Assembly (NCBI GenBank): GCA_043817075.1 | Contig: JBDRHG010000004.1 | Coordinates: forward strand, 45,767-109,766 | DNA: 64,000 nucleotides | Direction: 5' to 3' | Origin: an archaeon | GTDB lineage: Archaea; Nanobdellota; Nanobdellia; Woesearchaeales; JAADFO01 | Shown here: positions 1-64,000 of the stretch, piece after piece | How the letters are laid out: each line of letters begins with the position of its first letter | Numbering within the stretch: position 1 is the stretch's first letter | Program-made: the position numbers and the translations under genes | The notes under the pieces: model-generated | What the model was told of the DNA's origin: nothing | The model's database searches: none | What the model saw: the letters and a program-made list of their open reading frames with translations, nothing else

Positions 1-200
1 ATACGGCGGTATCTTTAGCGGTGCTGACATTAGTGGTAATTATTTTAATCTCGATATTGGCTGACATTTATCAAGATTCTGAGTCAGAGCGTGCAAAGGA
101 AGCACTTAATGATACAATTGATGCAATCAAACCTTTGCCTGACCGCGCTGAAGACATCGTGCGAATTAAGGATATGACAAAGAACAAACCGAAATCTTAG
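1..200 (+). CDS. 3' end of a CDS truncated by the window edge (hypothetical membrane protein fragment)
   Basis: Frame 3 is open from the window edge to TAG at 198-200. Translation ..TAVSLAVLTLVVIILISILADIYQDSESERAKEALNDTIDAIKPLPDRAEDIVRIKDMTKNKPKS has one hydrophobic helix. It is absent from the ORF track because there is no in-window start. Confidence 0.3.
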   Translation, partial: TAVSLAVLTLVVIILISILADIYQDSESERAKEALNDTIDAIKPLPDRAEDIVRIKDMTKNKPKS

Positions 201-529
201 ATATACCCTCTCTGCTTTAACCATATTAGCAGCAACAGGAATATCAATATAAGAAGGACAATTGTCAGAAATTGCGCTGAACCTTTTTTCTTCATCTTCA
301 AACCTTTTAAGATGGCGATTTCAGACCAGATTTTTTTCAATTCTAACTGTGTGTTAATCTGGGCCTTTAATACTTTTACGTCTTCTTCAAGGGTTCTTAG
401 AATTTGGGTTATCGCAACAGCAAGTACGAGAAGCCCCATGGTCACGAAGAGAAGATCATTAGCATACCCTCCATAGAGGGAAACCCCAAATCCCACAATA
501 CTCAGGAGAAGATCCGTGCTTGAAGTCAT
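197..529 (-). CDS. hypothetical small membrane protein with a central coiled-coil-like segment
   Basis: 110-aa ORF starting at ATG. Hydrophobic helices lie at both ends (LLLSIVGFGVSLYGG.., FLTIVLLILIFLLLLIWL) around a charged heptad-like stretch. No family recognised; AT-rich. Confidence 0.4.
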   Translation of the reverse strand: MTSSTDLLLSIVGFGVSLYGGYANDLLFVTMGLLVLAVAITQILRTLEEDVKVLKAQINTQLELKKIWSEIAILKGLKMKKKGSAQFLTIVLLILIFLLLLIWLKQRGYI

Positions 530-593
530 TGATAGTGGTATTCAAGTAACTAATAAAAGCCTTGTGTTCCCTCAACCGGAAATCCTCCCCGAT

Positions 594-606
594 ACATATT
601 TATACA
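594..606 (+). promoter_or_regulatory. TATA-box-like element (acatatttataca) about 21 nt upstream of ATG 627
   Basis: Same box and spacing recur before other first genes in this window. Confidence 0.4.
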
Positions 607-626
607 CTCCAACCTCCCATCCACCC

Positions 627-923
627 ATGCCGTTCTCAAAGGCCTTCCCCAAGCGCTCTGACAAGAGCGCATACCCTGTGTGGGTGGATGTCGAGCTCTC
701 GGAAGAGGAGGAGCGCGCAGTCGACGAATCAGCCCGACAGGAGAACCTACGTCTGATGGACGAATGCTTGAGCGACGCAAAAGAGCTCCTGGTCAAGAGG
801 GGCCTGGTCGGTGAGGACGAGAACATCGTCGCTGCAGGGATCGCGCTTTTCGAGAAGCGTGCCTCTCACGCGGTATACCATAAAGAAAGAAAAGCAAAAG
901 AAAAAATGGGCACTAACCGCTGA
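627..923 (+). CDS. hypothetical acidic protein (98 aa)
   Basis: The ORF track gives 516..923 starting at GTG and overlapping the divergent gene. The internal ATG at 627 sits about 21 nt after a TATA-like box, so the shorter form is preferred. No family recognised. Confidence 0.4.
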   Translation: MPFSKAFPKRSDKSAYPVWVDVELSEEEERAVDESARQENLRLMDECLSDAKELLVKRGLVGEDENIVAAGIALFEKRASHAVYHKERKAKEKMGTNR

Positions 924-1755
924 CGGTATCCGTCGTGTCTATCCACTCGATCTCTTCGTGTTCCATCTCGGTCTGCTCGACCTTGTTGAAGGTCATGTCG
1001 CGGTATTCATACGTACCGGAATCGGCTTCCACTTTCATCGGCAGACCATAGTATGCTTCCACCCACATCTTCCCGTTGGTGCCGTCCGGCGTCTTGAAGT
1101 CGATGATGAGCGCATTCCTGTTGTTGATGGTCTCTGAGCCCAGTTCTTTGGCATAGCTCACCAGCCCAGCCCAATCCATAGGGCTCGTCTTGAGGAACCG
1201 TTCCGTGGGTATGGTGATCTTCTCATTGGGCGAAGTGCAGATGCCTTTCTTGATGTCTTCACAGAAACCCGCCGCGAGCGAATTGCCGAGCGCGCCGTAC
1301 ATGACGGTCATCGGCTTGTCCCCGTCTGTGATATATTCGAACAGCTCGACCTTGTATTTGCGGTTGAGGATGTGGTAGCGGTCACCATCTTGGACCTCGT
1401 CCGGTGTGTAGAGCGTATACGATACGCCGCCGGTGAATGCGGCACCGCTTTCAAGGAGTTCGAAGAGCTCCTCATCACCCTCTTTGACCACAGGTTCGGT
1501 CGGTTCGGTCTCCGCAGGAGGGGTCTCCGGTTCAGGCGGTTCCATCTCGAGCGGCGGCTCCGGTTCGACCTCCGGTTCAGGCATCGGCGTGGGTTCCGGT
1601 TCGGTAGCGGCTTCGGACGGGTCCGTGGTGACGCATTGCGTCGGTGATGATACGATTGACCCGTCCGGACAGACGTATTCCTTTTGGCCGCAGCCTGCGA
1701 GCAGCAGTGCCGCGATGATGAGCAGAATCGTGATATGTTTCGATCTCATGGTCAT
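913..1755 (-). CDS. secreted lipoprotein with a Pro/Glu-rich linker
   Basis: N-terminus MTMRSKHITILLIIAALLLAGCGQ has a signal peptide plus a lipobox-like LAGC. A long PEPEPTPMPEPEVEPEPP.. linker is followed by a globular C-terminal domain. A 4-nt ATGA overlap couples it to the upstream gene. Confidence 0.6.
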   Translation of the reverse strand: MTMRSKHITILLIIAALLLAGCGQKEYVCPDGSIVSSPTQCVTTDPSEAATEPEPTPMPEPEVEPEPPLEMEPPEPETPPAETEPTEPVVKEGDEELFELLESGAAFTGGVSYTLYTPDEVQDGDRYHILNRKYKVELFEYITDGDKPMTVMYGALGNSLAAGFCEDIKKGICTSPNEKITIPTERFLKTSPMDWAGLVSYAKELGSETINNRNALIIDFKTPDGTNGKMWVEAYYGLPMKVEADSGTYEYRDMTFNKVEQTEMEHEEIEWIDTTDTVSG

Positions 1756-2162
1756 GTCCTCTTCTTCGTTTTCTTCTTTGTGGCTTTGGGTCTGGCCGTC
1801 TTTTTCTTGGCGGTCTTCTTCTTCGTCACCTTTGCCTTGACCGCTTTCTTCTTCTTTCTCTCGGCTGGTGCTTTTTTCACCTTCAAGGGGGCCTTTTGCG
1901 TAGCCCTAGCAGGCCTGATGCGTAACGCTCTCGATATGCGGGGTTTCCGTCTCGCTTCATGGGCGAGGGCGGCCTCCCGTCGGAGCATGAGGTCGGCTTC
2001 GGCCTTGCTGAGCCGGATGAGCGAGGCCACGAACAGGATCAGGAAGAACAGGGCGAACGTAAAGCCCCATTCAGGCCACCAGTTGTAGATTGTGAAGACT
2101 GAGATGAAAAACCCGATGATAGATACAAGCATCATGCCGGAAGCGGCAGGGTTCCTTCGCAT
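1752..2162 (-). CDS. small membrane protein with a lysine-rich (H1-like) C-terminal tail
   Basis: Two hydrophobic helices (GMMLVSIIGFFISVF.., FTFALFFLILFVASLI) are followed by KKKKAVKAKVTKKKTAKKKTARPKATKKKTKKRT. Confidence 0.5.
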   Translation of the reverse strand: MRRNPAASGMMLVSIIGFFISVFTIYNWWPEWGFTFALFFLILFVASLIRLSKAEADLMLRREAALAHEARRKPRISRALRIRPARATQKAPLKVKKAPAERKKKKAVKAKVTKKKTAKKKTARPKATKKKTKKRT

Positions 2163-2227
2163 AGAGAATCACCTCTTTTTATAACGGGCTGAGAAGTCTG
2201 GTCATTAATTAATGTTTCGTCGAGAAC

Positions 2228-3343
2228 CTAGTCCCTGACGATGAACTCGTCGAGGCGTTTCTTGGCCTCTTCTCTCTTCCGCTGGTGTTCCTCGAGGAAT
2301 GTGGTCAGCTTCTCGACGAGGAGCATCTTGATCTCGCCGGTGAGCATCTTGCCGGACTTATAGTCGTCGTGGATGGCCTTGAGCTTGTCGTCATCCTCCT
2401 CGAAGAACGTGAGGTATTGGTAGGGGATGTCGATGTCGGGGTTGCCGCCCAGACGGCGATGCTCTTCCATGGTGGGTTGTCCCCCGGAGAACGCGTTTTT
2501 GAGGATCTTCTTCTTCACCGTCTTCGCGTCGTCGGTGGTGTAGATGGCGCTGGAGGGATCGCTGGCCGACATCTTGCCGCCTTCGCCCAGTCCAGGGAGG
2601 AATCGGCAATGGATCGCGGCGGGTTTCGGATAGCCGAGCTTTGGGATGATGTCGCGGGCCACGCGGAAATGCGGATCCTGATCGATGGCATACGGAATGA
2701 GCACGGGCGTGGGCTTGCCGTTGATGATGCTGGGCAGGAATGCCGGTACCGCCTGCATCGAGGTGAAGAATATCTGTCCGACATTGCTCTCGTTCTTGAA
2801 CCCGAACACGGCCTTGGTGGTGGAGAAGGTCAGCTTCTTGGCCACCTTGATGGCTTCCCGATAGAGTGTCTTGGCGTAGTCGGTGTTGACGAATATCTTG
2901 GTCTTCTTGGGGTCGAAGCCCACCGCGATGATGTCCAGCGCGTTCTCATATGCGAGGCGATTGGTCTCCTCGAGCGTGAGATTGGGGTTGAACAGGAATT
3001 TCTCATCGTCGGTGAGCTGGAAGTAGAGCTCAGCGTCAAATGTGTCCTGCAGCCATTTGGTGAACATCCAGGGGATGAGATGGCCGAGATGGGTATTTCC
3101 TGACGGGCCTCTGCCGGTGTATAGCGTGAACCGGTTTCCCTTCTCGTATTCGTCCAGCAGCCAATTGAGGTCGCGGTGGGAGAAGAAATGCCTGCGGCGT
3201 AAGAAGGTGTGCAACCCACCGGCAAGTTTGTCGATTCGTTCCAACAGCTTGTCGTCGATCTTCTCGGTGCCGAACTCGGCGATGAGCTTGTTGTAGTCGA
3301 CGTCTCCCCGTACTTCCCATGGCGTCACGATGAATTTTGGCAT
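2228..3343 (-). CDS. trpS: tryptophanyl-tRNA synthetase, archaeal/eukaryotic type
   Basis: HIGH-type motif GRGPSGNTHLGH and a KMSAS motif. N-terminal VTPWEV.GDVDYNKLI and C-terminal YLTFFEEDDDKL..YKSGKMLTGEIK blocks are typical of eukaryotic/archaeal TrpRS. Confidence 0.93.
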   Translation of the reverse strand: MPKFIVTPWEVRGDVDYNKLIAEFGTEKIDDKLLERIDKLAGGLHTFLRRRHFFSHRDLNWLLDEYEKGNRFTLYTGRGPSGNTHLGHLIPWMFTKWLQDTFDAELYFQLTDDEKFLFNPNLTLEETNRLAYENALDIIAVGFDPKKTKIFVNTDYAKTLYREAIKVAKKLTFSTTKAVFGFKNESNVGQIFFTSMQAVPAFLPSIINGKPTPVLIPYAIDQDPHFRVARDIIPKLGYPKPAAIHCRFLPGLGEGGKMSASDPSSAIYTTDDAKTVKKKILKNAFSGGQPTMEEHRRLGGNPDIDIPYQYLTFFEEDDDKLKAIHDDYKSGKMLTGEIKMLLVEKLTTFLEEHQRKREEAKKRLDEFIVRD

Positions 3344-3394
3344 GGTCCTGCGAAGCCCATCCTTTATAAAAACGTTTGGGAAAAGGCATTGGGT

Positions 3395-4867
3395 TCACAT
3401 AGGGATGATAAAATATGAGCTCCATTCCTTGCCTGCTATATCAGCCGCTCTCTTGAAGTTGAACGCTTGCTGAAGAATCTGTCGGTTATCGAGTCGGCCC
3501 CATTCTCGCATCTGTTCAGACTCATATCTTGACCCTTCGATTATTCTCAATCTCGGAGAATAGATGTGGGTTCCTTTGGGGAGCTGTTTGATGAGTTCGA
3601 TCGATTTTTGTTCATGGCTTTCCTGATAGATTGTTCCACCTAGTCCGAGCATGATGTTGGCGCTCGGCAATATTCCCGCATCTAGCAATTTTTCGCATGC
3701 TTCGATGACTTCTGTGATATCAAGATTTTTCTCGATGCTGTTCACAAGCTCTTGATCCCCACTCTCAGCGCCTAGATTCACACCCAACAGGTACGGTGCA
3801 AGCCTTTCCAGGTCCGTGAAATCTATCTTAAGGATCGATTTAGGATGGGCGAATGCATAAGCAAAGCCACTCTTCTTCATGTCAGAATTCATGTCGTTCT
3901 TGATGGTGAATCTTTCTCGCGCATACACCAGCACCTGTTCGAGCGTGTCAGCATCTTGGACAAAGGCATCGCTGTGAAGAAGAGATATTCTGTTGATGTG
4001 GTCAACTTCCTCGCCGTAGAATGCGGCACTGAGATCGATTTGTTCCTTTATCTCGTCGAGTCCTAATTTCCTATACGTGCCTCGTTCATAGAACGCGCAG
4101 TCGGTGCAGTCATGTTGGCAGCCTTCCATCACGACGACAGGGGCGGCATGGTAATGTTCGTACAGCAACTCAGGCTGCATGACCGGTATGGGCCCTCCCA
4201 ATATGTCGTGCAGTTCCTGAAAATGGGTCCGCGCGTCTCGAGAATCCTGGTTCAGGATTTTAAGCATGTATTCTGATTCTCTCGGATCAAGGTCTGCTAG
4301 GGCAAGGCTATGATGTAGCTCCACCTTTTGCGTGTCCAACACAACAGTGTCGATGAACCGGTTCTTCTCAGCATCGAGAACTTCGGGGAAGTAGGAAAGG
4401 GTGTGGTGTTTGTGTTCTGGCATTTCTGAGAGTCCAGGCTCAAACATGAAATCGATCGGATGCAGTTGGAGCCAGGTCCCGGTGATGGTCCTGTTGAAGC
4501 TGATGTAATCTTGAGGATTTTTCTCCCTGATGATCTTGTGACCCATCTCGGATGGAGCGAAGTACGTCTCGTTCGCGATGATGTGTACAGGATATCCATG
4601 GCTGTCATGGTACACCACCAATTTTGCAGGATGTCTGGTGAGGTTTTTCTTCGTCTTGGATTGGAACTCGATCCTCATCACCCGTCCTCCAGGATTGTCA
4701 GGAAATTCTAGAAAATCATATTCGCCAGGAAGGAGGCTGTTGAGATCGAATCTATTGAGGTCGATCGATTCCGGATCTCGTGGAGGAATAGGTTCGACCA
4801 AAATGGTGTGTTTTGACTGAGTGCTATCTGTCAGTCTCGCTCTCTTATCCAGTATTAGATCCAACAT
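3395..4867 (-). CDS. radical SAM domain protein with an unrecognised N-terminal half of about 240 aa
   Basis: CX3CX2C cluster motif (GCQHDCTDCAF) near residue 250. Downstream GAESG and IMLGLGG segments are consistent with a radical SAM TIM barrel. The N-terminal half has no motif I recognise. Confidence 0.7.
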   Translation of the reverse strand: MLDLILDKRARLTDSTQSKHTILVEPIPPRDPESIDLNRFDLNSLLPGEYDFLEFPDNPGGRVMRIEFQSKTKKNLTRHPAKLVVYHDSHGYPVHIIANETYFAPSEMGHKIIREKNPQDYISFNRTITGTWLQLHPIDFMFEPGLSEMPEHKHHTLSYFPEVLDAEKNRFIDTVVLDTQKVELHHSLALADLDPRESEYMLKILNQDSRDARTHFQELHDILGGPIPVMQPELLYEHYHAAPVVVMEGCQHDCTDCAFYERGTYRKLGLDEIKEQIDLSAAFYGEEVDHINRISLLHSDAFVQDADTLEQVLVYARERFTIKNDMNSDMKKSGFAYAFAHPKSILKIDFTDLERLAPYLLGVNLGAESGDQELVNSIEKNLDITEVIEACEKLLDAGILPSANIMLGLGGTIYQESHEQKSIELIKQLPKGTHIYSPRLRIIEGSRYESEQMREWGRLDNRQILQQAFNFKRAADIAGKEWSSYFIIPM

Positions 4868-4934
4868 CTAGATTCACTCGAGAGTGGTCAAAGTCTATAT
4901 ATAAGCCTTTTGAGGAAAACTAGTGACGAACCGT

Positions 4935-4948
4935 CATTATTATATACA
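4935..4948 (+). promoter_or_regulatory. TATA-box-like element (cattattatataca) about 22 nt upstream of ATG 4970
   Basis: AT-rich box with the recurrent spacing to the start codon. Confidence 0.4.
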
Positions 4949-4969
4949 TCACAGTCCCATGCTTCGCTG

Positions 4970-5914
4970 ATGAAACACACCATCAATGTTTCCCTTCTCC
5001 TGGTCCTCATCTTCCTCGCGGCCCAGTTCATGGGCCTTTTCATCGTCTCCGAATATATCGACATCGACTCCACATCGGAGACCGGCAAGACCGTTTTGAA
5101 CGAGGAGCTCTATGTGCTCGAGCCTCCACGGGTGGAGAACGAGTCATTGTCCTACATCTGGATATTTGCCATCATCATCTTCGGGACCCTGCTTGTGCTC
5201 TTGCTCATCCGTTTCCGCCAGCGCACCATGTGGAAATATTGGTTCCTCATGTCGGTCGTGGTCTCGCTGACCATGGCATTCGTGCCTATCGTGACACGTA
5301 TGCTCAATGTGTTCCCTCAGGAAACACTCTCAGCAGCGCCGACGATCGCTTTCATCGTAGCCATCCTGTTGGGGTCCTGGAAGGTATTCCGTCCCAATCC
5401 CTTTGTGCACAACTTCACCGAGATCTTCCTCTATGGCGGCATCGCGGCATTGCTCGTTCCGGTCATCAACCTGGCATCAGGCATAGTCCTCCTCCTGCTC
5501 ATCTCTGCATATGACATGTTCGCGGTATGGCAATCCACGCACATGGTCAAGATGGCCAACTTCCAGACCGACTCCAAGCTCTTCGCCGGGCTTTCCATCC
5601 CCTATTCGAAGACCGCCCATAAGCGGGTCAAGCATCCGAAGGGATTGCCCGCTCCTCCCCGGCCGCCGAAAGGCATGGACGCAAAGGTCCGCACGGCGAT
5701 CCTCGGCGGGGGAGACATCGCGTTTCCGCTCCTGTTCTCAAGCGCGGTGATGAAGCACACCGGAGGATTCGGTGCGCCTTTCCTGGTCACCATCTTCGCC
5801 GCCGGAGCCCTCTTCCTCCTGCTCTACTACTCTGAGAAGAACAAGTTCTATCCGGCCATGCCTTTCATCTCAGCAGGATGCTTCGTCGGTTACTTCCTAT
5901 CATTGTTGCTGTGA
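4970..5914 (+). CDS. presenilin / signal-peptide-peptidase-like intramembrane aspartyl protease (A22 family)
   Basis: Polytopic membrane protein with the paired catalytic motifs YD (ISAYDMFAVW) and GxGD (LGGGDIAFPL), plus a PAL-like YPAMPF near the C-terminus. The ORF track start at 4910 is TTG; the ATG at 4970 (MKHTINVSLLL..) is preferred. Confidence 0.8.
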   Translation: MKHTINVSLLLVLIFLAAQFMGLFIVSEYIDIDSTSETGKTVLNEELYVLEPPRVENESLSYIWIFAIIIFGTLLVLLLIRFRQRTMWKYWFLMSVVVSLTMAFVPIVTRMLNVFPQETLSAAPTIAFIVAILLGSWKVFRPNPFVHNFTEIFLYGGIAALLVPVINLASGIVLLLLISAYDMFAVWQSTHMVKMANFQTDSKLFAGLSIPYSKTAHKRVKHPKGLPAPPRPPKGMDAKVRTAILGGGDIAFPLLFSSAVMKHTGGFGAPFLVTIFAAGALFLLLYYSEKNKFYPAMPFISAGCFVGYFLSLLL

Positions 5915-5930
5915 GTGTGCCTTGTTAGCT

Positions 5931-6410
5931 CTATAAAATTTCAAGGTGCGTGAGTCTGAGGTAGCTGGGGTTGCGAAATGTGTTTATATTTTTCGGAGCA
6001 CATCTCTCGTAGACGTCCGTAATGTTATTTTGGATCTGAGAATCTTCTTCTGTGAGGTCGATGATGAATGCTTGTGTTGTTTTGATTCCTCGATTCACCA
6101 ACACCAGACCTCTCATGTGCCCTATAACAATATACATTTGGCACTCTGGGTAGTTGAGCTTAACCGCTGTGACTGGTGTCTCTAGAAATTCTGCGACGCG
6201 TTTTTCGTAGTCAAAGGGAACCGCGTATTGGGTCGGGATGACGTTCTTGAGTTTGATCTTTGAAGTGTATATATGAGGTGGTTTGGCCAGATCAAACGTT
6301 TCTTGGAGCCATGCAGCATACCCCTTAGTACTCATGCAACCGATCTGTTTGCTTACTTTCTCGTCTAATCCGAGCATAGATTCCAAGTCAAGAGAGCCAT
6401 TATCGGTCAT
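5931..6410 (-). CDS. hypothetical protein, possibly ParB/sulfiredoxin-like fold
   Basis: 159-aa ORF in a visibly AT-rich patch. The segment IKLKNVIPTQYAV...YIVIGHMRGLVLVNRG loosely resembles the ParB-like nuclease core (..DGHHR..). Weak assignment. Confidence 0.35.
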   Translation of the reverse strand: MTDNGSLDLESMLGLDEKVSKQIGCMSTKGYAAWLQETFDLAKPPHIYTSKIKLKNVIPTQYAVPFDYEKRVAEFLETPVTAVKLNYPECQMYIVIGHMRGLVLVNRGIKTTQAFIIDLTEEDSQIQNNITDVYERCAPKNINTFRNPSYLRLTHLEIL

Positions 6411-6535
6411 GACTACTTTGGTGTGGTAGTTCTACTATAAGATGTTTCTGGTTGTCGCTCAGTTCCGCTTATGTAAGAATTCATCTCTCGTCGATTTATT
6501 CGTTGTTCGAGGACTCTGTTGCTGTCATCTTTTTG

Positions 6536-7354
6536 TTAATCTCTGTACAGATTCAGCGTCTTGGTCCGTAGGCCAGCAGAATACGATACCGGATTGATGG
6601 CCAGCCCGTCGGTCGCCACGATGGTCTGTACCTTGGTGGACTTCTGTATGGTCCGGGCGGCATCCAACGGATCGCTGTCGAGCAGCTTGACACCGAAATG
6701 CGTTATGATGGCAAGCTTGGGATCGATCTCTCCGATAAGCTTGGTGGCATCGTCCACATTGAGATTGCCTTCCTGGTTCTCGCCTGCCGCATGTTTGACG
6801 CACAGCACCATGATGTCCGTCTCCTTGTATTCTTGGGCGAGCTCTTTGGTGTAATTCGTGTCTCCGGTGTATCCGAGCGTGAACTTGTCGGTGAAGAACT
6901 TGAATCCCACTGCGGACTCGTCGGTGTGATGCGCCCGGGTGACCAGGATCTCGGCAGTGTTGATGCCGAGGCGTTGCTCAGCTTCGATCTGGATGGCGCG
7001 CTCGATGAATCGTAGATAGTGACGGCAGAGGAATGTCTCATGTGCTTGCCCATTGCCGATGACGCTCTTTGCCGCGACCAGCACTCCTCGAGGATCGAGG
7101 CCGCCATGCGTCATGGCCGATATCACGGCGTTGATGTCGTTGGCATGGTTGAGATGGTTATGCGAGACGAAGACCGCAGTGGTCTCGCGGAGGTTGATGC
7201 CTGCGGCCTTGGCCATGTTCAGGGTGCCAGGTCCGGGATCGATGACGAATTGGTTGTCTGGCATCTGGATGATAAGGGCTCCAGAAGCTCTGCTTTGGGC
7301 GCCCACGACCTGGGCGTCGCCACCTGTGCCTAAGAAGAGGATACGCGGCCTCAT
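6536..7354 (-). CDS. metallo-beta-lactamase-fold hydrolase (RNase Z-like size)
   Basis: N-terminal ILFLGTGG.. and a histidine motif VFVSHNHLNHAND (HxHxNH variant of HxHxDH). Later H/D residues (THFG) are typical of the MBL fold. Confidence 0.75.
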   Translation of the reverse strand: MRPRILFLGTGGDAQVVGAQSRASGALIIQMPDNQFVIDPGPGTLNMAKAAGINLRETTAVFVSHNHLNHANDINAVISAMTHGGLDPRGVLVAAKSVIGNGQAHETFLCRHYLRFIERAIQIEAEQRLGINTAEILVTRAHHTDESAVGFKFFTDKFTLGYTGDTNYTKELAQEYKETDIMVLCVKHAAGENQEGNLNVDDATKLIGEIDPKLAIITHFGVKLLDSDPLDAARTIQKSTKVQTIVATDGLAINPVSYSAGLRTKTLNLYRD

Positions 7355-7396
7355 GCTGCGACAGAGAGCCGGGACGTTAATAAACGTTTGCTTTTG

Positions 7397-8461
7397 TCAG
7401 ATGCTAACCCCGAATGCTCTTGCGACGAGTATGATGTCCATCACGCTGACCGAACAGTCACCATCGACATCCTCGGTTAATCCAGGGCATGGCCGAGGGG
7501 GATTGGTCTCGTTCAGCGGATCCGAATCCGTGCCGCCGCCGGCATGGATGAACAGTCCGATAGAATCAGAGAACGAAGGCAGGGTCATCGAGAGGCTCGT
7601 TCCGCTCACAGTGTCAGTCCTCAAGATATCTCCTGTGGTAGGTTCGATCCATTCGATCGTGTGCTCCTCTGATGCGAGTCCGACAACATCGATGGTCGCC
7701 GCCGTGCCTCCCGACACATGCCAGAGGTAGCTGAACAGCCTGCTGCTGTCTTCGCTCATGACCGCGTAGTCCTTGATGTCGCTTCCGGTCGTGCTCAATG
7801 CGCCATCCGCATTCGCAAAACCCATCTCTCCGAAACCCACTCGTCCGAGGACCTTGGAGATGGCGAGATAATAGTCGAGCTCCGCTTCGTACGGCGGAGG
7901 TGGACTGAGCCGTCCCCTGCCCAGATATGCGTTCCGGCACCTCCCGACGCATAGGTGATCTATAAAGTATGCATGGTCGCGGTGGAGACCGTCGCGACGT
8001 CTCTGTCCAACCGGAACTCTCCGACATAGACGGGCTTGTCCAACGAGAGCGAGTCCTTTATCCTGGAATGGATCGTGTCCAAAGCAGTCTCCATGTCACC
8101 TTCATAATACCTGACTGATATCCCGTCGATGTGCTCGACGAGATGTGTATAGCTCCCTCCAGTGAACGACACCCACGTGTTCGCCTGGACCAAGAGCGGA
8201 TGGGTATTGTCCAGGCTCCGGACATGCGGCTCCATCATATCCATCCATGTCCTTGAAGAAATCGTCTGCCCATTGGTTGTATTCGGCCTCGGTATTGATG
8301 CCTGTCGGCCATCGGTTCCCTATCATGAAATAGTTGATGCCGTTCATGGTATAGGTCGATCCGTCATCCATGTAGTACTTTCCGTTGGAGGATGTGGGCA
8401 TCGCAAAGGCAGACGCCGAGAACAGGACAAACAGGACTATCAACAGGAGCCTCTTTTTCAT
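7397..8461 (-). pseudogene. frameshifted secreted clan-A glycoside-hydrolase-like protein with a C-terminal dockerin-like repeat
   Basis: Three consecutive same-strand ORF fragments in frames 1/0/1. The first (8461..8102) has a Sec signal peptide, MKKRLLLIVLFVLFSASAFA. The second (8244..7960) contains ..KPVYVGEF.., like a GH-A nucleophile motif. The third (open from before 7960 to 7397) ends in DVDGDCSVSVMDIILVARAFG, dockerin/EF-hand-like. The first junction lies in a GATG-repeat (ggatggatatgatgg). Confidence 0.55.
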
Positions 8462-8536
8462 GGGTGTCGCCTCTTGGTATCACTTTGAGAGTATCGATAT
8501 TTAATCATATCTTTTTTCCCGCTCGCGGCTTCTGAT

Positions 8537-8669
8537 TCTGAAAATGGGTTTCATACCCCGTTCTTCAGAGTGTGGTCCATTTTCAGACCAGAAATTCCAC
8601 CTGTTCGATGCGAGGAGCAGGATACCCTGACCTTATAGGTCGGGGTAGCTCCGAGCGGTGGAATTTCTG
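8537..8669. other. two adjacent perfect hairpins (possible small structured RNA or MITE-like palindrome)
   Basis: An 11-bp stem pairs 8537-8547 with 8577-8587 (tctgaaaatgg/ccattttcaga). A 13-bp stem pairs 8589-8601 with 8657-8669 (cagaaattccacc/ggtggaatttctg) and encloses further nested pairing (ggagc..gctcc, ccctgacc..ggtcgggg). No ORF. Confidence 0.3.
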
Positions 8670-8757
8670 ATTTCGCTCCGATGTTCCGATGTTCCTCTAT
8701 TTATAAACGGTAATATGCCCAACATAGGCCTTCCCATCCTGCCAAGATGAGCATACA

Positions 8758-8765
8758 TTTTTAAA
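8758..8765 (+). promoter_or_regulatory. TATA box (tttttaaa) about 25 nt upstream of the SRP RNA 5' end
   Basis: Position and composition fit an archaeal promoter for the RNA gene starting near 8788. Confidence 0.5.
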
Positions 8766-8787
8766 GGCCCCCGCCTTTACCGTCCCT

Positions 8788-9059
8788 GGCAGGCTAGGTC
8801 GGGAGGTTAGCCGTCTCCTGTAACCATACATCGGCTTCATGATGGGACTGAAGCTGGCTGAGCGGCTGGGGCCCTGTATGAGGGTCCTGCTCTGGACAAT
8901 GACCTTCTGTCCTTCAGGATCGACGCTCCTGGGAATCGAGTCAGGCCAGGAATGGAGCAGCTCTAACCGAGAACGCTGATGCTTGGAGGGTCGCGGAAGG
9001 GAGAAACGAACAGGGTCGCCTTTGTGCGGAACCTCAGTTCATCGGTCGGCATGCCTGCC
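8788..9059 (+). ncRNA. ffs: signal recognition particle RNA (archaeal 7S RNA)
   Basis: 5' GGCAGGCUAGGUCGGGAGGUUAGCCGUCUCCUGUAACC closely matches the archaeal Alu-domain consensus (GCUAGGCCGGGGGGUUCGGCGUCCCCUGUAACC). The S-domain helix-8 motif GUCAGGCCAGGAAUGGAGCAGC is present. The 5' ggcaggc pairs with the 3' gcctgcc. Length is about 270 nt, followed by T-runs. Confidence 0.88.
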
Positions 9060-9124
9060 TCTTTTACTATTTTCTGAGGACGAAATTCGATTCTTTTATA
9101 AATAATTCTTGGTTATCCGTACCG

Positions 9125-9842
9125 ATGACAGATAATATTCCGGGATTGATCGTCTCGACACCGGATATCAGGAATTCCTGGCAATGGGGTTCACATCGGA
9201 AACAGATCCGCATGCAGAAAATTCGGGATTTATTAGCCGCCGGTGCCGATGGGATAGCTTGGGTGGACTATCCTGACAAATCCGAATTGAGAGAGATTGC
9301 GAGCGAGTCGCATCCGGATCAAATCATCCTCACTGATGAATACATTGACTGGGAGGAGGATAAAACAGGACTTGAATTGTACACTCCCTATATCTATACT
9401 CAAGAACCTTCAGTTGGTAAATATACTCGTCGAAGAACAGATTCTCATGTTCCGGTCATCTCGACCATTGCCCATGGCGAAGAATTTGTGAAGTATCCTC
9501 TTAATCCCAATCTTCTCTTCGTCGACATCAGTCCGGTTGGTCTGTGCTACCGATCTGAACCCGAGCTCTGTGGAGGACCAATCACACTCGACGGTGTTGA
9601 GAAAATTATATCCACATTAAATGATGCGTACGAGAAAGTCCCAGATCTTTCTATGGGGGGGTGGGTTGAATTATCTTCAAAGGGGAGATCAAGGGGTCAC
9701 GTATCAACAGATCGCCAATCGGTTCGGCCAATATCCTATCAAATATTTCGTAGTGGGCAGTGTAATCTCAGGAAATCACGGTGACTATTTTTCCGAATTG
9801 GTCACGACCCATAAAGAGCAGATCCAAAAAGCCTTCAAATAA
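9125..9842 (+). pseudogene. hypothetical protein split by a +1 frameshift in a G7 run (possible TIM-barrel phosphate-binding protein)
   Basis: ORF 9125..9784 and ORF 9621..9842 overlap. The protein-like reading switches frame at the homopolymer G7 (9655-9661). With G6 the product would read ..VPDLSMGGGLNYLQRGDQGVTYQQIANRFGQYPIKYFVVGSVISGN.., where GGGL...VVGS resembles TIM-barrel phosphate-binding loops. Confidence 0.45.
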
Positions 9843-9932
9843 TCCTCAATTCTTCCAATTCTTGCCGCCATCGTAAACCTTAATAAAGGCGGCTTTGTTT
9901 ACCCCAAAGGCGCATACCGGAGGTCATCACTA

Positions 9933-11702
9933 ATGCAAGGACAGGATTTCGCGTTTTACGGCAGGCAAGCGATCATCAAGAGCGACGGAAGCATCCCGAC
10001 AGAGTCGGCACAACTCACATACTCAAGCCTCTTCAAGCGACTTGTCAAAGATCACCTCGCAATCCTCCGGGAGAAAGATTCGCCTCTCCTCGCCGTCATC
10101 CCCGATGGCCTTTCGGATGATCAACAAGACGCACTCGTCCTCAAGCTCCTCCAAGAGCTCTCCATGAACACGAAAGAGGAAGTGACCACTGACAATTCTT
10201 CTCTCGCCCCGTTCTTCGAAGACATCGAGATGCTGCACCAATTCGTCGAGCAGCTCTATAACTACTGGCGTAACTACGAGCGGTTCTTCGTGCATTATTC
10301 CCAAAGCAAAGGGGAGAACAAGGTCCCTGCCAAAAAGACGCCTTACCGCACGTTCCAGGTGACCATCGAGTCGCTCAACCATCTCGTCCGCAAGGTGTAT
10401 CGGGATATCGCCAAGAACATCACGCATCATCATCTTCGCATCTACCGCCAGATGCCGGCCGGCGCCCAAGTCGGTCTCATCGTCAGCGAAGAGGAGTGGA
10501 ATTGCCCTTCTACCTACGACCATCTCAAGAAGATTCCCTTCATCCGGAGGCTCCTCATCGAGCCCCCGCTCATCATCGATCCGCCCATGAACAAGCGTAA
10601 CGGGCAATTCTCTCAGGTCAAGGAGAACCCGATCGCGGACGTGGATTTCACAGACGGGGATTGGCTCTGCTATCCTGCCAAGGTCGGCGACCTGCTCATC
10701 CACCTCTTCTTCCACAACAAGTTCATCGGTCTGGGCACGGCATGCGCCAACCTCTTCGACCTCGCCGAAGAAGAGGACCTCAAACGGAAACCCGATGCCA
10801 TCTATGCTTATGGCGTGCCTGCCGAGAAATTGAAGAGGTTCGGCGACCTGCCCACTGTCTTCTACGAGGACGACGACAATGGCATCATGGTGGGTGCGGT
10901 TCCTGATGGCGACGAGTTCGGCTACTTCGGCTATGTCAAGAAGATGATGCTGACGCTGCACAACATCATCCAGATGAAGCGGGGTCGCATACCCTTGCAC
11001 GGTGCCATGGTGCGCATCAGTCTCAAGGACGGAAAATCCGCCAACATCATCATCGTCGGCGACAGCGGCGCAGGCAAGTCAGAATCGCTCGAAGCTTTCC
11101 GGGTGCTCGCCGACAAGCATATCCGGGACATGGTCATCGTCTTCGACGACATGGGCTCGCTCGAGCTCACCGATGACGGCAAACTCAAGGCCTACGGCAC
11201 TGAGACCGGCGCATTTGTCCGTCTGGACGACCTCCAGCCGGGTTTCGCATTCGGCAATCTGGACCGTTCCATCATCATGAGCCCTCAGAAGATCAATGCC
11301 CGTGCCGTCCTACCGGTCACGACGATCGAAGAGGTGCTCAGGGGGAACAGCGTCGACTACTTCCTCTACGCCAACAATTATGAGGAGGTCGATGACGACC
11401 ATCCTTTCTTCCAGGAATTCTCCGAGCCCGAAGAAGCCATGGCGGTCTTCAAGAAGGGCGCGCGCATCGGCAAGGGCACGACCACAGAGACTGGACTGGT
11501 GCAGACCTATTTCGCCAATATCTTCGGTCCCGCCCAGTACAAAGAATTGCATGACGGGCTCGCGCCGAAATTCTTCAAGGCGCTCTTCGATTCAGGTGTG
11601 CGTGTCGCTGAGCTCCGCACAAGGCTCGCCATCCCTGGCTTCGAGAACAAGGGTCCTGAGACCGCGGCCGAGGCACTGTTTGACGTGATCAGGAATAGTT
11701 AG
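9933..11702 (+). CDS. large HPr-kinase/PEP-carboxykinase-like P-loop protein, function unknown
   Basis: 589 aa with GGAGGT 8 nt upstream of the ATG. The C-terminal half has LHGAMVRISL.DGKSANIIIVGDSGAGKSESLEAFR ... VIVFDDMG, resembling the HprK/P C-terminal catalytic domain (GxSGxGKSE...DD). The N-terminal ~350 aa is unrecognised. Confidence 0.6.
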   Translation: MQGQDFAFYGRQAIIKSDGSIPTESAQLTYSSLFKRLVKDHLAILREKDSPLLAVIPDGLSDDQQDALVLKLLQELSMNTKEEVTTDNSSLAPFFEDIEMLHQFVEQLYNYWRNYERFFVHYSQSKGENKVPAKKTPYRTFQVTIESLNHLVRKVYRDIAKNITHHHLRIYRQMPAGAQVGLIVSEEEWNCPSTYDHLKKIPFIRRLLIEPPLIIDPPMNKRNGQFSQVKENPIADVDFTDGDWLCYPAKVGDLLIHLFFHNKFIGLGTACANLFDLAEEEDLKRKPDAIYAYGVPAEKLKRFGDLPTVFYEDDDNGIMVGAVPDGDEFGYFGYVKKMMLTLHNIIQMKRGRIPLHGAMVRISLKDGKSANIIIVGDSGAGKSESLEAFRVLADKHIRDMVIVFDDMGSLELTDDGKLKAYGTETGAFVRLDDLQPGFAFGNLDRSIIMSPQKINARAVLPVTTIEEVLRGNSVDYFLYANNYEEVDDDHPFFQEFSEPEEAMAVFKKGARIGKGTTTETGLVQTYFANIFGPAQYKELHDGLAPKFFKALFDSGVRVAELRTRLAIPGFENKGPETAAEALFDVIRNS

Positions 11703-12106
11703 GATTCCTTCTTCCTTTTCTTCAGAGACAGAAACAGCGCTAGCAGCATAAGGAGGTAGCTGCCATGCAATATCATGTCGGTCGGTGTGGGGTCGAAGAC
11801 GAAGAGCTCGCCGGCTTGCCGCAGCAGATCCGCGCCACCGGCCAACAGGCCCATAACCAACGCGATGCCGATGAAAACCATTCCTACGATGCTTGCCCAA
11901 GCAACCCATTTGTCGAGCACGAGCGCCGAGCCGACGACGAGCTCCAAGACCACCACGATGAACGAGAACGCTTCAGGTAGACCGAGGGCCTGCATCTCCC
12001 GTGCTCCTGTGGACCATACGGCGGTACGGTAGGCCGCGGCAGAGAGGAACACGATTCCTACGAACAGACGCAGCACTTCGAATCCGGCATTCTTCTCCTG
12101 TTTCAC
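11699..12106 (-). CDS. DoxX-family-like small membrane protein
   Basis: 135 aa with four predicted helices. The N-terminus FEVLRLFVGIVFLSAAAYR is typical of DoxX/SURF4-type proteins. 4-nt overlaps with both neighbours. Confidence 0.55.
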   Translation of the reverse strand: MKQEKNAGFEVLRLFVGIVFLSAAAYRTAVWSTGAREMQALGLPEAFSFIVVVLELVVGSALVLDKWVAWASIVGMVFIGIALVMGLLAGGADLLRQAGELFVFDPTPTDMILHGSYLLMLLALFLSLKKRKKES

Positions 12107-12678
12107 GGATCGTCACCCTTCAGCATCCTGATGAAATACTCATGCACAGCGGTCTCGTCGGTGATTTCTGCGTGGAAGCTCGCCACGAGGACATTCCTTT
12201 GCCGTGCCAGCACCACATGACCGCTATGTGTGGCCAGTACCTCCACATCCTTGTCATGCCTTGTCATCACCGGCGCCCTGATGAACGCCACATGTATAGG
12301 TTTCGAAGAGATGGATGTCTTCACATTCGTCTCGAACGAATCTAATTGGCGGCCGTAATCGTTGCGTCGCACCGTTATGTCGATGAGCCCAAGATGCGAT
12401 TTCTCTTCGCCTTCGATTTCCTTGGCGAGCAGTATCATGCCGGCGCAGGTGCCGAAGATCGGCATGCCTTCCCGAACGAGCCTCTTTATGGTCGTGTCAA
12501 GGTTGACCCGTCGCATGAGCTTTCCGATGGTGGTGCTTTCGCCGCCAGGCAGTATGAGTCCGGAGATTCCTTCAAGGTCCTCAGGCGTCCTGATCTCTAT
12601 CGGCTCCATCCCCAGAGAACGTAGCACTGACTTATGTTCGATCACGTCACCCTGGAGGGCGAGCACACCGATGCGCAT
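12103..12678 (-). CDS. pdxT: pyridoxal 5'-phosphate synthase glutaminase subunit
   Basis: MRIGVLALQGDVIEH..LILPGGESTT..FGTCAGMILLA (catalytic Cys) ..FHAE.. are canonical PdxT/SNO motifs. The gene lies directly downstream of pdxS. Confidence 0.92.
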   Translation of the reverse strand: MRIGVLALQGDVIEHKSVLRSLGMEPIEIRTPEDLEGISGLILPGGESTTIGKLMRRVNLDTTIKRLVREGMPIFGTCAGMILLAKEIEGEEKSHLGLIDITVRRNDYGRQLDSFETNVKTSISSKPIHVAFIRAPVMTRHDKDVEVLATHSGHVVLARQRNVLVASFHAEITDETAVHEYFIRMLKGDDP

Positions 12679-13563
12679 TTACCATCCCCTATCCTGCATG
12701 CGGACGTCGAGCTTGTCGATCTCCTTGCCTGGCATGGCATCGCCCAGGCCTTCGGAGACCTTCGCCAATTTGGCAGGGTCGGCGTAATGTGCCGTGGCTT
12801 CGACGATGGCCTTGGCCATCTTGGCAGGAGCTAAAGACTTGAAAATGCCGCTGCCCACGAACACTCCATCTACGCCAAGCTGCATGACCAATGATGCGTC
12901 GGCAGGGGTCGCAATGCCGCCTGCGGCGAAGTTGACCACCGGCAATCTGCCGATTCTTGCTACCTCGGTGACGAGACTTAATGGGACGCGCATCTGCTTG
13001 GCCGCTTTCTGCATCCTTTCTTTGTTCGCTTTCCGCAACGATGCGATCTCCTCGTTTATGGTTCGGATATGCCTGACCGCCTCGATGATATTGCCGGTGC
13101 CGGCCTCGCCCTTGGTGCGGATCATTGCTGCGCCCTCTGCGATTCGTCGCAGCGCCTCGCCGAGATTGGTGGCGCCGCAGACGAAGGGGACCTTGAATTG
13201 TTTCTTGTCGACATGCAGCGATGGATCGGCGGGCGTCAGCACCTCGGATTCGTCGATGTAGTCTATGCCGAGCGATTCGAGGATCTGCGCCTCGGCGAAG
13301 TGGCCGATGCGTACCTTTGCCATCACCGGGATGGAGACGGTCTTCATGATGTCCTTGATGAGCTTGGGGTCGCTCATCCTGGCGACGCCTCCCTGCGCCC
13401 TGATGTCAGAAGGGACCCGTTCGAGCGCCATGACGGCGACTGCGCCGGCCTTCTCTGCGATTCTGGCATGTTCTGCCGTGACGACGTCCATGATGACTCC
13501 GCCCTTCAGCATCTGGGCCAGTCCTGTCTTGAGTGTGTATGTCCCTTTCTTGTCCTGTTTCAT
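12679..13563 (-). CDS. pdxS: pyridoxal 5'-phosphate synthase lyase subunit
   Basis: Highly conserved PdxS/SNZ blocks: [80 protein letters not shown]. Confidence 0.95.
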
Positions 13564-13568
13564 GTGTC

Positions 13569-14354
13569 TTACCTCTTGAGTCTGATGAGCTGCAGTGGCT
13601 GTGCTGCCGCCATGATCGTCAATGTCTCGCCTTTCCGTACCCTGACTGGTTTACCCACCGAGTCCGCGATCGCGATGTTGTAATCATCCAATGATGTGAT
13701 GGTGACTTTTCCCCCTGTCTTCAATGTTTTCCGGATGAGGCTGTGGCCGCAGATCCTGCCCTTGGTCGGCTCCCTTACGAGATAGCGTATCTTCTTCGAG
13801 CCGATCGGTATGGGCTTCTCATCCATCGAGGCCGCCCATCCGGTGGAACCGGCGGCGGTGCTCATGATGAGGCCGCTGGACATCTGCCGTTCCCTTTTCT
13901 TGCCGATGCGCACCTCATACCTACTGGTGCGCCACGCCAACTCGTTGCCGAAGAACACTTCATTGAGCGCAGGTTCGAGCTTGCGATGTCCCTTGACGGC
14001 CGAGAGGCGTTGGATAGGTTGGGTCGTGTACTCCTTCTCGACGATCGCGCGTATCGTCTCTGGAATGCTGGCTCGCGTCGCTCTGGTCAACGCTCCCTCC
14101 TTGTTCTTGGGATCGGAATTGATGCCGAGCACCGGCGTGTCGTCCGAGATTTGATGGGAGATTGAGAGCAAGGTCCCGTCCCCGCCCACAGTGATCACGA
14201 CATCTGCCCGCTTGGTGTCTGACAAAGTGATATGGTTGCGATCCTTCCATCTGGCTTCGATGTCAGGATAGCGCTCAAGCTCTGTCCTGAGCTTTCGCAT
14301 GGTGCGGATATGTTCATGTGATGCCGTCTGCATATAGCCTATAAGGAGCTTCAT
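13569..14354 (-). CDS. nadK: NAD(+) kinase
   Basis: GGDGT motif ([13 protein letters not shown]) and the later ..[12 protein letters not shown].. (NAD kinase STPTGSTAY-like block). The ORF track start at 14381 is TTG. ATG at 14354 (MKLLIGY..) or at 14369 is more likely. Confidence 0.85.
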
Positions 14355-14414
14355 GCCTGTTTCCCCCATAAGAGGGTGCAAGAATTCATGCTCATTAAAA
14401 AAGGTTGTGGAGGA

Positions 14415-15065
14415 TTAAATTGTATTGTTATATGTGTCCCGAACGGATGTGTTCTGTAAAATGTTTTTCAATTCATGGAGGCTGTGTACTGTGAAATTCG
14501 GCTCAAACCCATTATCTTCTTTTATATTTCCTTCTCGATCAAAATGAATTGTAGTCATCCCTTTTTTTCCTGCAGGTTCGAGATTTTTGAGTAGGTTGTC
14601 TGTGTATATACATCTGTCAGGAGTCGTGCGCAGACGTTGTACAACCGTATCGTATACAGTGCCATCTGGTTTTCTCATGCCTAATTCTCCACTAATAAAA
14701 TGATGCGTGATAACATCATCTAACTGAAAGTAGCGTCGCTGTGCCTCATGCCATTCTATTACGTCATTGGAGAGGATAGACAGTTCATAGGTCTTTGCCA
14801 ACTCCTGTGCAGTCTTGATGAAATCGGGATCGATTCGAAGGTGAGGGATGTATTCGGACAGCACCTGTTGACCATCAATGCCAAGTGAGTCAAAAAAAGC
14901 TTCAGAGGTAATTCTTCCAATGCTTAATTTCCTGTAGTATAACGCTCTGAATGCATTCTCGTCAATCATCTGTCTTGTTCTCAACAAAGGGAGAAATACG
15001 TCTTCAATATCATCAGGATATTGGAAAATGACCCCCATTTTATCCCACAGAAGGTGAAGTTTCAT
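14415..15065 (-). CDS. HAD-superfamily hydrolase (subfamily IA-like)
   Basis: MKLHLLWDKMGVIF.. (motif I variant), ..ILSND.. (motif II) and ..KPD..IYTDN.. (motifs III/IV). The ORF track's longer 5' extension would overlap the upstream gene, so ATG 15065 is preferred. AT-rich patch. Confidence 0.65.
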   Translation of the reverse strand: MKLHLLWDKMGVIFQYPDDIEDVFLPLLRTRQMIDENAFRALYYRKLSIGRITSEAFFDSLGIDGQQVLSEYIPHLRIDPDFIKTAQELAKTYELSILSNDVIEWHEAQRRYFQLDDVITHHFISGELGMRKPDGTVYDTVVQRLRTTPDRCIYTDNLLKNLEPAGKKGMTTIHFDREGNIKEDNGFEPNFTVHSLHELKNILQNTSVRDTYNNTI

Positions 15066-15072
15066 TTTTTGT

Positions 15073-15924
15073 TCACGTCTTGTCTGCTGTAATTCCCCAC
15101 CATCCGTAGCGTGTCCAGTCGATTCCCGGCTTTTGTCCGGTGAATAATGTTGTCTGGATGTTGTAGAATCCTGCTTCTTCAAGGCATTGGATGACGACAG
15201 GAAGGCACACCTTGTGCTCGCCAGTGTTGAGTACATCCTGAAACGCGGTCTTGATCTGGTCAGCTACTTCTCCATTGCCTGAATCAGGCATTCCTCGGAT
15301 CTGCTCTGCGATGTATGATAGGACAAGAGAAAAGAATTGATTCAGATCGTTTGGTTCCAATGTCTCCGAATCAAATGCGTACTCAGGTAGCATAACATCT
15401 GTCATGACAAGACGGCCTCCCGGACGCAGCGCGTTGGCATGATTCTGATATGCCAGCTTTTTATCAGGGAAATGATGTCCTGTAGCAGTATGCATGATCA
15501 CGTCGTATTGTCCTTTACCTCTATACGTTTCCGCAGTCCCTTCAATTACATCAAAAGAGGTGCGTCGTCCTGCAAAACTCAATGAATCTTCGATTGATTT
15601 CGCTGAAAGTTGCCTAAAGAAATTGTCTGGCTCCACCAATCGCATGTATGCGACGTTCTCAAGTGCTACGACCTTTCCTTCGATGATGCCTGGGCCTGGC
15701 CCATAGGAAAGGACGCGCAGTTCAGTTCTGCATTGTGAAATCTCATCGAGCAGGAACTGCTCCCATTTCGCGTACAGCGGGTACTGTTTCAATTGGCGGT
15801 AATAGAGATGTTTGAACGCATCTGCATCAGTCACTGAATACTCGATGCTCGCAGTGTGCACGAGTCGCTCAAGGGTTTTCCACCGATCGTTCGGGCTGTA
15901 CACGCGCAGGCTTTTTTGTGTCAT
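15073..15924 (-). CDS. class I SAM-dependent methyltransferase
   Basis: Motif I-like VLSYGPGPGIIEG, an acidic post-I residue, DVIMHTATGHHF, and ALRPGGRLVMTD, typical of Methyltransf_11/12-type enzymes. Confidence 0.7.
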   Translation of the reverse strand: MTQKSLRVYSPNDRWKTLERLVHTASIEYSVTDADAFKHLYYRQLKQYPLYAKWEQFLLDEISQCRTELRVLSYGPGPGIIEGKVVALENVAYMRLVEPDNFFRQLSAKSIEDSLSFAGRRTSFDVIEGTAETYRGKGQYDVIMHTATGHHFPDKKLAYQNHANALRPGGRLVMTDVMLPEYAFDSETLEPNDLNQFFSLVLSYIAEQIRGMPDSGNGEVADQIKTAFQDVLNTGEHKVCLPVVIQCLEEAGFYNIQTTLFTGQKPGIDWTRYGWWGITADKT

Positions 15925-15925
15925 C

Positions 15926-16597
15926 TTATTTTTCTATCTTTTCTGCCAGCACAAAATACGAGTCATGGGTGTGTCGTTCTTTACGGTGATATCCTGGTCC
16001 ATGCGGCGGATCTGTGTATTGCCGGTTGTCGACTCTGAGAATGCGAAAGCCCCTGAGCAGTTGTTTGATCTGCGCGAGGGTATGGTACCGTACATATATC
16101 TCGTCCTGGATCCACTCATCATCATTGATGCGCTCACCTGTTCCATACTGAGGATCGTTGTGCGTCTTGAACTCTAGCATGGCTAATCCGCCAGGCTTGA
16201 GCATTCTATGATATTCCTTGATTACCGGAACCGGCTTCTCGAGATGCTCCATAACAAAGTCGCACACAATACCATCAATGCTTTCATCAGAGATTCCGGT
16301 GTCATCGAGGTGGGCGTGGATGAGCCGGCTCTCGTGCATCCCGAGTCGTGTTCTGGCTCGTTCAAGTCCGCTCTGGCTTGCATCCACACCCCAGCACTCA
16401 AATCCTTCTGTTGCGAAGGGCAGCATGTTCCTGCCGTCTCCGCAGCCTCCAAAGAGGATGCGGGAATCGCCCCTATACTGCAGGAATGGAATCTTCTCGA
16501 TGAAAAAAGGTGTCGCGCCTTCACGCCATACTGACCGGTCTTGTGTGAATTGATCATATACCTTGTTCCAGTATTGTGAAATATCTTGAGGTTGCAT
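15926..16597 (-). CDS. class I SAM-dependent methyltransferase
   Basis: RILFGGCGDGRN (motif I), GVDAS, DGIVCDF and MLKPGGLAMLEF. One-nt spacing from the upstream MTase stop. Confidence 0.75.
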   Translation of the reverse strand: MQPQDISQYWNKVYDQFTQDRSVWREGATPFFIEKIPFLQYRGDSRILFGGCGDGRNMLPFATEGFECWGVDASQSGLERARTRLGMHESRLIHAHLDDTGISDESIDGIVCDFVMEHLEKPVPVIKEYHRMLKPGGLAMLEFKTHNDPQYGTGERINDDEWIQDEIYVRYHTLAQIKQLLRGFRILRVDNRQYTDPPHGPGYHRKERHTHDSYFVLAEKIEK

Positions 16598-16671
16598 GAT
16601 ATCTCCATTATTTAGTAGTATCTATATTGTGGTATGAGTTATAATTTTCTATTATTTTTTTTGACAAAAAG

Positions 16672-16685
16672 AAATATTTTTAATC
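16672..16685 (+). promoter_or_regulatory. TATA-box-like element (aaatatttttaatc) about 22 nt upstream of ATG 16707
   Basis: Lies in an AT-rich divergent intergenic region with the recurrent box-to-ATG spacing. Confidence 0.4.
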
Positions 16686-16706
16686 TCAGTTGCATTCTGT
16701 ACTGAA

Positions 16707-17681
16707 ATGCTGGAAATACTTGATCTTGTTGATAGGAAAATCATCTACACCCTCGATTTCGACGCTCGCATGCCGCTCTCACAGCTGGCCAAGAGGATAG
16801 GCATCTCCAAGCAGGTCGCGGCCTACCGCATCGAGCGCCTGAAGAAGCGTGGCGTCATCATGGGATTCTACACCGACATCTCAGGATCGAAGATCGGCTA
16901 CGAGATATTCGTCATCTACTTCAAGTTCCAGCGCATGTCGCCTGACGAGCAGCAGCGCTTCATCAGGCATATCGGGAAGGCCAAGAACGTGGGTGTCAAC
17001 ATCTCAATCAACGGCCAATGGGACCATTGCATCGTCATCTGGGCGAGGGACGTCGTGGAATTCAAGCTGCGCTACCAAGAGGCGATGGGGGATTGGGAAC
17101 GCTTCATCAGGAGCAAAGACGTCATGATGGAGACCGACTTCTACTACTTCAAACCGACCCAGATCCTCGACAAGCCGTCTGACCGTATGCTCTCCATGAC
17201 CGGTGTCATCGAGCGCCCCAAGCTCGACAGGAAAGACCATCTTCTTCTCAGCGGTCTCGCTTCCGATTGCCGTATGCCCTTGGTGGAATTGGGTAAGAAG
17301 GCAGGCCTCACCGCCAACGGAGCGAAGCAACGCATCCGCCGTCTGGAAAAAGAGGGCATCATCTTGGGCTATCGGGTATTCATCGACTACCAGCTGCTGG
17401 GCTTCCTGCACTACCGTGTCTTCCTCCATCTAGAGAGCCTGACCGACAAGGTCGAGAGGCGCATCATCCAATTTCTGCGTCAGCACCGTGCATGTCCTTC
17501 CATCACCAAGACCATCGGCTATTGCGAGCTTGAGTTCCGTGCAATCTGCAAAGATGTCAACGAATTCTACGCGATGATGGATGATTTGCGTCGCGTCTTC
17601 CCCGACGAGATCAAAGAATACGATTCCATTCTCTACGCCAGGATGCACGAAGCGTGGAATTACTTCCCTTTCGAAGAATAA
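16707..17681 (+). CDS. tandem (duplicated) Lrp/AsnC-family transcriptional regulator
   Basis: Two HTH_AsnC-like modules: LDLVDRKIIYTLDFDARMPLSQLAKRIGISKQVAAYRIERLKKRGVI and LDRKDHLLLSGLASDCRMPLVELGKKAGLTANGAKQRIRRLEKEGII. Each is followed by a RAM/ACT-like segment. Confidence 0.8.
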   Translation: MLEILDLVDRKIIYTLDFDARMPLSQLAKRIGISKQVAAYRIERLKKRGVIMGFYTDISGSKIGYEIFVIYFKFQRMSPDEQQRFIRHIGKAKNVGVNISINGQWDHCIVIWARDVVEFKLRYQEAMGDWERFIRSKDVMMETDFYYFKPTQILDKPSDRMLSMTGVIERPKLDRKDHLLLSGLASDCRMPLVELGKKAGLTANGAKQRIRRLEKEGIILGYRVFIDYQLLGFLHYRVFLHLESLTDKVERRIIQFLRQHRACPSITKTIGYCELEFRAICKDVNEFYAMMDDLRRVFPDEIKEYDSILYARMHEAWNYFPFEE

Positions 17682-17688
17682 GCAGTGT

Positions 17689-20517
17689 TCATTCAGCCAG
17701 TATCGCAGGTTTGCCAGGCAATGCCTGCTTCGCTTTGGCCTCGCTGCTCGTCTCGCCGTCTTCGATCACGACGTCGCAGGAGAATTCCTCGGCCAGGAAC
17801 ACTTTCGCCTGCTCGAGTGCGGCCAACTCCTCGACCTTGGACAGTCCGGTCTGCGGTATGCCGCCCTTGACCAATCTCGGGATGAGCTTGATGACCTGTT
17901 GGCCATGCTTCTTGAGTTCAGGATCGGCCATGACCTTGCCGATGAGGTCTTTGGGATTGCGTGTCTCTTCCATAGCTTTTCCCAGCAATGAGAAAAGGTC
18001 ATAGAGGAACCCTTGCGCGCAGAAGAGCGTGAGTTTCTTGGGCTTGTTGATCTTGGCCAGCCGCAATACCTCAGAAGAGTCTTCCATGAGTTTGGAGAGC
18101 AAATCCTCCTCTTTATCCAATCGCGGGTCGATGAGCTTCTCGTCGCTCTCCGGCCACCTCGCCTGAGACACCATCCCCTCTTTTCCCATCCGTTCCCAGG
18201 TCTCTTCGCAGAGCATGGGGGTGAAAGGCACCATCATGATGACCTGCGCCTCGATGATCTTCGAGATGATGCCGGCATCGGGCTTACCCGCGCTCCTGCG
18301 CAGGTACCATCGCATCGCCTTATTGAGGTCGAAGAACGCCTTCTGCGACGCGGTGCGGAACAATGTCTCTTCCATCGCGGCCGCGGTGTCGCGTACGGTC
18401 TCATGGAGCTTGGAGAGCATCCATTCGTCGATGCGGCGCAGCTTGCTAGCAGGTTTCGCATCGGCCTTGTAGTTCTCAGAGCAGAACTCATGCCATTGGA
18501 TGAGCTTGCTGCGTACACTGCGCGCGAACTCTGAATCCCAGTTGGGGTCGTCGAGACCTTCGCCGCCGCTCATGATGGTCAAGCGTGATGTGTCGACGCC
18601 GAACTTGTCGGCCATCTCACGCAAGAGGATCATGTTGCCTTTCGACTTGCTCATCTTCTCGCCGTCCACCGTGACCCAGCCGTTGACGCCGATGCCTTGC
18701 GGCCAGTGCTTCTCCGGGAAGAGCGCGGTGTGGTTGAAGAGGAAGAAGGTGAGATGGTTCTGGATGAGGTCCTTCCCCGAATTCCTGAAGTCCACAGGGT
18801 ACCAGTAGTCGAACTCCGCTTTCATCTCTTCTGCCTTGTCGATGGGCGCTTTGCCCTTGCCGAGCAGGATATAGTCGAACAGCTCGTCATCGACCTGCTC
18901 GATCGGGATATCCGAAATCTTGTGGGAGAATGTATAATAGGCATTGTATATCGTGCTGTCGCTCAGGCTCTCGATGAGCCATTTGTTGTCCCAAGGAAGC
19001 AGCGTCCCGAGCCCTGCCTCGCGGGTGCAGGCCCATTCATGCAGCCAGTCTATCACATATTCGAACTGCTGTCGGGCCTTCTCTGGATACAGGCGCAGAT
19101 TCTTCAGGTTCTTCTTCGTCAGTTCTTTCCACTCCGGATTGGCGTAGTCGATGAACCATTGGTCGTCCACCACCTTTACTACGCATTCAGACAGCGATCG
19201 TGCGACGACTTTCCCTTCCAGTTCATAGAACATCACAGCGTCCCCTTCCTCGGGAAGCTTCCGTTTGAGCAATTCCTGGCATTTTGGAACGGTCATGCCT
19301 GCGCATTCGCCGCAATTTTTCTTCATCACACCTTTCCGGAAGACCCTCCTGTTGAGTTCGCCTTTCGCGAGCTCGAGCTTCTCCTTGTCCTGGTCGGATT
19401 TCACCCCGAATTCCTTTCCGATATCAGTCCCCAAGTCATCGCCCATCCCAGGGACGCTGATGATGCTGATAGGCGCCAATGCGGCGACGACATCTTCGGT
19501 AAGTTTGTAGTTCTTCTGCAGGTCTTTGTTTGCCTGTATCTTATGGAGCTCGTACAGATCGACAGGATCCTCGAGAGCGGAGAACACGATACCTGAACCG
19601 ACCTTCGAGTCGATGAACCATGCAGGGAGGACATAGATCTCATTGTCGATCAGCGGACCTTTGACCCACTTGCCTATCAGCTCCTCGGGCGTGATGGTCC
19701 CGATCACTTTCGGTTCCGCGAATTGGTTCTTTATCTTGTCCACTGCAGCCCTTCCGACCACCCATTTCTCATCTCCGACCTCGACGATGACGTAGTCACC
19801 TTCTGGATCGATCCATAGGTTCGATTGTCCGTAGAACGCGTCAGGTCTGGTGGTGCCTGCCATCAGGATCAGGTCTGAGTCCCGCATGCGGAACTTCCCC
19901 CAGATGAAATCCTTGGTGGTGACCCCTTCCCCTTCGACCCTATCGTGGTCGCCTACAGGACATCCTTCTTTTGGGTCCCACACGACTGGGAATTTACCTT
20001 TGATGACATAGTTGCCTTCTCTTAGCTTGCGGAATTGCCACTCGATGAACTTATTATACTGGGGATTGAGTGATGTGGTGATGAATTGCCTACGGAAATC
20101 GACGCCAACGCCCATGCGGCGATAGTCCTTCTCCGCCTCCTTGGGGAAGAACTCGGTCCAATATTCGGGCTCGGCGAACTTCTTGATCTCGTCGTCCGAG
20201 AAACCCTGCTTCTTCATGCTCTCCCATTGCTTGGGCTCATCCTTCTTGATGCGGTCAGCCGCGGCCTGGATGGGCGAGCCGGTGCAATGCCAGCCCTGCG
20301 GGAAGAGCACATTGTGGCCGGTGAGACGCTTGAACCGGGTGAACGCTTCCACCCTCATGAGGGTGTAGAAGTGTCCGATGTGGAGGAATCCGTTCATATA
20401 GGGGTAGGGGAACGTCGCGAAGAACTTCTTCTTGCCTTTCTCAGGCGTGGCCTCGAAGATCCTCTTCTCGTTCCAGCGCATCTCCCATTTCTTCTCGATT
20501 GCAGGAAAGTCGATCAT
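17689..20517 (-). CDS. leuS: leucyl-tRNA synthetase, archaeal type
   Basis: 942 aa with a HIGH motif (PYPYMNGFLHIGH), a KMSKS motif (GEKMSKSKGN), a CP1 editing-domain-sized insertion and an archaeal-type C-terminal extension. Confidence 0.95.
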   Translation of the reverse strand: MIDFPAIEKKWEMRWNEKRIFEATPEKGKKKFFATFPYPYMNGFLHIGHFYTLMRVEAFTRFKRLTGHNVLFPQGWHCTGSPIQAAADRIKKDEPKQWESMKKQGFSDDEIKKFAEPEYWTEFFPKEAEKDYRRMGVGVDFRRQFITTSLNPQYNKFIEWQFRKLREGNYVIKGKFPVVWDPKEGCPVGDHDRVEGEGVTTKDFIWGKFRMRDSDLILMAGTTRPDAFYGQSNLWIDPEGDYVIVEVGDEKWVVGRAAVDKIKNQFAEPKVIGTITPEELIGKWVKGPLIDNEIYVLPAWFIDSKVGSGIVFSALEDPVDLYELHKIQANKDLQKNYKLTEDVVAALAPISIISVPGMGDDLGTDIGKEFGVKSDQDKEKLELAKGELNRRVFRKGVMKKNCGECAGMTVPKCQELLKRKLPEEGDAVMFYELEGKVVARSLSECVVKVVDDQWFIDYANPEWKELTKKNLKNLRLYPEKARQQFEYVIDWLHEWACTREAGLGTLLPWDNKWLIESLSDSTIYNAYYTFSHKISDIPIEQVDDELFDYILLGKGKAPIDKAEEMKAEFDYWYPVDFRNSGKDLIQNHLTFFLFNHTALFPEKHWPQGIGVNGWVTVDGEKMSKSKGNMILLREMADKFGVDTSRLTIMSGGEGLDDPNWDSEFARSVRSKLIQWHEFCSENYKADAKPASKLRRIDEWMLSKLHETVRDTAAAMEETLFRTASQKAFFDLNKAMRWYLRRSAGKPDAGIISKIIEAQVIMMVPFTPMLCEETWERMGKEGMVSQARWPESDEKLIDPRLDKEEDLLSKLMEDSSEVLRLAKINKPKKLTLFCAQGFLYDLFSLLGKAMEETRNPKDLIGKVMADPELKKHGQQVIKLIPRLVKGGIPQTGLSKVEELAALEQAKVFLAEEFSCDVVIEDGETSSEAKAKQALPGKPAILAE

Positions 20518-20615
20518 TTTGAGGGATGAATCGTCCGGGATTTATAAGCGTTATTGGCGTGGGCATAGTTACTCTAAACAGAAAATTTATTACTGAGTAG
20601 GGATTATCTAGTGCC

Positions 20616-21284
20616 ATGTTCCCAGACATCACTGATATCATCACCCTCCTCAAGGCGCACCAGGAGGGCGAATACAAGGATTCCTTGGAATTCACGATAC
20701 TCAACGGATTCGTTAAGGATACGGATGTCTCGGATGATGAAGCCGCAGAGTTCACAACCGAACACAAAATTTTTACCGATGCGTCAGAAGCGAAAGATGC
20801 GCTTGCTGGGTATGCTCTCGGAAGCGATTATAACACCTATCGCATATCCATTTCATCGGGAGAGGTCTCGGGCGCCATCAATGGACTATACGATGAGCAT
20901 CAAGAACTCATCACCTACCTTCAAGCTGCGCTTCCCTATTCTGTCGAGGGAGGCGGGCTGCTTCCTCTGCTAGAACAGTATGTGAGTCGCGGAAGGCTCG
21001 GGGTCCTAAAATTCTTCACTGTCCATGCTGATGTGGATGAGCCGGCATTGTTTGCCAAGTCACCAGCTGCCAACAGCCTGTACAAAGAGAAATCCAAAGA
21101 AAAGACCACGACGATGTACGAACATATTCTCAATGTGGAACTGGAAAAATGGGAGGACGTTGCCTCGAAGACCAAGGGGCCGGATAAAAAAGAGGAACGT
21201 CAGGACATCACGACTAGTCTTCCCGTCTACGACAAGAATCTCCAGGACGCGCTCTGGACCATGAAGCCGCTCTTCAAGTCGTAG
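20616..21284 (+). CDS. hypothetical acidic protein
   Basis: 222-aa ORF starting at ATG with protein-like composition. No motif recognised. Confidence 0.45.
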   Translation: MFPDITDIITLLKAHQEGEYKDSLEFTILNGFVKDTDVSDDEAAEFTTEHKIFTDASEAKDALAGYALGSDYNTYRISISSGEVSGAINGLYDEHQELITYLQAALPYSVEGGGLLPLLEQYVSRGRLGVLKFFTVHADVDEPALFAKSPAANSLYKEKSKEKTTTMYEHILNVELEKWEDVASKTKGPDKKEERQDITTSLPVYDKNLQDALWTMKPLFKS

Positions 21285-21304
21285 ATATCAAATTAGAGAA
21301 AAAA

Positions 21305-21508
21305 CTAGAACTTCTTGAAAGGCGCCGCATCGTCGAGTAGGTCGACCTGCCCCAGGAACATTCCTCTGCAGCAATAACGTTCCAGCCCGAGCTCGTCGAG
21401 TACTTTCTTGGGATCCTCGCTCTTCTCGGTTCGCTCCTTGAAGTCTTCCCAGAGGTGCGCTATCGGCTTTCCGCATGAGAAACATCGGACTGGAATGATC
21501 ATGGTCAT
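21305..21508 (-). CDS. rpoN: DNA-directed RNA polymerase subunit N (Rpb10 homologue)
   Basis: M(TM)[20 protein letters not shown]...[19 protein letters not shown] is the canonical RpoN zinc-bundle sequence. The 136-aa ORF-track extension runs into rps9 and is rejected. The start is ATG 21508 or 21502. Confidence 0.9.
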
Positions 21509-21509
21509 T

Positions 21510-21911
21510 TCACCTGTACGATTTCTGTCGTTTTGCCCTGGCCTTTCCGTGCCTGTTGGGCTTGGAGACCTCCTTGCGTCGCACGTCGGCGACGAGCAGT
21601 TGGCGGTCGTAATCGAGATATGTGGTCTCCAGCTTCTTATCGTTGGAGAATTGCACGATGGCGCGTGCGATGGCCAGCCTTGCAGCGTCTGCCTGGCTGG
21701 TGATGCCTCCGCCAATGACGGATACGGAGATGGACATCTTTTTGACTATGTCACCTGCGAGCAGGATGGGCTCGCGGATCCGCATGCGGGAGAGTCTGGG
21801 CTGGATGTTGTCGAGCAGCATGCGATTGATTCTCACTGTGCCCTTGCCGGGCTTGATCGTGGCGCGAGCGATCGCGCGCTTCCTCTTGCCGGAAACATGG
21901 ATGACTTTCAT
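21510..21911 (-). CDS. rps9: 30S ribosomal protein S9 (uS9)
   Basis: [19 protein letters not shown].. and the C-terminal ..[22 protein letters not shown] signature. Operon position is after L13. Confidence 0.93.
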
Positions 21912-22333
21912 AAGGATCCTCCCATCTCCTTGCAGATGGTGTTTACTGTGACGAAGCCTATGGATAGGTTCTTGGCATGCGCATTCTCTAGACTGATGAT
22001 GCTCTTGCCTTCGAACTCCTTAGGGATGCCTCGGTAGCACTTGATTCGGTCGAGCGCGACACGGCCTTTGGCTTGTTTATAGGGAAGCATGCCGCGGATG
22101 GCCCGCTTGACGAAGCGTTCAGGCTGGCGTCGGAAGAACGGACCCTTCCTCATGCTGCCTTTCTCGCTATGCTCTCGGTAGTGGGTGAGCACCTGCTTCT
22201 TGCTGCCGGTGATGATGGCCTTGCCAGCGTTGACGATGGCAACTTCCTCACCGAGGAGTGCCTTCTTGGCCGTCACTGTAGCAAGCCGTCCAAGCACCAG
22301 GTCTGTCGCGTCTATGATGATCATTTTGTTCAA
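21908..22333 (-). CDS. rpl13: 50S ribosomal protein L13 (uL13)
   Basis: IIDATDLVLGRLATVTAKKALLGEEVAIVNAGKAIITG.. and RAIRGMLPYK..GR.AL.R.K.Y.G.P. 4-nt overlaps with neighbouring genes. Confidence 0.93.
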   Translation of the reverse strand: MNKMIIIDATDLVLGRLATVTAKKALLGEEVAIVNAGKAIITGSKKQVLTHYREHSEKGSMRKGPFFRRQPERFVKRAIRGMLPYKQAKGRVALDRIKCYRGIPKEFEGKSIISLENAHAKNLSIGFVTVNTICKEMGGSL

Positions 22334-22680
22334 CCGATGATTCTGACATTCTTCCCCTTGGGGTTCTTCTGCATGAGCTCTTCGATGGTCAGGAAATTGT
22401 CCTTGCCCACCTTCTCCTTGGCAGATGAGGAGATTGAAAATGCGGCGATGGTCACCTTGCGCGAGAGCTCGCCTGTCCCCAGCACTTTACCCGGAACCAC
22501 GACTGACTCATTCTCCTTGGCATGATGCGAGATACGCGAGAGGTTAACGGCACGCCTATTGCGGTTCGGCTTCTCCAAATCGCTGGCTATCCGTTTCCAT
22601 ACGGCGACCTTCTCCTTCTGGGAGAGGGTCTTGAGCTCCTTTATGAGGCTCTGCAGCCTCGGGTTGCTTGGGTGTCTCAT
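22330..22680 (-). CDS. rpl18e: 50S ribosomal protein L18e
   Basis: MRHPSNPRLQSLIKELK...KVAVWKRIASDLEKPNRNRRAVNLSRI....VVVPGKVLGTGEL..KVTIAAFSISSSAKEKV matches the L18e family. The ORF-track 5' extension (to 22791) overlaps the tRNA and is rejected. Confidence 0.88.
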   Translation of the reverse strand: MRHPSNPRLQSLIKELKTLSQKEKVAVWKRIASDLEKPNRNRRAVNLSRISHHAKENESVVVPGKVLGTGELSRKVTIAAFSISSSAKEKVGKDNFLTIEELMQKNPKGKNVRIIG

Positions 22681-22762
22681 GTTACTTTCCTTTGTTGTCG
22701 GGTCGGCATAGCCTCTGGCGCAAACGGTCGCGTGTCGGTATCGTCCCGCCTTTGAAAAAGGC

Positions 22763-22848
22763 TGCGGGGGACGAGATTCGAACTCGCGCACCCACTAAGG
22801 GACAAGGCCCTCAACCTTGCGCATTTGACCAGGCTCTGCCACCCCCGC
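22763..22848 (-). tRNA. tRNA-Leu (anticodon GAG), long variable arm, no encoded CCA
   Basis: Reverse complement GCGGGGGTGGCAGAGCCTGGTCAAATGCGCAAGGTTGAGGGCCTTGTCCCTTAGTGGGTGCGCGAGTTCGAATCTCGTCCCCCGCA folds as a cloverleaf. It has a 7-bp acceptor stem (GCGGGGG/CCCCCGC), an anticodon stem CAAGG/CCTTG with loop TTGAGGG, a class II variable arm and a GTTCGAATC T-loop. Confidence 0.9.
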
Positions 22849-22875
22849 AGTGAACGGGATGGGGCTCAGGGGCAC

Positions 22876-23667
22876 TTAAACGTCGATGGCCTTCTGGAAG
22901 GCATCGAGCTGTTCGTCGAACACTTCCGTCGCGATGACCGCGATGGACTTGACGTCGAGCGAACCCCAGGACTCCATGGAAAAGATGAAGCTGTTCTCGT
23001 CGTACTCCACCTTGACCATGTTGTCACAGATCCCGTCGACGGCGTCGACGAGATCGTTATCGATGATCAGGTTCTTGTCAATCTTGCCGGACTTGTCGAA
23101 GACCGCGGACGGATACTTGTCCTTGTTCTTCTCGAAATCCTTGCTCTTGTTGTTGACGGTGATTGCCGGGCGGTAGGTATAAGTGAACAGGCCGGGGCTC
23201 CACTTGGTGTGGGTCTTTCCTCTGCCCAGCACCGCGGTGGCCTCGAATTCGAGTTCTTGCACCTCGCTACCATGCTTGATGAGTTTTACGATGGGTGTCT
23301 TGGGATGGAACGGCTTGATCTTCGGGTCCTTGCTGGATAGGTCCTCGGCGCATATGGTGCCGGGGCCTTTGGCCTTGAGGGTGAGCTTGACCGAGTTCTT
23401 GGCCGATAGTTCCTCATCGGGATTCTCAGGGGGCAGCTCATAGCCTTTGAGATCGGTTGTCAGCACGAGGAGGCCGAGACGGTGCGCGACCATCTCGTCA
23501 TAGAGCAGCGATGAATTCTTGCGGAACTCCACGGTCTCGATGGCCATGGTCGGGACTTCGTCCATCATGTACCTACGGATGGCGTTAATGTACTGAGGCG
23601 TGACTCCCTTGACGAGCAATCGCGCTTTGGTCTTCTCCTTGTTCTTCTCTAGGAGCTTGGTTTCCAT
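22876..23667 (-). CDS. rpoD: DNA-directed RNA polymerase subunit D (Rpb3/alpha-like)
   Basis: METKLLEKN..ARLLVKGVTPQYINAIRRYMMDEVPTMAIETVEF..N.S.LYDEMVAHRLGL is the typical RpoD N-terminus. Operon position is after S11. ATG 23667 is preferred because the track's extension overlaps rps11. Confidence 0.88.
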   Translation of the reverse strand: METKLLEKNKEKTKARLLVKGVTPQYINAIRRYMMDEVPTMAIETVEFRKNSSLLYDEMVAHRLGLLVLTTDLKGYELPPENPDEELSAKNSVKLTLKAKGPGTICAEDLSSKDPKIKPFHPKTPIVKLIKHGSEVQELEFEATAVLGRGKTHTKWSPGLFTYTYRPAITVNNKSKDFEKNKDKYPSAVFDKSGKIDKNLIIDNDLVDAVDGICDNMVKVEYDENSFIFSMESWGSLDVKSIAVIATEVFDEQLDAFQKAIDV

Positions 23668-23669
23668 GT

Positions 23670-24119
23670 CTACACCCTTCTTCCGCGCTTGCCGCCTTTC
23701 TTCCTGCACCCATCATGCGGGACAGGCGTGACATCCTCGATGATGCCTATGCGCAGTCCCATCCTGGACAACGCACGGATTGCCGCTTGCGCACCGGGTC
23801 CGGGATTATTCGGACCGTTGTGGCCGCCAGGGGCTCTGATTTTGACGTGGATACCGTTGACACCCCCCTCGTATGCCTGTTCAGCCGCTTTCTTTGCAGC
23901 TGCCATGGCCGCGGTCGGTGAGCTTTCCATTCGATCGCTCTTGACGACCTGGCCTCCGCTAGTCCTAGCGATGGTCTGGGTGCCGGTGATATCTGTGACA
24001 TGGATGATAGTATTATTATACGAGGAAAAGATGTGGGCGACGCCCCATCTGATGCTACCTCCTCTTGATCGGGGTTCTTGGGCGGGCGGACCTGCCGAAT
24101 CTCTTTCCGGACTTGCCAT
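23670..24119 (-). CDS. rps11: 30S ribosomal protein S11 (uS11)
   Basis: ..[49 protein letters not shown]....E.G...HVKIRAPGG...[36 protein letters not shown]. The first in-frame ATG is 24119, giving a 65-nt overlap with rps4. Confidence 0.85.
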
Positions 24120-24678
24120 ATTGGTTCCTCTCGTCAATATTCTTTCTCTTCTTCTCTTTCTTCTCGATAGGGACGCGCTCTGGATGCTCGTCGTTTGAAA
24201 GCGTGGACTTGGCCACGAACGCGACATGCTTCTCCTCTTCCTTGGTCACAAGGTAGGATGGCATGGTGATCTTCTTGTCTGCCACGATGACGTGGCGGTG
24301 GATGATGAACTGTCTTGCTTGTCCTGCCGATCGGCATAATCCTTTCCGGAAGAGCACGGTCTGCAGGCGTCGTTCCATGATGGCATTGACCTTGAGACCT
24401 AGGATGTCGTCGAGGGTCACAACGCCTTCGATGATGCCCAGTCGCTGGACGCGTTCGAGGAGTTGCTTGCGCTCGAGTTCTGCCTGCTTGCCGATGGCAG
24501 CGTTGTAAACCTTGGCTTGACCCTTCAATCCCTTGAGGATGGACTTCATCTTCATGATCTCTTTCTTGTTCTTCAGGCCGTACTCGGACTTGAGCTCTTT
24601 CTCTTCCTCGATGCGGTCACCCTCCCAGGGGTGCTTCGGGGTCTCATACTTTTTCTTCGCTTTCTTGGGGTCGCCCAT
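24055..24678 (-). CDS. rps4: 30S ribosomal protein S4 (uS4) with an extended basic C-terminal tail
   Basis: [28 protein letters not shown]...YGLKNKKE and an S4 RNA-binding domain ([27 protein letters not shown]). The tail [35 protein letters not shown] overlaps the rps11 start. Confidence 0.88.
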
Positions 24679-24690
24679 TGTCCATTACCT

Positions 24691-25179
24691 TTACTTCTTG
24701 ACGTCCTTCTTCTTGGAGACGCCGAGTGTGGTCTTGCCTTTGTTCCTGCGGAAGTTGGACTTCGTGCGCTGTCCGCGCAACGGCAGTCCCCATGCATGTC
24801 GCATGCCGCGATTGGTCTTGATCTTCTTGAGTCTCTTGATGTCGTTGTCCTTGGTGAATCGCAGGTCGGCGGAAAGGAGATGCCCGTCCTCGCCGGTCTC
24901 GTAATCTTTGCGTCGGTTCATCATCCATGTGGGGATGTTGAACTTCTTAGGATCCTGTAGAACAGAGTTGAGAAGCTCGACCTCTTCGTTGGCCAGCAAG
25001 CCCGCCTTTTTTGCGGGGTCGACTTTTGCGATCGCGAGGACCGCGTTTGCGTACATCAGGCCGATGCCTTTGATCTTGCGCATCGCATACAGCACAGCTT
25101 TTTTGCCTTCGAGATCTGTATTTGCTACGCGGATGATGTATTTGATTTCGCCTTGCGGATTGTTCTTGTCCATGGTCAA
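24691..25179 (-). CDS. rps13: 30S ribosomal protein S13 (uS13)
   Basis: IIRVANTDLEGKKAVLYAMRKIKGIGLMYANAVL...GL...E...L and the C-terminal RGMRHAWGLPLRGQRTKSN.R. First gene of the conserved S13-S4-S11-RpoD cluster. Confidence 0.93.
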   Translation of the reverse strand: MTMDKNNPQGEIKYIIRVANTDLEGKKAVLYAMRKIKGIGLMYANAVLAIAKVDPAKKAGLLANEEVELLNSVLQDPKKFNIPTWMMNRRKDYETGEDGHLLSADLRFTKDNDIKRLKKIKTNRGMRHAWGLPLRGQRTKSNFRRNKGKTTLGVSKKKDVKK

Positions 25180-25697
25180 TCACGTCTTGGCAGCAGATAG
25201 CCCAGAAATCGCTCGAAGGTCGAATTCGGCCCTGGAATCGCTCACTGGGAACTCGGGCTGCCGATGATGGTATGTGGGTGAACCTCCGCCCCTTTAAAAA
25301 GGTTTCCTTTCTGTTTTTTTCCATCGGCTTCGGAACATACAATTATATAGGGGGTTTTCAACCTATCACTTGGTGGGGCAGAAGATATGTGGTTTTAGTG
25401 CCTAATGATCATTTTTTTCTCCATTATGCGAATGAATTGGTCATCTCTCAGTTGGTCCCAATGAGGAGAATTTCTCATGGTATTAACGAGGGAAATGCTC
25501 TTTTTCGTCGTTCCTCCGGCAGAGTGAATAGGTAAATAATCGAAAAGTATTTAAACAAGTACTCGCAGAAATAGAGATTGGTTATCCGCCCCAATGTACA
25601 CTTTCGTATATTGTGGGTGTGGTTTGGCTGTTGGACGGCAGTTGGATCCGCATCTTTAGGTGGTCAGATTAAAAAAGTGGTGAAAAGAGGTGTTAGT

Positions 25698-26396
25698 ATG
25701 AAGAAGGAATTACTACTGTTGGCAGTTCTGTCTGTGTTCTTGCTCTCGGCCGTTTATGTTATAGCTGCGCCGCCGGGCGGACCGACAGTGACTGCGACGA
25801 ACCTTGGCGAATACCTTATGGGGACTCCGGGAGGCGTCAATGTCGAGGCAGGAAACATCACCCAGGCCGATCTGGAGGTCAACCAGTCGACCACGCGTTG
25901 GGCAGGTCTCGTAGGTAACGTGACCGGCGACATCGTGTTGGGTGACGACAGCTACAACATCATGTATAGTTGGGGAGGCGAGGGACGATATGTCTATGCC
26001 GCCGATGCCAACTCGATTTCATGGGTTGACGTTACCGCAGCTGCGACCGGCGGAGAGGTTACGACGCAATTTACGTTCCTTTCTGACACGCCTGCACAGG
26101 ACAACTACTCCAATACATTCAATAGCACTGGTACAGTGACCTCTGATGTGCTCGGCTCCGGTTCGATCGCGACGGTCTCTCGCGCGACGACGTTCGCCAA
26201 TGATGGTTCGGACCAATGGTATACCTATGCCCTGTACGACTCCGGTGGTTCGGAGACGGTCTTCGCAGGCGAGGTCTCAGTGGACGGGACGGCTTTCAAC
26301 GGCAATGTGCACGACTACCAGATGCTGATCCCTGAGGATGGCACAGGCGCTGACTCTGCAGTCACGGCCTGGTACCTCTGGGTGGAGCTAGTATAA
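25698..26396 (+). CDS. secreted sequon-rich protein P1 (paralogue of P2), unknown family
   Basis: ATG 25698 is preceded by aaagaggtg. Signal peptide MKKELLLLAVLSVFLLSAVYVIA/APP. Five N-x-S/T sequons. It shares with P2 the blocks GN(I/V)T...RWAG, DN(Y/F)xNTFNS and an aromatic C-terminal strand (AWYLWVELV). The ORF-track start at 25578 is TTG and is rejected. Confidence 0.7.
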   Translation: MKKELLLLAVLSVFLLSAVYVIAAPPGGPTVTATNLGEYLMGTPGGVNVEAGNITQADLEVNQSTTRWAGLVGNVTGDIVLGDDSYNIMYSWGGEGRYVYAADANSISWVDVTAAATGGEVTTQFTFLSDTPAQDNYSNTFNSTGTVTSDVLGSGSIATVSRATTFANDGSDQWYTYALYDSGGSETVFAGEVSVDGTAFNGNVHDYQMLIPEDGTGADSAVTAWYLWVELV

Positions 26397-26426
26397 GGCC
26401 GCGATGGCCATTTTTTTCATTTTTTT
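26397..26426 (+). terminator. hairpin plus oligo-T terminator after P1
   Basis: ggccGCGATggcc hairpin immediately after the stop codon, followed by T7 (26411-26417) and T6 (26421-26426). Confidence 0.45.
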
Positions 26427-26506
26427 ATGATACTGCAAGCAATACCGACAAAGAAGAGAGATGCATGCGGAATAGGTGTCAGGGGTGGCGCGTATTTCAC
26501 GTTCAT

Positions 26507-26539
26507 GCATTAATCACTTTCGCATTAATCACTTTCGCA
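26507..26539. repeat. perfect tandem direct repeat, 2 x 15 bp (gcattaatcactttc) plus gca
   Basis: Copies at 26507-26521 and 26522-26536 are identical and continue into gca. They sit immediately upstream of an AT-rich TATA-like stretch (aataaattaataaagg, about 26546-26561) in the P1-P2 intergenic region. Confidence 0.85.
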
Positions 26540-26644
26540 GGAAACAATAAATTAATAAAGGAGAAGCATCCCCGGAAAAAGTGATAACAGCTTTTCGCGG
26601 TTGCGAATCTTCCTATAGCCAAGGAAAAAAGAGAGGTGAAGTGG

Positions 26645-27322
26645 ATGAAAAGATTTAGCGCATCAATGGTTCTGATCATACTCGCTGTGTTGGCGGTAGC
26701 CCAAGTCGCGATGGCTCAGCCTTTTGGCGTCACGACGGAAAATGGCACCCAGAAGACGGGCACGGGCACTACAGCAACATCGGTGGCGATCACGGGCGGT
26801 AATGTCACCGAAGTCAACATCACTGCTGCACAGATCACTGGCAGGTGGGCAGGCTTCTGGGGTTCGATCACCGCAGGCATCAATCTCACCGACGGTGTCC
26901 AGACGTTCTATGCATGGACGGTCAGCAACGTCACTGGAGCTGCGGTCTACGCGGTCAACGGTTCTGTCACCGACTGGGATCTGATGCAGAGGGCCAACGA
27001 TACCCATATGCCCGTTAATCTGCAGGGTGAGGCGACCGATAATTTCAACAACACATTCAACTCGTCCGAGACGTTCACGGTTGGCACTTCTCGCAGTATC
27101 GATAACGTCAAGTATGCGATGACGTGGCAGGACGGAGTGCAGGGAACGCTTCTCAAGTCATATGCCTTGACGACGTCGGACACTAATGCGGAAATCTTCG
27201 CAGCCAAGGCCGTCGGTGACGCGGATTCGTTCATCAATGGCGTGGAAGCGGACTTCCAGTTGATTGTTCCGGCCCAGTCCGCATACGCGACTCCGTACGA
27301 GTTCTATCTGGAGCTGCCCTAA
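26645..27322 (+). CDS. secreted sequon-rich protein P2 (paralogue of P1), unknown family
   Basis: ATG 26645 is preceded by gagaggtga (the track start at 26636 is GTG). Signal peptide MKRFSASMVLIILAVLAVAQVAMA/QP. Nine N-x-S/T sequons in 225 aa. Shared blocks with P1; C-terminal YEFYLELP. A T-rich tract follows the stop (27335-27362). Confidence 0.7.
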   Translation: MKRFSASMVLIILAVLAVAQVAMAQPFGVTTENGTQKTGTGTTATSVAITGGNVTEVNITAAQITGRWAGFWGSITAGINLTDGVQTFYAWTVSNVTGAAVYAVNGSVTDWDLMQRANDTHMPVNLQGEATDNFNNTFNSSETFTVGTSRSIDNVKYAMTWQDGVQGTLLKSYALTTSDTNAEIFAAKAVGDADSFINGVEADFQLIVPAQSAYATPYEFYLELP

Positions 27323-27486
27323 AGGCGCTCTAACTTTCTTTTTTTCCTCTTTCTTTCTTTCTGATATCCATTTACTTCTCTCCGCTGATGACACTTAAAA
27401 ACATCAATCGAAACATATTTATAGTCCCCTTCTTGCATAAGATATTGACGAGACCCATTGGTGGTTTTTGAGATCGGGGGAAGGTA

Positions 27487-29202
27487 ATGACAATTACGAC
27501 TAGACGTCCTTTGACTTGGTTTTGTATCCTAATTTTCTGCATCTGTGCCCTCTCATTAACAGCATTCGCAGATGTGAATGTCGGCAATTCCCAGGACTGG
27601 AAGGACGTCTATTCAATGATGCTCTATTCAGGCCTCAACGATCAGCGCGGCATATTCCTCAATTCTGAATCCATCATCGGCATCACTTCCCGCATCACTC
27701 CTGCCGATTCCATCACCATGTTCGAATCCACCGACACGCCTCTCATCAGGCGGGCCTTTGGTCAATTGGCCTCCGCTGGATTCGAGGTCAACGAGGAGGT
27801 GCGGTCTAGCAATTTCAATCTCGATCTCGATCCTGAGAACGGCCGGTACTTGCTTGTCTCCACCAGTAACTACCGTCTCGCTTTACCAATAGCCGCGTAT
27901 GCCGTCAAGACGAATTCCTGGGTGCTCCTGGTCGACCAGGACAATCTGGATGAAGTGGCGAACCGCATCGAGGACGCAAGCCAGGTCATCGCCGTGGGCA
28001 ATTTCCCCCGCGATGTGCTCGAGGCGATCGAACCTTCGTTTACCGAATGGATCAACAACAACAATATCTACACGGACAGCGAGGAGATCGCGTCCCGTTT
28101 CGGCGAGATCCCCAGTGTCGTGATCACCGACGGATCCACCCTCGAGGCGGAGTTCTTCACGACACCCAATCCTGTCATCCTCTCAGGCTACAACCGCATC
28201 ATCGACGACACGATCACCTTTCTTCAAGAGAACAACATCAAGAATGTCGTCATCGTCGGCAACAAGCTCTCGGTGGTCGGTGAGCAGATACGCGCGAGCA
28301 GCAACAAGGAGATCAGCGTCTTCATCAAGTTCGGCCAGAGCTCGACACAGAAGCTGGGACGGGTCTACGCCCTGACCATGTATCCGATGCCGATGCCGAC
28401 GCTCAAGATCACGGTCAACAGGGTCATCTACAACCCGATCAAGAAAGAGCTCATCGCTTACTACAATAACCTGGGAAATGTCGGCACCTATACGTTGACC
28501 ACGATGACGGTCAAGGTTGACGGCGACGAGATCGGTTCAGCGTCGGACGAGGACGTCATCTTCCTCGGTGCAGGAGAAGTCCTGCCTGTCGCATACGACC
28601 TCGACATCCCTATCGATGACATCGACGAGAACACCATCGTCGAGTTCTATACATCATTCGGCATCCAGCCCACTGAGCTCGACGCCTTCCTGACCATGAC
28701 GAACAAGTTCGGCCCTCCCTTCTCGCTCACTCTCGAGCTCGAGGAAATCGAAGAGGATCCCGCGGTCATCACGCTCGACGATGTCGCCTATTACCTGCGC
28801 TACAAGCGAATAGGTATGGATCTGACCAACAACGTCACGACCCCTGTCTACTTCAATGCCAAGATCCGCAATCTCATCGTAAACGGCCTCAAGAAGGACC
28901 TGTATACCGAGGGAGAGCTCATCGGCGGCGAAGGAGCCACAGTCTACATCCCAATCGAACTCGACGATATCGATCTCGAGGAGAACAGGAATTTCGATAT
29001 CACAATCGCCTATGGCAGCGATTCATCCTTCCTCTTCAACTCCATCGAGAAGAAGTTGCCGTTCAGGACCGAAGGCAGTGCGGGCATCGTTGGCTTCGTG
29101 ACCTCGATCGTGGGCGAAGGATCCATCCCTGCGCTCATCGGTCTCATCGTCGTTGTTCTCATCATCGTGACGATTGTTGTAGTCAAGAGGAGAAAAAGAT
29201 AA
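27487..29202 (+). CDS. large surface protein L1: signal peptide, three Rossmann-like (CWB2-like?) modules, two Ig/CARDB-like modules, C-terminal TM anchor
   Basis: 571 aa with gggggaaggt upstream of the ATG. Signal peptide ..CICALSLTAFA/DV. Repeated modules of the type ..YLLVSTSNYRLALPIAAYAVKTNSWVLLVD..VIAVGNFP... The C-terminus is SIPALIGLIVVVLIIVTIVVVKRRKR. Paralogous to L2 over its full length. Confidence 0.7.
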   Translation: MTITTRRPLTWFCILIFCICALSLTAFADVNVGNSQDWKDVYSMMLYSGLNDQRGIFLNSESIIGITSRITPADSITMFESTDTPLIRRAFGQLASAGFEVNEEVRSSNFNLDLDPENGRYLLVSTSNYRLALPIAAYAVKTNSWVLLVDQDNLDEVANRIEDASQVIAVGNFPRDVLEAIEPSFTEWINNNNIYTDSEEIASRFGEIPSVVITDGSTLEAEFFTTPNPVILSGYNRIIDDTITFLQENNIKNVVIVGNKLSVVGEQIRASSNKEISVFIKFGQSSTQKLGRVYALTMYPMPMPTLKITVNRVIYNPIKKELIAYYNNLGNVGTYTLTTMTVKVDGDEIGSASDEDVIFLGAGEVLPVAYDLDIPIDDIDENTIVEFYTSFGIQPTELDAFLTMTNKFGPPFSLTLELEEIEEDPAVITLDDVAYYLRYKRIGMDLTNNVTTPVYFNAKIRNLIVNGLKKDLYTEGELIGGEGATVYIPIELDDIDLEENRNFDITIAYGSDSSFLFNSIEKKLPFRTEGSAGIVGFVTSIVGEGSIPALIGLIVVVLIIVTIVVVKRRKR

Positions 29203-29263
29203 AAGGATGGTATCGGCAGTCAACGTCGCGATGAGTTCTTCCCATACACCACGAGGGAGATGC

Positions 29264-30997
29264 ATGACATCAAGAGGATCGATACGAGGCAGGCAGGGTA
29301 TTGCCCGAAACGTCATCTTGCCTTTCCTCGTCTTGCTCATCATCCTGGGTACCGTGGTTCCCATCGTATTCGCCGATAAAGAATATGATTACGTCCTCGT
29401 CGCCAACACCAAGGACTGGCGCGAGCTTTACCTGGCCGCCTTCTATGCAGGGATCAACAATGCTGAGCTCATCTACTTCAAGACGCTTGGCGAGGCCCAG
29501 ATAAAATCCGGTCAGCTGGACGAGGACGAAGAGATCGTCATCCTGGAGCCTGAGAAGAATGCTGTGGTCAAGAACTACGAGTCTTTCCTCGAGGTCAATG
29601 GCTACCAGGACTTCTATACGATCGATTACGAGAGCCTCCAGGATCTCCAGGAGATTCTCTGGGATGATGCCAAGGCGGACGGATATCTCGTGCTGTATCC
29701 CGAGTTCGGTGTCGAGGCCGCTTCGGCCACTGCCTATGCACTGGAGCAAAATCTCATCCCGCTGTTCATGGATGAGTATAACATCGGGGAGGTCAAGAAG
29801 ATCATCAAAGGCTCTGATAATGTCATTTTCTTGGGCCATTTCCCCATCCGTCTTCTAGACGATATGACCGGAGAGTTCATCACCGATCATGCAGACAAGA
29901 ACGCCAAGGCCATCACCTCACGTTATCTGGAGGACTATGACGGGGCCTGGGCCATCATCACCAGGATCGACAGGATTGACCCCTACACGCTCACCCAAGG
30001 CCCTCCGCTTCTGGTCTACACCGGTTCGACCGAGGACATCGCCGACCTCATCAAGGACAGCAGCATCACCAATGTTGAGATCATCGGTGCGGACACTGTC
30101 GCGATCGCCCAGGAGGCTGAGATCATCTCTGGCAAGGATCTCCGTCTGGTGCTCAAATATGCGAGGACCGTGACCAACCTGCCTGGCATGGGGGGTAAGC
30201 TCCTTGACTTGGACACCATCAAGTTCGACTTTCCTGCAGTTGGTCTCGAGATTGTCGATACGGTCTACTACCCTTCGCTCAATGTCCTCGCCATCACCTT
30301 CAGGAGCACCGGCAATGTCCCGACAAGGTTCTTCTCACAGGTGGAGTTCGGAGGCGAGGCTCTCTCCGACGACAATATCCACTCTGTGCCTCCGGGCGAG
30401 ACCATCACCATCCCTTATTTCCTCGGTTCAGCCGATGACGACACGGTCCGTGTGGTCATCAACACCCAGTATGGCATCGAGCCGCCGTTGACCGAACGCA
30501 TCAAGACGACCGAAGGCCTTCCGATCATCCTCCGTAACGCCACCTCTGATTCTCACATCGAGCAGTCGACAATCGAGATGCGCTCTGTGGGTTATGACGA
30601 TGGTCAAGGCATCCTCTTCTTGGAGCTCTTCAACCCCACCGACGCTCCGATGCAGGTCTTTGCCGAGATCATCTTCGCTCCTGGCGATGTGCTCGCCTCG
30701 GGTCTGATCACGATCCCGTCTCTGGAGAGCGGGATCGCCCAGATACCTACCCCGTACAGGCGCGGAGATTCCATCATCGACAACAACTATCGCATCAACG
30801 TCTTCCACGGGGAGAAGGACACCTTATTCATGACCAATTTCTCCATGGCCGTCTCCCAGCGTGTGTCCGAGCCGCTCATCGTGGGCAATGTCATCGCTCT
30901 CGGCCCCACAAGCATCACGATCTTTGCGGTCGTGCTCCTCATCGTGCTCTTCCTCATCCTCGCCGCCAGGAGGAGACGACGGAAAGAGGAGGGGTGA
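29264..30997 (+). CDS. large surface protein L2 (paralogue of L1) with C-terminal TM anchor
   Basis: Signal peptide ..VILPFLVLLIILGTVVPIVFA/DK. Modules include ..GYLVLYPEFGVEAASATAYALEQNLIPLFMD..VIFLGHFP... The C-terminus is GPTSITIFAVVLLIVLFLILAARRRRRKEEG. The start is ambiguous between 29207, 29231 and 29264; the gene begins 5-60 nt after the L1 stop. Confidence 0.7.
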   Translation: MTSRGSIRGRQGIARNVILPFLVLLIILGTVVPIVFADKEYDYVLVANTKDWRELYLAAFYAGINNAELIYFKTLGEAQIKSGQLDEDEEIVILEPEKNAVVKNYESFLEVNGYQDFYTIDYESLQDLQEILWDDAKADGYLVLYPEFGVEAASATAYALEQNLIPLFMDEYNIGEVKKIIKGSDNVIFLGHFPIRLLDDMTGEFITDHADKNAKAITSRYLEDYDGAWAIITRIDRIDPYTLTQGPPLLVYTGSTEDIADLIKDSSITNVEIIGADTVAIAQEAEIISGKDLRLVLKYARTVTNLPGMGGKLLDLDTIKFDFPAVGLEIVDTVYYPSLNVLAITFRSTGNVPTRFFSQVEFGGEALSDDNIHSVPPGETITIPYFLGSADDDTVRVVINTQYGIEPPLTERIKTTEGLPIILRNATSDSHIEQSTIEMRSVGYDDGQGILFLELFNPTDAPMQVFAEIIFAPGDVLASGLITIPSLESGIAQIPTPYRRGDSIIDNNYRINVFHGEKDTLFMTNFSMAVSQRVSEPLIVGNVIALGPTSITIFAVVLLIVLFLILAARRRRRKEEG

Positions 30998-31061
30998 AGA
31001 TATATCCTCCGGCCTTAGTTCTGCCCAAAACCTTTTTTAACGGGACCGCTCTCCTCCTACT

Positions 31062-31727
31062 ATGATCGCAGCCAAGAAGACCTGGGTCGTGATTCCTGCC
31101 TTCAATGAGGGGGAGCGCATCGTCCCGGTCATCAAGGAGGCTCACCACCACGCTCAAGGCGTCGTAGTGGTCGACGACGGCTCTTCTGACTCCACGTCTG
31201 ACCAGGCACAAGGTGCAGGAGCCATCGTGCTACGCCATTGCATCAACCTCGGAAAGGGTGCCGCACTCAAGACCGGCTGCGATTTCGCTATAGAGCAGGG
31301 TGCCGGACGTATCGTGGTCATCGATGCTGACGGCCAGCATGACCCGGCAGACATCCCCCGTATCCTCAAGGCCTTGGAAGGCCATGACATCGTCTTCTCA
31401 TTCCGCAGGCTGGACACACGCATGCCATTCGTCCTGCGCTTGGGCAACCGCGTCATCTCCTCAATCGTAACCATTTTATATCATGTGCGCCTCAGGGACA
31501 CCCAATGCGGCTTCCGGGCGTTTTCGTCCGAGGCCTACGGACAGGTGCGGTGGGACGCGACGGATTACAGCATGGAGTCTGAGATGATCGCCCGGGCAGG
31601 CAGGAACCGTCTTAGGTATACAGAGATTCCCATCGCGACCGTATATGCGGACAAATACAAAGGCACGACAGTGATCGACGGCGTCAAGATCGTCGCGGAT
31701 CTTTTGTGGTGGAAAGTCAAGCGATGA
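31062..31727 (+). CDS. family 2 glycosyltransferase (polyprenol-phosphate sugar synthase-like)
   Basis: WVVIPAFNEGERIVPVI...VVVVDDGSSDST (GT2 N-terminal signature) and ..VIDADGQHDP (DxD region). Confidence 0.85.
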   Translation: MIAAKKTWVVIPAFNEGERIVPVIKEAHHHAQGVVVVDDGSSDSTSDQAQGAGAIVLRHCINLGKGAALKTGCDFAIEQGAGRIVVIDADGQHDPADIPRILKALEGHDIVFSFRRLDTRMPFVLRLGNRVISSIVTILYHVRLRDTQCGFRAFSSEAYGQVRWDATDYSMESEMIARAGRNRLRYTEIPIATVYADKYKGTTVIDGVKIVADLLWWKVKR

Positions 31728-31762
31728 GAGAGCAATGATGACAGCGTAAAGGTGCAACAAAC

Positions 31763-32101
31763 ATGCTTGGTATCCAGATCTTCGGCATCCTCTTCGGCCT
31801 CGGTCTCATCTACCTGACCTTCCTCTACTACAAACGCAAGGAGTTCTCTGTCTCCGAGCTCGTGTTCTGGATGATGTTCGCCCTGCTCTTCATCTCCATA
31901 TCCCTATTCCCCTCCATCCTCGATCCCATCGTCGAGACATTCGACTTCGCCAGGACATTCGACTTCCTGGTCGTCGTCGGTTTCATGGTCATCGTCGGGC
32001 TGGTCTTCTATATGTTCTCCGTGGTGCAGCGTACGCAGAAGAAGGTAGAGAACCTCGTGCGGACGTTAGCCATCGAGCGTCGTAAGAAGCCAAAACGCTA
32101 A
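31763..32101 (+). CDS. small 4-TM membrane protein, DUF2304-like GT2 partner
   Basis: 112 aa with a hydrophobic core and a basic tail. Size, topology and position immediately after a GT2 gene match the DUF2304 arrangement known from bacteria. Confidence 0.55.
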   Translation: MLGIQIFGILFGLGLIYLTFLYYKRKEFSVSELVFWMMFALLFISISLFPSILDPIVETFDFARTFDFLVVVGFMVIVGLVFYMFSVVQRTQKKVENLVRTLAIERRKKPKR

Positions 32102-32184
32102 AATCTCCGGACCGCGTACCCGACATTCAGATCGGCCTGCCGATTCCAGTCCCGCAGGCCACAAAAAAAGAGGAACCAGATAGC

Positions 32185-33363
32185 ATGGCGACCAGCAACA
32201 TCCTGATAATCTTCGCGGTGAGCCTGTTCGTGTCCTTCGTGCTGTCCGAGCTCTTCCATCGTTATAACTATCCCCGTGTCATCGGCCAGCTGCTGGCGGG
32301 CATCCTTCTCGGCATCCCTTTCATCCGTACGGTATTCACCCCGTCGGTGATGGATGACATCTCTTTCCTGGCCGATCTGGGCATCATCTTCCTCCTGATG
32401 CTGGCAGGGATGGAGATAAATATCGAGAAGCTCAAGCGTTCGGAGAAAAGCGCGTTCATCATCGCCGTGTTCTGCGCCCTTGTCCCTTTCTCACTGGGCT
32501 TTCTCTTCGCCAAATACATCGGCTATTCAACAATCGTCTCGCTCATCTTGGGCATCTGTCTCTCGTTGACGGCAGAAGGCACCACCCTCAAGGTTCTCCT
32601 GGACATGAATGTGCTCAACACGAAGGTGGGCACCACCATACTGGGCGCAGGCATCATCGACGACATATTCGAGGTCATCTTCCTCTCCATCATCCTGATC
32701 ATCTCCCATGAGAGCATCGAGAAGCTGATATGGTTCCCCATAAAGCTGGTGGCCTTCATCATCCTTGTGTATGTCATCTTCAAGCTCATGCCGACCCTTC
32801 TGCGTCTCATACGGAAGGAGCATTCCCGCACGGCGACATTCTCCATCATCATCATATTCGGTCTCATGGTGGCCATCCTCTCGCAGGGGCTTGAGCTCGG
32901 ACCCATAGTCGGCGCCTTCATCGCCGGTGTGATCATCCAGATGCGCGACAAGGACAAACATGAGGAGCGTGAGATCGTGAAGGAGCTCAAGGTGATGACC
33001 TTCGCTTTCATCATCCCGTTCTTCTTCATCAATATCGGGCTGCACATGAATTTCTCCGCCCTCATGGCCAATATCTGGCTCGTCCTCTTCGTCCTCATCC
33101 TCGCCGTGCTGGGCAAGGTCGTCGGCGCCATGGTCGTCACTCCGTTGACCGACCTGTCTTTGACGCAGACCCATATCGTCGGCTGGGGCATGAATTCAAG
33201 GGGCGCGGTCGAGCTCGTCATCGCCGAGATCGCGAGGGCCAACGGTCTCATCCCCATCGAGATCTATTCCGCCGTCGTCATCATGGCGATAACCACGACA
33301 TTGATGTTCCCCTTCGTGCTGCGCTACTACGTCAACAAGCATAGGCATGCGCTGGACGAATGA
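32185..33363 (+). CDS. cation:proton antiporter (CPA2/Kef-type Na+/H+ exchanger family), no RCK domain
   Basis: 392 aa with about 11-12 TM segments. The N-terminal ..YPRVIGQLLAGILLGIPF.. and ..FLLMLAGMEIN.. are typical of the Na_H_Exchanger family. Confidence 0.85.
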   Translation: MATSNILIIFAVSLFVSFVLSELFHRYNYPRVIGQLLAGILLGIPFIRTVFTPSVMDDISFLADLGIIFLLMLAGMEINIEKLKRSEKSAFIIAVFCALVPFSLGFLFAKYIGYSTIVSLILGICLSLTAEGTTLKVLLDMNVLNTKVGTTILGAGIIDDIFEVIFLSIILIISHESIEKLIWFPIKLVAFIILVYVIFKLMPTLLRLIRKEHSRTATFSIIIIFGLMVAILSQGLELGPIVGAFIAGVIIQMRDKDKHEEREIVKELKVMTFAFIIPFFFINIGLHMNFSALMANIWLVLFVLILAVLGKVVGAMVVTPLTDLSLTQTHIVGWGMNSRGAVELVIAEIARANGLIPIEIYSAVVIMAITTTLMFPFVLRYYVNKHRHALDE

Positions 33364-33474
33364 GGGGTTGAATTCTGGCAGAACATCTTGTGGGCAGGAA
33401 AAGACAGAAGGCTTGAGAGAGAAAAATAAAAGAGAAAAATAATGTATAATGATGTATATATTGATTCTTTTTCC

Positions 33475-34089
33475 TCAGACGAACTTTACGCTGGGCGCCG
33501 ATTCTGCTCCTTCCTGCGCTTCGAAGTATGTCCGTTGGTCAAAGCCGAACATGCCCGCGATGATATTGGTCGGGAAGCGACGCAGCTTGGCGTTGAGCGC
33601 CGTCACAGCGTCGTTATACCGCTTCCTCTCCACCGCGACCTTGTTCTCTGTGTTGGCGAGCTCGTCCTGCAGAGCCTGGAAGTTGGCCGTCGCCTTGAGC
33701 TGAGGGTAGTTCTCCACATTGATGTTGAGTCCGCGGAATCCCGTGGCGACCTGCTCCAGCTGGTTGGCGGCTGCCACCTTCTCGTCGACACTTCCGGCAG
33801 TGTCCCATGCCTTCTTGGCTGCTGCCGCCTGCGTCCGGAGCTCCGCTATCCTGGTCTGCGTGCCGGACTCGAATTCAGCCGCCCCTTTGACGGTCTCGAC
33901 GAGATTAGGGATCAGGTCGGCCCGTCGTTGATAGACCGTCTCGACCTGGGCCCATTTGTTGTTGACGGTCTCGTCAAGCGTGACCAATCCGTTGTAGACC
34001 GAGACCAGCCAGAGCAGCATGACGACCGCGATGATCGCGATCACGATGAGCACAATGGATCCGGTCCCTAGTGATTTTCCTTTTGCCAT
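33475..34089 (-). CDS. lemA: LemA family protein
   Basis: An N-terminal TM segment is followed by VYNGLVTLDETVNNKWAQVETVYQRRADLIPNLVETVKG...E..T...I..LR and ..YNDAV..LN..LRRFP.NIIAGMFGF, the canonical LemA sequence. ATG 34089 is preferred over the Arg-rich track extension. Confidence 0.85.
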   Translation of the reverse strand: MAKGKSLGTGSIVLIVIAIIAVVMLLWLVSVYNGLVTLDETVNNKWAQVETVYQRRADLIPNLVETVKGAAEFESGTQTRIAELRTQAAAAKKAWDTAGSVDEKVAAANQLEQVATGFRGLNINVENYPQLKATANFQALQDELANTENKVAVERKRYNDAVTALNAKLRRFPTNIIAGMFGFDQRTYFEAQEGAESAPSVKFV

Positions 34090-34091
34090 GA

Positions 34092-34355
34092 TCATCCCTC
34101 CGTATCTTTGCCCTTGCGGTCTTTCTTGGCCGCTGTCGATGTCTTCCCGCCGGCCTTGCGGAAGAGCGTGAGCACCTCTTCGCGGTCCAGCCACATCCCG
34201 CCGCAGCGGTCGCAGATATCGAGCACCGCGCCTGTCGGATGGCTCAGTTTCCGCATCCGGACGCCTGCGCATCGCGGACAGTTGAGCGGAGCCATCTGGA
34301 ATTCCTTTCCCCTCTTGTCCGTCCCCTTTTCATTACTTTTCTTCTTCAGCACCAT
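34092..34355 (-). CDS. TFIIB-type zinc-ribbon protein (zf-TFIIB-like)
   Basis: CPRC(x17)CDRCGGMWLDREEV matches the CxxC...CxxCGGxWLD zinc-ribbon family. An alternative ATG lies at 34295. Lys-rich termini. Confidence 0.6.
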   Translation of the reverse strand: MVLKKKSNEKGTDKRGKEFQMAPLNCPRCAGVRMRKLSHPTGAVLDICDRCGGMWLDREEVLTLFRKAGGKTSTAAKKDRKGKDTEG

Positions 34356-34382
34356 GATTCCACCTTTTCTTCGATATCTGTA

Positions 34383-35237
34383 TCAGAATCCTCCAGAGAA
34401 GCCGCCGCCTCCAAAACCGCCGCCACCGCCTGAGAATCCTCCTCCGAGGCCTCCCAATCCGCCGCCGGGACGAAATCCCCTTGAGAAGAGCAATGAGGCG
34501 GCGCCGATATAGATGCCGTCGTTCATCGCGCCCTTGTGGCCTTTCCTGCCGCGTCTGCTGACGCGACTGATGATGGTGATGAATACCATGAGGAACATGA
34601 GTCCCATGAGGCCTGCGAACTGGGGCGGAACCGGCGAGTCGGCATCTCCGGTGGCGATGCCTCCGCCTTCACGCAAGATGTCAGCATCATCTGTGCCGTC
34701 TATCACGCCGATGGCAGCATCGATTCCTGCTATCATTCCTCCTGAGAAATCCCCTTTCGAGAGCAAGGGCGCCATGCGGTCCCGAGACAGCCTGCCGAGC
34801 AGAGGTGTGTTGAGCACGTCTTCAAGGCCATAGCCGACCTCCCATCTGTAGACGCGGTCCACGGTGGCGAGCAGCAGGAGCACGCCATTGTCATTCCCTT
34901 TCTTGCCTACTCCGTTCTCCTCTGCGATGCGGAGCGAGTATTCTTCTAGTCCTTCATCCGGCGGGACGCTCTCCACGGTGAAGACCACCATCTGCACCGC
35001 GGTCCTGCTGTCGAGGTCCCGGAGTCTCGCTTCGAGGGTCGCTTTCTCCTGAGTGTCGAACACACTGGCGCGGTCTTCCACATATGAACGTACCACGACA
35101 TCCTCTTGGGCACTGGCGAACCCGGCAATAAGAGGCATCAACAGGAAAAGGAATGTGAGGGCTGCCATCGCTGGCAAGACCTGATGCGATTTCCTATCAG
35201 TTTTCGCATCAGGTCGTGGCTCTGCGCGGGTCGTCAT
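34383..35237 (-). CDS. TPM-domain (TLP18.3/Psb32/MOLO-1-like) protein with TM segment and Gly-rich tail
   Basis: Signal/TM segment, then YVEDRASVFDTQEKATLEARLRDLDSRTAVQMVVFTV.S, ..NGVLLLLATVDRVYRWEVGYGLE.. and a C-terminal GGGFSGGGGGFGGGGFSGGF. LemA-TPM pairing is a well-known conserved neighbourhood. Confidence 0.75.
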   Translation of the reverse strand: MTTRAEPRPDAKTDRKSHQVLPAMAALTFLFLLMPLIAGFASAQEDVVVRSYVEDRASVFDTQEKATLEARLRDLDSRTAVQMVVFTVESVPPDEGLEEYSLRIAEENGVGKKGNDNGVLLLLATVDRVYRWEVGYGLEDVLNTPLLGRLSRDRMAPLLSKGDFSGGMIAGIDAAIGVIDGTDDADILREGGGIATGDADSPVPPQFAGLMGLMFLMVFITIISRVSRRGRKGHKGAMNDGIYIGAASLLFSRGFRPGGGLGGLGGGFSGGGGGFGGGGFSGGF

Positions 35238-35363
35238 ATTCCCTGGCCAGGTTCACGGCTATAAAAGGCTTTTCCTCGCAACATCTCGTCGACGGGTTGT
35301 GCTCTGGCCGGTGCCTTTGTACCCATCGCCATCTTTATATATCGGTCCGTACACCGATTCTGC

Positions 35364-36506
35364 ATGGGAATCACGCTCACGAAATGCATCGACCGCGTGG
35401 TCATCGGAGGCCTCGTCGGCCTGCTGTCCCTGCTGCGCAGGAAGAAGATTGTCCCGACGCAGCCTCGACGGATCCTGCTCATCCAGTTATGGGGCATCGG
35501 TGAGACCGTCTGCGTTCTGCCCGCCCTCTTCCATCTGCGCAGGCATTTTCCGACGGCGACTATCGACATGCTCTGTACCCCGCGGAACAAGGCTGTCTTC
35601 TCAGGGAACAGAGACCTATCGGATGTCCATGTCATCGAGCCCGGCGCGAGAGGCGTCCTCGGCTGGGTGTTCTCAGGCGTCAGGAAGACCGGGCGCTACG
35701 ACGTCGTCATCGACATGGAAGAATATCTCAATGTCTCGGCTGTGCTCGCTTGGGCTTCAGGCCATGCGCTGATCGGTTATGCTCATGGGTTGCGCGGCAA
35801 GGTCTTCGACAAGACCGTCAAGTATCGCGACGACCAGCATGTGGTGCATACATTCGAGGACCTGCTCGTACCGTTGGGGATCACTGACCATGCTCATGCC
35901 CTCCCTCCTCTCAACTTTTCCGAAGCGGATCTGAGGGCGGCGAAGAGAGTCCTCGCCTCGGCAGGCGTCGATACATCCCGCTTCATCGTCATCGTCCCTG
36001 GAGCGGCCGAGACTGCTCGGAGCCGTATATGGCCCTGGAAACGCTTCGGATCGCTGGCACGAAAGCTCCATCGACAAGAAGACGTCACCGTCGTCGTCAC
36101 CGGCAGCAAGAGCGAACGTGAGCTGGCCGGCTTGGTCCAGACCGCGGCAGGGAAAGGGACGGTGAGCATCGCCGGTAAGCTCAACCTGACCGAGCTCTAC
36201 GCCCTCATCAAGCTCGCCTCCCTTGTCGTCTCAAACGACACCGGCCCGATGCATATAGGTGCTGCGATGGGCACACCGACCGTAGGTTTGTTCGGGCCGA
36301 ACCTGCCCACCCGTTTCGGCCCTTTCGGCGAAGACAATGTCGGCATCTATAAGGAGGGTTCCTGCCGTCTCTCACCCTGTCTCAATGTCCATCTCGGTCA
36401 GACCCCTGACTGCCTCTATCCGAAGAATAGCGCTGATTACCAGAAATGCATGAAGGCGATATCGGTCGACGACGTCCTCAAGGAAGCGAAACGTCTTCTC
36501 TCGTGA
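35364..36506 (+). CDS. family 9 glycosyltransferase (heptosyltransferase-like)
   Basis: ILLIQLWGIGETVCVLPALFHLRRHFP (GT9 N-terminal block) and the C-terminal LIKLASLVVSNDTGPMHIGAAMGTPTVGLFGP (the characteristic GT9 xNDTGPMHxAAAxGxP motif). Confidence 0.85.
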   Translation: MGITLTKCIDRVVIGGLVGLLSLLRRKKIVPTQPRRILLIQLWGIGETVCVLPALFHLRRHFPTATIDMLCTPRNKAVFSGNRDLSDVHVIEPGARGVLGWVFSGVRKTGRYDVVIDMEEYLNVSAVLAWASGHALIGYAHGLRGKVFDKTVKYRDDQHVVHTFEDLLVPLGITDHAHALPPLNFSEADLRAAKRVLASAGVDTSRFIVIVPGAAETARSRIWPWKRFGSLARKLHRQEDVTVVVTGSKSERELAGLVQTAAGKGTVSIAGKLNLTELYALIKLASLVVSNDTGPMHIGAAMGTPTVGLFGPNLPTRFGPFGEDNVGIYKEGSCRLSPCLNVHLGQTPDCLYPKNSADYQKCMKAISVDDVLKEAKRLLS

Positions 36507-36594
36507 TGGGCACCCAACTACTAGAAACATGCATCATAAGATACGTATCGGACAAAACGATAAAACAAGAACATCACATTTGATCATCTGATTC

Positions 36595-37353
36595 TCAACC
36601 GTGATGCGTCGGCATATGCTTGAGGAAGTACGCGTGCAACTGTCCCACCTCTGCGAGTCTGGGCAGCACTTCGCGTTCCAGCGATCTGCACCCTGAGAAG
36701 AACGGCAATGCCTCGGGCGAGAATGCATAGATGCCGCTGTTGACCACGAGGGATCCTGCGGCCTTGGGCTTCTCGACGAATTCGACCACCATATCCCCTT
36801 CCACGACTGCAACGCCCATGCGCTCGGTCTGTTTGCTGGTGGAGAGCCCTACGGTGGCGAGCCTTCCGCTCGTCAGGTGGTTTGCGGCGAGCTTCGCCAG
36901 GTCCTCTTCGCATGAGAGGTCGCCGCTGAGCGCCAAGAACGGCCCCTCGAGCGCATCGCCTACCATCCGGATGGCATCGGCCGTTCCCTTTGACGCGATC
37001 TCCCTGACCATGCAATCCGGCCAGTGTTTATCCTGTCCTTTCGAGATCTCCTCCAGTGCTGGCGAGGTGTCGGATCCCTTCTCCACAGCGATGATGGCGC
37101 GCTTGACGCCTGCGCGGGCCAAAAGGGAGAGCTGTTGCGAGAGCAGACACTGCTTCCCTACATCCTTGGTCGCCAGCGGCACATGCGCGGAAGAGAGCAT
37201 GATGACTGCCTCCTCGATCCTTGGGGAGATGGCTTTCCGGAGCAGTGCCTCCATCGCTTGGCTTCGTGAGGGATATCTTGATGTCTCCACCACGCTGTCC
37301 ACGGCCGCCAACAGGTCGCTGGAGATGGATATGGCGATCTTCTCTTTTGGCAT
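36595..37353 (-). CDS. ribbon-helix-helix (CopG/NikR-like) domain fused to a sugar-nucleotidyltransferase-like domain lacking the GxGTR signature
   Basis: N-terminus KIAISISSDLLAAVDSVVETSRYPSRSQAMEALLRKAI fits an RHH. The remainder aligns by eye to NTP_transferase (GTADAIRMVGDALEGPFLALSGD..HL.SG.LATVGL....TERMGVAVVEGDMVVEFVEKP.....LVNSGIYAFSPE). The expected LAGGxGTRL is replaced by MLSSAHVPL. Confidence 0.65.
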   Translation of the reverse strand: MPKEKIAISISSDLLAAVDSVVETSRYPSRSQAMEALLRKAISPRIEEAVIMLSSAHVPLATKDVGKQCLLSQQLSLLARAGVKRAIIAVEKGSDTSPALEEISKGQDKHWPDCMVREIASKGTADAIRMVGDALEGPFLALSGDLSCEEDLAKLAANHLTSGRLATVGLSTSKQTERMGVAVVEGDMVVEFVEKPKAAGSLVVNSGIYAFSPEALPFFSGCRSLEREVLPRLAEVGQLHAYFLKHMPTHHG

Positions 37354-37360
37354 ACTCGAG

Positions 37361-37459
37361 GTATGAAAAAGTATGAAATATAAACATTTCTATTCTTCAT
37401 CATATGGGTTCCTTTGAAGAAATATTTATAAACTCGACGGTAAATAGTAGTATGAAATG
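37361..37459. promoter_or_regulatory. divergent intergenic control region: 3 x GTATGAAA direct repeats plus a TATA box (aatatttataaa, 37421-37432)
   Basis: gtatgaaa occurs at 37361-37368, 37371-37378 (10-bp phasing) and 37450-37457; the last copy overlaps the gmhA ATG at 37457. The TATA-like box ends 25 nt before that ATG. Confidence 0.45.
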
Positions 37460-38044
37460 GTACTACCAGACAAGAAAAAGGTTGCTGAACAGGTCAAGAG
37501 CTCGATTCAGGTCATAGATCAGTCCGAGAATCTGCTTGTGGAATCGCTTCCTGCGATCGCAGAGGCTTGCATCAAGGCCATAAGCGGCGGCGGCAAACTG
37601 CTCATCGCCGGCAACGGCGGATCGGCCTCACAGTCCATGCACTTCTCGGCTGAATTGACCGGGAGATATCTCCGAGACCGCAAAGGCCTGCCATGCCTCG
37701 CGTTGACCACGGACTCGGCGATGATCACGGCCTGGTCCAACGACTCGAGCTTCGATGAGGTGTACTCCCGTCAGGTCGAAGCGCTGGGGAAGAAAGGCGA
37801 CGTGCTCATCGTATTGACCACCAGCGGCAACTCCGAGAACATCGTCCAGGCGATCGAGACAGCCAAGGACCTGGGGCTCACGACGGTGCTGTTCACCGGC
37901 AAGGGCGGCGGAAAGGCGCACGGCATGACGGATATCGAGCTCAATGTCGATGACACCGCGACGCCACGCGTGCAGGAGAACCACCTGCTCGCCTTGCACA
38001 TCCTCGCAGACCTCATCGAACAGTCCTTCGTGTCTCAGGACTAG
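37457..38044 (+). CDS. gmhA: phosphoheptose (sedoheptulose-7-phosphate) isomerase, SIS domain
   Basis: KLLIAGNGGSASQSMHFSAELTGRY...R.GLPCLALTTDS...TAW.ND..F..V..RQV.ALG.KGDVLI.L.TSGNS.N matches GmhA. Followed by the other heptose pathway genes. Confidence 0.85.
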   Translation: MVLPDKKKVAEQVKSSIQVIDQSENLLVESLPAIAEACIKAISGGGKLLIAGNGGSASQSMHFSAELTGRYLRDRKGLPCLALTTDSAMITAWSNDSSFDEVYSRQVEALGKKGDVLIVLTTSGNSENIVQAIETAKDLGLTTVLFTGKGGGKAHGMTDIELNVDDTATPRVQENHLLALHILADLIEQSFVSQD

Positions 38045-38136
38045 GCTCCAGGCTGACCGGTACCGGACGGACCCATGACATTCATGTACATGCTTGCATT
38101 CATGAAAATCCAAACAAGCTCCTGAAGCGAAATCCA

Positions 38137-39108
38137 ATGGAACGACTCAGAGGAATCATCAACAACTTCTCCGATGTCAGCGTATTGGTCATCGGAGACA
38201 TCATGGTGGACAAGTACATCTGGGGTGATGTCCATCGCATCAGTCCAGAGGCCCCGGTGCAGATCGTGAATGTTCGGAAGGAGAGTCATTCTCCTGGTGG
38301 GGCAGCCAACACCGCGGCCAATATAGGTGCGCTGGACGGCAAGACTTTTCTCGTCGGTGTCATGGGCAACGACGCGGCCCGTACCACGCTGAACGTCATC
38401 CTATCCGAGCGGGGCGTAGAGACCAAAGGGGTCATCATCGATCCCGCCAAACCGACCACCCAGAAGGTACGCGTCGTGGCCCAAGGTCAGCAGTTGCTCC
38501 GTATCGATTACGAGAAGTCCGAGTTCATCTCGGGAAAGGACGAGAAGCGCGTGTTAGACTATGTGAAGAGGACCCTTCCGAAGGTCAACATCGTCGTCAT
38601 CTCCGATTATGCGAAAGGGCTGGTCACCGAGAGCTTGATCCGCGGCGTCGAGAAGCTCGCAGTCCAGGAGAAAAAAATGGTGATCATCGATCCCAAGCCC
38701 ACGCATCATGTCCGCTACCAGAACGCATCTCTCATCACGCCGAACCTCAAAGAGGCTTTTGGCATGGCAGGTATTCCCTATTCAGACAAGGATGATGTGG
38801 TCAAGGTCGGCAAGATGCTCCTCGAGCGAACCCAGAGCAATCTGCTCATAACGCGGGGCGCACAGGGAATGAGTCTGCTGCTCAAGGACGGGACCGTCTC
38901 CCATATCCCCACGATGGCCAGGGAGGTGTTCGATGTGACCGGCGCAGGGGACACCACGATCGCTGCTCTCGCTCTCGCGCTAGGTGCCGGTGCCACGTTC
39001 GAGGATGCCGCCACCATCGCCAACTACGCGGCCGGCATCACCGTCGGCAAGATCGGGACTTCGACAGTCTCGAGACCAGAATTGCTCAGGGGGGTCGAGA
39101 GACCATGA
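38137..39108 (+). CDS. hldA: D-glycero-beta-D-manno-heptose-7-phosphate kinase (RfaE/HldE domain I, stand-alone)
   Basis: Ribokinase/PfkB fold: VLVIGDIMVDKYIWGDV.RISPEAPVQIV......PGGAANTAANI, and the C-terminal DVTGAGDT anion-hole motif. Confidence 0.85.
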   Translation: MERLRGIINNFSDVSVLVIGDIMVDKYIWGDVHRISPEAPVQIVNVRKESHSPGGAANTAANIGALDGKTFLVGVMGNDAARTTLNVILSERGVETKGVIIDPAKPTTQKVRVVAQGQQLLRIDYEKSEFISGKDEKRVLDYVKRTLPKVNIVVISDYAKGLVTESLIRGVEKLAVQEKKMVIIDPKPTHHVRYQNASLITPNLKEAFGMAGIPYSDKDDVVKVGKMLLERTQSNLLITRGAQGMSLLLKDGTVSHIPTMAREVFDVTGAGDTTIAALALALGAGATFEDAATIANYAAGITVGKIGTSTVSRPELLRGVERP

Positions 39109-39641
39109 GAGCGGTCTTTCTCGACAGGGACGGGGTCATCAACGAGGACCATGGCTACATCCATAAGGTCGAGGACCTCGAGATACTTCCCGGTGTCATC
39201 GACGGGCTCAAGCTGCTCCAGCACATGGGGTTCGTGCTCATCATCGTCACCAACCAGTCCGGTATCGGTCGGGGCTTCTATACCAAAGAGCAGTATGACC
39301 TATTCCACACCGAACTCCTCAAGCGGCTCGGGAAAGAAGGTATACAGATTGACAAGACCTATATGTGTCCACATCAACCGACGGATGGATGCGATTGCCG
39401 CAAGCCATCACCCAAGCATGCCGAGGATGCTGAACAGGAGTTCGGCATATCCCTCGCAGATTCCTATATCATAGGGGATCATGCATCCGACATCGGGTTC
39501 GGCAGGAATTCCGGCATGACGACCGTCCATATCCTCACCGGCCATGGGAAGAAGCATGGGGATATCGAGGCAGACCACCAATCGGAGGATTTCGAAGATG
39601 CAGTCGCATGGATCGAGCAGATCGAATTGCAGAAAGCTTAA
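39105..39641 (+). CDS. gmhB: D,D-heptose 1,7-bisphosphate phosphatase (HAD, GmhB-type)
   Basis: AVFLDRDGVINED.GY......E.LPGV...LK.L...GF.LIIVTNQSGIGRG..T......H......L...G......Y.CPH.P...C.CRKP and ..IGD...D. This includes the GmhB zinc-binding Cys motif. ATGA overlap with the kinase gene. Confidence 0.88.
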   Translation: MRAVFLDRDGVINEDHGYIHKVEDLEILPGVIDGLKLLQHMGFVLIIVTNQSGIGRGFYTKEQYDLFHTELLKRLGKEGIQIDKTYMCPHQPTDGCDCRKPSPKHAEDAEQEFGISLADSYIIGDHASDIGFGRNSGMTTVHILTGHGKKHGDIEADHQSEDFEDAVAWIEQIELQKA

Positions 39642-39645
39642 ACCG

Positions 39646-40107
39646 ATGGATGCCTTGCCTGCGATCTGCAGGCGTCTCCGTAGCGAAGGCAAACGCATCG
39701 TGACGGCCAACGGCAGCTTCGACCTGATGCATGCCGGTCATCTCGCCTTCCTCGAGGAGGCCGCGCGTCAAGGGGATGTCCTCGTCGTCGGTCTCAACAG
39801 CGATGCGTCGATTCGCAGCTACAAACGTGGCCGTCATCCGCCTCGTCCCATCATCGCGGAAGAATTCCGTGCAGCCATGATCGCCGGCCTCTCCTGCGTC
39901 GACTTTGTCACGATCTTCGATGAGACTGTCCCGCTGCATTTCCTCGAGAAGGTCCATCCTGATGTGTTCTGCAACGGCGAAGAGTATGGTACGGATTGTA
40001 TCGAAGCGCCGTTGCTCAAGGAGATGGGTGCGCATCTCCATCTCATACCCAAATATGCCGGGCTCTCGACAAGCAATATTCTGAGAAAGATCCTACGCGG
40101 ACGATGA
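39646..40107 (+). CDS. hldC: heptose-1-phosphate adenylyltransferase-like cytidylyltransferase-fold protein (RfaE/HldE domain II, stand-alone)
   Basis: KRIVTANGSFDLMHAGHLAFLEEAARQGDVLVVGLNSDASIR..K (HxGH nucleotidyltransferase motif, RfaE domain II-like). ATG 39646 is preferred; the track start at 39544 overlaps gmhB in another frame. Confidence 0.82.
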   Translation: MDALPAICRRLRSEGKRIVTANGSFDLMHAGHLAFLEEAARQGDVLVVGLNSDASIRSYKRGRHPPRPIIAEEFRAAMIAGLSCVDFVTIFDETVPLHFLEKVHPDVFCNGEEYGTDCIEAPLLKEMGAHLHLIPKYAGLSTSNILRKILRGR

Positions 40108-40122
40108 TTGCGTACGGTACAG

Positions 40123-40827
40123 TCATCGTTTGAACTTGTAGCGGACGATGAGCCAGATCATGACGAGGCCGAGGGTAAAAGCCTTCCACATCGAGCCGGT
40201 GATCTTCGATTCCCCGATTCGGCCCCGGTAGTTGACCGGGATCTCGATGCACCTAAGCCCGTTCTTGATCGCCAGGATCATGAACTCCGGCGAGAAATGG
40301 CTGGTGCCGACAGAGAACTTCTTCTGGATCTTCTTGAGTGCAGGGCGCTTGATGAGCTTGAAGGTGCATCCTACATCCGTCAGGCATGGTCCGTTGTGCC
40401 AATACTCCATGAGCTTTGCGACGAAGACGTTGCCGAGGCGCAGGAACCAGTTCATGTTGGCGTTCGACCAGATGCACTCCTTGGATGTCCTGGTGCCGAA
40501 CACCACGTCGAACTCTCCGGAGTAGAGAAGCAGTTTGGTGATATCATCGGCCAGGAACGTGCCGTCGGGCTCGACCGTGATGATGAGATCGCCTTTGGCC
40601 TCTGCCATACCTCGCCGCAACGCCCAGCCGTATCCTTGCCTCGTCTCCTTGACCACTCGCGCCTTGGTCTTCTTGGCCTCTGTTGCGGTGCCGTCCGTCG
40701 AGTTGTTGTCCACGACGATGATCTCATCTGCCACGCCGGTGGCAAAGAATTCTCCCACTGCTTTCTTGATGTTCTTCCCCTCGTTATACGCGGGGAACAC
40801 CACTGAGACTTTCTGGTTCTTGTACAT
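40123..40827 (-). CDS. family 2 glycosyltransferase (Dpm1/GtrB-like polyprenol-phosphate glycosyltransferase)
   Basis: VSVVFPAYNEGKNIKKAV.EF......DEIIVVDNNSTDGTA..A and ..TVEPDGTF.. (DxD-like). Confidence 0.85.
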   Translation of the reverse strand: MYKNQKVSVVFPAYNEGKNIKKAVGEFFATGVADEIIVVDNNSTDGTATEAKKTKARVVKETRQGYGWALRRGMAEAKGDLIITVEPDGTFLADDITKLLLYSGEFDVVFGTRTSKECIWSNANMNWFLRLGNVFVAKLMEYWHNGPCLTDVGCTFKLIKRPALKKIQKKFSVGTSHFSPEFMILAIKNGLRCIEIPVNYRGRIGESKITGSMWKAFTLGLVMIWLIVRYKFKR

Positions 40828-40860
40828 GGTCCTGAGATCCGGATATGATGGGGTAACCGT

Positions 40861-41979
40861 CTATTCGAGCAATCCTTTCTCCTGCAGCTCCGAAGTGGCC
40901 TTGTCGACCAGGTCTTCGGCCTCCTGGCCCTTGGACCAAGCGATGAGCTCGGCCATGCCATCAGAGAAGGAGACCTTAGGATCGAAGCCAAGCTTATCCT
41001 TGATCTTGCTGATGTCTGCGAAGCAATGCCTGACATCCCCTTTCCGGAAATTGCCGGTGATCTTGGGTCTGATGTCTCCATCTTTGCCATAGAGCTTAGC
41101 GATGGTCTCTGCCACCTGCAGGATGCTGACCCGGTTGCCGCTGCCCACATTGAACACCTCGTCGTTTGCAGCCTTGGATCCCATGGCCAGGATATTGGCC
41201 TGCGCGATGTCATGCACCGAGACGAAGTCGCGTGATTGGTCGCCGTCCTCGAAGACCAGCGGCGGATTGTCGTTCTTGATCCTGCTCTGGAAGATGGCAG
41301 CGACACCGGTATAAGGATTATTGAGGCTCTGACGGGGACCGTAGACATTGAAATAACGTAGCGCCGTCGTCGGGATGCCATAGGCCGAGCCGACATTGAG
41401 ACACATGAGCTCCTGGTCCATCTTGGTCAGCGCATAGACAGAATTTATCTCCTGATTCTTGGTCTCTGGTGTGGGTTCAGGCGTGAGCACCATGCCGCAT
41501 AAGGGGCAATGCACTTCCCAGTCGCCGCCCTTCATCTGCTCCACAGGTCTGAGCGACGGTGACACCGGTCCGCAGGCCTTGCACACATAAGCGCCTTCAC
41601 CGTATGTCGACATGCTCGAGGCGACCACGACCTTCTTGATGTCGTGTTCTTCATTGGCCAGGACATCGAGCATATTCGCGGTGCCCATGGTATTGACCCC
41701 AACATATCGGGAAATCTGGTACATGCTCTGTCCCACCCCGACCATGGCGGCCTGGTGGAGGAGTATGTCGACATCCTGCATCGCGCTTTTGAGCGATGAG
41801 CGGTCCAGCACATCCCCTTTTATCAGCTCTGCTTCTTTATTGAGGTAATCCGGAGCGGCTTTGTGGACCTGCGGCTCGAAGTTGTCAAGGATACGGACAT
41901 CATGACCCTTTTCCACGAGAAGGTCGACGACAAATGAGCCGATGAATCCAGCGCCCCCCGTCACTAAAACGTGCGCCAT
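40861..41979 (-). CDS. NAD-dependent sugar epimerase/dehydratase (extended SDR) with an inserted Cys4 zinc-ribbon
   Basis: VLVTGGAGFIGS (Rossmann fold) and a YxxxK context (YALTK). An insertion YVCKACGPVSPSLRPVEQMKGGDWEVHCPLCGMVL carries two CxxC pairs. Confidence 0.85.
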   Translation of the reverse strand: MAHVLVTGGAGFIGSFVVDLLVEKGHDVRILDNFEPQVHKAAPDYLNKEAELIKGDVLDRSSLKSAMQDVDILLHQAAMVGVGQSMYQISRYVGVNTMGTANMLDVLANEEHDIKKVVVASSMSTYGEGAYVCKACGPVSPSLRPVEQMKGGDWEVHCPLCGMVLTPEPTPETKNQEINSVYALTKMDQELMCLNVGSAYGIPTTALRYFNVYGPRQSLNNPYTGVAAIFQSRIKNDNPPLVFEDGDQSRDFVSVHDIAQANILAMGSKAANDEVFNVGSGNRVSILQVAETIAKLYGKDGDIRPKITGNFRKGDVRHCFADISKIKDKLGFDPKVSFSDGMAELIAWSKGQEAEDLVDKATSELQEKGLLE

Positions 41980-42002
41980 TGTGGTCTTTCCGAGGAAGAG
42001 AT

Positions 42003-42014
42003 AAATATTTAAAG
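42003..42014 (+). promoter_or_regulatory. TATA-box-like element (aaatatttaaag) 25 nt upstream of ATG 42039
   Basis: Recurrent box and spacing. Confidence 0.4.
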
Positions 42015-42038
42015 CTTTGCAAAATACGTCGAGAGAAG

Positions 42039-43697
42039 ATGATTCTGCATAAAGAGAGGGTCATTGAGTCGGTCGTTTTGGTGGTTTTCGCCATCGCCTT
42101 CTTGGTCACGGGCTCAGGCAACATCCTTGACAGCCAGATCACTCATCCCTTCCCTTATGGTTTCTACGCGTCTGACGCGTTCATGCATCTGGGCTACAGC
42201 CAGGGCCTTGAGGAATCAGGGGCCTGGCAGCATTACCCTGCCTACATGTCGGTCGGGCACAGTGATGTGGATGCCTTCAATCCGCCGGTGTTCTACCAGC
42301 TCGGGGTCCTCACCCGCTTCATCAACGACCTCCCTTTGCATGACGGTCTCTACCAGATCCTGACCATCATGGTGCTCTTCGCCTGCCTGACCTTCTATCT
42401 CCTCATCCACCGCTACAATCCCAAGGTCGCGATGCTGTCCTTGCCCTTGATGCTCTTGGTCAATTTCGGCAATTTCCGCATCTTCTACCTCTTCGGCACG
42501 TGGATATTTGCGGCAGGATCGTTCTTCCTCATCGTGGCGTTCTTCTTCATCAGCAGGATGAAGGACAAACAGGATGTCATCATGCTCGGCATCATCCTTG
42601 CCGCGATCGCGATGACCCACACTTCGGAATTCATCTTCTCTGTGCTCGCGATCGGCTTCTATCTGCTCATCAAGCTGTTCACCGGCGGCATCACTGTCAA
42701 AGAGGTCATTCGGTATGTCGTCTCGGGTGCCATCGCCGTCCTGCTCGCCTCCAACTATCTCATCATCTTCTCTAAGACCTGGGCCAAGACCGCACCCTTC
42801 CGGTTCCAGATCCTGCGGCTCGAGGAATACTCCGGCAACATCTTCCCTAGCCTCTGGACATTTCCCTGGGGGCTGCTGATCATCTGCCTCATCGGTCTCG
42901 CACTCACTGTGATGGCGCTGAGGAAGAAGCAGAACGACGCCGCGGTCTTCGGGCTATTCATGTTCATCATCGGTTTCTCCAACTTCATCGGTTTTGGCCA
43001 TCGGGCATTCCAGACCCGGCATTTCTGGCCCATCTATCTAGCGGTCTTCTTCGGCTTCGCGCTGTTCCAGCTCATGCGTACCGTGCCTGGAGCCCGTTCC
43101 ATCATCATCACCGGTGCCGTGAGTGTCGCGGTCATCGCGGCCGTCGCCGGCCTGAGCTATATGCCGATGCGCGGACCAGGGCTTCTCGACCAGTTCCATT
43201 GGGAGGCATTCTCCTGGATAGGGCATAACCTGCCACAAGACGCCAAGGTGCTGTACTTCTACGGCGACATCTACAACCAGAACGCTGTCCTCTTCACCTC
43301 GAAGAGAGTGTCCTATCGTGTGCTGGACGCATCCATCGCCAAGGGTATCCAGGAGTTCCGCATCAATCGTAACTACGAAGTCCGCACCACTGGCGAAGAC
43401 ATGTCCGACTATGGCTATCGTACCGGGTTGTTCTCATTCGGATACCATAAGGAAGATGATCCTGAGTTCTACAAGAACAAGGAACGTGACATCTGCGAAT
43501 TCGATTATTTCGTCTTCGACCAGGCCACGAGGAACGAGGTGCTCGCGCAGTATAATCTCGTGGTCTATGCAACCATGGTGGAAGAGAAATCGGTCGAGCG
43601 TGTGTTCGACAACGACGTCGTCATCATCGCGAAGAACAAGATGGTGGGTGGCGACTGCATCACCCCCAAGCAGTTCGAGGTCCCTGCGGAAGCTTGA
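42039..43697 (+). CDS. large polytopic membrane protein with C-terminal soluble domain (GT-C-like glycosyltransferase candidate)
   Basis: 552 aa with about 11-13 TM helices. The first-loop acidic/aromatic motif YASDAFMHLGY is reminiscent of the GT-C/STT3 first loop. No WWDYG motif. The C-terminal ~170 aa are soluble. Confidence 0.55.
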   Translation: MILHKERVIESVVLVVFAIAFLVTGSGNILDSQITHPFPYGFYASDAFMHLGYSQGLEESGAWQHYPAYMSVGHSDVDAFNPPVFYQLGVLTRFINDLPLHDGLYQILTIMVLFACLTFYLLIHRYNPKVAMLSLPLMLLVNFGNFRIFYLFGTWIFAAGSFFLIVAFFFISRMKDKQDVIMLGIILAAIAMTHTSEFIFSVLAIGFYLLIKLFTGGITVKEVIRYVVSGAIAVLLASNYLIIFSKTWAKTAPFRFQILRLEEYSGNIFPSLWTFPWGLLIICLIGLALTVMALRKKQNDAAVFGLFMFIIGFSNFIGFGHRAFQTRHFWPIYLAVFFGFALFQLMRTVPGARSIIITGAVSVAVIAAVAGLSYMPMRGPGLLDQFHWEAFSWIGHNLPQDAKVLYFYGDIYNQNAVLFTSKRVSYRVLDASIAKGIQEFRINRNYEVRTTGEDMSDYGYRTGLFSFGYHKEDDPEFYKNKERDICEFDYFVFDQATRNEVLAQYNLVVYATMVEEKSVERVFDNDVVIIAKNKMVGGDCITPKQFEVPAEA

Positions 43698-43742
43698 TGC
43701 TGATATCACGGAATTCTTTTCAATACTTTTCTTTTCAGAAGA

Positions 43743-44462
43743 CTAGAGCCTGAACCGCAGCCGCAGCACATAGGGTATCATCCTGATCTCCTGGATCGGC
43801 GAGAATGTCGTCTTCTCCCCTTCCCGCCATCTGACAGGAAGGGATCGTATACGAAAGCCCTTGCGTTGCGCTCTGATCAGCAGTTCGGCATCCCAGAACC
43901 AGCCCCGTCGGATGCGTCGGTCGTATCCCATCTCTTTCAACAGCGGGAAAAGCGCCTCTCGCCTGAACGCCTTGAATCCGCATTGATGGTCCCGCAGACG
44001 TGATCCGAAATACAACCGCAAGGCGGCGTTGTACAACACACTGATGGCCTTGCGGTCGGTCGACCGATAGGTCTTGCTGCGAGGATGATAGCGATCTCCG
44101 ATCGCGATATCATACCCCTCCTTCTCCACCGCATCGACAAGATGCTTCAGCGCCGATAGGTCAGTGGCGAGATCGGCGTCGAGGAAGATGACGGTGTCGC
44201 CTTTAGCTTTGAGCAGTGCCCTGCCGAGGTTCTCCCGACGTGACGGTCCGTTCTCGAATCGGATATACTTTATCTCAGGATGTTTCTCTGTCAGCCTTCT
44301 TGCGCGTTCCTCGGTCTTGTCCTTAGATGCGTCATCGACGATGAATAGCTCGAACTTCCCATCTCCGTCCCAGGAAGAGACGATGTCATGGACGGCTTTC
44401 GCATTCCTCTCGATGATGCGTTCCTCGTTGTACAGCGGTATGAATATGGAGCGCATGACCAT
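43743..44462 (-). CDS. family 2 glycosyltransferase
   Basis: SIFIPLYNEERIIERN......FELFIVDDASKDKT and ..FLDADLATD (DxD). Confidence 0.85.
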   Translation of the reverse strand: MVMRSIFIPLYNEERIIERNAKAVHDIVSSWDGDGKFELFIVDDASKDKTEERARRLTEKHPEIKYIRFENGPSRRENLGRALLKAKGDTVIFLDADLATDLSALKHLVDAVEKEGYDIAIGDRYHPRSKTYRSTDRKAISVLYNAALRLYFGSRLRDHQCGFKAFRREALFPLLKEMGYDRRIRRGWFWDAELLIRAQRKGFRIRSLPVRWREGEKTTFSPIQEIRMIPYVLRLRFRL

Positions 44463-44613
44463 TGCATGTGTGGTCTCCGGCCTTCTTTTATGCTTTTCCC
44501 TCATCGCCTGACCGGTCTCTCAATGCATCTTGCCATCCCATCGGCTTTTGCATCGGTTTTAACCACCATCCGGTCACTGAAACGGCGCTCCGCTCCACCT
44601 GGTCTGTGACCAA

Positions 44614-44624
44614 CATTTATATAG
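44614..44624 (+). promoter_or_regulatory. TATA-box-like element (catttatatag) 25 nt upstream of ATG 44649
   Basis: Recurrent box and spacing. Confidence 0.4.
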
Positions 44625-44648
44625 CACTGGCGGGACCCCTAAAATCCA

Positions 44649-45419
44649 ATGGACGAAGATTATGAGAGCAAGTACCATCGTATCGAAGTGGAGTATTGGT
44701 GGTTCCATGCCAAACGTGATTTGTTGCTCAGCCTCATTGAGAGGGAGGGCAGAAAGAAGAGCATCCTCGAGGTTGGGTGCGCAGGCGGCGCACTGTTGAC
44801 GCGTCTGCGCGACGATGGCTACAAGCATATCGCCGGCATCGACATCAGCGCCGCCGCTATCGGAGTATGCAAGCGTAAAAAGCTCAAAGACGTCCATGTC
44901 ATGGATGGGCAGAAGACAAAGTTTTCTGAGAAGACCTTCGACACCGTCGTGGCCTCCGAGATCCTCGAGCACATCGAGGCAGATGCTGAGACGCTCCATG
45001 AATGGCATCGTATCATCAAGCCCGGCGGGCGTCTCATCCTGACCGTGCCTGCCTTCGGCTTTGTCTGGAGTGAGCATGACGACACCAATCACCACAAACG
45101 GAGATACTCCAGGAAAGAATTGCGGAGAAAACTCCGTAAGGCAGGATTCAAGATAGAGCGCCTGTCCTTCTGGAACATGCTGCTCTTCTTTCCGCTCGCC
45201 CCATGGCGTATGCTCACTCGCACGATTAAGAAACAAAACGAGAAGAAGGATGACGATCTCCATGACGTACATCCATTGATGAACAGGTTACTCTACCGGC
45301 TCCTCTTGTTGGAGAACAGCCTTGTCCGCGCATTCGACCTGCCCGTCGGCCTGAGTCTGGTCGCGGTGGCGCGGCGAAAACCTATAAAAAGGGCCACCGG
45401 CCACCCCTCCTCACACTGA
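44649..45419 (+). CDS. class I SAM-dependent methyltransferase
   Basis: ILEVGCAGGALLTRL (motif I), GIDIS, DTVVASEILEH and IIKPGGRLILTVPAF. Confidence 0.8.
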   Translation: MDEDYESKYHRIEVEYWWFHAKRDLLLSLIEREGRKKSILEVGCAGGALLTRLRDDGYKHIAGIDISAAAIGVCKRKKLKDVHVMDGQKTKFSEKTFDTVVASEILEHIEADAETLHEWHRIIKPGGRLILTVPAFGFVWSEHDDTNHHKRRYSRKELRRKLRKAGFKIERLSFWNMLLFFPLAPWRMLTRTIKKQNEKKDDDLHDVHPLMNRLLYRLLLLENSLVRAFDLPVGLSLVAVARRKPIKRATGHPSSH

Positions 45420-45453
45420 CTCTTACACGATAAATCTGCACGTCTTGATATCC

Positions 45454-46212
45454 ATGGCTAAAAAGAAATCCAGCACAAAGGAATCCGCCACACGCGCATC
45501 TGCACGCAAGAAGACCGGCACCCCTGCATTCTCATTCGTCATCCCTGCGCACAACGAGGGCGGCAACATAGCGAAGCTCGTGAAGGAGATCACTTCGGTC
45601 ATGAAGAATCTCAGGCAGACCTTCGAGATCGTCGTGATAAACGACAACAGCTCCGATGACAGTGAGGCTGTCATCGACCGTCTCGCAAAATCCGTCCCGA
45701 CCCTTCGGCAGATTGTCCGGCGCAACAAGCCAGGGGTGGGCTACGCCATCAAGACCGGACTTGCCGCGGCCAAGGGAGACCTCATCGTCACCCTTGACGG
45801 CGACCGTTCCCATGATCCGCATGAGCTCCCTCGCTTCCTGGCCAAGATGCCGAAGTATGACTTCGTCTGCGGATCACGCAGGGTTGATGGCGGCAAGGCG
45901 AGCATGACACTCTCCCGCATCCTGATCAGCGGCACATTCAACATCATCTTCCGCATCATGCTCGGCCTGCCGGTCAAGGACTTCACATCCGGCTATCGCT
46001 GTTATACCAAGGAGGTGCGCGACGCCATCATGCCTCTGGAGAGCACGGGTTTCGGCATCTACATCGAGATTCCCATCAAGGCCCACAAGAGGGGATTTTC
46101 CCTCACTGAGGTGCCTATCATCTACCATAAGCGTGAGGCAGGCAAGACCAACCTCAACTATTTCAAGCAAGGGCCCGAATACATCAAGGTCGCCCTCAAG
46201 AACATGTGGTGA
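45454..46212 (+). CDS. family 2 glycosyltransferase (Dpm1-like)
   Basis: FSFVIPAHNEGGNI......FEIVVINDNSSDDS and ..TLDGDRSHDP. ATG 45454 is preferred over the TTG at 45445. Confidence 0.85.
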   Translation: MAKKKSSTKESATRASARKKTGTPAFSFVIPAHNEGGNIAKLVKEITSVMKNLRQTFEIVVINDNSSDDSEAVIDRLAKSVPTLRQIVRRNKPGVGYAIKTGLAAAKGDLIVTLDGDRSHDPHELPRFLAKMPKYDFVCGSRRVDGGKASMTLSRILISGTFNIIFRIMLGLPVKDFTSGYRCYTKEVRDAIMPLESTGFGIYIEIPIKAHKRGFSLTEVPIIYHKREAGKTNLNYFKQGPEYIKVALKNMW

Positions 46213-46216
46213 ACTC

Positions 46217-46957
46217 ATGGGCAAACATGCGAAACGCGATCCTGACCATCTCATCAGCATCTACAAGAGCTTTCCTGAGGATGTCGACACCAAGGCGGTG
46301 CACAGCAAGAAGCGGGTGCAGCGCGAATGGCATCGTGAGAAGATATCTGCGTACAAGACCTATCTCCCTCTCGATGGAAAGGAAGTGCTCGATGTGGGCT
46401 GCGGCAGTGGAGGCGTCAGCTTCGAGATCATCAGGACTGCCGGTTTCAAACGGTATGTCGGCGTCGATTTCAACGACGACGCGATCAAGTCCGCCAACGC
46501 ACGCAACAAGCGAAAAGATGTCAAGTTCATCGCGTCGCATGCCGAGAAGCTTCCGTTCAAAGATGGAGAATTCGATTCCCTGCTCCTCTCCGATGTCCTC
46601 GATCACTGCTATGATTACAAGAGCTGCCTCAAAGAGGCCCGCAGGGTGCTCCGGAACGGCGGCCAAGCCCTCGTGACGGTCGAGAATAAGCATTCACTTT
46701 GGCCCATCGTAGAGGCCGTATGGGACCGTTTCGGGGACAGCCGCAACTATGGTGATACCCATCTGGAGCATTTCTCCCCCGGCTCCCTGCGAAAGGCATT
46801 GGAGGAGCAAGATTTCCGTGTGCGCAAGATATTCACCGTGCACAATACCAAGCCCTTCTTCCACATCGTCTCAGGATGGTATCCGAAGCATCTCGACCGA
46901 TGGACAGGACGGCGTTGCCTGGGCATGACCTTGTGCGCAGTCGTCGAGAAGAAATAG
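46217..46957 (+). CDS. class I SAM-dependent methyltransferase
   Basis: VLDVGCGSGGVSFEI (motif I), GVDFN, FDSLLLSDVLDH and LRNGGQALVTVEN. ATG 46217 is preferred; the track start overlaps the upstream GT2. Confidence 0.8.
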   Translation: MGKHAKRDPDHLISIYKSFPEDVDTKAVHSKKRVQREWHREKISAYKTYLPLDGKEVLDVGCGSGGVSFEIIRTAGFKRYVGVDFNDDAIKSANARNKRKDVKFIASHAEKLPFKDGEFDSLLLSDVLDHCYDYKSCLKEARRVLRNGGQALVTVENKHSLWPIVEAVWDRFGDSRNYGDTHLEHFSPGSLRKALEEQDFRVRKIFTVHNTKPFFHIVSGWYPKHLDRWTGRRCLGMTLCAVVEKK

Positions 46958-47013
46958 CGAGTGATCCCCGGGACTCGCCTCAGTCTTCTTTCCAAGAATT
47001 CCAATCGATCCGA

Positions 47014-47376
47014 TCAATCCTTCTTGCCGGACTTCCCAGAAGTTTTCTTGCTCTTCAGGACCGCGAGAACGATACCGGCACCGATGAGGACGACGAACAC
47101 GACACCTATCGAGACCCTGAATGAAGGGATGATCATGTTGAGGTAATAGGTCAGCAGCGAGAAACAACCCAGGCCGATGAAAAGTGCGAATACCGCGGCC
47201 TCGTCCTTGTCGATCGGCAGATGCCTGAACAGCAGCCAGAACGGCAGGAAAAAAAGGAGTATAACGGCAAGCACCACCTTGACGCCCACCATCCCGAAGA
47301 GGAAACCCCCGAAGATGACCGCGACGACGAGAGCGATGCCTGGCGCGAGCAATCCTTTCTCTGTCCAGGTCGTCAT
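47014..47376 (-). CDS. small 4-TM membrane protein
   Basis: Hydrophobic helices and a basic tail (KSKKTSGKSGKKD). Lies immediately downstream of the large membrane protein. ATG 47376 avoids an overlap. Confidence 0.45.
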   Translation of the reverse strand: MTTWTEKGLLAPGIALVVAVIFGGFLFGMVGVKVVLAVILLFFLPFWLLFRHLPIDKDEAAVFALFIGLGCFSLLTYYLNMIIPSFRVSIGVVFVVLIGAGIVLAVLKSKKTSGKSGKKD

Positions 47377-47380
47377 GCGA

Positions 47381-49060
47381 TCATCCAACAGCATACACCT
47401 TGATGTAGTTCTGATCATAGACCAATGTGGTATGGTCCCCGGTCAATGCGGCCTCTGCCTGTTGGAGTTGGGCGATGTATGGCTTGCCCTGTTCACCGAC
47501 CATGACCCAATCCGAATAGTCGAAGAGCAGATGGGTGGTATGGTCAGTTATGGGATATTTCGCCACCATCTCTTCCGCGGCCTCGTAGGAGAGGTATCGT
47601 CCAGGCATGAATGCGCGTTCTGAGAGGACATGGGTGAACCGCTCCTTGGGATAGGTGAGCTGTCCCATCGAGTAGACGATGGCATGTTCAGGGAGGTTTG
47701 CCGCCATCCAGTCCGCGAGCTCGAGCTGGGCCTGGCTGATACGCGTATGGACAGGGTAGGGATCCTCAAGGTATTTGATCACCGGCGGCTTGTTCAAGGT
47801 GAAGATGAGCAGCGCCAGCACGACCATCGCGCCGATGCGTATCCATCCTTTGATGTCTTTCTTGACAGGGATGAACGACGGCAGCATGAAGAATGCTATG
47901 GCGACGAGCGGGTAGAATATGTGTGACGAGCCCTTGAGGATCCGGTCGGCATGGACATGGAACCCCAGGACGTCGGCATGGAGCATGAGATAGAGTCCGA
48001 TAAGCCATGCGAGCAGCGCGATGTCCCGTGGCTGCCGTCGTACGATGAGCAGCAGTGTTGCGGCGAGGATGAACGGTATGGTCCACATGCCGCCATGCAC
48101 TTTGGAGAAGTCGTACATGATCGGGTTGTCTTGTGGAGATGGATGGGTGTACCAGGTGAACAATGTCCCGAGATGCTGGATCTTGAACGATCCGAGGGCC
48201 GATTGTCCCTGACCGGCGTAGTCGGAGTAGAAGGGAAGGAAGAGCGCGGCGAAGATGACCACACCGATGATGGCGGTGGAGATCCTGAACGGCAGCTTGC
48301 GTTTGAGGATGAGCAGCAATGCGGTGTATGAGCCGAGCACGCTGATGCCGAGCAGTCCGGTTGCGGGATGGAAGAAGGGTGCGATGCCCAGGAATGCGGC
48401 GGCCAGGAACATGTAGGTCTTCTTCTCTTTTCCGTTGAGTACCGATTGAGTGTAACGGTAGTAGCAGTAGACGATGAGGGGGATGTAGGCAAGCGCCAGC
48501 AGCACGGTCCGTTGACCCCATATGTAACCGATGGTATTTCGCAGCGGGAAGAGGAGGAAGAAGCCTGCCAGCGTCGCCGGATAGAAGCCGTAGAGCTTAC
48601 GGATGACGAAGAAGACGGCGAGCACGATGGTGAAATTGGCGATGATGGCGTAGAAGATCTGTATGGGCACGATCTTTTGGCCGCCTATGACCTGCATGAT
48701 GGCGGCATTGACCATGAACGGGGCGGCATTGATGGGCGCGAAGAAATCGTCAGGGTTCTCCCATGAATACCATGACGCGATATAGAACGGCAGTTCCCTG
48801 CTGGCAGAATCGTAGACAGCCATGTAGTTGGCCCTGCCGATCTGGTGCGCCGCGTCCCCTTCGCCGAAAGGGAGATCGCTTGTGCGCGCGGGGTTCGAGT
48901 AGATATAGAACGATGCCATGAACAGCAGCGTCAGCACGATGAGGTCACGACCGCCAAGATTGCGGACACCGCTTCCGCTTTCTTTCTTCTCTTTGGCTGT
49001 TTCCTTCTTGCTCTTGTTCTCCGAGCCTTCTCCCTTTCCCTTCGCGGTATGAGTGCTCAT
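47381..49060 (-). CDS. large polytopic membrane protein (GT-C-like or polymerase candidate)
   Basis: About 560 aa after a Lys/Glu-rich cytoplasmic N-terminus, with at least 12 TM helices and a C-terminal soluble domain of about 130 aa. No named motif recognised. Confidence 0.55.
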   Translation of the reverse strand: MSTHTAKGKGEGSENKSKKETAKEKKESGSGVRNLGGRDLIVLTLLFMASFYIYSNPARTSDLPFGEGDAAHQIGRANYMAVYDSASRELPFYIASWYSWENPDDFFAPINAAPFMVNAAIMQVIGGQKIVPIQIFYAIIANFTIVLAVFFVIRKLYGFYPATLAGFFLLFPLRNTIGYIWGQRTVLLALAYIPLIVYCYYRYTQSVLNGKEKKTYMFLAAAFLGIAPFFHPATGLLGISVLGSYTALLLILKRKLPFRISTAIIGVVIFAALFLPFYSDYAGQGQSALGSFKIQHLGTLFTWYTHPSPQDNPIMYDFSKVHGGMWTIPFILAATLLLIVRRQPRDIALLAWLIGLYLMLHADVLGFHVHADRILKGSSHIFYPLVAIAFFMLPSFIPVKKDIKGWIRIGAMVVLALLIFTLNKPPVIKYLEDPYPVHTRISQAQLELADWMAANLPEHAIVYSMGQLTYPKERFTHVLSERAFMPGRYLSYEAAEEMVAKYPITDHTTHLLFDYSDWVMVGEQGKPYIAQLQQAEAALTGDHTTLVYDQNYIKVYAVG

Positions 49061-49082
49061 GCGGCCTCTTTGATCCCAAATC

Positions 49083-49670
49083 TCATGCTTCCTTCTCTTT
49101 GAGACTGGACAAGAATTCTGTGAGTAGATGGTCGAAGACCAGATGCAGGTCCTCGACGCGTCCATAGTGTTTTTGGTTCACATGCAGGCAGATGTCGGAC
49201 TTCTCCAGCAGCTTGCCTCCGGTGAACCCTGAGAAGCCGATGACGATGGCTTTCGCCTCTTGGGCCACATCGACCGCTTTGATCACATTGGGTGAATTGC
49301 CGCTGGCAGAGATAGCGATGACGAGATCGTCCTTCTGCACCAGATTCCTCAACTGTTGTGAGAATATATCCTCATACGAGAGGTCGTTGGCATATGCCGT
49401 CATCAGCGGGATGTTGTCGGTGAGCGCGATGACACGGTACCGCTTCTCCTTGGTGTCGTAGCGGTTCATCAATGTGCCCTTGCCCAGGTCACAGGCCATG
49501 TGGCTCGCGGTCGACGCGCTGCCTCCGTTGCCGAGGATGAATATCTGCCGCTCTCCCTGGTACGCAGTCGTGATGGCGTCCGCCACCTTCGCCAGCTCAT
49601 CGAGGTCGATTCCATCGATGGCAGCCTTGAGATTGTCGAGATAGTTCTGAGCGAAAGATTTGATCTCCAT
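49083..49670 (-). CDS. gmhA: SIS-domain phosphoheptose isomerase-like protein (second copy)
   Basis: IFILGNGGSASTASHMACDLGKG....RVIALTDN....TAYAND.SYE.IF..QL......DDLVIAISASGNSPNV. ATG 49670 is preferred. Confidence 0.78.
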   Translation of the reverse strand: MEIKSFAQNYLDNLKAAIDGIDLDELAKVADAITTAYQGERQIFILGNGGSASTASHMACDLGKGTLMNRYDTKEKRYRVIALTDNIPLMTAYANDLSYEDIFSQQLRNLVQKDDLVIAISASGNSPNVIKAVDVAQEAKAIVIGFSGFTGGKLLEKSDICLHVNQKHYGRVEDLHLVFDHLLTEFLSSLKEKEA

Positions 49671-49710
49671 GATAATCCCCTCCTGCTGGAGCCCCTGACA
49701 CGAGAAAGGC

Positions 49711-50685
49711 TCAGTCACCCACATAAATAATTTTGCTTCCCTGCGGCTCGAACTGGAATTCGAACTCTCGCAGGTCAGAGAGCGCATCACGGACGCGTTC
49801 TTTTGCCTTGCCTGGAGCGTAGAACATCAGGAATCCACCCCCTCCAGCTCCGAGGATCTTGCCGCCGGTGGCACCGGCCTTGCGGGCCTTCTCATAGAGC
49901 GTGTCAATCTCGTCGTTGGATATGCCGCCGGTCAGCCCCTTCTTGAGCAGCCAATTCTCATGCAGCAGCTCCCCGAGCTGGTCGATCCTGTTGCTGTTGA
50001 GGGCATCCCTGGTCTGGATGGCCAGGTCTCGCATCTTCTTGAGCACCGGAAGCTTGTTCTTGGTCTCCTTCATCTGTTTTGAAAGGATCCCGCCGGCCTT
50101 GCGGGTGATGCCGGTATAGAACATCACCAGGTTGTCTTGGAGCTTGGCCTTCGTGTCCGGATCGCAGATGATGGGGTCTACGAAGACCGTCCCATCCGTA
50201 TTGAATTCGACATATTGCAGTCCGCCGAATGCCGCGATATATTGATCCTGCTTGCCGATGGGCTCGCCCACCACGTCGATCTCGATATGGCAGGCTTCTT
50301 CAGCCAGCACAGCCGCTGATTTGAAGTTACCGGAGAACGCATGGAGTGCATGCAGGAGTCCCACGGTGAACGATGATGATGATCCCAATCCTGTCCCCAT
50401 CGCAGGGATGTCTGCCACAGATGTGATCTCGACGCCTTTGGTGACGTCGGTCAGCTTCATCGCCTCGCGGATGAGCTCATGCTCGATATCATGGACCGAC
50501 TCGACATTCTCTGTCTTGGAATAGCTGATCCGGATATGATGGTCGAATTTCTTGTTCACCGTGATGTACATGTACTTGTTTATCGCGGTGGATACGACTG
50601 CGCCAGGTTCGTGCTGGTAGAATGCCTGGAGGTCCGTGCCCCCGCCGCAGAAACTGATGCGGAAAGGGGTTCTGGAGATGATCAT
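49711..50685 (-). CDS. hddA: GHMP-family sugar kinase, D-glycero-alpha-D-manno-heptose-7-phosphate kinase-like
   Basis: MIISRTPFRISFCGGGTDL..FY...GAVVSTAINKYMYITV and the GHMP motif PAMGTGLGSSSSF. Context lies between a SIS isomerase and a nucleotidyltransferase. Confidence 0.78.
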   Translation of the reverse strand: MIISRTPFRISFCGGGTDLQAFYQHEPGAVVSTAINKYMYITVNKKFDHHIRISYSKTENVESVHDIEHELIREAMKLTDVTKGVEITSVADIPAMGTGLGSSSSFTVGLLHALHAFSGNFKSAAVLAEEACHIEIDVVGEPIGKQDQYIAAFGGLQYVEFNTDGTVFVDPIICDPDTKAKLQDNLVMFYTGITRKAGGILSKQMKETKNKLPVLKKMRDLAIQTRDALNSNRIDQLGELLHENWLLKKGLTGGISNDEIDTLYEKARKAGATGGKILGAGGGGFLMFYAPGKAKERVRDALSDLREFEFQFEPQGSKIIYVGD

Positions 50686-51425
50686 GCTCGATTCTTGCGA
50701 GAGGAAGTGGAGTTTTTAAAGGTATCGAGGCGGGAGAACGTGCCTATGTCGTAGAAACGCTCCTTGGTGATGAAGGCCCTCATCTGTCCTGCCGCGATCA
50801 ATGTGGGGAAGATCTCGTTCTCGAGCGACAGCCGCTCCCGCACGGTCTCATCCTCCTGTCCAGGGACTGATTCCAGCACCTTCTTCTCGAAGGCGAGCAC
50901 GCCTGCCTCGACGAAGCCCAGTCCGGGGATGGCGCCGCTCTTGTCATACACCTTGACCAGGCTGTCCTCATCGACAAGGACATTGTTGACCACTTGGGTG
51001 TCCTTCTCATTGCCGTAGACGACCATGGTCCCTGTTGTGCCGCCCTTGACATGCGCGGCCCACAGCCCTTCATAATCCATGTCAAGATACGAGTCTCCAT
51101 ACGCGAGGATGAAGCGGTCGTCGAGCAGACTGGACGCGAGCAGGAGTGCGCCGCCGGTCCCCAACGGTTCGTCCTCCACAGAATACCTGATCTTTAACCC
51201 TTCCATATCCAGCCCGCTGCCGTCCCCGAAGAATTCCTCCACCATGGAGGAACGGTAGCCGGTGCACAGCACCACATCCCTGATGCCATGACGGTGCATC
51301 ATGCGCAGCTGATGGAGAAGGAAGGGTTTTCCATCGACTTCCACCATGGGTTTTGGGATCTGTTCGGTCAATGGACGGAGACGTGTGCCCAGGCCCCCGG
51401 CGAGGATCACGGCCTGCATGCTCAT
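50682..51425 (-). CDS. hddC: sugar-1-phosphate nucleotidyltransferase, heptose-1-phosphate guanylyltransferase-like
   Basis: MQAVILAGGLGTRLRPLTEQIPKPMVEVDGKPFL (intact GxGTRL...PKP signature). ATGA overlaps on both sides. Confidence 0.8.
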   Translation of the reverse strand: MSMQAVILAGGLGTRLRPLTEQIPKPMVEVDGKPFLLHQLRMMHRHGIRDVVLCTGYRSSMVEEFFGDGSGLDMEGLKIRYSVEDEPLGTGGALLLASSLLDDRFILAYGDSYLDMDYEGLWAAHVKGGTTGTMVVYGNEKDTQVVNNVLVDEDSLVKVYDKSGAIPGLGFVEAGVLAFEKKVLESVPGQEDETVRERLSLENEIFPTLIAAGQMRAFITKERFYDIGTFSRLDTFKNSTSSRKNRA

Positions 51426-52375
51426 CCCCTTCCGGCCGATTCCGCGGCGAGATCGGCAGCAGCTTTCTCGACGGCCTGCTCAGAATTCCGCACCGGAGTC
51501 CAGCCGAGCGTCGCCATCTTCTCGTTGGTCATGCGGACTTTCGGGACATCGCCTCTCCATCCGCGGTCCGCTCCGGTGTACCTGATCTCCACATCCTTGA
51601 GACCCAACGCCGTTACGATGGCATTTGCCATGTCGGTGACGCAGACGGCATCGGTGTTGGCGAGATTGAAGACATTGACCTCGTCGCTGGCATTGTCGAA
51701 ACCGAACAGCATACCGTCGGCGCAGTCATTGACCTCGAGATATGGTTTGCTCTGTTTGCCGTCGCCCAGGACCTCGAGCGAGCGCGGGTCCTTCTTCAGC
51801 TTCTTGATGAAATCGACGAGCGCCCCATGCGTCCCGCGGGAACCGACGATATTGGCGAAGCGGTATATCCAGCATCGCAGGCCGAAATTATGGCAGAATG
51901 CGGTGATGAGGCCTTCGGCAGCGAGCTTCGACGCGCCGTAGAACGAAATCGGCAGGCAAGGTCCATGATCTTCGGAGAAGACCGCTCCTTCCTGCTCGCC
52001 GAAGATGACTGAGCTCGATGTGAACACAATCCTCTTGATGCCGGCGAGACGCATCTCCTCCAGAACATTGTAGGTGGCGAGAATCCCTTGGTTGAGGTCG
52101 ATATCTGTCTTGTCGTTCTGCGAGATGTCGGAGTTCGCCGCGAGATGGAACACGACATCATGGTCCGCCATGGCCTTGCCGAGAGCCTTCCTGTCCAGTA
52201 CGTCGCCCTCCACGAATGTGAGGCGTCCTTCTTCTTGGGCGTCATGGTGGTGCGCAAGGTTGTCGAGCGTCCCGAGCGAGAGATTGTCATAGACAGTGAC
52301 TGAACCTCGCGTGAGCAGACGGTCAACGATATGCGATCCGACGAAGCCAGCGCCTCCGGTGACAAAGAACTTCAT
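51422..52375 (-). CDS. NAD-dependent epimerase/dehydratase (extended SDR)
   Basis: MKFFVTGGAGFVGSHIVDRLL and YGASKLAAE (YxxxK). First gene of the hdd-like operon. Confidence 0.85.
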   Translation of the reverse strand: MKFFVTGGAGFVGSHIVDRLLTRGSVTVYDNLSLGTLDNLAHHHDAQEEGRLTFVEGDVLDRKALGKAMADHDVVFHLAANSDISQNDKTDIDLNQGILATYNVLEEMRLAGIKRIVFTSSSVIFGEQEGAVFSEDHGPCLPISFYGASKLAAEGLITAFCHNFGLRCWIYRFANIVGSRGTHGALVDFIKKLKKDPRSLEVLGDGKQSKPYLEVNDCADGMLFGFDNASDEVNVFNLANTDAVCVTDMANAIVTALGLKDVEIRYTGADRGWRGDVPKVRMTNEKMATLGWTPVRNSEQAVEKAAADLAAESAGRG

Positions 52376-52450
52376 TCCGAATCTTGCGCAGGGAGGGGCT
52401 TATAAAAAGATTTCGAAACGTTTATATCGGAACGCCGACCCGGGATTGAG

Positions 52451-53182
52451 ATGCTAGAAGGTCTGTCGCTGTGCATTCTTGCATATAACGAAGAACGCAC
52501 CATCAAGAGGCTTATACTCCATTGCCTGGAGAAAGGCCGCGCCGTCGCCCGCAGATGCGAGGTCATCGTCGTGCTCTACGAGGGTTCGTCAGACAAGACG
52601 AGACAGATTGTCGAATCCCTTGTCAAGACGCATAAGGCGAAGAAAGAGATACGTCTTGTGGTCCAACCTCATGGCGACAGGGGATATGGGGAGGCATTGC
52701 GTCTCGCGGTCACGAATGCCCGCATGCCATACATATTCTACACCGATGGAGACGCACAATTTGATGTGGACGACATCGATCGTCTCCTCCCTCATGTGGA
52801 ACGCAATGAACTCGTCACCGGCTACCGCTTGCGGCGTCGCGACCAACCGATGCGCATCCTCGCCGCATGGGTGTACAATCTCCTCCTCAAGATCGTCTTC
52901 GGAACCAAAGTCAAGGACATCGACTGCGCGTTCAAGATCTATCAGAAGAAAATGTTCTCCAAAATCACCATCACCTGCAAGACCGGCATGGCCGATGCCG
53001 AGGTATTCATCAAGGCCATGCATGCGGGTTTCAGGATCAAAGAGGTGGGCGTCCGTCATTTCGCCCGCAAGGAAGGCACGGCCGTGTTCCAGAACAAGCT
53101 GGGACTCATCAAGCCCAAGGTCGTGCTCGACCTGCTCCGTGATATGCGAAGCATCCATCACCAGGTACATGACAAAGGATGA
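52451..53182 (+). CDS. family 2 glycosyltransferase
   Basis: LSLCILAYNEERTI......CEVIVVLYEGSSDKT and ..YTDGDAQFD (DxD). Confidence 0.85.
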   Translation: MLEGLSLCILAYNEERTIKRLILHCLEKGRAVARRCEVIVVLYEGSSDKTRQIVESLVKTHKAKKEIRLVVQPHGDRGYGEALRLAVTNARMPYIFYTDGDAQFDVDDIDRLLPHVERNELVTGYRLRRRDQPMRILAAWVYNLLLKIVFGTKVKDIDCAFKIYQKKMFSKITITCKTGMADAEVFIKAMHAGFRIKEVGVRHFARKEGTAVFQNKLGLIKPKVVLDLLRDMRSIHHQVHDKG

Positions 53183-53222
53183 GGACGGATACAATCGCGT
53201 CTGTCCAACAAACGGTGGCATC

Positions 53223-54509
53223 ATGAAGGTATTGTTCGTCTCTGAATACTATCCGCCTCTCGCCAAGGGCGGCGGTGAGCACAGCTGCAAGCTGCTAGCC
53301 AAAGCGCTCCAGGAAGAAGGTGTGGACGTCGTCGTGCTCACATCCCGCGGCAAAGGGCTTCCGTCCTCAAGTGAAGAGGACGGCGTCCTTGTCCTCAGGC
53401 AGCTGTCCACCGGGAAGAATCCTGGTTCTTTCTTCTCGAACATTCATCGCGAAATGCTTTTCGGTCCTATGGCGAAGAAGACCATCAGGAACGTCGTGGC
53501 CAAGCATCGTCCTGATGTGGTGCACTATTTCAACACCACGAGCATTCTTGGTCGCCCGGACCTCGACATCCCGCAGGTCATGCATGTCAACAGTCCGGTG
53601 CTCTTCTGCCCCAAAGGAACCTTGATGTTCGAGGACCGTCATGCCTGTCATGAGTGTTGCACCTATCAGGTGTTCTCCGATTGCTTCGGCCTGTCCACGG
53701 AGGTCGGCAAGATGCGAATCGCTCCATGGATGCGCAACAATCCTCTGCTCAAGCGTTGGCTACACCGTTCTTTCCGGCGACGTATCGCTATCGCGCATAC
53801 CTTCGACCTCTACATGGCGACGAGCGGATTCATGCGCGGTCGTCTGCACAAGGAGGGCATAGCAAAGGGCAAGACCATCATCATCCCCAACATCATCGAG
53901 ACCGGAAGGTTCGATACTGCCAAAGCGCATCGCGGATCTCGGAACAGTTCGCAGATATCATCCTTGCATAAGACGCATCGTTTCCTCTATCTTGGTTTGC
54001 TCTCGCGGAACAAGGGTGTCATGGTCCTGCTGGAATCGTTGCGCCGGCTCCCCAAGGAGATCGGCAACCAATACCATTGCAGCATCTACGGTGCCGGACC
54101 CATCAAGGAAGAGGCTGCGGCATTCATCCGGCAGCATAAACTGCATGCTACCATGCATGCTGCGGTCCCAAAAGATCGGGTGCCGGCACTCATGGCGTCT
54201 CATGACACCGTGGTGTTCCCCTCCCTCATCCCGGAGGGTTTCGGCCGTGTCCCCATCGAGGCCATGGCCGCGGGATGCGCCGTCATCGCCTCCGATGCAG
54301 GTGCCCTGCCTGAGCTGGTCAGGGACGGCAAGGACGGGCTGGTCGTCAGGTCAGGTGCGCCCGAAGACCTCAAGACAGCGTTGCGTCGTCTCATCATCGA
54401 TAAAAAACTGCACGCGCATCTGGTGGCCGGCGGCAAGAAGCAGGCCCACGCCTATCGTGCCGGACCGATCGCCCGTGAGGTCAGAGAGGCATATCAGGCA
54501 CTGGTCTGA
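53223..54509 (+). CDS. family 4 (GT-B, GT1-type) glycosyltransferase
   Basis: MKVLFVSEYYPPLAKGGGEHSC..LAKAL.EEGVDVVVLT, and in the C-terminal half ..FPSL.PEGFGRVPIEAMAAGCAVIASDAGALPELV (EX7E region). The 676-aa track ORF is a frame read-through of the upstream GT2. Confidence 0.85.
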   Translation: MKVLFVSEYYPPLAKGGGEHSCKLLAKALQEEGVDVVVLTSRGKGLPSSSEEDGVLVLRQLSTGKNPGSFFSNIHREMLFGPMAKKTIRNVVAKHRPDVVHYFNTTSILGRPDLDIPQVMHVNSPVLFCPKGTLMFEDRHACHECCTYQVFSDCFGLSTEVGKMRIAPWMRNNPLLKRWLHRSFRRRIAIAHTFDLYMATSGFMRGRLHKEGIAKGKTIIIPNIIETGRFDTAKAHRGSRNSSQISSLHKTHRFLYLGLLSRNKGVMVLLESLRRLPKEIGNQYHCSIYGAGPIKEEAAAFIRQHKLHATMHAAVPKDRVPALMASHDTVVFPSLIPEGFGRVPIEAMAAGCAVIASDAGALPELVRDGKDGLVVRSGAPEDLKTALRRLIIDKKLHAHLVAGGKKQAHAYRAGPIAREVREAYQALV

Positions 54510-54571
54510 ACCTTCATCTCGGACAGGACCTTTAATCGTTGACCTTCAGAACAAGTTTTTATCAATCTGCA

Positions 54572-55744
54572 TCAATTTTTCTTCATGAGCGACAATCTCT
54601 TGTCGATGCATGCCAACATCTCGCGCACCACATGCGGCCAGGTCAGTTCCCGTTTGATGCGTTGATGGGCCTGTCTTACCAGGCTCTTCGCGAACGAGGT
54701 GTCGTTGAGCAGGCTGGCGAGCTTGTCGGCGATATCCTTCGGATCGAGGGGATCGACCAGAAGGCCGGTCTTCCCGTCATGGACTGCATCTGGTATCCCG
54801 CCGGAATTGCCTCCGATGGTCGGTACGCCTGTGGATTGTGCCTCGACAAAGGAGATGCCGAAACCCTCGACGTCTGGTCGCTCGGTGATCTCGCGGCTCG
54901 CCATGATGAATGCGTCGGCCGCTCCGTACCAATGGGTCAGGTCTTCGTTCTTGACGAATCCCTTGAAGAGCACTTCCTCGTCCAGTCCCAGGTCCTCGGT
55001 GAGGTTCTGCAGTGCGCCCCGGTAGGGCCCATCGCCCACGATGGCATATGAGAACGGTTCTTTGACGAGCTCTTTGAGTCTCGGCAGGGATTTGATAACC
55101 ATGTCATGCCCTTTATAGTCGTCGAGACGGGAGACGGTAAGGATGACTTTTCGCTTGGGATTCAGACCCAGGTGCCGTTTCGCTTTTCCCTTGTCCATGG
55201 GTGAGAATGATTTCGGGTAGACGCCATTGGGGACGAAGAACACCTTCGATGCCATGACCCCGTCGCGTACCAGGATATCCCGGGTGAAATTGCTCACCGC
55301 ATATGTGCAGATGCTACGGTTGAAGATGGAGATGCGTACCCATCTCAGCAATTTCTTGATGCGCTTGACCATGGTCGATGTCGAGTCCATCACTTCGACG
55401 CCATGCGCCGTGACCGTATATCTTATCCTGAGCACCCATGACAGAAACCAGGGAACGATGCCGCACGGATACCACATATGCGTCATCACCAGGTCGGTCT
55501 GGCCTTTGACCAATCTCTTGGCGATGAGGTGTGTGGCGGAGAGTTCCCTGAATAAGAACCGGGGATTGATGCGGGTGATGGGCAGCTTTGTCGTCGCGTC
55601 ATATACCGCGTCTCCGGGCTCATGAGGGGTGATGACCTCGACGTCATGCCCTTGCTTCACCAGCTCGTGGGCGATGTCGGTCGAGTACTGTGACATGCCT
55701 CCGGGCATAGGCCGGAACTCGACAGTGTAGATCAGTATCCTCAT
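54572..55744 (-). CDS. family 4 glycosyltransferase
   Basis: MRILIYTVEFRPMPGGMSQY....A.EL.KQGHDVEVITP and ..EGFGISFVEAQSTGVPTIGGNSGGIPDAV. Confidence 0.85.
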   Translation of the reverse strand: MRILIYTVEFRPMPGGMSQYSTDIAHELVKQGHDVEVITPHEPGDAVYDATTKLPITRINPRFLFRELSATHLIAKRLVKGQTDLVMTHMWYPCGIVPWFLSWVLRIRYTVTAHGVEVMDSTSTMVKRIKKLLRWVRISIFNRSICTYAVSNFTRDILVRDGVMASKVFFVPNGVYPKSFSPMDKGKAKRHLGLNPKRKVILTVSRLDDYKGHDMVIKSLPRLKELVKEPFSYAIVGDGPYRGALQNLTEDLGLDEEVLFKGFVKNEDLTHWYGAADAFIMASREITERPDVEGFGISFVEAQSTGVPTIGGNSGGIPDAVHDGKTGLLVDPLDPKDIADKLASLLNDTSFAKSLVRQAHQRIKRELTWPHVVREMLACIDKRLSLMKKN

Positions 55745-55851
55745 GCCGTCGTGGAGGATATGCCTCTATATAAATCATGTGGCGACGCTGCCGACGACGC
55801 TAGCGAAACCAATTAGAAACCATTTAATATCCCTCATCGCACCGATACATC

Positions 55852-56775
55852 ATGCCTGTCTCCAAGGGACCACCTCATGGGCCATTGAAGGGCTTCTCCC
55901 GCTTCCAGGAGCGTCGTAGCCTCGCCAATATCGGTGCGGCCTTCAGGAGAACGCCTCAACCCGTGATGCCTGGACGTATCAGCATGCTTCTCACCTGTGA
56001 CGTAGAGGTAGGTCCGTCCGGTTCGGTACAGGATGCCAAGAAACGGACCGATCGCCTCGTCTCTTTCCTCAAGGGCTATGGGCCCGGGACGATGTTCCTC
56101 GATGCGGGTCTGGTCGAAGGAGGGAAGCCTTGGGACCTAGGCGACAGCGAGATTGGCAGCCATGGATATCTCCACATCCCTGTCGGGGATGACTGGTGGG
56201 TCAAGCGCGACACCCGTCCGATGGGTGCCGATGACGTGATCAAGCGGAGCCACGACATCATCAAGGATGTATATGGTGTCGGACCCCGGGCCTTTCGGGC
56301 CCCGAAATTCTCCATCTCTAAATCGGGTCTCAACACACTGCGAAACGTTGGATTCTCAATCGATTCGTCGATGCCGCCGTATAATCCGACATTGTTGCCC
56401 TTCAGGCTCAGCGAGCAAGGTAAAGGCGCGGGCTCGAAAGAGGGCGCTGGATCGTCACGCGGCTTGGTCGAAGTGCCTGTCTCGCGCATGCCGAGGCCGA
56501 ACATCCGGCCGCTGCCGCTGCCACACCTCCGTTATGATAGCCTGATGATGGGGTTGCTCAACGATTACGGTCCGGATCATCTCGTCGACATCGCCAAGGA
56601 CATCCTGTCCTATTGGCATGGGCAGAAGGATCCTATGCTCTGCTTCCTCTGCCACCCATGGGAGATCGACGAGCACTCATTGCTCAACCTCGACCGCTTC
56701 CTCAAAACTCTCGAGAAAGAGACCAAGATAGACTACATCTCCATGTCGGATTATGTCAAGAAGGCGAAGATCTGA
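55852..56775 (+). CDS. polysaccharide deacetylase-like (CE4-type) protein
   Basis: MLLTCDVE.. (the TFDVE-type motif), ..EIGSHGYLH.. (H-x-x-H metal motif region) and ..RAFRAPKFS... The start is uncertain: 55852, preceded by a TATA-like catttaatatcc, or an internal Met. Confidence 0.6.
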   Translation: MPVSKGPPHGPLKGFSRFQERRSLANIGAAFRRTPQPVMPGRISMLLTCDVEVGPSGSVQDAKKRTDRLVSFLKGYGPGTMFLDAGLVEGGKPWDLGDSEIGSHGYLHIPVGDDWWVKRDTRPMGADDVIKRSHDIIKDVYGVGPRAFRAPKFSISKSGLNTLRNVGFSIDSSMPPYNPTLLPFRLSEQGKGAGSKEGAGSSRGLVEVPVSRMPRPNIRPLPLPHLRYDSLMMGLLNDYGPDHLVDIAKDILSYWHGQKDPMLCFLCHPWEIDEHSLLNLDRFLKTLEKETKIDYISMSDYVKKAKI

Positions 56776-56795
56776 GACATGCAATCCTCCTACTT

Positions 56796-57794
56796 CTATT
56801 GTCTCGATGATGAACCTAGTCGCTTCAACTTGCTCAGCATCTTCCTCGTGAGCCGGAACAGCCCGTAGAGCAGATGGGAGACCACGACGCGTGTCTCGTA
56901 CGGCCGGATGACACCGCCCATGGACCGCTTGAACTTCGCGACCGGGTCATCAGGGAGCGACGGGCCCATGTCGAAGAGCTCGTACTGATGCTCCAGGCCG
57001 AAGCGGAGCATCTCCCAGTACAGCATATTGTTGGGTGCGAGGTTGAGCGCTTCGCGCTTGGCCGCGGCATAGGGATTGGCCAGCCTGTTCCCGTGTCCGA
57101 TCATGACCGCGCTTGCGACGACTTCTTTGTCATGCCGCACGAGGCAGAGGAAGCTCTCTTCGCATTCCGAGAAGAGATAGGTGAAATAGTCGATGGGGTA
57201 CGCCGGCGAGCCGAAACGTTCCATGCGCTCTTCATAGAGACGGTAAAACTCCCCCAGCTGGTCGACGGAGTCGACGCCCTTGATGAATTCTGTCGTCAGC
57301 CCGTTCTTCTTGGCCTTCCGGACGAGGTTGCGTGATTCCTTCTGGAGGTCCTGGGTCCACATGTCCTCCTCGTTCTTGCCTGGGAACGGGAAGATGAAGG
57401 TGACGGCGTGGTCTGGATTACGGTCCTTGTCAGGTATGGTCCTCTCCTCTTCCTCACCCATCTCATTGAGCGAGATGTAGACACAGAGCGGACCGAGCTT
57501 CTTCTTGACTGCGTCGACGAATTCGTCGGTGGGGATGACGCCGAGCGACCCCCAGGTCTGATAGCGGGAGAAGAGCGAGAAGTCTTCGCGGACGAGCGGC
57601 AGGATACCGTCAATACCGCCGTCCTCCTCATCCTCATGCACCCAGATGGCGAATGAATTGCCACGGAACCGTTCGGAGTAGAGGCTGGTCAGCGTCTGTT
57701 CGAATACCTTGGGCGGGTAGCGCTTGAGGAAATGTTCCAGCGCGGTCTTATGCTTAGTCACATTCCCCGGATGGATGCAGTAGAGAGATGGCAT
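56796..57794 (-). CDS. FemAB-like / GNAT-fold acyl(aminoacyl)transferase
   Basis: 332 aa from ATG 57794 (MPSLYCIHPG..). The C-terminal half ..SRNLVRKAKKNGL.....G.........FYRLYEERMERFGSPAYP..YF..L........L.....D.EVVASAV......RLANPYAAA.REAL.L.PNN.LYWEM..FG resembles FemAB-related/Acetyltransf_6 proteins of EPS loci. The track's longer form overlaps asnB. Confidence 0.6.
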   Translation of the reverse strand: MPSLYCIHPGNVTKHKTALEHFLKRYPPKVFEQTLTSLYSERFRGNSFAIWVHEDEEDGGIDGILPLVREDFSLFSRYQTWGSLGVIPTDEFVDAVKKKLGPLCVYISLNEMGEEEERTIPDKDRNPDHAVTFIFPFPGKNEEDMWTQDLQKESRNLVRKAKKNGLTTEFIKGVDSVDQLGEFYRLYEERMERFGSPAYPIDYFTYLFSECEESFLCLVRHDKEVVASAVMIGHGNRLANPYAAAKREALNLAPNNMLYWEMLRFGLEHQYELFDMGPSLPDDPVAKFKRSMGGVIRPYETRVVVSHLLYGLFRLTRKMLSKLKRLGSSSRQ

Positions 57795-57804
57795 GGTCAC
57801 GTGC

Positions 57805-59676
57805 TCACAGTTTCGATGGGCTGACTCCCTCGATATATATCTTGTGCCAGCTGGCGAACGTGATGAGATTGTTGAGTTGGAAAGCGTAGTCCTCCTTGCC
57901 GCTCCGGTGCAAGTGCAGGATGCGGTCCACAGCCTTGCCGTCGAGGTAGGGAGCCATCGCCTTGTCGCGGAGGAGGTCGTCGGCGTAGCTGCGCAGCTCG
58001 CGTTTGAACCATTCTCCTGTCGGCAGGGTGAATCCGTGCTTCTTGCGGTCGATGATCTGCCGCGGCAGATACCGTCGGGCGACTTTCTTCTGGAGTATCT
58101 TCGTCTGCATACCATGCAGTTTCATCTTCGCAGGGATGTGCGCGACATACTCGAATAACCGGTGGTCGAGGAACGGCACTCTCGCCTCAAGGCTGGTCAT
58201 CATGGACGTCCTGTCGACCTTGGCCAGGAGGTCGTCGGGTAGCCAGGTCTTGGCCTCGAAGTAGAGGTTCTGATGCAGGCGCGAGTAGCCTTGCATCTTT
58301 TCCCTATACTGGGAGAAGACATCTTCGTTGTCTATCTCTATACGCTTCTTCACGTCTTTGCTCAGCACCTCTTCGCGATGCGGTTGGTCGAACACGCAGC
58401 CCCATGCGGCCGCGCGCTTCACCGGAGATTTGATGCCGAGGATGTCGGCCGCTCTCCTTGCCTTGTGTGTACGGGGCAGCGCCTTTGTCCAGAAGCGTGG
58501 CATGGCGCGCAGGTAGTCAGAATAATGGTTGAGTATGCTCTGACGGTAGCCGACGAATATCTCGTCTGCGCCGTCGCCGGCCAGCGCCACGGTCACCTTG
58601 CGCTTTGCGAGTTTCGAGATCATATAGGTCGGGATGGAGGCGAGGTCGCTCATGGGCTCGTCCATATGGTAAGTCACTTGCGGCATCATCTTGATGATGT
58701 CGTCGAATGACATGATGAGCTCGTGGTGGACAGTGCCGAACTTCTCCGCCACCAAGTTGGCGTGTTCGAGCTCGTTGTGGATAGCTATCCCTCTCCCTGC
58801 CTCGGTGTCAAATCCGACCGAGAAGGTCTTGACCGGTTCGCTGGAATGCTTGGCCATGATTGCCGTGATCAGGCTGGAGTCCAGACCGCCGGAGAGGAAG
58901 ACGCCGAGCGGCACGTCGCTGATCATGCGTCGTCTCACCGAGTCGGTGAGCAGCGAATCGATCCGTTTGAGGGCATCGGCTTCGCGGACCGGTCTCTCCG
59001 AGAAATCCATCTCCCAGTATTTCGTCACCGAAAGTTTCTTCTTGGCCAGGTCGTATTCCATGTAGTGGCCGGGCTGCAGTTTCTGGATACCATCGAGGAT
59101 GGATTCTGGACCAGGGACATACTTGAATGTGAGATAGTTGTTGAAAGCGCGGAGATTGATCTTGCGCTTGATACGGTCATCCTCCAGAAGGGCCTTGAGT
59201 TCGGATGCGAAGATGAGCCCGCCATCCTGTTTCTTATCCATATGATAGTACAGCGGCTTGATGCCGAGTCGGTCGCGTGCGATGAACAGCTTCTTCTTAT
59301 CCATGTCATAGATGCAGAGGCCGAACATGCCGTTGAGGCGGCCGAGGCATGCGGTGCCGTACTCTTCGTAGGCATGCACTATGGCCTCGGTGTCGGTATG
59401 CGACGAGAATCGGTGCCCTTTCTTCTCGAGGTCCTCGCGGAGCTCCTTGAAGTTGTAGACCTCGCCGTTGAAGAAGATAGCGATATTCTTGTCTTCGTTG
59501 AAGATGGGCTGATCGCCTGCAGGGGAGAGATCGATGATGGCGAGACGCCTGAATCCCAACGAGACATGCTTGTCTATCAGGAATCCGTCGCTGTCAGGGC
59601 CACGGTGCTCAAGCTTCTTGGCCATGCGCTTGACCAGCGCCTTGTCTTCCCAGGTGATGCCACATATGCCGCACAT
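57805..59676 (-). CDS. asnB: asparagine synthetase (glutamine-hydrolysing)-family amidotransferase
   Basis: MCGICGI (N-terminal nucleophile Cys), ..HRGPDS.G and the PP-loop LSGGLDSS. 623 aa. Confidence 0.92.
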   Translation of the reverse strand: MCGICGITWEDKALVKRMAKKLEHRGPDSDGFLIDKHVSLGFRRLAIIDLSPAGDQPIFNEDKNIAIFFNGEVYNFKELREDLEKKGHRFSSHTDTEAIVHAYEEYGTACLGRLNGMFGLCIYDMDKKKLFIARDRLGIKPLYYHMDKKQDGGLIFASELKALLEDDRIKRKINLRAFNNYLTFKYVPGPESILDGIQKLQPGHYMEYDLAKKKLSVTKYWEMDFSERPVREADALKRIDSLLTDSVRRRMISDVPLGVFLSGGLDSSLITAIMAKHSSEPVKTFSVGFDTEAGRGIAIHNELEHANLVAEKFGTVHHELIMSFDDIIKMMPQVTYHMDEPMSDLASIPTYMISKLAKRKVTVALAGDGADEIFVGYRQSILNHYSDYLRAMPRFWTKALPRTHKARRAADILGIKSPVKRAAAWGCVFDQPHREEVLSKDVKKRIEIDNEDVFSQYREKMQGYSRLHQNLYFEAKTWLPDDLLAKVDRTSMMTSLEARVPFLDHRLFEYVAHIPAKMKLHGMQTKILQKKVARRYLPRQIIDRKKHGFTLPTGEWFKRELRSYADDLLRDKAMAPYLDGKAVDRILHLHRSGKEDYAFQLNNLITFASWHKIYIEGVSPSKL

Positions 59677-59721
59677 GAGATAGAATGGATAGGGAAATGG
59701 TTTAACAATGTTATGATTTCT

Positions 59722-61023
59722 CTACTTTTTGCGCCGTTCAGAGGCCAGATTGAGCAGTATGGTCTCTATCCGGTCTGCATAAGTGCGGTCGGTGATCTTC
59801 GCGTTCACGAAATCCTTGCCCGCTTTGGCCAGGCGGTCATGCATCGTCTTGTCCGTGGTCAATCTCTTGATATGCGATGTCAGCTTCGCGACGTCTCCCG
59901 GCGTGTAGAGCACCGCGGTCTTGCCGTCATCGAGCACTTCTTTTACTCCTGTCCCCTTTGACACGATCGCAGGTGTCCCCGATGCCAACGCCTCGAGCAC
60001 GGCGAGTCCCCAGGTCTGTTGGTCATTGGGGAAGATGAAGACGTCGGCGGCCGCATAGTAGTCAGGCAATTCGTCGTCCGGCACATAGCCTGCGAACGAG
60101 ACCTGTTTCTCGAGCCCCTCTTTCTTGACGAGTTGCTTTATATGCTGGAAATAGGCTGGATTGAGATGGCTGTCGCCGACGATGACGAGCCGCGTCCTCT
60201 TATCATCGAGGTTTCCGAGCGCGGAGACGACGTCCTCGTAACGGCGATGCGGCATGAAGAGCCCCACGCAGAGCAGCATACGTTCAGTCTGGCCGATGCC
60301 GAGCTTCTTGCGCACGCCCGTGCCGTCCCGATTCTTGAACTGTCCGACCTGAATGCCGCTACGCACGATCTCCGCCTTCTTGCCGTAGAATTCCTTGACC
60401 ATGCGTTGGTTCTTGGTGTCGAGCACCGCGACCTTGTCGATCCTCCTGGAGAGCAACCAGTCGAAGGAACGAAGTTTCCAGTTGGAGATTGCACGGAACA
60501 GCGCGAACGGGCCTTTGGCGTACTTGCCGCCGCCTTCCCCGTACGATGTCGAGGTCTTCTTGATCTCTTTCCAGGTGAACCAATGTGGAGGGTCGTTGCA
60601 CATCCACAACAGCGCGGTGTCTTTTCGCGCTCCCAGCACCCCGACCCAATGTGACGGATCATCCTGGACGAAGAGCGCGTCGAATCGGCCGGCTTTCCTC
60701 ACCATATGTCTCATGCGGCAGATGTCGAGCGTATGTTTGAGGAAGAACTCTGGGAACGGACCGCGTCGTCCGAGCGGCAGTTCGAGAGAACGCATATCGA
60801 GGTCTTTGGTGAGCTGTGGGAAGCATGATTCGCGCTTGAACTGCCGCGTGAACACGACGCATTCATGGCCGCGGTCATGCAGGTTCTTTGCCAGCTGCAG
60901 TATCTGACGGTCGGCGCCGCCTTCGAAGGTGAGCTTTGGATGGATGAATCCGACGCGCAGATGGCGCCCGCCCTGCTGTCTCTTCTCGGTCTTGGCGCCT
61001 TTCGCTTTCGTCTTTCCTGCCAT
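59722..61023 (-). CDS. family 4 glycosyltransferase
   Basis: LRVGFIHPKLTFEGGADRQILQLAKNLHDRGHECVVFT and the C-terminal ..FPNDQQTWGLAVLEALASGTPAIVSKGTGVKEVL. Confidence 0.8.
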   Translation of the reverse strand: MAGKTKAKGAKTEKRQQGGRHLRVGFIHPKLTFEGGADRQILQLAKNLHDRGHECVVFTRQFKRESCFPQLTKDLDMRSLELPLGRRGPFPEFFLKHTLDICRMRHMVRKAGRFDALFVQDDPSHWVGVLGARKDTALLWMCNDPPHWFTWKEIKKTSTSYGEGGGKYAKGPFALFRAISNWKLRSFDWLLSRRIDKVAVLDTKNQRMVKEFYGKKAEIVRSGIQVGQFKNRDGTGVRKKLGIGQTERMLLCVGLFMPHRRYEDVVSALGNLDDKRTRLVIVGDSHLNPAYFQHIKQLVKKEGLEKQVSFAGYVPDDELPDYYAAADVFIFPNDQQTWGLAVLEALASGTPAIVSKGTGVKEVLDDGKTAVLYTPGDVAKLTSHIKRLTTDKTMHDRLAKAGKDFVNAKITDRTYADRIETILLNLASERRKK

Positions 61024-61030
61024 GCGCGCT

Positions 61031-61930
61031 TCACTTCTCCGGCTTGAGATAGCGGCTTTTGATCTTGTGGCCGTAGGTGACGAGTTCCTTGAGCGGCTTC
61101 TTCAAACCTTGCTTCTCGCAGAGATGGTTCCAATATTTCACATGGGCCAGGAAGATGTAGATCGCTCCGAACATGGCGTAGACGAGTCCTGGTATGCCGC
61201 TGCGGTAGCCGCGTCTCCAGAAGAAAGCCCACATGAAGAAGAGTTTAGGGTACCACAGGAGGAACCACATGGTCGACCAGAAGCTTCTGGGATTCACGCG
61301 GATCTTGAAGCGGCCGAAGATGACGCCGAGCTTCTCCATGCGCCCGACCTCGAGGGTGGTGTACTGGTTCATCTTCGCGATCCAGTCCTCGACCTTGGGG
61401 TAATTATGGTGGATGATGAAGTTCTGCAGCCTGCCGAAGGGACCTTCGAAGGAGTCACCTTCGTGCACGCCCCGACGCTCGTCGTAATGGGGTTTGGCTT
61501 CCATCGAGACCAGCATATCATTGTAGCAGGGGAACCAGTCGCCGCCCTCGAGCGCATAGCCGTCGAGGAAGATGTTGTAGTAGGAGACCATGTATCCCTT
61601 GTACTTTGGATTCTTGATGGTCTGCTTGATCTCGCGGATCAGCTCTGGCGTCGCTTCCATATCACTGTCGACATAGAGCACCCAGTCCGTCCTGATCTTC
61701 GACAGCGCGAAGTTGCGCTGCTTCGGATAGCCGGGCCAGGGATTGGTGTAGATGTTCACATTTCGGTATTTCCTGGCGATGTCGAGGGTGCGGTCCTTGC
61801 TGCCGCCGTCGATGACCAGTACCTCATCGACATCCTTGAGAGAATCCAAGCAGGCCTTGATGGTGTCCTCATTGTCGGTGGTGAGGATGTACGCGGACAA
61901 TGTCGGTTCCTTGGCCTTGGTTCCTGCCAT
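61031..61930 (-). CDS. family 2 glycosyltransferase
   Basis: LSAYILTTDNEDTIKACLDSLKDVDEVLVIDGGSKDRT and ..YVDSDME (DxD). Confidence 0.8.
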   Translation of the reverse strand: MAGTKAKEPTLSAYILTTDNEDTIKACLDSLKDVDEVLVIDGGSKDRTLDIARKYRNVNIYTNPWPGYPKQRNFALSKIRTDWVLYVDSDMEATPELIREIKQTIKNPKYKGYMVSYYNIFLDGYALEGGDWFPCYNDMLVSMEAKPHYDERRGVHEGDSFEGPFGRLQNFIIHHNYPKVEDWIAKMNQYTTLEVGRMEKLGVIFGRFKIRVNPRSFWSTMWFLLWYPKLFFMWAFFWRRGYRSGIPGLVYAMFGAIYIFLAHVKYWNHLCEKQGLKKPLKELVTYGHKIKSRYLKPEK

Positions 61931-62026
61931 GCTGACCGGAAAGACATTCTGGGCTCTTATAAAGGTTTCTATGCGCTCTCCTCGAGGAGGGAAACATTTA
62001 AATGGCTCTCGGAGGTCTCAACGAAC

Positions 62027-63355
62027 ATGTCTGAGCCCTCTCCTGATCCCTCACGGAAGAACCCGCCGCTCATCACCGGCGATCGCATATTGGTCCTGGT
62101 CATGGTCGCCATACTGCTCCTCAACAGCCTGAGCCTGGTCGGCATCTTCTTCGGTGTGCATCGCGCCGTCACCGAGGACGTGAAGGTGGCGGGCGGCAAT
62201 TTCGAGCTCTCAGTCGTGGCGGCCGATCGCTTCTTCAAGGGCGAGGATGTCTATGACTTCCAGTCCACGGTCGAGCTCAACGGCTATTTCGCCTACACGC
62301 CGTTGATGATACTCTTCGGCGCTGCGCTATCACACATCTTCTATCCGCTGCGCTATCTCTTCCTGCTCGTCGGCATGGTCCCGCTCACGCTCCTGTTCGC
62401 ACGATCCCTCGCATCACGCATCTCTCCTGCGCTCAAAGACCGAAAGCGTCTGATGGTGTGGGCCTTTGTCGCGGTCGCCATGTCGAGTCCGCTTCTCCGG
62501 CAGCTGGCGTGGGGACACTATATCGTGCTCGGCCTGGGTGCCTTCGGACTTTTTTTGCTCTTCGCCGACACGCGGCCAAAGCTCGCAGGATTCTTCTTCG
62601 GTCTCTCATGCAGCTTCTCGATATATTTCTTCATCTTCCACTACTATCTCTTCCTGCGCAAGCGTTTCTCGACCATGGTCGTCGCCTTGATCACCGCGGT
62701 CGGCACCTACGGAATCCTTCTCTTCAACAAGGCTTCGATGGCAGGATACGGAGTCATGCTCAAGACGCTCAACGAGCTTTCCATCGCACGGAAGGCCGGT
62801 TATCCCATCTACTTCACGATCCGTGACATACAGAACTGGCTGGGAGGCGACCTCATCGGGCAGTTCCTCCCCTACGCTGTCATCGGCATCCTCTTGGTGC
62901 TCTTCTCGGCCAATGCCTTCTTCAAGAGCCGCTGGGACGAACGGATGGTCAGGCTCAACCTCGCATTGCTCGCGACGGTCTTCATCCTCGCTGATCCCTG
63001 GCTATCTGACCATCACATCCCCATCATCCTCATCGCCATACCATTGCTCATCGGAGAGCCTGGCTGGAAATGGGTGCTTCCCATCGGCTACCTCTTCACC
63101 AATGCCCGCATCGACCTTCCTTTCCTGGCCTGGCTGGGGCTACAGACCGAACAAGGGATCACCGATCCCACCATCGGCGGCATCGTCTGGTTCTCCTTCA
63201 TACGCTATGCCGGAGCCCTGCTGCTCTTCGTCTATATACTCTGGCTGAAGCGAAAGGACCTATCGGGGACGATCCAGGAGATACGGCTGCTTCCCAAGAC
63301 CGTCAAGGGCTGGTTCTGTCCACGACCAGGATCACACCGGCAGAAAGGAGCATAA
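62027..63355 (+). CDS. polytopic membrane protein, DUF2029/GT87-like glycosyltransferase candidate
   Basis: 442 aa from ATG 62027. ..GNFELSVVAADRFFKGEDVYDF.....NGYFAYTPL resembles the first-loop region of DUF2029/GT87 mannosyltransferase-like proteins. About 11 TM helices. The 808-aa track ORF's 5' part is antisense to two GT genes. Confidence 0.55.
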   Translation: MSEPSPDPSRKNPPLITGDRILVLVMVAILLLNSLSLVGIFFGVHRAVTEDVKVAGGNFELSVVAADRFFKGEDVYDFQSTVELNGYFAYTPLMILFGAALSHIFYPLRYLFLLVGMVPLTLLFARSLASRISPALKDRKRLMVWAFVAVAMSSPLLRQLAWGHYIVLGLGAFGLFLLFADTRPKLAGFFFGLSCSFSIYFFIFHYYLFLRKRFSTMVVALITAVGTYGILLFNKASMAGYGVMLKTLNELSIARKAGYPIYFTIRDIQNWLGGDLIGQFLPYAVIGILLVLFSANAFFKSRWDERMVRLNLALLATVFILADPWLSDHHIPIILIAIPLLIGEPGWKWVLPIGYLFTNARIDLPFLAWLGLQTEQGITDPTIGGIVWFSFIRYAGALLLFVYILWLKRKDLSGTIQEIRLLPKTVKGWFCPRPGSHRQKGA

Positions 63356-63409
63356 CACATTTAAATGGGCGCTGAATCATCCAGATTACGGTAAAGAGGG
63401 GGATATATC

Positions 63410-64000
63410 ATGGATACAGACGAGACACTTGACAAGATAAAACCCATCATCAAGGCATTCTACTCAGAGAGACTGGCGGAATGGGACACCTTCGATCCGG
63501 ATAAGGATCCGGTCCCGGTCGGCTGGCCCATTTACGACGATGAAGAGGTCGCAGGGGTCCTCAAGGCATTGCTCGAATTCCGTCTGTCAAAAGGCCCCTA
63601 TGTCAAGGCATTCGAGGAGGAATACGCCGTCTATCAGCAGACCAAGCACGCCACCGCGGTCAATTCCGGCACATCCGCCAACATCATCGCAATCCAATGC
63701 CTCATCGAGAAAGGTTTGCTCAAGAAGGGCCAGGAGATCATCATCCCTGCGGCCACCTTCTCAGCTGTTGCGTCCCCGATCCTGCAGAACGGCTGCATCC
63801 CGGTCTATGTCGATGTCGAGAAGGATTCATACAACATCGATCCCAAGGAGGTGGAGAAGGCAATCTCCGACAAGACCGGTGCCATCATGCCGGTGCACAG
63901 TCTCGGTAACCCGTGCGACATCGAGGCCATCATGGCAATCGCGCAGAAGCATAACCTTCCGGTCATCGAGGACCTCTGCGAGAGCCATGGCGCCATGGTC
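63410..64000 (+). CDS. DegT/DnrJ/EryC1/StrS-family sugar aminotransferase (5' part, truncated by the window end)
   Basis: Open frame from ATG 63410 to the window edge; not in the ORF track because it has no stop. ..FE.EYA.Y...KHATAVNSGTSANIIA...L......L.KG.EIIIPA.TF.A...PI.QNG..PV.VDV....YNIDP..VEKAI..KT.AIMPVH.LGNPCD...I..IA.KH.L.VIEDLCESHGA is typical of the family. Confidence 0.85.
   Translation, partial: MDTDETLDKIKPIIKAFYSERLAEWDTFDPDKDPVPVGWPIYDDEEVAGVLKALLEFRLSKGPYVKAFEEEYAVYQQTKHATAVNSGTSANIIAIQCLIEKGLLKKGQEIIIPAATFSAVASPILQNGCIPVYVDVEKDSYNIDPKEVEKAISDKTGAIMPVHSLGNPCDIEAIMAIAQKHNLPVIEDLCESHGAMV

Follow-up and report, generated by a model that had tools for sequence, protein, structure and literature searches.

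Four consecutive genes of a Woesearchaeota-like DPANN archaeon encode two pairs of paralogous exported proteins, the secreted P1 and P2 and the membrane-anchored L1 and L2. Their order is conserved in related genomes, and the L proteins carry a membrane-distal head that is, by profile comparison, distantly related to the CWB2 repeats of clostridia. That the four gene products belong to a single conserved and undescribed assembly at the cell surface, in which L would tether P, is a reading that we regard as evenly poised.

Two paralogous pairs of exported proteins

All four open reading frames are present on the + strand of the window, i.e., the whole stretch of 64,000 nucleotides that was analysed (Table 1). 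P1 and P2 share 31% identity over their full length (E 4e-16) and L1 and L2 share 22% identity over ~400 aa (E 3e-18), which bears out the two paralogue pairs proposed in a sequence-only reading of this DNA; tblastn found no further P or L copies in the 64-kb window. Three other ORFs (9125-9784, 9933-11702 and 20616-21284) have sizes that suggested a second P/L-like pair; they proved unrelated and show no N-terminal signal sequence in their translations. The start of P1 at ATG 25698 is that of the public annotation (P0050, 232 aa), and the start of L2 at ATG 29264 agrees with the N-termini of L2 orthologues. The public record of L1 begins 43 codons later (528 aa); ATG 27487 was preferred because homologues cover the L1 N-terminus.

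Table 1. Positions of the genes, protein segments and candidate expression signals of the P/L module.
Feature	Position	Strand	Basis or description
TATA-box-like element TATTTAAA, 5' of P1	25548..25555	+	by eye, archaeal promoter inferred
P1	25698..26396	+	secreted, 232 aa
P1 signal peptide	~residues 1-24		Sec-type
P1 N-terminal extension	~residues 25-64		conserved, carries the N53-I-T sequon
P1 β-rich domain	residues 65-232		runs to the exact C-terminus
Terminator-like element 3' of P1	26397..26427	+	GGCC..GGCC hairpin, then two T7 runs
Perfect tandem 15-bp direct repeat, TTAATCACTTTCGCA x2	26510..26539	+	read from the sequence
TATA-like box of P2	26546-26559	+	by eye
P2	26645..27322	+	secreted P1 paralogue, 225 aa
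T-rich tract 3' of P2, candidate archaeal terminator	27335..27362	+	by eye
TATA-box-like element ATATTTATAG, 5' of L1	27415..27424	+	by eye
L1	27487..29202	+	whole CDS, membrane-anchored, 571 aa
L1 module A, residues 29-99	27571..27783	+	α/β unit; AF2 secondary structure
L1 module B, residues 100-186	27784..28044	+	CWB2-like repeat; hhalign, Pfam, Cwp6 alignment
L1 module C, residues 187-290	28045..28356	+	CWB2-like repeat, best supported of the three; hhalign, Cwp6
L1 tandem Ig-like sandwiches, residues 301-415 and 416-530	28387..29076	+	AF2, hhalign, Foldseek
L1 TM helix (residues 547-570), KRRKR tail and stop codon	29125..29202	+	AF2, translations
L2	29264..30997	+	L1 paralogue, 577 aa, architecture as in L1

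In the translations, each of the four proteins begins with an n-region, a hydrophobic h-region and an A-x-A-type motif. At the C-termini of L1 and L2 there is a hydrophobic helix and, after it, the sequence KRRKR or RRRRRKEEG; such a tail is present in all L homologues inspected, and the helix of L1 was also returned by AF2; the proposed division into secreted P and membrane-anchored L proteins agrees with these features. A PGF-CTERM-type or other sorting signal at the L C-terminus was considered and rejected, the NCBIfam matches being insignificant (E 0.27-0.34). P1 and P2 each appear to have their own promoter-like and terminator-like signals, with a GGTG-type ribosome-binding site 5' of the P1 start codon. 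The tandem 15-bp repeat lies just 5' of the TATA-like box of P2 and is a possible regulator site. L1 and L2 are separated by 61 bp, and L2 is probably co-transcribed with L1. A bacterial-type scan for sigma-70 promoters and intrinsic terminators gave counts not above those of shuffled sequences; of its output only the hairpin and T-run after P1 were used, and the other calls were made by eye.

The P family is unannotated and spans 1365 clusters in the representative library, in which the P domain always terminates at the protein C-terminus. Its invariant or nearly invariant columns are G52, N53, T55, W68, G70, G73, D135, T140, F141, Q208 and E230, and the motifs noted earlier as shared by P1 and P2 fall in such columns. 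P gave no match in Pfam or the PDB, and no Pfam or NCBIfam family threshold was reached by either pair, as anticipated from the inability to place them in a named family by eye. A check against archaeal S-layer models was likewise negative, with no S-layer family among the Pfam matches of 49 L and 96 P proteins or among the NCBIfam matches. P1 and P2 are acidic, sequon-rich and β-rich secreted proteins, with five sequons in P1 (2.5 expected) and nine in P2 (2.8 expected). The N53 site is conserved in 81% and the N74 site in 69% of 96 P representatives, and the N53-I-T sequon is invariant among 15 close P1 homologues. L1 has a single sequon where 5.2 are expected (~2 sd below), L2 has two where 2.6 are expected, and no conserved sequon site was found in the L family. 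Judged from their own sequons, P1 and P2 are probably N-glycosylated.

The AF2 model of P1, built from 15 sequences, reached a moderate pLDDT of 65.7. In this model the C-terminal strand is packed into the fold, and the segment left unplaced is N-terminal, comprising the conserved residues 21-64; the assembly of P by C-terminal donor strands that the sequence-only reading had put forward is not supported. A Foldseek search of the model against the PDB gave no match (best E 0.4, TM below 0.2), so that P1 has either a new fold or, at this pLDDT, an inadequate model. Fibre subunits of the TasA/camelysin type (TasA, AbpA bundling pili and Sulfolobus threads) resemble P in being Sec-secreted, β-rich and ~200 aa long, and also in having a conserved N-terminal stretch with no place in the monomer model and in the several paralogous subunit genes of relatives. 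However, Peptidase_M73 of Pfam was found in none of the 96 P members at E <= 0.1, the Foldseek search with the model of pLDDT 65.7 gave no TasA-like match, and the vicinity showed no gene for a dedicated signal peptidase.

A membrane-anchored stalk with a CWB2-like head

The AF2 model of L1 (mean pLDDT 88.3) consists of the signal peptide, three consecutive (β-α)4 units, modelled at pLDDT above 90, two β-sandwiches and the TM helix, and reproduces the order of three α/β modules, two Ig-like modules and a TM helix read from the sequence. The two sandwiches are homologous to one another (hhalign 90.7%, E 1.2e-6), and a whole-chain Foldseek search matched the tandem sandwiches at E 1e-8, in support of their Ig-like assignment. 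Against the PDB, the best 50 whole-chain matches were of Ig type alone, including transglutaminase barrels, NCX CBD12 and RbmA; the search, swamped by these tandem Ig matches, bears on the sandwiches only. In BFVD, three matches superposed on L1 over 262-293 columns at 4.5-6.5 Å, one of them annotated as a lysozyme, which is an annotation only. In the phage collection, CWB2 proteins occurred in Clostridioides phages only.

CWB2 repeats bind cell-wall polymers in bacteria, and in Cwp6, Cwp8 and SlpA three tandem repeats come together as a trimer with pseudo-threefold symmetry. The top PDB match of the N-terminal L profile A4 was Cwp6 (5J72_A; E 4.8e-7, 32.5 bits), with profile positions 91-246 collinear with Cwp6 residues 154-329, i.e., with two CWB2 repeats; the nearest relatives of solved structure are Cwp6 and Cwp8. 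Cwp6 was recovered by this more diverse profile alone, and PDB sequence searches with P1 and L1 as single sequences or with the first profiles A1, A2 and A3 gave nothing meaningful. In hhalign comparisons with CWB2, module C matched at 93.8% (E 1.8e-7, 75 columns) and, from an independent alignment, at 89.1%, while module B matched in register at 55% (E 1.2e-4) and is also covered by the collinear Cwp6 alignment. Controls with the reversed sequence and the Ig module were negative. Module A showed no detectable sequence similarity to CWB2 (hhalign E 0.5), and modules A to C matched each other weakly (E 0.005-0.3).

CW_binding_2 was the sole recurrent globular Pfam match among 49 L proteins, being found in four of them (best E 7.9e-5), in L1 at residues 131-171 (15.3 bits, E 0.03) and in two stretches of the family consensus (21.9 bits, E 2.7e-4); the L1 and consensus scores lie below the gathering threshold of PF04122 (24.9 bits). 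A search for CWB2-annotated intermediates with the N-terminal L alignment returned two family members only. The secondary-structure order of the L1 model fits a toprim-like three-layer α/β fold. Thus, of the triple CWB2 arrangement first suggested by eye, the part concerning modules B and C stands on the Cwp6 and hhalign matches, and the part concerning module A does not: judged by sequence profiles, at least two units of the L head are distant homologues of clostridial CWB2 repeats.

Like L, the triple CWB2 proteins of C. difficile (PF04122; Cwp6 5J72, Cwp8 5J6Q, SlpA HMW 7ACX/7ACY) have tandem ~90-aa α/β repeats of (β-α)4 order, and L1 retains, as D215, P229 and G258, the D of the 'DAL' helix, the P of 'PILL' and the Gly that follows strand 4. 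Unlike them, L does not conserve the start motif R-x-G-x-D-R-Y-E-T, and it belongs to an archaeon, which has neither peptidoglycan nor the PSII polymer; we know of no anionic secondary cell-wall polymer in these archaea. The topology also differs, in that L is held by its C-terminal TM helix, with the repeats at the far end of an Ig-Ig stalk and not against a wall. Being N-terminal, the CWB2-like part lies at the end of the chain most remote from the membrane anchor; it is therefore a distal head and not a membrane-proximal part of the glycan-binding base that L1 and L2 were earlier taken to form.

A head carried on an Ig-Ig stalk at the end away from the membrane, as modelled by AF2, is also an adhesin-like layout. 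L may accordingly be a host-attachment protein whose stalk presents the CWB2-like head to a glycopolymer of a host or partner cell, with P as accessory or decoy glycoproteins, so that the system would serve episymbiotic contact and not the cell's own envelope. The binding of cell-wall polymers by CWB2 repeats in bacteria favours such a role, as do the kinship to Cwp6 and Cwp8, the confinement of the family to DPANN-type MAGs and the published description of all cultivated DPANN archaea as ectosymbionts. We consider it unlikely nonetheless. It leaves the strict and ancient linkage of L to P unexplained, these lineages have no known host, and L is fairly well conserved (41-51% identity across ~16 loci, mean column identity 45%) where host-recognition proteins usually diversify fast.

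Conserved linkage of P and L and their gene neighbourhood

The order P1-type, P2-type, L1-type is kept in ~16 non-redundant Woesearchaeota/Nanobdellota loci, whose other flanking genes differ, and an L2-type gene is present in about half of them; the P-P-L-L synteny sought in relatives was thus found, with the last gene less constant. In every case the P2 orthologue immediately precedes an L1-type gene, and P1 occurs in two copies in some relatives. P1 and P2 could be separate transcripts, as their promoter- and terminator-like signals suggest, and this would suit independent surface proteins joined by inherited gene order alone; P, for instance, could be a lectin or nutrient-binding glycoprotein working on its own, and L an envelope protein with no relation to it. 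The persistence of the linkage makes this very unlikely: it outlasts inversion (L011, L016), insertion of a MoxR cluster between the P1 copies and P2-L1 (L017, L020), a duplication that left two divergent P-L pairs (L029) and divergence to ~23-28% identity. Among the far more distant loci, P and L are still linked at 23-34% L identity in L022-L024, L026 and L029.

In most relatives, despite rearrangements, P and L are adjoined by genes for a MoxR (AAA_3) ATPase, a DUF58 protein and a VWA protein together with a small 142-aa gene (MoxR-DUF58-VWA in L001, L002, L004, L005, L007, L009, L015, L017, L018 and L020), and an Ig-like protein of ~850 aa also lies beside this cluster. A neighbourhood of arCOG01314, MoxR and Ig-vWA genes has been predicted to encode a novel secretion or membrane-remodelling complex, in which arCOG01314 carries a flavodoxin-like domain outside the cell, preceded by a signal peptide and followed by a single C-terminal TM segment (Makarova, Galperin, Koonin 2015, PMC5898192). 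L parallels this architecture, with an extracellular α/β domain between signal peptide and C-terminal TM helix, and the neighbourhoods of relatives share with it a COG0714 MoxR ATPase, DUF58/vWA proteins and adjacent large Ig-like surface proteins. L might then be the functional counterpart of arCOG01314 (DUF4350, PF14258) in such a complex, and P its substrate or an Ig-like 'S-layer-like' accessory. This is quite unlikely in our judgement. Two of 49 L members matched DUF4350 (best E 0.065), the consensus did not, and the idea that the L head is a DUF4350/GldG-like domain found no support; the best relatives of L are CWB2 proteins, and L has two extra Ig domains. Moreover, the P family lies outside the published description, the window holds P and L with no MoxR, DUF58 or VWA gene within 64 kb, and the predicted complex itself is not known from any experiment.

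The neighbourhood of the present genes includes a glycan-biosynthesis region, with genes for NDP-heptose and other glycans, downstream of L2. The glycan island announced for this position is there in content, but it is not continuous, being broken by Na+/H+ exchanger, LemA and TPM genes.

A candidate surface assembly and its counterparts

In the assembly that we propose, L1 and L2 would be exported by the Sec pathway and then tethered to the cytoplasmic membrane by the C-terminal helix, with the basic tail in the cytoplasm. The two Ig-like sandwiches would act as a stalk keeping the head of three α/β units off the membrane, and the CWB2-like head would capture P, so that a layer or fibre of P is held at the surface. 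Capture might rely on predicted N-linked glycans at the conserved P sites N53 and N74 or on the conserved N-terminal extension unplaced in the monomer model. P1 looks like the major subunit, because it is present in two copies in some relatives, and P2 like the L-proximal subunit, because it is always next to L1. The MoxR ATPase-DUF58-VWA cluster adjoining these genes in most relatives probably helps assembly, and such a neighbourhood is of the type for which Makarova et al. predicted a surface or secretion complex (PMC5898192).

By analogy, the pairing of L with P would correspond to that of the HMW (CWB2) and LMW subunits of C. difficile SlpA, in which a repeat protein is likewise paired with a smaller outer partner encoded alongside, and to that of SlaB and SlaA in Sulfolobales. 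P differs from the former partner in being a separate gene product and not a cleavage product. SlaB and SlaA share with L and P the combination of a stalk with β-sandwiches and a C-terminal TM segment and a secreted, N-glycosylated outer protein encoded nearby (for P, glycosylation is predicted), and SlaB-like anchors have been proposed for Nanobdella aerobiophila (bioRxiv 10.1101/2023.10.27.564410). They differ in that neither sequence nor fold matches, in the CWB2-like head of L and in the arrangement of the present genes as two paralogue pairs. Also against the P/L assembly, the S-layer candidates in other DPANN archaea are multi-Ig proteins of ~1000 aa (bioRxiv 10.1101/2023.10.27.564410), and SlaA or such multi-Ig candidates exceed 1000 aa where P has ~200 aa. 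The ~850-aa Ig-like protein beside the MoxR cluster of relatives could be the true S-layer protein, which would count against the P/L assembly. In a Woesearchaeota metatranscriptome paper, 'S-layer protein genes', specified no further in the text, figure among the top transcripts (PMC11606122). We hold as doubtful the bolder proposal that P and L, joined in most lineages by MoxR-DUF58-VWA, form an unrecognised extracellular structure widespread in DPANN archaea, either the missing Woesearchaeal S-layer or a surface fibre or sheath, with a new β-rich subunit fold and with conserved N-glycans docking on an archaeal CWB2 trimer.

To our knowledge, Woesearchaeota have no cultured representative. 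According to a 2023 preprint, no S-layer or attachment protein has been experimentally determined for any DPANN archaeon. The module described here is a concrete and conserved candidate set of surface proteins, consisting of an unannotated family of >1300 clusters and a stalk protein. L extends CWB2-type repeats from Firmicutes to Archaea, in a different topological role as the distal head of a membrane-anchored stalk. If P and L form an envelope or host-contact structure, they would be targets for antibody or tag detection, for the interpretation of cryo-ET and for the enrichment of uncultured cells, and would bear on the surface organisation of wall-less, ultra-small archaea and on whether bacteria and archaea exchanged CWB2 modules. 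Should the N-glycans of P indeed dock on a CWB2 trimer, this would be the first S-layer anchoring of glycan-lectin type in Archaea, evolutionarily tied to the CWB2 proteins of Gram-positive bacteria.

The four genes and their surroundings

All four open reading frames lie on the + strand where the sequence-only reading had placed them, and the two paralogue pairs it proposed are significant: P1 and P2 share 31% identity over their full length (E 4e-16), and L1 and L2 share 22% identity across about 400 residues (E 3e-18). No further P or L copies were found in the 64-kb window. All four proteins are acidic (pI 4.0-4.5) and have a Sec-type signal sequence at the N-terminus, and a hydrophobic helix with an Arg/Lys cluster forms the C-terminal end of L1, L2 and every L homologue inspected. 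The signal peptides and C-terminal transmembrane (TM) helices claimed earlier are thus seen in the translations, in the AlphaFold2 model of L1 and in the homologues. The window comes from a 254.7-kb contig in the MAG of an uncultured 'archaeon' (locus tags ABIC95_00660 and ABIC95_00670). As annotated publicly, L1 (ABIC95_00670, 528 aa) begins 43 codons 3' of the ATG at 27487 (window 27487-27615) and therefore has no signal peptide; because homologues align through the N-terminus, this start appears to be mis-called.

Features of the P/L module (sequon = N-x-S/T; expected counts from shuffles)
Feature	Position	Strand	Length	Sequons observed	Sequons expected	Basis
P1	window 25698-26396	+	232 aa	5	2.5 +/- 1.4	
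P2	window 26645-27322	+	225 aa	9	2.8 +/- 1.5	
L1	window 27487-29202	+	571 aa	1	5.2 +/- 2.0	
L2	window 29264-30997	+	577 aa	2	2.6 +/- 1.5	
TATA-like box before P1	window 25548-25555					inference from sequence
TATA-like box before P2	window 26546-26559					inference from sequence
TATA-like box before L1	window 27415-27424					inference from sequence
GC hairpin + two T7 runs directly 3' of P1	window 26397-26427					putative terminator
T-rich tract 3' of P2	window 27335-27362					inference from sequence
L1 signal-peptide helix	residues 6-23					AlphaFold2
L1 module A, (beta-alpha)4 unit	residues about 29-99					AlphaFold2
L1 module B, (beta-alpha)4 unit	residues about 100-186					AlphaFold2
L1 module C, (beta-alpha)4 unit	residues about 187-290					AlphaFold2
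L1 beta-sandwich Ig1	residues 301-415					AlphaFold2
L1 beta-sandwich Ig2	residues 416-530					AlphaFold2
L1 low-confidence linker	residues 532-547					AlphaFold2
L1 TM helix	residues 547-570					AlphaFold2

A putative GGTG/GAGG-type ribosome-binding site follows each TATA-like box, and only 61 bp separate L1 from L2. Read from the sequence, these signals suggest a monocistronic transcript each for P1 and P2 and a shared one for L1-L2. Separate subunit and anchor transcripts are typical where a cell needs more of the structural subunits than of their anchor. Between the putative P1 terminator and the P2 TATA-like box, 15 bp are repeated perfectly in direct tandem (TTAATCACTTTCGCA x2, window 26510-26539); this may be a regulator-binding site.

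Upstream, ORF translations indicate a putative opposite-strand operon of ribosomal proteins and an RNA polymerase subunit; a tRNA-Leu(GAG) (22760-22849, -) lies within this apparent ribosomal-protein region, and an archaeal SRP RNA (148 bits) was found at 8787-9060 (+). Downstream are genes for a GT2 glycosyltransferase, DUF2304, a Na+/H+ exchanger, LemA and TPM, and then numerous genes for sugar-nucleotide enzymes and glycosyltransferases; the glycan island described earlier is present, although interrupted by the exchanger, LemA and TPM genes. Within it, a GT9 heptosyltransferase, a nucleotidyltransferase, a SIS-domain (GmhA-like) isomerase, a PfkB kinase and a HAD (GmhB-like) phosphatase are clustered at 35364-39641, apparently a full set for NDP-heptose synthesis in a DPANN archaeon; further epimerases and GT2/GT4 enzymes, along with a GHMP kinase and a GT87-like protein, extend to about 63 kb. 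Sizeable ORFs at 9125-9784 (+), 9933-11702 (+), 41979-43697 (+) and 47381-49165 (-) have no Pfam match; the product of 9933-11702 (589 aa) lacks a signal peptide and contains GDSGAGKS, a P-loop-like motif.

Conservation of gene order in relatives

The best relatives come from Woesearchaeota, Nanobdellota and Nanoarchaeia MAGs. Several of the binned MAGs are labelled 'uncultured Methanosarcinales', which we regard as probably a generic mislabel. HMMs built for the P and L families were run on the ORFs of 29 loci, and in every locus with enough flank one to three P genes adjoin the L gene (four P paralogues at locus L026). With orthology assigned from reciprocal scores, the P1-type gene is the first of the row, and the gene directly 5' of every L1-type gene with upstream sequence is of P2 type, except at L012, where another P1-type copy stands between the two. 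An L2-type gene is next in 7 loci out of about 16 that are non-redundant; additional P1-type copies occur at L012, L017 and L020. The linkage is kept despite inversion (L011, L016), despite other genes inserted between P1 and P2-L1 (L017, L020), and at 23-34% L identity (L022-L024, L026, L029), where L029 has two divergent P-L pairs. Because orthology and linkage survive rearrangement and divergence, we infer that both duplications are old and that P and L are functionally coupled, a pattern of gene order that rules out chance neighbourhood; that P and L are uncoupled neighbours is very improbable, since their linkage outlasts all of these changes.

At most related loci, genes for a MoxR (AAA_3) ATPase, DUF58, VWA and a ~142-aa protein adjoin P/L, usually in divergent transcription (L001, L002, L004, L007, L009, L015, L017, L018 and L020; downstream in L005/L014), and this adjacency is kept through rearrangements. 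Often close by is the gene for an Ig-like protein (about 850 aa) with weak NPCBM_assoc/CARDB matches. The 64-kb window has none of these genes. Archaeal neighbourhoods joining arCOG01314, COG0714 MoxR ATPase and Ig-vWA and Ig-like 'S-layer-like' proteins, in which arCOG01314 (DUF4350) has a signal peptide, an extracellular flavodoxin-like domain and a C-terminal TM segment, were predicted to encode a new secretion or membrane-remodelling complex (Makarova, Galperin, Koonin, 2015; PMC5898192). The layout of L is similar to that of arCOG01314, but no similarity in sequence could be detected (DUF4350 in 2 of 49 members, E >= 0.065), and we consider it distinctly unlikely that the P/L module is part of a MoxR/VWA complex. 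A 2023 preprint states that for DPANN archaea no S-layer protein has yet been determined, the candidates being multi-Ig proteins about 1000 aa long (10.1101/2023.10.27.564410), which makes the 850-aa neighbour a competing S-layer candidate.

Architecture of L and the P family

The 49 database relatives of L1 (41-51% identity) are all 'hypothetical', and none has a Pfam domain. The AlphaFold2 model of L1 from their alignment (mean pLDDT 88.3, pTM 0.70) agrees with the three alpha/beta modules, two Ig-like modules and TM helix anticipated from the sequence. Ig1 and Ig2 are homologous to one another (hhalign 90.7%, E 1.2e-6), and the sandwiches account for most Foldseek matches (transglutaminase C-terminal barrels, NCX1 CBD12 and RbmA, E about 1e-8). 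Three viral BFVD models, D9ZNF1, A0A8S5QHK7 and A7KUY3 (one annotated as lysozyme), superpose on 262-293 L1 columns at 4.5-6.5 A rmsd, far better than every other match; the part of L1 they match is probably the N-terminal tri-module, as would be expected of wall-binding domains from phage endolysins.

The head had been likened to a triple CWB2 arrangement, CWB2 being the cell-wall-binding repeat of clostridial S-layer-type proteins. Pfam CW_binding_2 matched L weakly (L1 E 0.03; 4 of 49 members, best E 7.9e-5), and the family consensus scored 21.9 bits against a threshold of 24.9, so the head lies outside the curated Pfam boundary. Compared by hhalign with nine genuine CWB2 domains from PDB alignments of Cwp6, Cwp8 and SlpA, module C scored 93.8% (E 1.8e-7, 75/92 columns; 89.1% with an independent, more diverse alignment) and module B, aligned in register, 55% (E 1.2e-4). 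There was no match for module A, for either Ig module or for a reversed-sequence control. When a diverse N-terminal L profile was searched against all 177,635 distinct PDB sequences, the top match was C. difficile Cwp6 (5J72, E 4.8e-7), with modules B and C on CWB2 repeats 1 and 2 in a single collinear alignment. L keeps the Asp of the 'DAL' helix (D215), the Pro of 'PILL' (P229) and the Gly after strand 4 (G258); the R-x-G-x-D-R-Y-E-T motif is not conserved. These profile matches indicate that L has at least two CWB2-like repeats and very probably a third, diverged one, so the proposal stood for modules B and C, and module A was left with no sequence similarity. The head is the chain end distal to the membrane anchor, opposite to the wall-proximal placement of clostridial CWB2; it is a distal head and not a base close to the membrane.

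P1 and P2 matched no Pfam or NCBIfam family, no Pfam family was matched consistently over 96 diverse P members, and no PDB sequence matched P, in keeping with the earlier failure to name a family. When 1.84 billion representative proteins were searched exhaustively with a P profile, 1365 clusters were recovered, 1030 of them at E <= 1e-10. Almost all are 215-260 aa long and stand alone, and the P domain always reaches the extreme C-terminus. A few metagenomic proteins of 600-785 aa (P0155, P0162, P0200 and P0207, the last at locus L028, 6001-8358) begin with a TM segment and end in a P domain; between the two lie a Nup98-type S59 autopeptidase domain, whose HFS cleavage motif is kept, and, by eye, a putative Ig-like segment. 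This layout suggests that autoproteolysis would release an Ig+P fragment. The P1 model (15 sequences) is moderate (pLDDT 65.7, pTM 0.62), with a beta-rich core at residues 65-232 and residues 21-64 unplaced; about 46-64 of that stretch (V-N-V-x-A-G-N-I-T-x-x-N-L) is among the protein's most conserved segments. Foldseek with this moderate model found no analogue in the PDB (TM below 0.2, best E 0.4), so the TasA/camelysin-like, AbpA or thread-like folds considered for P are not supported at this model quality. N53 is conserved in 81% and N74 in 69% of 96 P representatives.

A candidate two-component surface assembly

The reading with the best support, to which we give an even chance, is a dedicated surface assembly, with L as a stalk that is anchored in the membrane and bears a CWB2-like head, and P as its secreted, glycosylated partner. 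The L head would capture P, lectin-like, via P's conserved N-glycans or its conserved N-terminal extension. Such capture is attractive because the head is the sole part of L with ligand-binding precedent, because P is sequon-rich, with L1 below expectation and no conserved sequon site in the L family, and because P2 is encoded beside L1 (save for the extra copy at L012). The closest analogies to L/P are the HMW(CWB2)/LMW pair of C. difficile SlpA and SlaB/SlaA of Sulfolobales. The product of the module may be a 2D lattice, a fibre or a host-contact organelle; that it is a host adhesin, the likeliest of the alternatives, is still unlikely.

No papers linking CWB2 repeats to DPANN archaea or describing the P/L families were found among the open-access papers covered. 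A two-component assembly of anchor and outer subunit is of a kind already known; P is a new, large, unannotated protein family, and L is a new architecture that takes CWB2-like repeats into Archaea.

Follow-up and report, generated by a model that had tools for sequence, protein, structure and literature searches.

Where does heptose go when the genes of the bacterial ADP-heptose/LPS pathway stand in an archaeon, probably a member of DPANN, in which Kdo2-lipid A as acceptor is impossible? This question is raised by a locus in the window, i.e. the whole 64-kb stretch of DNA analysed here, where the same four enzyme families are encoded in one operon in identical chemical order. The preliminary description had reported these enzymes in a row at 37457-40107, with kinase and adenylyltransferase as separate genes and a GT9 gene about 1 kb upstream, and this arrangement was confirmed as follows.

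35364-36506, plus strand: GT9, archaeal-clade glycosyltransferase, predicted ADP-heptose-dependent heptosyltransferase (PF01075)
36595-37353, minus strand: RHH-NT, ribbon-helix-helix plus degenerate sugar-nucleotidyltransferase-like domain (PF00483 and NikR N-terminal matches)
37354-37456, unstranded: divergent promoter/operator region (repeats and TATA-like sequence)
37457-38044, plus strand: gmhA, sedoheptulose-7-P isomerase, SIS family (NF010546, TIGR00441, PF13580)
38137-39108, plus strand: hldA, stand-alone kinase (TIGR02198 rfaE_dom_I)
39105-39641, plus strand: gmhB, heptose-1,7-bisphosphate 7-phosphatase, HAD-IIIA with Cys/His Zn loop (NF006506, TIGR00213)
39646-40107, plus strand: hldC, stand-alone heptose-1-P adenylyltransferase (TIGR02199 rfaE_dom_II)
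40861-41979, minus strand: SDR sugar epimerase/dehydratase with a CxxC...CxxC insertion (GalE, 150 bits)

The genes gmhA, hldA, gmhB and hldC form a tight same-strand operon of intact ORFs, in which gmhB overlaps hldA by 4 bp and all catalytic motifs of the enzymes are present. The hldA product scored 369.6 bits with rfaE_dom_I, over the curated cutoff of 345, versus only 102.7 bits for ribokinase, and the NCBI record of an identical protein carries the correct name. For the other three, the right family was the clear best match, yet scores were slightly under NCBIfam cutoffs: gmhA reached 200.7 bits with its top match, phosphoheptose isomerase NF010546 (cutoff 276), and 188.7 bits with TIGR00441 (cutoff 209), and contains GNGGSA and SGNS motifs; gmhB reached 171.1 bits with NF006506 (cutoff 178) and 137.9 bits with TIGR00213 (cutoff 149.6), with DRDG, TNQS and the Zn motif CPH-x6-CDC; and hldC reached 134.9 bits with its top match rfaE_dom_II (cutoff 181.5), versus 30 bits for TagD-type glycerol-3-P cytidylyltransferase. 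Both grouping checks, on HldA and on HldC, thus sided with the RfaE domains. The nearest solved structure to the hldC product is HldC of B. pseudomallei (5X9Q, 100 bits). It carries HAGH and LSTS motifs, the latter in the local sequence KYAGLSTS without Arg at the STTR5 position; this Arg, which confers CTP/UTP promiscuity according to the motif definition in PMC11461863, is absent from 42/42 HldCs of the clade. As listed, the hldC ORF starts at 39544 and overlaps gmhB; translation most likely begins at Met35 (39646), given that residue 41 is the first to be matched by the HMM.

No HldD was found within the 64-kb window using NCBIfam profiles, and the gmhA-hldA spacing is only 92 bp. The best SDR of the window (40861-41979) was rejected as HldD, with 112 bits for heptose_epim (cutoff 274.6), lower than its GalE score. 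The earlier remark that no typical HldD is evident therefore holds for the window and, since the 6-epimerase is absent, the D,D form of ADP-heptose is the expected product.

Since pathways of this kind are typical of bacteria, and the label Flavobacteriales is attached to one of the HldA homologues (54% identity), the cluster could be suspected to be bacterial DNA, brought in by mis-assembly, contamination or very recent Gram-negative transfer. This explanation is largely refuted, and we leave it a negligible probability: the contig carries an Archaea_SRP RNA at 8787-9060 (148 bits, gathering score 96.5), the GC content of the cluster (0.56-0.57) matches that of the window (0.545), the closest named HldA homologues are Woesearchaeota or Nanoarchaeota, and 80/80 loci of the GT9 clade were deposited as archaeal, with AglB and GG-reductase-family genes.

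The GT9 gene, which ends 951 bp before gmhA, is an intact ORF of 380 aa with a PF01075 score of 129.9 bits (cutoff 22); it includes the stretch NDTGPMHIGAAMGTP, its GenBank/NCBI name is already correct, and it belongs to an archaeal clade, scoring far under the curated NCBIfam cutoffs for HepI/II/III/RfaQ. In the AF2 model (pLDDT 90.6), a canonical Rossmann N-lobe is preceded by a 34-residue N-terminal helix, and the top Foldseek matches are 3TOV, WaaF and WaaC (TM 0.60-0.77 on the query). Residues E47, R221, E251 and D292 align to WaaC D13, K192, E222 and D261; E47, R221 and D292 are invariant in 78/78 clade members and E251 is found in 73/78. Thus, the archaeal GT9 shares the GT-B fold and the ADP-heptose-contacting positions of WaaC-type heptosyltransferases, in line with the heptosyltransferase named in the preliminary description, but differs from them in having Glu for the catalytic Asp, the N-terminal helix and a four-Cys insertion. 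We strongly infer that the adjacent GT9 is the consumer of the ADP-heptose made by the operon, with Glu47 as predicted general base in place of WaaC Asp13.

The CAZy family GT9 also includes a non-heptose activity, which would suit a GT9 that takes a different donor while ADP-heptose has another role, be it in signalling, as a building block of secondary metabolites or as a soluble metabolite. The function of NDP-heptose in archaea is, moreover, described as unknown in PMC11573728. We consider this reading very unlikely, as the ADP-heptose-binding residues of GT9 are conserved, the genes lie inside a glycan island, and GT9 and the pathway go together, hldA lying at most 10 kb from GT9 in 42 of the 46 loci with at least 6 kb of sequence downstream of GT9.

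The four-Cys insertion (C334, C339, C350 and C362, conserved in 70-77 of 78 clade members) has the spacing C-x4-C-x10-C-x11-C and lies just before the last C-lobe helix. A similar four-Cys metal finger is found late in the C-lobe of TibC/AAH (BAHT), which are ADP-heptose-dependent GT-B enzymes, and the TibC Fe ligands C339, C342, C358 and C370, at a comparable place, are needed for activity (PMC4358343). GT9 could then be a protein O-heptosyltransferase acting on Ser/Thr of surface proteins, whose genes lie nearby, and the nearly invariant Cys module would be a TibC-like iron finger serving substrate binding or oligomerisation; Foldseek indeed retrieves TibC at E ~1e-8. However, this match (TM ~0.57, 13% identity) is weaker than those to WaaF/WaaC, the Cys spacing differs (x2/x15/x11 in TibC versus x4/x10/x11), the TibC N-terminal beta-barrel has no counterpart seen in GT9, and a sequence comparison with PDB chains detected nothing similar to the Cys module. 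We regard protein O-heptosylation as a doubtful alternative.

Gene order in relatives was compared across 80 species-level archaeal genome loci with a GT9 of this clade. Its consensus runs GG-reductase, AglB, GT2, DUF2304, GT9 and RHH-NT (on the opposite strand), followed by gmhA or a cupin gene, hldD or a GSU2086-family gene, hldA, gmhB and hldC, and in most relatives a GT2 gene follows hldC. The full gene set was present in 35 sources (34 loci and the window). STT3/AglB (Pfam 113-152 bits, invariant WWDFG) was found upstream of GT9, with the same orientation, in 50 of the 57 loci with enough upstream sequence, and in 41 of those 50 it ends ~1 kb from GT9. In relatives, only GT2 and DUF2304 stand between AglB and GT9. 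A geranylgeranyl-reductase-family gene (TIGR02032, 182.7 bits, cutoff 158.8) precedes AglB in 44 loci, itself preceded by an S-layer-like gene in 24. The GT2 orthologue was found upstream of GT9 in 69/80 loci, and DUF2304 between the two in 66/80. The corresponding pair in the window is:

31062-31727, plus strand: GT2, PpgS/AglJ-like polyprenyl/dolichyl-phosphate sugar synthase (PF00535)
31763-32101, plus strand: DUF2304 small three-TM membrane protein, conserved GT2 partner (PF10066, 70.1 bits)

This GT2, 58% identical to a relative's orthologue (locus L007), scored 138.9 bits with PpgS, its best match, and 94.2 bits with AglJ, and is under the NCBIfam cutoffs of PpgS and of AglJ/AglK-type Dol-P-sugar synthases. 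The ~112-aa protein with three hydrophobic segments encoded after it recalls mycobacterial PpgS (Rv3631) with its small membrane partner Rv3632, which we take to be a DUF2304 member. A synergistic relation of PpgS and Rv3632 has been described (PMC6487176).

With heptose genes beside AglB in about 50 related species, the destination of heptose is most likely a cell-surface glycan; the genomic partner of the archaeal GT9 is AglB, not waa genes as in bacteria. As to the acceptor, left unknown in the preliminary description, the AglB-GT2-DUF2304-GT9 order of relatives, with GT9 lying ~1 kb downstream of AglB, narrows the choice and points to a precursor of an N-glycan linked to dolichol. We consider it probable that ADP-D,D-heptose feeds GT9, which would heptosylate this precursor, and that the divergent RHH-NT regulates the operon. 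Going by the gene order of relatives, the PpgS/AglJ-like GT2 with its DUF2304 partner would prime the acceptor, a dolichyl-phosphate-anchored sugar or oligosaccharide at the cytoplasmic membrane face; further GT2/GT4 additions would follow, and the glycan would be flipped (no flippase was identified) and transferred by AglB to Asn of surface proteins. Heptose in the N-glycan of T. acidophilum is a precedent (PMC11407970).

In the window itself, AglB was not detected anywhere, and antiporter, LemA and TPM genes intervene between the GT2-DUF2304 pair and GT9; the AglB link is thus borrowed from relatives. Many archaeal glycan genes are neighbours of AglB, and such proximity is no proof of heptose on Asn. 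The two neighbouring surface-protein genes, moreover, encode few N-x-S/T sequons, 1 and 2, which speaks against the N-glycan reading. Besides the genes above, the 30-kb glycan island (in total four GT2, three GT4 and methyltransferases) includes:

40123-40827, minus strand: GT2, AglJ/Dol-P-hexose transferase-like (PF00535; AglJ 94.4 bits)
41979-43697, plus strand: Mem572, polytopic membrane protein, ~9 TM plus C-terminal domain (recurs beside heptose operons)

Mem572 had no match in Pfam, NCBIfam or PDB, is found in 7 sources (6 loci and the window) and is paralogous to the product of 47381-49165 (hhalign 99.3%); a GT-C-like role is suspected. Three such large polytopic proteins in an island without AglB, together with the recurrence of Mem572 and Mem594 beside heptose operons in several loci and the fact that the nearest structural relatives of GT9 act on the glycolipid Kdo2-lipid A, suggest another lipid-anchored glycan outside AglB as acceptor. 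This could be a lipoglycan or glycolipid of the membrane, comparable in archaea to the LPS inner core, or else a polysaccharide, secreted or capsular, that Mem572/Mem594/GT87-like proteins would assemble. We hold this possible though unlikely, since 50 of the 57 informative loci keep the AglB-GT2-DUF2304-GT9 adjacency, against no more than 6-7 sources for each of the families Mem572, Mem594 and Mem850.

The N-glycan reading includes regulation by RHH-NT, the gene that lies within the 951 bp between GT9 and gmhA; in 56-57 loci it is likewise placed between GT9 and gmhA/cupin and read from the opposite strand. Its residues 4-45 give NikR/CopG-like N-terminal matches, and residues 65-219 match PF00483 from profile position 28, without the GxGTRL loop (family consensus AVLLLKGEHQ where AVILAGGxGTRL is expected). 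The 103-bp spacer to gmhA contains GTATGAAA three times (37361, 37371 and 37450, the last reaching into the gmhA ATG), of only four copies in the window versus 1.09 expected, and a TATA-like TTTATAAA at 37425-37432. At the same place, the heptose-operon promoter of relatives has a 17-bp palindrome, GTATGAA-N3-TTCATAC, present in 44/56 RHH-NT upstream regions versus 13 matches elsewhere in 1.27 Mb, 8 of which lie at most ~50 bp upstream of gmhA/cupin and 2 more in or beside RHH-NT; the full palindrome is not in the window. RHH-NT is predicted to be a ligand-sensing regulator of the heptose operon: it would bind the GTATGA-type repeats overlapping the gmhA promoter, and its catalytically degenerate nucleotidyltransferase-like domain may respond to a sugar nucleotide or a sugar phosphate, with ADP-heptose and heptose-1-P as plausible ligands, and so tune the operon.

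The novelty of archaeal ADP-heptose genes had been overrated. They were published for Iplasma in 2013 (AGMH cluster, PMC3750248) and for the glycan clusters of M. maripaludis KA1/JJ (PMC12667266), and archaeal heptose biosynthetic enzymes were shown biochemically by Tang et al. 2024, according to the commentaries PMC11461863 and PMC11573728. These systems likewise have homologues of gmhA, hldA/E, gmhB and hldC within glycan or S-layer glycosylation loci, and they were proposed to act in glycosylating the cell surface. Neither ADP-heptose genes in archaea nor the presence of heptose in an archaeal N-glycan, known from one case, is thus new. No description of an archaeal GT9 heptosyltransferase was found in the retrieved literature on archaeal ADP-heptose, hence no consumer is named there. 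To the published clusters, the present loci add a dedicated GT9 clade as the inferred consumer, the linkage of this GT9 to AglB, and a dedicated regulator together with its putative operator; these three elements are new.

The RHH-NT gene, the consensus order of relatives, the 17-bp palindrome and a second, GDP-alpha-heptose-like gene set (49083-52375, minus strand) were absent from the preliminary description. This set consists of:

51422-52375, minus strand: SDR
50682-51425, minus strand: HddC-like NTP-transferase (HddC 117 bits)
49711-50685, minus strand: HddA-like GHMP kinase (HddA best NCBIfam match, 154 bits)
49083-49790 as ORF, likely start 49670, minus strand: second GmhA-like SIS, GmhA2 (120 bits)

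The GDP-D-glycero-alpha-D-manno-heptose pathway (GmhA, HddA, GmhB, HddC) serves Gram-positive S-layer glycans and Campylobacter/Burkholderia capsules. The SIS protein, the kinase and the nucleotidyltransferase resemble its enzymes but are all far under curated cutoffs (600 for HddA), and no second GmhB was seen in the window. The kinase is nearest to heptose kinases, with 118-142 bits to 3K85, 4N3O and 4USK in the PDB versus 70 to fucokinase, and GmhA2 has Asp where the first GmhA has Glu in the GNGGSA...AEL segment.

The five open reading frames that the preliminary description had assigned to 35364-40107, a GT9 glycosyltransferase and four ADP-heptose genes, are present and intact at the locus:

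35364-36506, + strand, GT9 glycosyltransferase; Pfam PF01075 at 129.9 bits (gathering score 22)
37457-38044, + strand, gmhA; 200.7 against a cutoff of 276 and 188.7 against 209.45, the best match by a wide margin
38137-39108, + strand, hldA; TIGR02198 equivalog-domain at 369.6 (cutoff 345)
39105-39641, + strand, gmhB; 171.1 against a cutoff of 178 and 137.9 against 149.6, overlapping hldA by 4 bp
39646-40107 (ORF listed from 39544), + strand, hldC; TIGR02199 at 134.9 bits, the best match (cutoff 181.5)

Profile scores separated the kinase from ribokinase (102.7 bits, compared with 369.6 for RfaE domain I) and the nucleotidyltransferase from glycerol-3-P cytidylyltransferase (30 bits, compared with 134.9 for RfaE domain II). 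The translations carry the expected motifs, i.e. GNGGSA...AEL and SGNS in GmhA, the PfkB motifs DVTGAGDT (GAGD) and TPNLKEA (NxxE) in HldA, the HAD-IIIA motifs DRDG, TNQS and GDHASD with the Cys/His zinc loop CPH-x6-CDC in GmhB, and HAGH (HxGH) with KYAGLSTS, corresponding to the (F/L)xxGxSTT pattern, in HldC. The hldC frame had been listed from 39544; the + strand gene is there, but its start is likely to be 39646, because residue 41 is the first one matched by the HMM, and the gmhB stop is 5 bp ahead of Met35. From their sequences, the four genes can be firmly predicted to form an operon for ADP-D,D-heptose. The closest solved structure to HldC is that of B. pseudomallei (5X9Q, 100 bits). 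That the cluster is bacterial DNA is scarcely credible: an Archaea_SRP RNA at 8787-9060 (148 bits) identifies the contig as archaeal, and cluster and window have the same GC content.

A typical HldD is indeed missing, as had been stated, the best SDRs of the window reaching 112 and 69 bits against the TIGR02197 cutoff of 274.6. The higher-scoring of them was rejected as an HldD substitute on score, since its GalE match (150 bits) exceeds its heptose_epim match:

40861-41979, - strand, GalE/LegB-like SDR with an inserted CKAC...CPLC, a zinc-ribbon-like four-Cys element that sits midway through the Rossmann domain

Homologues of this SDR (25-31% identity) come after the post-hldC GT2 in several related loci.

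The AF2 model of the GT9 protein (pLDDT 90.6) is a GT-B fold whose two Rossmann-like lobes are superposable on WaaC/WaaF, and in Foldseek its best match was the Veillonella GT9 3TOV (TMq 0.77), followed by WaaF (0.68) and WaaC (0.60-0.64). Residues were placed by alignment with E. coli WaaC, WaaF, WaaQ and WaaU together with HMMER alignments, by which Glu47, Arg221, Glu251 and Asp292 correspond to Asp13, Lys192, Glu222 and Asp261 of WaaC. Glu47, Arg221 and Asp292 are found in all 78 members of the GT9 clade and Glu251 in 73 of them, and the counterpart of the WaaC D261-T-G is D292-T-G. We take K192, E222 and D261-T-G of WaaC to be its ADP-heptose-binding residues (2H1H structure), and Glu47 in place of the catalytic D13 of the G-D motif would be a conservative change. 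Against the NCBIfam LPS heptosyltransferase equivalogs all scores fell below cutoff (107 against 170.2 for HepIII, 99.3 against 134.6 for HepII, 86.4 against 185.3 for HepI and 94 against 467 for RfaQ). The protein is a GT9 predicted to work like a heptosyltransferase, without being orthologous to the LPS enzymes, and very probably consumes the ADP-heptose of the operon. The three outcomes named in advance as speaking against the finding (a kinase or nucleotidyltransferase of another family, a GT9-like protein outside the heptosyltransferases, a bacterial contig) all turned out otherwise; the finding is real and its original interpretation correct. More than 100 homologues share 42-50% identity with this GT9, the named ones being from Woesearchaeota or Nanoarchaeia, and the identical protein at NCBI, encoded on a 254,711-bp contig, is entitled 'MAG: glycosyltransferase family 9 protein [archaeon]'. 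The host being archaeal, and lipid A or Kdo genes having gone unnoticed in the window, an acceptor other than (Hep-)Kdo2-lipid A is to be expected.

The GT9 protein has two features that the E. coli enzymes lack, a ~34-residue N-terminal helix and a ~25-residue insertion before the last helix, which carries C334, C339, C350 and C362, kept in 70-77 of the 78 clade members. The helix was considered as a transmembrane segment and rejected by Kyte-Doolittle analysis; it is at most amphipathic. The insertion resembles the iron finger of TibC (C339, C342, C358 and C370; PMC4358343) in its comparable position and its four Cys, which would fit a direct heptosylation of protein by GT9. However, the Cys spacing differs, sequence similarity to any PDB chain was undetected, and the Cys module alone gave only chance matches in the PDB (nuclear-receptor zinc fingers, E ~0.6). 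Moreover, TibC itself was a clearly weaker Foldseek match (TMq ~0.57, 13% identity), the canonical N-lobe of the model is preceded by a helix, unlike the beta-barrel of TibC/AAH, and the protein falls outside the BAHT enzymes with their N-terminal beta-barrel, beta-hairpin thumb, Cys4 iron finger and protein Ser acceptor. We consider direct protein heptosylation quite improbable.

The suggested survey of related archaeal genomes did find the same cluster. One genome per GTDB species was scanned with two peptide patterns specific to the GT9 clade, a scan that reaches this clade only, more distant versions in bacteria or other archaea lying outside it, and that gave 80 loci, all deposited as archaeal; gene order was derived by tblastn and all-against-all ORF clustering. 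The consensus runs from an S-layer-like gene (opposite strand) through a geranylgeranyl-reductase-family gene, AglB, GT2, DUF2304 and GT9 to RHH-NT (opposite strand; a predicted regulator described below), gmhA or cupin, hldD or a GSU2086-family gene, hldA, gmhB, hldC and a further GT2. Of the 46 loci whose sequence continues for 6 kb or more past GT9, 42 have HldA in the flank. STT3/AglB (Pfam 113-152 bits, WWDFG invariant) lies upstream on the same strand as GT9 in 50 of the 57 loci with enough upstream sequence, and in 41 of these it ends ~1 kb upstream of GT9, GT2 and DUF2304 alone separating the two. The gene that precedes AglB scored 182.7 for the geranylgeranyl-reductase family (cutoff 158.8). 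Locus L039, of a 'Nanobdellati archaeon', has 53.6% GC and, like the window, has DUF2304 and GT9 separated by an unusual antiporter/LemA/TPM insertion; it is for these reasons the closest relative seen. It carries AglB upstream of GT2.

Many loci (L001, L002, L009, L013, L016 and others) are titled 'uncultured Methanosarcinales archaeon' (binchicken, SRP co-assemblies). Their AglB-GT2-DUF2304-GT9-heptose synteny is that of Woesearchaeota MAGs, at 45-49% identity, and we therefore treated the label as unreliable; it looks like a placeholder or an error.

Synteny in these relatives suggests a route for the heptose. The PpgS/AglJ-like GT2 synthase (31062-31727, + strand) and its three-TM DUF2304 partner (31763-32101, + strand) would make a Dol-P-anchored sugar, to which GT9 would transfer heptose from ADP-D,D-heptose, and the finished glycan would be moved onto protein by AglB. 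Heptose in the N-glycan of T. acidophilum is a precedent (PMC11407970). In the window, the place that AglB occupies in relatives, preceding GT2, is taken by the genes of two surface proteins:

27487-29202 and 29207-30997, + strand, tandem paralogous secreted proteins of ~570-600 aa

Each begins with a signal-like N-terminus and ends in a C-terminal TM anchor plus an Arg/Lys-rich tail, and neither matched any family. Against an N-glycan, AglB was undetected in the 64-kb window, no flippase was found, and N-x-S/T sequons are few in these two proteins (1 and 2 sites), which show no enrichment relative to the window mean of 0.37 per 100 aa. The lack of an AglB in the window would suit a lipid-linked glycan that is not handled by AglB; we regard this as unlikely, with AglB standing next to the GT2-DUF2304 pair in most relatives. 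As for the donor, CTP/UTP promiscuity of the STTR5 type was considered for HldC and rejected: the Arg of the motif (as defined in PMC11461863) occurs in none of the 42 HldCs of the clade, and ADP-heptose is therefore the expected donor. Another donor or another role is very improbable.

The 951 bp between GT9 and gmhA, where the preliminary description had overlooked a gene, contain RHH-NT (36595-37353, - strand), in which an N-terminal NikR/CopG-like ribbon-helix-helix (residues 4-45) is joined to an NTP_transferase domain. In the latter the Pfam match begins only at profile position 28; across 57 orthologues a consensus LLLKGEHQ stands in place of the glycine-rich nucleotide loop GGxGTRL, and the RHH segment hardly varies. 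We read RHH-NT as a putative DNA-binding regulator with a non-catalytic ligand-binding domain; its ligand would presumably be a sugar nucleotide.

In relatives, the spacer from RHH-NT to the first heptose gene contains a TATA-like box followed directly by the 17-bp palindrome GTATGAA-N3-TTCATAC, and on the RHH-NT side GTATGA/GTAGTA/GTATTA (GTAKKA) repeats at ~10-bp spacing. The palindrome stands directly upstream of gmhA or cupin in about 55 related loci. Allowing up to 2 mismatches, it was found in 44 of 56 RHH-NT upstream regions, compared with 13 matches in the remaining 1.27 Mb. Eight of these 13 precede a gmhA or cupin gene by no more than about 50 bp, several of them at loci with another gene between RHH-NT and the operon, and 2 others are located inside RHH-NT or immediately upstream of it. 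The full palindrome is absent from the window, where the 103-bp spacer (37354-37456) carries GTATGAAA three times, two copies at a spacing of 10 bp and a third that extends into the gmhA ATG, out of 4 copies in the whole 64 kb (1.09 expected), and TTTATAAA at 37425-37432. Strong comparative evidence thus predicts that RHH-NT and the palindrome are a dedicated regulator-operator pair.

In this clade, a cupin and a GSU2086-family protein seem to have repeatedly taken the place of GmhA and HldD, respectively. A 120-aa cupin (PMI-C-terminal/lyxose-isomerase-like) occupies the exact gmhA slot in 19 hldA-containing loci, and the two are almost mutually exclusive (gmhA only in 27 loci, both in 1, neither in 4), making the cupin a candidate non-orthologous sedoheptulose-7-P isomerase. 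It is the first gene after the operator in the following loci:

L008, L011, L019, L023, L026, L027, L035, L036, L040, L048
L051, L053, L055, L071, L074, L076, L077 and others

In the window the gap between gmhA and hldA is 92 bp, and neither here nor in L039 does it hold a gene. An HldD-type SDR precedes hldA in 18 loci, and that of L007, lying in this gap, is a true HldD (285.4 against the cutoff of 274.6). In 24 loci hldA is preceded by a GSU2086-family protein (NF052581, 420 bits) with a deoxyhypusine-synthase-like NAD fold, a possible alternative enzyme for modifying or epimerising the heptose. These loci include L003-L006, L009, L010 and L015, and the gene at L010:13537-14442 is an example in the slot of the HldD-type SDR. 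A 518-aa ORF of L039 looked like a GmhA-HldA fusion, a reading that was rejected: GmhA has its own ORF in another frame, and the additional upstream part of the long HldA ORF is spurious. In L040, L048, L073 and L074, a single ~333-aa ORF (cluster c27) follows hldA at the place of gmhB and hldC and may be a GmhB-HldC fusion.

Taking all of this together, and with a confidence somewhat short of even, we propose that the GT9 clade is the missing archaeal consumer of ADP-heptose, a metal-finger-bearing, Glu-based enzyme acting on a dolichol-linked N-glycan precursor, encoded in an AglB-centred supercluster across Woesearchaeota-like DPANN, in which a sugar-nucleotide-sensing regulator of a novel type, made of RHH and a dead nucleotidyltransferase, would act on GTATGAA-N3-TTCATAC, and cupin and GSU2086-family proteins would replace GmhA and HldD. 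Since GT9 adjoins AglB and a Dol-P-sugar synthase, heptose would enter a surface N-glycan of DPANN. These archaea live attached to hosts, and to our knowledge almost nothing has been established about their surfaces. Some wider interest comes from ADP-heptose being a potent agonist of innate immunity.

The pathway itself is already known in archaea and its enzymology is ordinary; the NCBI pipeline already names the hldA and GT9 of the window correctly. ADP-heptose clusters near S-layer or Agl genes have been described in Iplasma (2013, PMC3750248), and likewise in M. maripaludis KA1/JJ (PMC12667266). According to two commentaries (PMC11461863, PMC11573728), Tang et al. (2024) found that archaeal enzymes make ADP-heptose, and both call the purpose of NDP-heptoses in archaea unknown. 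A full-text literature search found no description of an archaeal GT9 or heptosyltransferase. The new elements are the archaeal GT9 clade, its linkage to AglB and the RHH-NT/operator module. Together with about 50 relatives of like synteny, the locus gives the question of what archaeal heptose is for a concrete answer that can be tested. RHH-NT and its operator are a clean predicted pair for EMSA and ligand screening, and the cupin and GSU2086-family proteins would, if their proposed roles are true, represent undescribed enzymatic solutions to two steps of a textbook pathway, the isomerisation and the epimerisation of heptose.

The glycan island contains further genes:

41979-43697, + strand, polytopic membrane protein Mem572
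47381-49165, - strand, Mem594, paralogue of Mem572 (hhalign 99.3%)
49083-52375, - strand, second heptose-like activation set in one operon: SDR, HddC-like NTP-transferase, GHMP kinase, divergent GmhA-like SIS
56796-59676, - strand, adjacent genes for a FemAB-like/GNAT acetyltransferase_6 and an asparagine synthase (glutamine-hydrolysing)
60929-63355, + strand, polytopic 808-aa protein with a weak GT87 match (37 bits)

The second set, which is followed by the Mem594 gene, fell far below all NCBIfam equivalog cutoffs (HddA 154 against 600, HddC 117 against 300), and the closest solved relatives of its kinase are D-glycero-D-manno-heptose kinases (3K85, 4N3O, 4USK). This suggests that heptoses of both the ADP-beta and the GDP-alpha type may be made in one glycan island. 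Mem572 and Mem594 had no Pfam, NCBIfam or PDB match, and Mem572 compared with AglB by hhalign gave a probability of 11%. They share an invariant P..ASD motif in the first loop. Several genomes have them next to heptose operons, frequently accompanied by small conserved proteins (clusters c22 and c23); our guess is a GT-C-like glycosyltransferase. The pair at 56796-59676, which inside the island has GT4 genes and a gene resembling polysaccharide deacetylases on its flanks, hints at an amino-acid or amide decoration of a sugar. GT87 is a GT-C mannosyltransferase family, and the 808-aa protein is a further candidate Dol-P-sugar-dependent transferase of the island.

Follow-up and report, generated by a model that had tools for sequence, protein, structure and literature searches.

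A ribbon-helix-helix protein with a degenerate nucleotidyltransferase domain as a candidate regulator of an archaeal heptose operon

The locus

The window, by which we mean the whole 64-kb stretch of DNA analysed here, contains a gene for a putative regulator that lies divergent from a four-gene heptose operon and convergent with a heptosyltransferase gene (Table 1). The regulator and gmhA are separated by a 103-bp spacer (37354-37456). The translation of the regulator open reading frame (ORF) begins MPKEKIAISISSDLLAAVDSVVETSRYPSRSQAMEALLRKAI, and its NCBI record, MFH1590425.1, carries the sole annotation 'sugar phosphate nucleotidyltransferase'. An earlier sequence-only reading had described a 252-residue ORF divergent from gmhA across a spacer of 103 bp; both statements hold, and all the protein strings it quoted (MLSSAHVPL, GTADAI, LSGD, MGVAVVEGDMVVEFVEKP and VNSGIYAF) are present. 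The adenylyltransferase of the operon more likely starts at the ATG at 39646 than at 39544, the start of the mechanically called ORF, which overlaps gmhB.

Table 1 Features of the regulator-heptose locus (window coordinates; binding at the operators is inferred)
Feature	Coordinates	Strand	Remarks
GT9 heptosyltransferase	35364..36506	+	convergent with regulator
Regulator gene	36595..37353	-	252 aa; RHH plus catalytically degenerate NDP-sugar pyrophosphorylase domain
Pseudo-NTP_transferase domain	36598..37218	-	codons 46-252; putative ligand sensor
NikR-like ribbon-helix-helix domain	37219..37353	-	codons 1-45
Operator at the regulator's own promoter, TCATAC-N4-TCATAC	37361..37376	-	two direct half-sites, 10-bp phase
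Putative regulator TATA box (TTTATATT on - strand)	37377..37384	-	BRE-like AGAAATG ahead; read from sequence
Putative gmhA TATA box (TTTATAAA)	37425..37432	+	BRE-like AGAAATA ahead; read from sequence
Putative operator at the gmhA promoter, GTAAAT-N4-GTATGA-N5-TACTAC	37440..37466	+	
gmhA, sedoheptulose-7-P isomerase (SIS_2)	37457..38044	+	first gene of divergent heptose operon; predicted target
Heptose-7-P kinase, rfaE/HldE domain I	38137..39108	+	passes NCBIfam cut-off
gmhB, heptose 1,7-bisphosphate phosphatase (HAD-IIIA)	39105..39641	+	
Heptose-1-P adenylyltransferase, rfaE/HldE domain II	39646..40107	+	

A NikR-like domain fused to a degenerate pyrophosphorylase fold

The N-terminus of the regulator belongs to the ribbon-helix-helix (RHH) superfamily and is specifically NikR-like. 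It consists of a beta-strand (KEKIAISIS), helix A (residues 12-23), an SRSQA turn and helix B (residues 30-42). Pfam RHH_1 matches residues 8-41 of the single sequence at 18.5 bits, slightly under its 20.5-bit cut-off, and the NCBIfam models of the NikR N-terminus match at ~2e-4, over residues 4-45 only and far under their cut-offs. Across the family, RHH_1 matches 63 of 140 members (best E=1.9e-7), and a 47-residue N-terminal family profile searched against the PDB found E. coli NikR (1q5v, E=8e-9), P. horikoshii NikR (2bj1, 1.5e-6) and CopG (6e-3). The AlphaFold2 model of the regulator (pLDDT 92.4, pTM 0.86) shows the same two helices followed by a Rossmann-like domain; it is of a monomer only, and the N-terminal strand is unpaired in it. 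The RHH proposed by the sequence-only reading is thus upheld by profile and by predicted helices. That an RHH dimer reads repeated half-sites remains an inference, supported only indirectly by the conservation of such half-sites described below.

An exhaustive HMMER search revealed hundreds of RHH-NTP_transferase fusions, mainly in DPANN archaea with a few in Patescibacteria, forming 229 clusters (50% identity) at E<=1e-30; nearly all of the best 150 are full length including the RHH. The fusion is therefore a large family and not a one-off, a result that goes beyond the initial reading. An orphan status of the regulator had also been considered, a word-indexed search having returned two relatives of the same architecture, and the exhaustive search exposed this as a sensitivity artefact. 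At one end of the family are intact enzymes; at the other is a coherent degenerate clade, here called clade A, to which the window protein belongs. Many members keep the canonical active site (both GGxGTR and PKxL in 73 of 269), and they occupy ordinary enzyme contexts, beside PGM/PMM or within polysaccharide clusters; one of them also has a GTATGA-type site ahead of its ATG. All members are now annotated merely as nucleotidyltransferases, so this annotation needs correction. We found no description of an RHH-NTP_transferase fusion or of archaeal heptose regulation in the literature searched, and this large family of tiny archaea is apparently undescribed.

Within clade A, the RHH is the best-conserved portion of the protein. 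Conservation reaches at least 92% at each of K5, I6, A7, I8, S9, S29, R30, S31, Q32, A33 and E35, a set that takes in the DNA-reading face (strand residues K5, A7 and S9 together with the SRSQA turn).

The C-terminal domain has the fold of a dead NDP-sugar pyrophosphorylase; the loss of the catalytic motifs is shown, and inactivity itself is inferred from that loss. Pfam NTP_transferase matches residues 65-219 (E=4e-17) over profile positions 28-188 of 245, leaving positions 1-27, including the G-loop, unmatched. When the model was compared with the PDB by Foldseek, the GDP-mannose pyrophosphorylases GMPPB and VTC1 came out on top (E ~1e-17, TM 0.72), and chains of 7d72 were among the best structural matches. 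We assessed active-site conservation in an alignment of 123 clade-A sequences. The GGxGTR loop, which carries the catalytic Arg, is absent from the regulator and IMLSSAHVPL stands in its place; the clade-A consensus there is LLLKGEHQ. The catalytic-Lys segment is missing as well, in that canonical residues 16-24 (RPxTxxxPK; RPVTYEIPK of P0004) have no aligned counterpart. The alignment is uncertain in this degenerate stretch, and the Lys at position 63 (66% of the clade) cannot be excluded as a substitute. In the C-terminal WxD motif (W-x-D-x-G), the second Mg-binding Asp is replaced by His250, a His found at this position in 98% of clade A, and the Trp position is Tyr248 in 92% of the clade and Pro in the window protein. 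The window protein is an outlier within clade A, with the C-terminus KHMPTHHG instead of GEYxH and T124 instead of Asn. The claim that a pyrophosphorylase had degenerated, with MLSSAHVPL in place of the G-loop, therefore held, and the Lys segment and the Mg-binding Asp proved to be lost too.

What remains is the sugar/phosphate pocket. Its canonical motifs (G-D, E-K-P, N-x-G-x-Y and the Glu of S-L-E) are represented in the regulator by D145, E194-K195-P196, N205, G207, Y209 and E226, and clade A conserves D145 at 98%, E194 at 89%, K195 at 93%, N205 at 94%, G207 and Y209 at 100% and E226 at 98%. Two new near-invariant His residues, H57 (73%) and H250 (98%), occupy former catalytic places. The nucleotide-contacting G-T-A motif is variable in the clade, with Thr in only ~26%, which weakens the case for a nucleotide-sugar ligand relative to a sugar phosphate. 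The retained ligand-binding core proposed by the sequence-only reading thus holds as conservation of pocket residues; a sensor role, the identity of a ligand and its action as co-repressor or inducer are inferences.

The pocket residues could conceivably be conserved for folding or oligomerisation instead of ligand binding. An alternative along these lines is a ligand-independent RHH repressor in which the dead domain would merely hold two RHH dimers in place as an oligomerisation scaffold, or offer pathway enzymes a surface on which to dock. NTP_transferase domains are often dimers or tetramers, and the loss of the nucleotide-binding elements and the variability of the GTA base-contact motif would also fit. 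However, among 123 sequences with 30-40% identity elsewhere, conservation reaches 89-100% at the residues that in active enzymes line the sugar-1-phosphate site, and the near-invariant H57 and H250 at ex-catalytic places point to a pocket that has been remodelled and is not decaying. We therefore consider the scaffold explanation unlikely.

A second alternative is a bifunctional 'trigger enzyme' that, like PutA or BirA, would combine autoregulation with catalysis, here nucleotidyl- or phosphoryl-transfer on heptose by non-canonical residues such as the His pair. The family members with a canonical active site behind the same RHH speak for it; their enzyme contexts, and the GTATGA-type site of one of them, indicate that the ancestor was probably an enzyme plus repressor. 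Against it, the G-loop Arg, the Lys and the second Mg-binding Asp are all gone from the window protein and clade A, the operon has its own adenylyltransferase of a different fold, and another intact NTP_transferase is encoded in the same gene island. For the window protein, we consider this explanation very unlikely, and an enzyme-derived sensor remains the preferred reading.

Half-sites at two putative divergent promoters and their conservation

The sequence-only reading had also pointed to three direct repeats in the spacer, two of them phased by 10 bp next to the regulator start and one over the gmhA ATG. This held, with the third copy refined to one half of an imperfect palindrome, and the repeats proved to be half-sites of an operator conserved in ~90 genomes. 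The copies of GTATGAAA lie at 37361-37368, 37371-37378 and 37450-37457. Only one further copy occurs in the 64 kb; 1.09 copies are expected per window, and four copies arose in 1 of 100 shuffles. When the spacer alone was shuffled with dinucleotides preserved, some 8-mer was found three or more times in 74 of 20,000 shuffles. The fourth copy, at 8549, is a lone half-site. Outside the regulator/gmhA spacer, no further operator copies above chance were found in the window.

At the regulator's own promoter, the tandem TCATAC-N4-TCATAC lies between the TATA box and the ATG and is the sole perfect tandem of its kind in the window; the same arrangement is found in a related locus (L004) and across clade A. 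At the gmhA promoter, the third GTATGAAA copy forms the left half of the imperfect palindrome GTATGA-N5-TACTAC (37450-37466), which spans the gmhA ATG (37457) as well as the predicted transcription start, itself inferred from sequence. This site is a two-mismatch form of the family palindrome, displaced ~10 nt downstream. The TATA and BRE elements were assigned by eye and by cross-locus comparison; for TATA boxes and transcription starts alike, sequence is the sole evidence. The two putative TATA boxes form opposite arms of an inverted repeat (I1). The regulator TATA box is centred ~27 nt from the ATG, which would imply a leaderless or near-leaderless mRNA, and that of gmhA ~28 nt from its ATG, which would imply a leaderless one. 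The regulator-type TATA layout recurs in related loci, and the gmhA TATA box is comparable to the cgaaagaTTTAAATA element of these loci.

Loci were gathered for comparison by means of a degenerate DNA pattern, drawn up by hand, for K[IV]AI-N20-SRSQA[IM]E; a few unrelated bacterial RHH genes in the scan were removed by HMM score. The locus tiles are 8 kb long and are not centred on the regulator gene. The percentages are approximate because the pattern is RHH-based and the tiles are just 8 kb. Many related loci are titled 'uncultured Methanosarcinales', and these labels may be unreliable. A heptose-pathway or GT9 gene lies inside the tile in 84 of 94 clade-A loci, each from a different genome, and the upstream neighbour is divergent in 71 of 81. 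Among the 78 of these neighbours scanned against Pfam, 27 are SIS_2/GmhA proteins and 24 are cupin isomerases; the divergent gene is thus usually gmhA or encodes a small cupin isomerase. The GT9 heptosyltransferase is a conserved downstream neighbour of the regulator (58 of 97 related loci). The linkage to sugar-nucleotide genes asserted by the sequence-only reading therefore held in the degenerate clade. Three findings that would have refuted that reading, namely an intact site, no RHH and no sugar-gene linkage, were all looked for, and each outcome favoured it.

The density of half-sites (GTATGA) is 11.7 per kb across the 200 upstream bp and 0.39 per kb in 626 kb of flanks, a 30-fold enrichment. 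In 54 of 89 loci the upstream region contains a perfect GTATGA-N5-TCATAC. This palindrome is placed between the TATA box and the start codon of the isomerase, in most loci ~8-12 nt past the TATA box. It stops 1-6 nt short of the called start codon in 24 of 56 loci and within 20 nt of it in 39 of 56; toward the regulator, TCATAC ends 0-12 nt ahead of the ATG in 47 of 89. Thirteen perfect palindromes lie outside the regulator's immediate 200-bp upstream window, and 11 of these are 2-32 nt upstream of a gmhA- or cupin-sized ORF. Of the remaining two, one is at a tile edge with no ORF visible; the other, in locus L102, is found on the downstream side of the regulator and has an unidentified ORF at a distance of 71 nt. 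In extended form, the consensus reads TAGTATGAA-N3-TTCATACTT. The ~90 genomes that conserve this operator encode proteins just 30-40% identical to the window protein, and the window sites fit the family scheme. What is shown comprises the architecture of the domains, the disappearance of the catalytic motifs, the size of the family, its conserved synteny, and the conserved operator with its position.

These data bear on two further explanations. The first is that the protein is an ordinary sugar-phosphate nucleotidyltransferase with an irrelevant N-terminal extension, and that the repeats arose by chance in an AT-rich spacer. The source annotation and the slightly sub-threshold RHH_1 score of the single sequence would support this. 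However, the protein lacks the catalytic motifs, its RHH reaches significance in profile comparison and is the part under strongest conservation, and the repeats are conserved and positioned in ~90 genomes; we regard this explanation as practically ruled out. The second is that the protein activates the heptose operon. RHH proteins are capable of activation, and certain archaeal regulators can act either as activators or as repressors. However, in the window as in dozens of loci, the sites are placed downstream of TATA and cover the predicted start, which is the classical position of archaeal repressors, and activator sites are normally upstream of BRE/TATA. Activation is thus quite improbable, and repression remains the preferred reading.

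Proposed regulation and relation to known systems

We propose, with a probability of roughly 0.7, that the protein represses both the heptose operon and its own gene and that its ligand sensor derives from an enzyme. Binding to DNA, repression, ligand binding, the identity of the ligand and the sign of the response are all inferred, and there are no experimental data for any family member. The protein would be a one-component transcription factor whose NikR-like RHH, presumably dimeric and oligomerised further via the C-terminal domain, would bind GTATGA/TCATAC half-sites lying between the TATA box and the start codon at both divergent, probably leaderless, promoters. Two phased half-sites would serve its own promoter, and the imperfect palindrome the gmhA start. 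Occupation of sites between TATA and start should block recruitment of RNA polymerase, making an autoregulated repressor most likely. The repressed operon would comprise gmhA, the HldE-type kinase, gmhB and the HldE-type adenylyltransferase. In the C-terminal domain, the nucleotide-triphosphate and catalytic elements are gone and the sugar-1-phosphate pocket is retained; its most likely ligand is a metabolite derived from heptose, be it an NDP-heptose or a heptose phosphate. Binding of this metabolite would tie DNA affinity to pathway output, and end-product co-repression would be the simplest version.

NikR is the closest solved relative of the N-terminal domain. Its overall logic is that proposed for the regulator, with an RHH ahead of a C-terminal domain for ligand binding and oligomerisation and repression of a divergent or adjacent operon. 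E. coli NikR binds GTATGA-N16-TCATAC (PMC7055735), and the half-site hexamer GTATGA/TCATAC is common to NikR and clade A. However, clade A uses an N5 spacing (one helical turn) or direct repeats in 10-bp phase instead of N16, and on reading, the spacer shows no partner of the half-sites at the N16 distance used by NikR. At the strand positions that face the DNA, clade A has Lys, Ala and Ser, whereas NikR, as known from the NikR-DNA structure, has Arg, Thr and Thr. The C-terminal 207 residues of the regulator have the NTP_transferase fold and not the ACT-like nickel-binding domain of NikR, and sugar biosynthesis, not metal uptake, would be the regulated process.

GMPPA is an inactive GDP-mannose pyrophosphorylase paralogue that senses GDP-mannose, and it figures among the best structural matches through the 7d72 chains. 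GMPPA and eIF2B gamma/epsilon share the fold of the regulator and likewise represent dead pyrophosphorylases reused as sensor or regulatory modules. GMPPA differs in acting by protein-protein allostery on GMPPB, in lacking a DNA-binding domain and in retaining more of the G-loop, whereas the output of the regulator would be transcription via the fused RHH, its ligand binding being inferred. PutA resembles the regulator in fusing an RHH to enzyme domains and, as is proposed here, in autoregulating its own divergent operon, and the intact-site family members resemble PutA more closely. PutA, BirA and NadR are enzyme/repressor fusions of the 'trigger enzyme' type whose enzyme class differs from that of the regulator; without catalytic residues, the window protein would be a pure sensor, unlike these proteins. 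RpiR/MurR (SIS domain), the ROK repressors NagC/Mlc and SorC/CggR also join a DNA-binding domain to a domain derived from a sugar enzyme that binds a pathway sugar phosphate, but they are bacterial proteins with HTH domains and other enzyme folds that act at sigma-70 promoters. In the literature searched, we found no described case of an enzyme-derived sugar sensor with an NTP_transferase fold or with an RHH.

A bolder reading, which we judge as apt to fail as to succeed, is that of an undescribed, DPANN-wide family of archaeal transcription factors. Its members would make up a full evolutionary series, with bifunctional enzyme-repressors at one end and, at the other, a pseudoenzyme clade in which sensing of a heptose metabolite underlies feedback repression of (ADP-)heptose biosynthesis via GTATGAA-N3-TTCATAC. 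If true, this would be the first proposed regulator of archaeal heptose or glycan precursor synthesis, and its regulon among the very few readable ones in DPANN.

Transcription regulation in DPANN archaea is almost entirely uncharted, as is the control that archaea exert over the nucleotide-sugar supply for their surface glycans. The locus offers a complete testable module: a regulator, a consensus for its operator, two promoters as targets and a small set of candidate ligands. Since the module recurs in ~100 genomes, its predictions lend themselves to tests in vitro or in whichever member proves tractable. How microbes control the level of ADP-heptose is of wider interest, since this compound acts as an innate-immune agonist and is reportedly made across kingdoms (PMC11461863, PMC11573728). 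The family also provides a natural example of the passage from enzyme to sensor: behind one DNA-binding domain stand active sites that are intact, half degraded or fully degraded.

Domain architecture and family of the fusion protein

The 252-aa window protein (NCBI MFH1590425.1) had been described in a sequence-only reading as an RHH N-terminus followed by an NTP_transferase fold. This held in Pfam, NCBIfam, AlphaFold2, Foldseek and profile searches, and the ORF and all quoted strings were confirmed in the sequence. Pfam matched NTP_transferase to residues 65-219 (E=4e-17), only from profile position 28, so that the G-rich-loop part of the model remained unmatched. RHH_1 scored 18.5 bits on residues 8-41, slightly below its 20.5-bit threshold, and NCBIfam NikR models matched the same residues at ~2e-4. 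We further searched the PDB with a profile built from the first 47 residues of 40 family members; it matched E. coli NikR (1q5v, E=8e-9), P. horikoshii NikR (1.5e-6), an RHH antitoxin and CopG. Given these NikR matches and the detection of RHH_1 in 63 of 140 family members, the N-terminal domain is an RHH, specifically a NikR-like one. AlphaFold2, supplied with an alignment of 123 homologues, predicted (pLDDT 92.4, pTM 0.86) an unpaired N-terminal segment, helices at 12-23 and 30-42, followed by a Rossmann-like alpha/beta domain, which is how an RHH monomer fused to a nucleotidyltransferase would be expected to look. The top Foldseek matches in the PDB were the GDP-mannose pyrophosphorylases human GMPPB and Arabidopsis VTC1 (E ~1e-17, TM 0.72), a likeness with which sequence search agreed; the inactive sensor paralogue GMPPA also ranked high.

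A word-indexed search had returned only two relatives of the same architecture, suggesting a near-orphan. This was overturned by an exhaustive HMMER search using an alignment built with those two relatives, which gave 229 clusters (50% identity) at E<=1e-30. Nearly all of the best 150 clusters were 240-285 aa long and aligned from residue 1-3, and thus include the RHH. The fusion is therefore a large family and not a one-off. Named members, from a second search, belong to Altiarchaeota, Aenigmarchaeota, Micrarchaeota, Parvarchaeota, Nano-/Woesearchaeota and, in a few cases, Patescibacteria; all are annotated as nucleotidyltransferases. A few fusion proteins (P0248, P0257 and P0259) carry Patescibacteria/Magasanikbacteria labels; by these labels the fusion is common to DPANN archaea and CPR bacteria, conceivably through transfer.

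Lost catalytic motifs and kept pocket in clade A

The N-terminal motifs form a gradient among 269 members: GGxGTR and PKxL are both kept in 73, GG alone in about 105, and neither in about 85. Where the active site is intact, the surroundings are those of an ordinary enzyme: a PGM/PMM gene comes directly after P0165, and P0178 lies within a polysaccharide cluster. In a neighbouring clade that keeps LAGG, a UDP-GlcNAc 2-epimerase comes next.

The window protein falls in a coherent clade of the alignment, clade A, for which we scored 123 non-redundant members. An intact catalytic site, which the sequence-only reading had named as refuting a sensor, was not found. The claimed loss of the LAGGxGTRL-type loop held, the consensus LLLKGEHQ standing in its place, and the losses extend further: the nine canonical residues RPxTxxxPK, including the catalytic Lys, have no counterpart, and the C-terminal WxDxG with the second Mg-binding Asp has become YxH (His 98%). 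Alignment near the lost G-loop is uncertain. The residues that make up the sugar-1-phosphate site of active enzymes are kept (D145 98%, E194 89%, K195 93%, N205 94%, G207 and Y209 100%, E226 98%); the claim of a retained ligand-binding core held for the pocket residues, ligand binding itself being inferred. RHH strand residues K5, I6, A7, I8 and S9 and the SRSQA turn are each at least 92% conserved. The window protein is somewhat atypical of the clade at T124 and in its C-terminus, KHMPTHHG. Since the chemistry was selectively lost while the pocket and the DNA-reading face were kept, clade A likely represents an enzyme-derived sensor, an inference from conservation that falls short of proving ligand binding.

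Heptose gene linkage and the conserved operator

Related loci were collected with a degenerate DNA pattern for the clade A RHH, yielding at least 119 loci from different GTDB species genomes, ~95 of them with a full-length fusion. This sample, a lower bound, was steered by the RHH sequence, the 8-kb tiles are short, and some organism labels are doubtful. The flanking genes described earlier (gmhA divergent across a 103-bp spacer) and the linkage to heptose genes both held: within the tile, 84/94 clade-A loci carried one or more homologues of GT9 or of the window's heptose genes. Across 97 loci, homologues numbered 58 for GT9, 46 for the kinase, 38 for GmhA, 34 for GmhB and 28 for the adenylyltransferase. 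P0002, one of the two first-found relatives, is divergent from a SIS_2 gene, and the other, P0269, is clustered with GT9, NTP_transferase, HAD and SIS_2. The upstream neighbour was divergent in 71/81 cases; among 78 scanned with Pfam it was SIS_2/GmhA in 27, a ~120-aa cupin of the lyxose/mannose-6-P-isomerase type in 24, and GT2, PfkB, GT9, GHMP kinase, HAD and similar in the remainder.

The cupins (Cupin_2, Lyx_isomer or mannose-6-P isomerase C-terminal in Pfam) take the place of gmhA as the putatively operator-controlled divergent gene, for example at L010, L013, L014, L021, L033, L034, L083 and L125. In no fewer than 11 of them (e.g. L010, L013, L014, L021, L033, L034) the tile lacks a SIS GmhA and contains an HldE-type kinase, which GmhB, the adenylyltransferase or both usually accompany; at several others (e.g. 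L023, L047, L095, L125) no HldE kinase, GmhB, adenylyltransferase or GmhA is visible in the tile. From this context, a non-orthologous sedoheptulose-7-P isomerase is a possible identity for the cupin.

The strongest line of evidence is a conserved operator, inferred from sequence alone, with no DNA-binding data. The same layout recurs in the 120 bp upstream of each regulator: a TATA box, then phased TAATAC-N4-TACTAC-N4-TCATAC up to the regulator ATG, with a perfect GTATGA-N5-TCATAC palindrome ~100 bp farther upstream. Hexamer density is 11.7 per kb in the 200-bp upstream regions versus 0.39 per kb in 626 kb of flanks. Upstream, 54/89 loci carry the perfect 17-bp palindrome, and TCATAC ends within 12 nt of the regulator ATG in 47/89. 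Viewed on the opposite strand, the palindrome lies ~8-12 nt past a BRE/TATA element (cgaaagaTTTAAATA); from its end to the called start codon of the divergent isomerase gene the distance is 1-6 nt in 24/56 loci and <=20 nt in 39/56. Thirteen perfect palindromes fall outside the 200 bp immediately upstream of the regulator. In 11 cases the regulator is farther off or another gene has come between, and a gmhA- or cupin-sized ORF begins 2-32 nt past the palindrome; of the remaining two, one sits at the edge of its tile, where no ORF can be seen, and the other (L102) lies on the downstream side of the regulator, at 71 nt from an ORF of unknown identity. The extended consensus TAGTATGAA-N3-TTCATACTT has 69 perfect copies in 94 loci.

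The window spacer fits this scheme. Its three GTATGAAA direct repeats, noticed earlier together with the 10-bp-phased regulator-side pair and the copy overlapping the gmhA ATG, were all confirmed. One further copy occurs in 64 kb (expected 1.09), and some 8-mer reached three copies in 74/20,000 dinucleotide-preserving spacer shuffles. On the minus strand the regulator promoter has the sequence TTTATATT-TCATAC-TTTT-TCATAC-N7-ATG, and no other perfect tandem of this kind occurs in the window; at the gmhA promoter the sequence is TTTATAAA-N7-GTAAAT-N4-GTATGA-N5-TACTAC, a degenerate operator with the ATG within N5. The two TATA/BRE elements are arms of a 13-nt inverted repeat. As the putative TATA boxes both have their centres ~27 nt from the start codons, we infer that the mRNAs are leaderless and that the sites cover the transcription start or lie just upstream of it. 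At the P0002 locus, a perfect hairpin (gctaacc-ttttt-ggttagc) between the gmhA-like gene and the palindrome lies inside a would-be ~70-nt leader, unless the start of gmhA has been mis-called.

Outside clade A, GTATGA-type sites also occur at members' own starts: P0165 has GTATGA-N5-TATTAC 9 nt before its ATG, and GTATGA overlaps the ATG of P0178 and P0003. Judged by these sites, autoregulation through the half-site may be family-wide.

Features of the window and selected sites at related loci (Lxxx)
Feature	Position	Orientation	Remark
Regulator	36595-37353	minus	at edge of glycan island
GTATGAAA in spacer	37361, 37371, 37450		
Sole other GTATGAAA	8549-8556	minus	lone half-site, apparently non-coding; no partner half-site nearby
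LemA-family, then TPM-domain gene	33475-35237	minus	just upstream of island; Gly-rich C-terminal tail on TPM product
Glycan-biosynthesis island	35364-61023		no further operator copies found
GT9 heptosyltransferase	beside regulator, one side	convergent	island gene
Heptose operon	other side, across spacer	divergent	island genes gmhA, HldE-type heptose-7-P kinase, gmhB, HldE-type adenylyltransferase
Adenylyltransferase, mechanical ORF	from 39544		~100-nt overlap with gmhB; profile match from residue 41
Adenylyltransferase, alternative ATG	39646		five bases past gmhB stop; clean 153-aa product
GT2	40123-40827		
NAD-dependent sugar epimerase/dehydratase	40861-41979		
GT2	43743-44504		
GT2	45445-46212		
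GHMP kinase overlapping intact NTP_transferase	49711-51425	minus	
GT4	54572-55744		
GT4	59722-61023		
FemAB/GNAT-like	within 35364-61023		
Own-start sites outside clade A	L130:5974-5990; L128:5990-6003; L001:970-977		
Cupin, example	L010:4332-4718		
P0002 locus	L004:490-560		hairpin at ~L004:512-530

Within the island, the GHMP kinase best matches HddA (heptose-7-P kinase) in NCBIfam, and the NTP_transferase overlapping it, 25% identical to the regulator's sensor domain, best matches ManC and HddC, both genes scoring below curated cut-offs. The two may form a second, GDP-alpha-heptose-type activation route beside the ADP-heptose genes. The LemA and TPM genes are a common membrane-associated pair with no evident tie to the regulator.

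Proposed repressor and its relation to known regulators

We propose, with a probability of about 0.7, that the protein is an autoregulated repressor of the heptose operon, a heptose-derived ligand in the dead active site setting its DNA affinity; DNA binding, repression, ligand binding, ligand identity and the sign of the response are inferred, with nothing experimental. Archaeal repressors that block RNA polymerase recruitment classically bind at sites placed like these, past the TATA box and covering the start. With their centres 11 bp apart, or 10 bp apart when in tandem, the half-sites would suit two RHH dimers on one DNA face, as in Arc, MetJ and CopG. Nucleotidyltransferase domains commonly oligomerise, so the dimers would be tied to each other through the C-terminal domain. 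As the E-K-P lysine and sugar pocket are kept, the ligand may have a sugar-1-phosphate moiety; with the G-loop lost and the G-T-A motif variable, a bare heptose phosphate is as plausible as an NDP-heptose. End-product co-repression would be the simplest logic for a biosynthetic operon, and induction by a precursor instead is possible and not excluded.

The nearest RHH with a solved structure, that of E. coli NikR, binds this same pair of hexamers spaced by N16 (PMC7055735), which makes GTATGA more credible as an RHH half-site. In the wider family the strand faces the DNA with R-x-T-x-T, as in the DNA contacts of NikR, and in clade A with K-x-A-x-S. By the criteria tested, the regulator belongs to none of the known groups that it resembles. 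Like NikR it joins an RHH to a domain proposed to bind a ligand, but it fails the NikR tests of C-terminal domain and operator spacing; measured against active NTP_transferases, it fails on three catalytic motifs. GMPPA, a dead pyrophosphorylase sensing product, resembles its presumed sensor but differs in output. RpiR/MurR, ROK and SorC repressors are likewise enzyme-derived sugar sensors, and PutA-type trigger enzymes resemble its intact relatives, not the window protein itself. The full-text literature searched yielded no account of an RHH-pyrophosphorylase regulator and none of heptose regulation in archaea, and databases label these proteins nucleotidyltransferases; the family appears to be undescribed.
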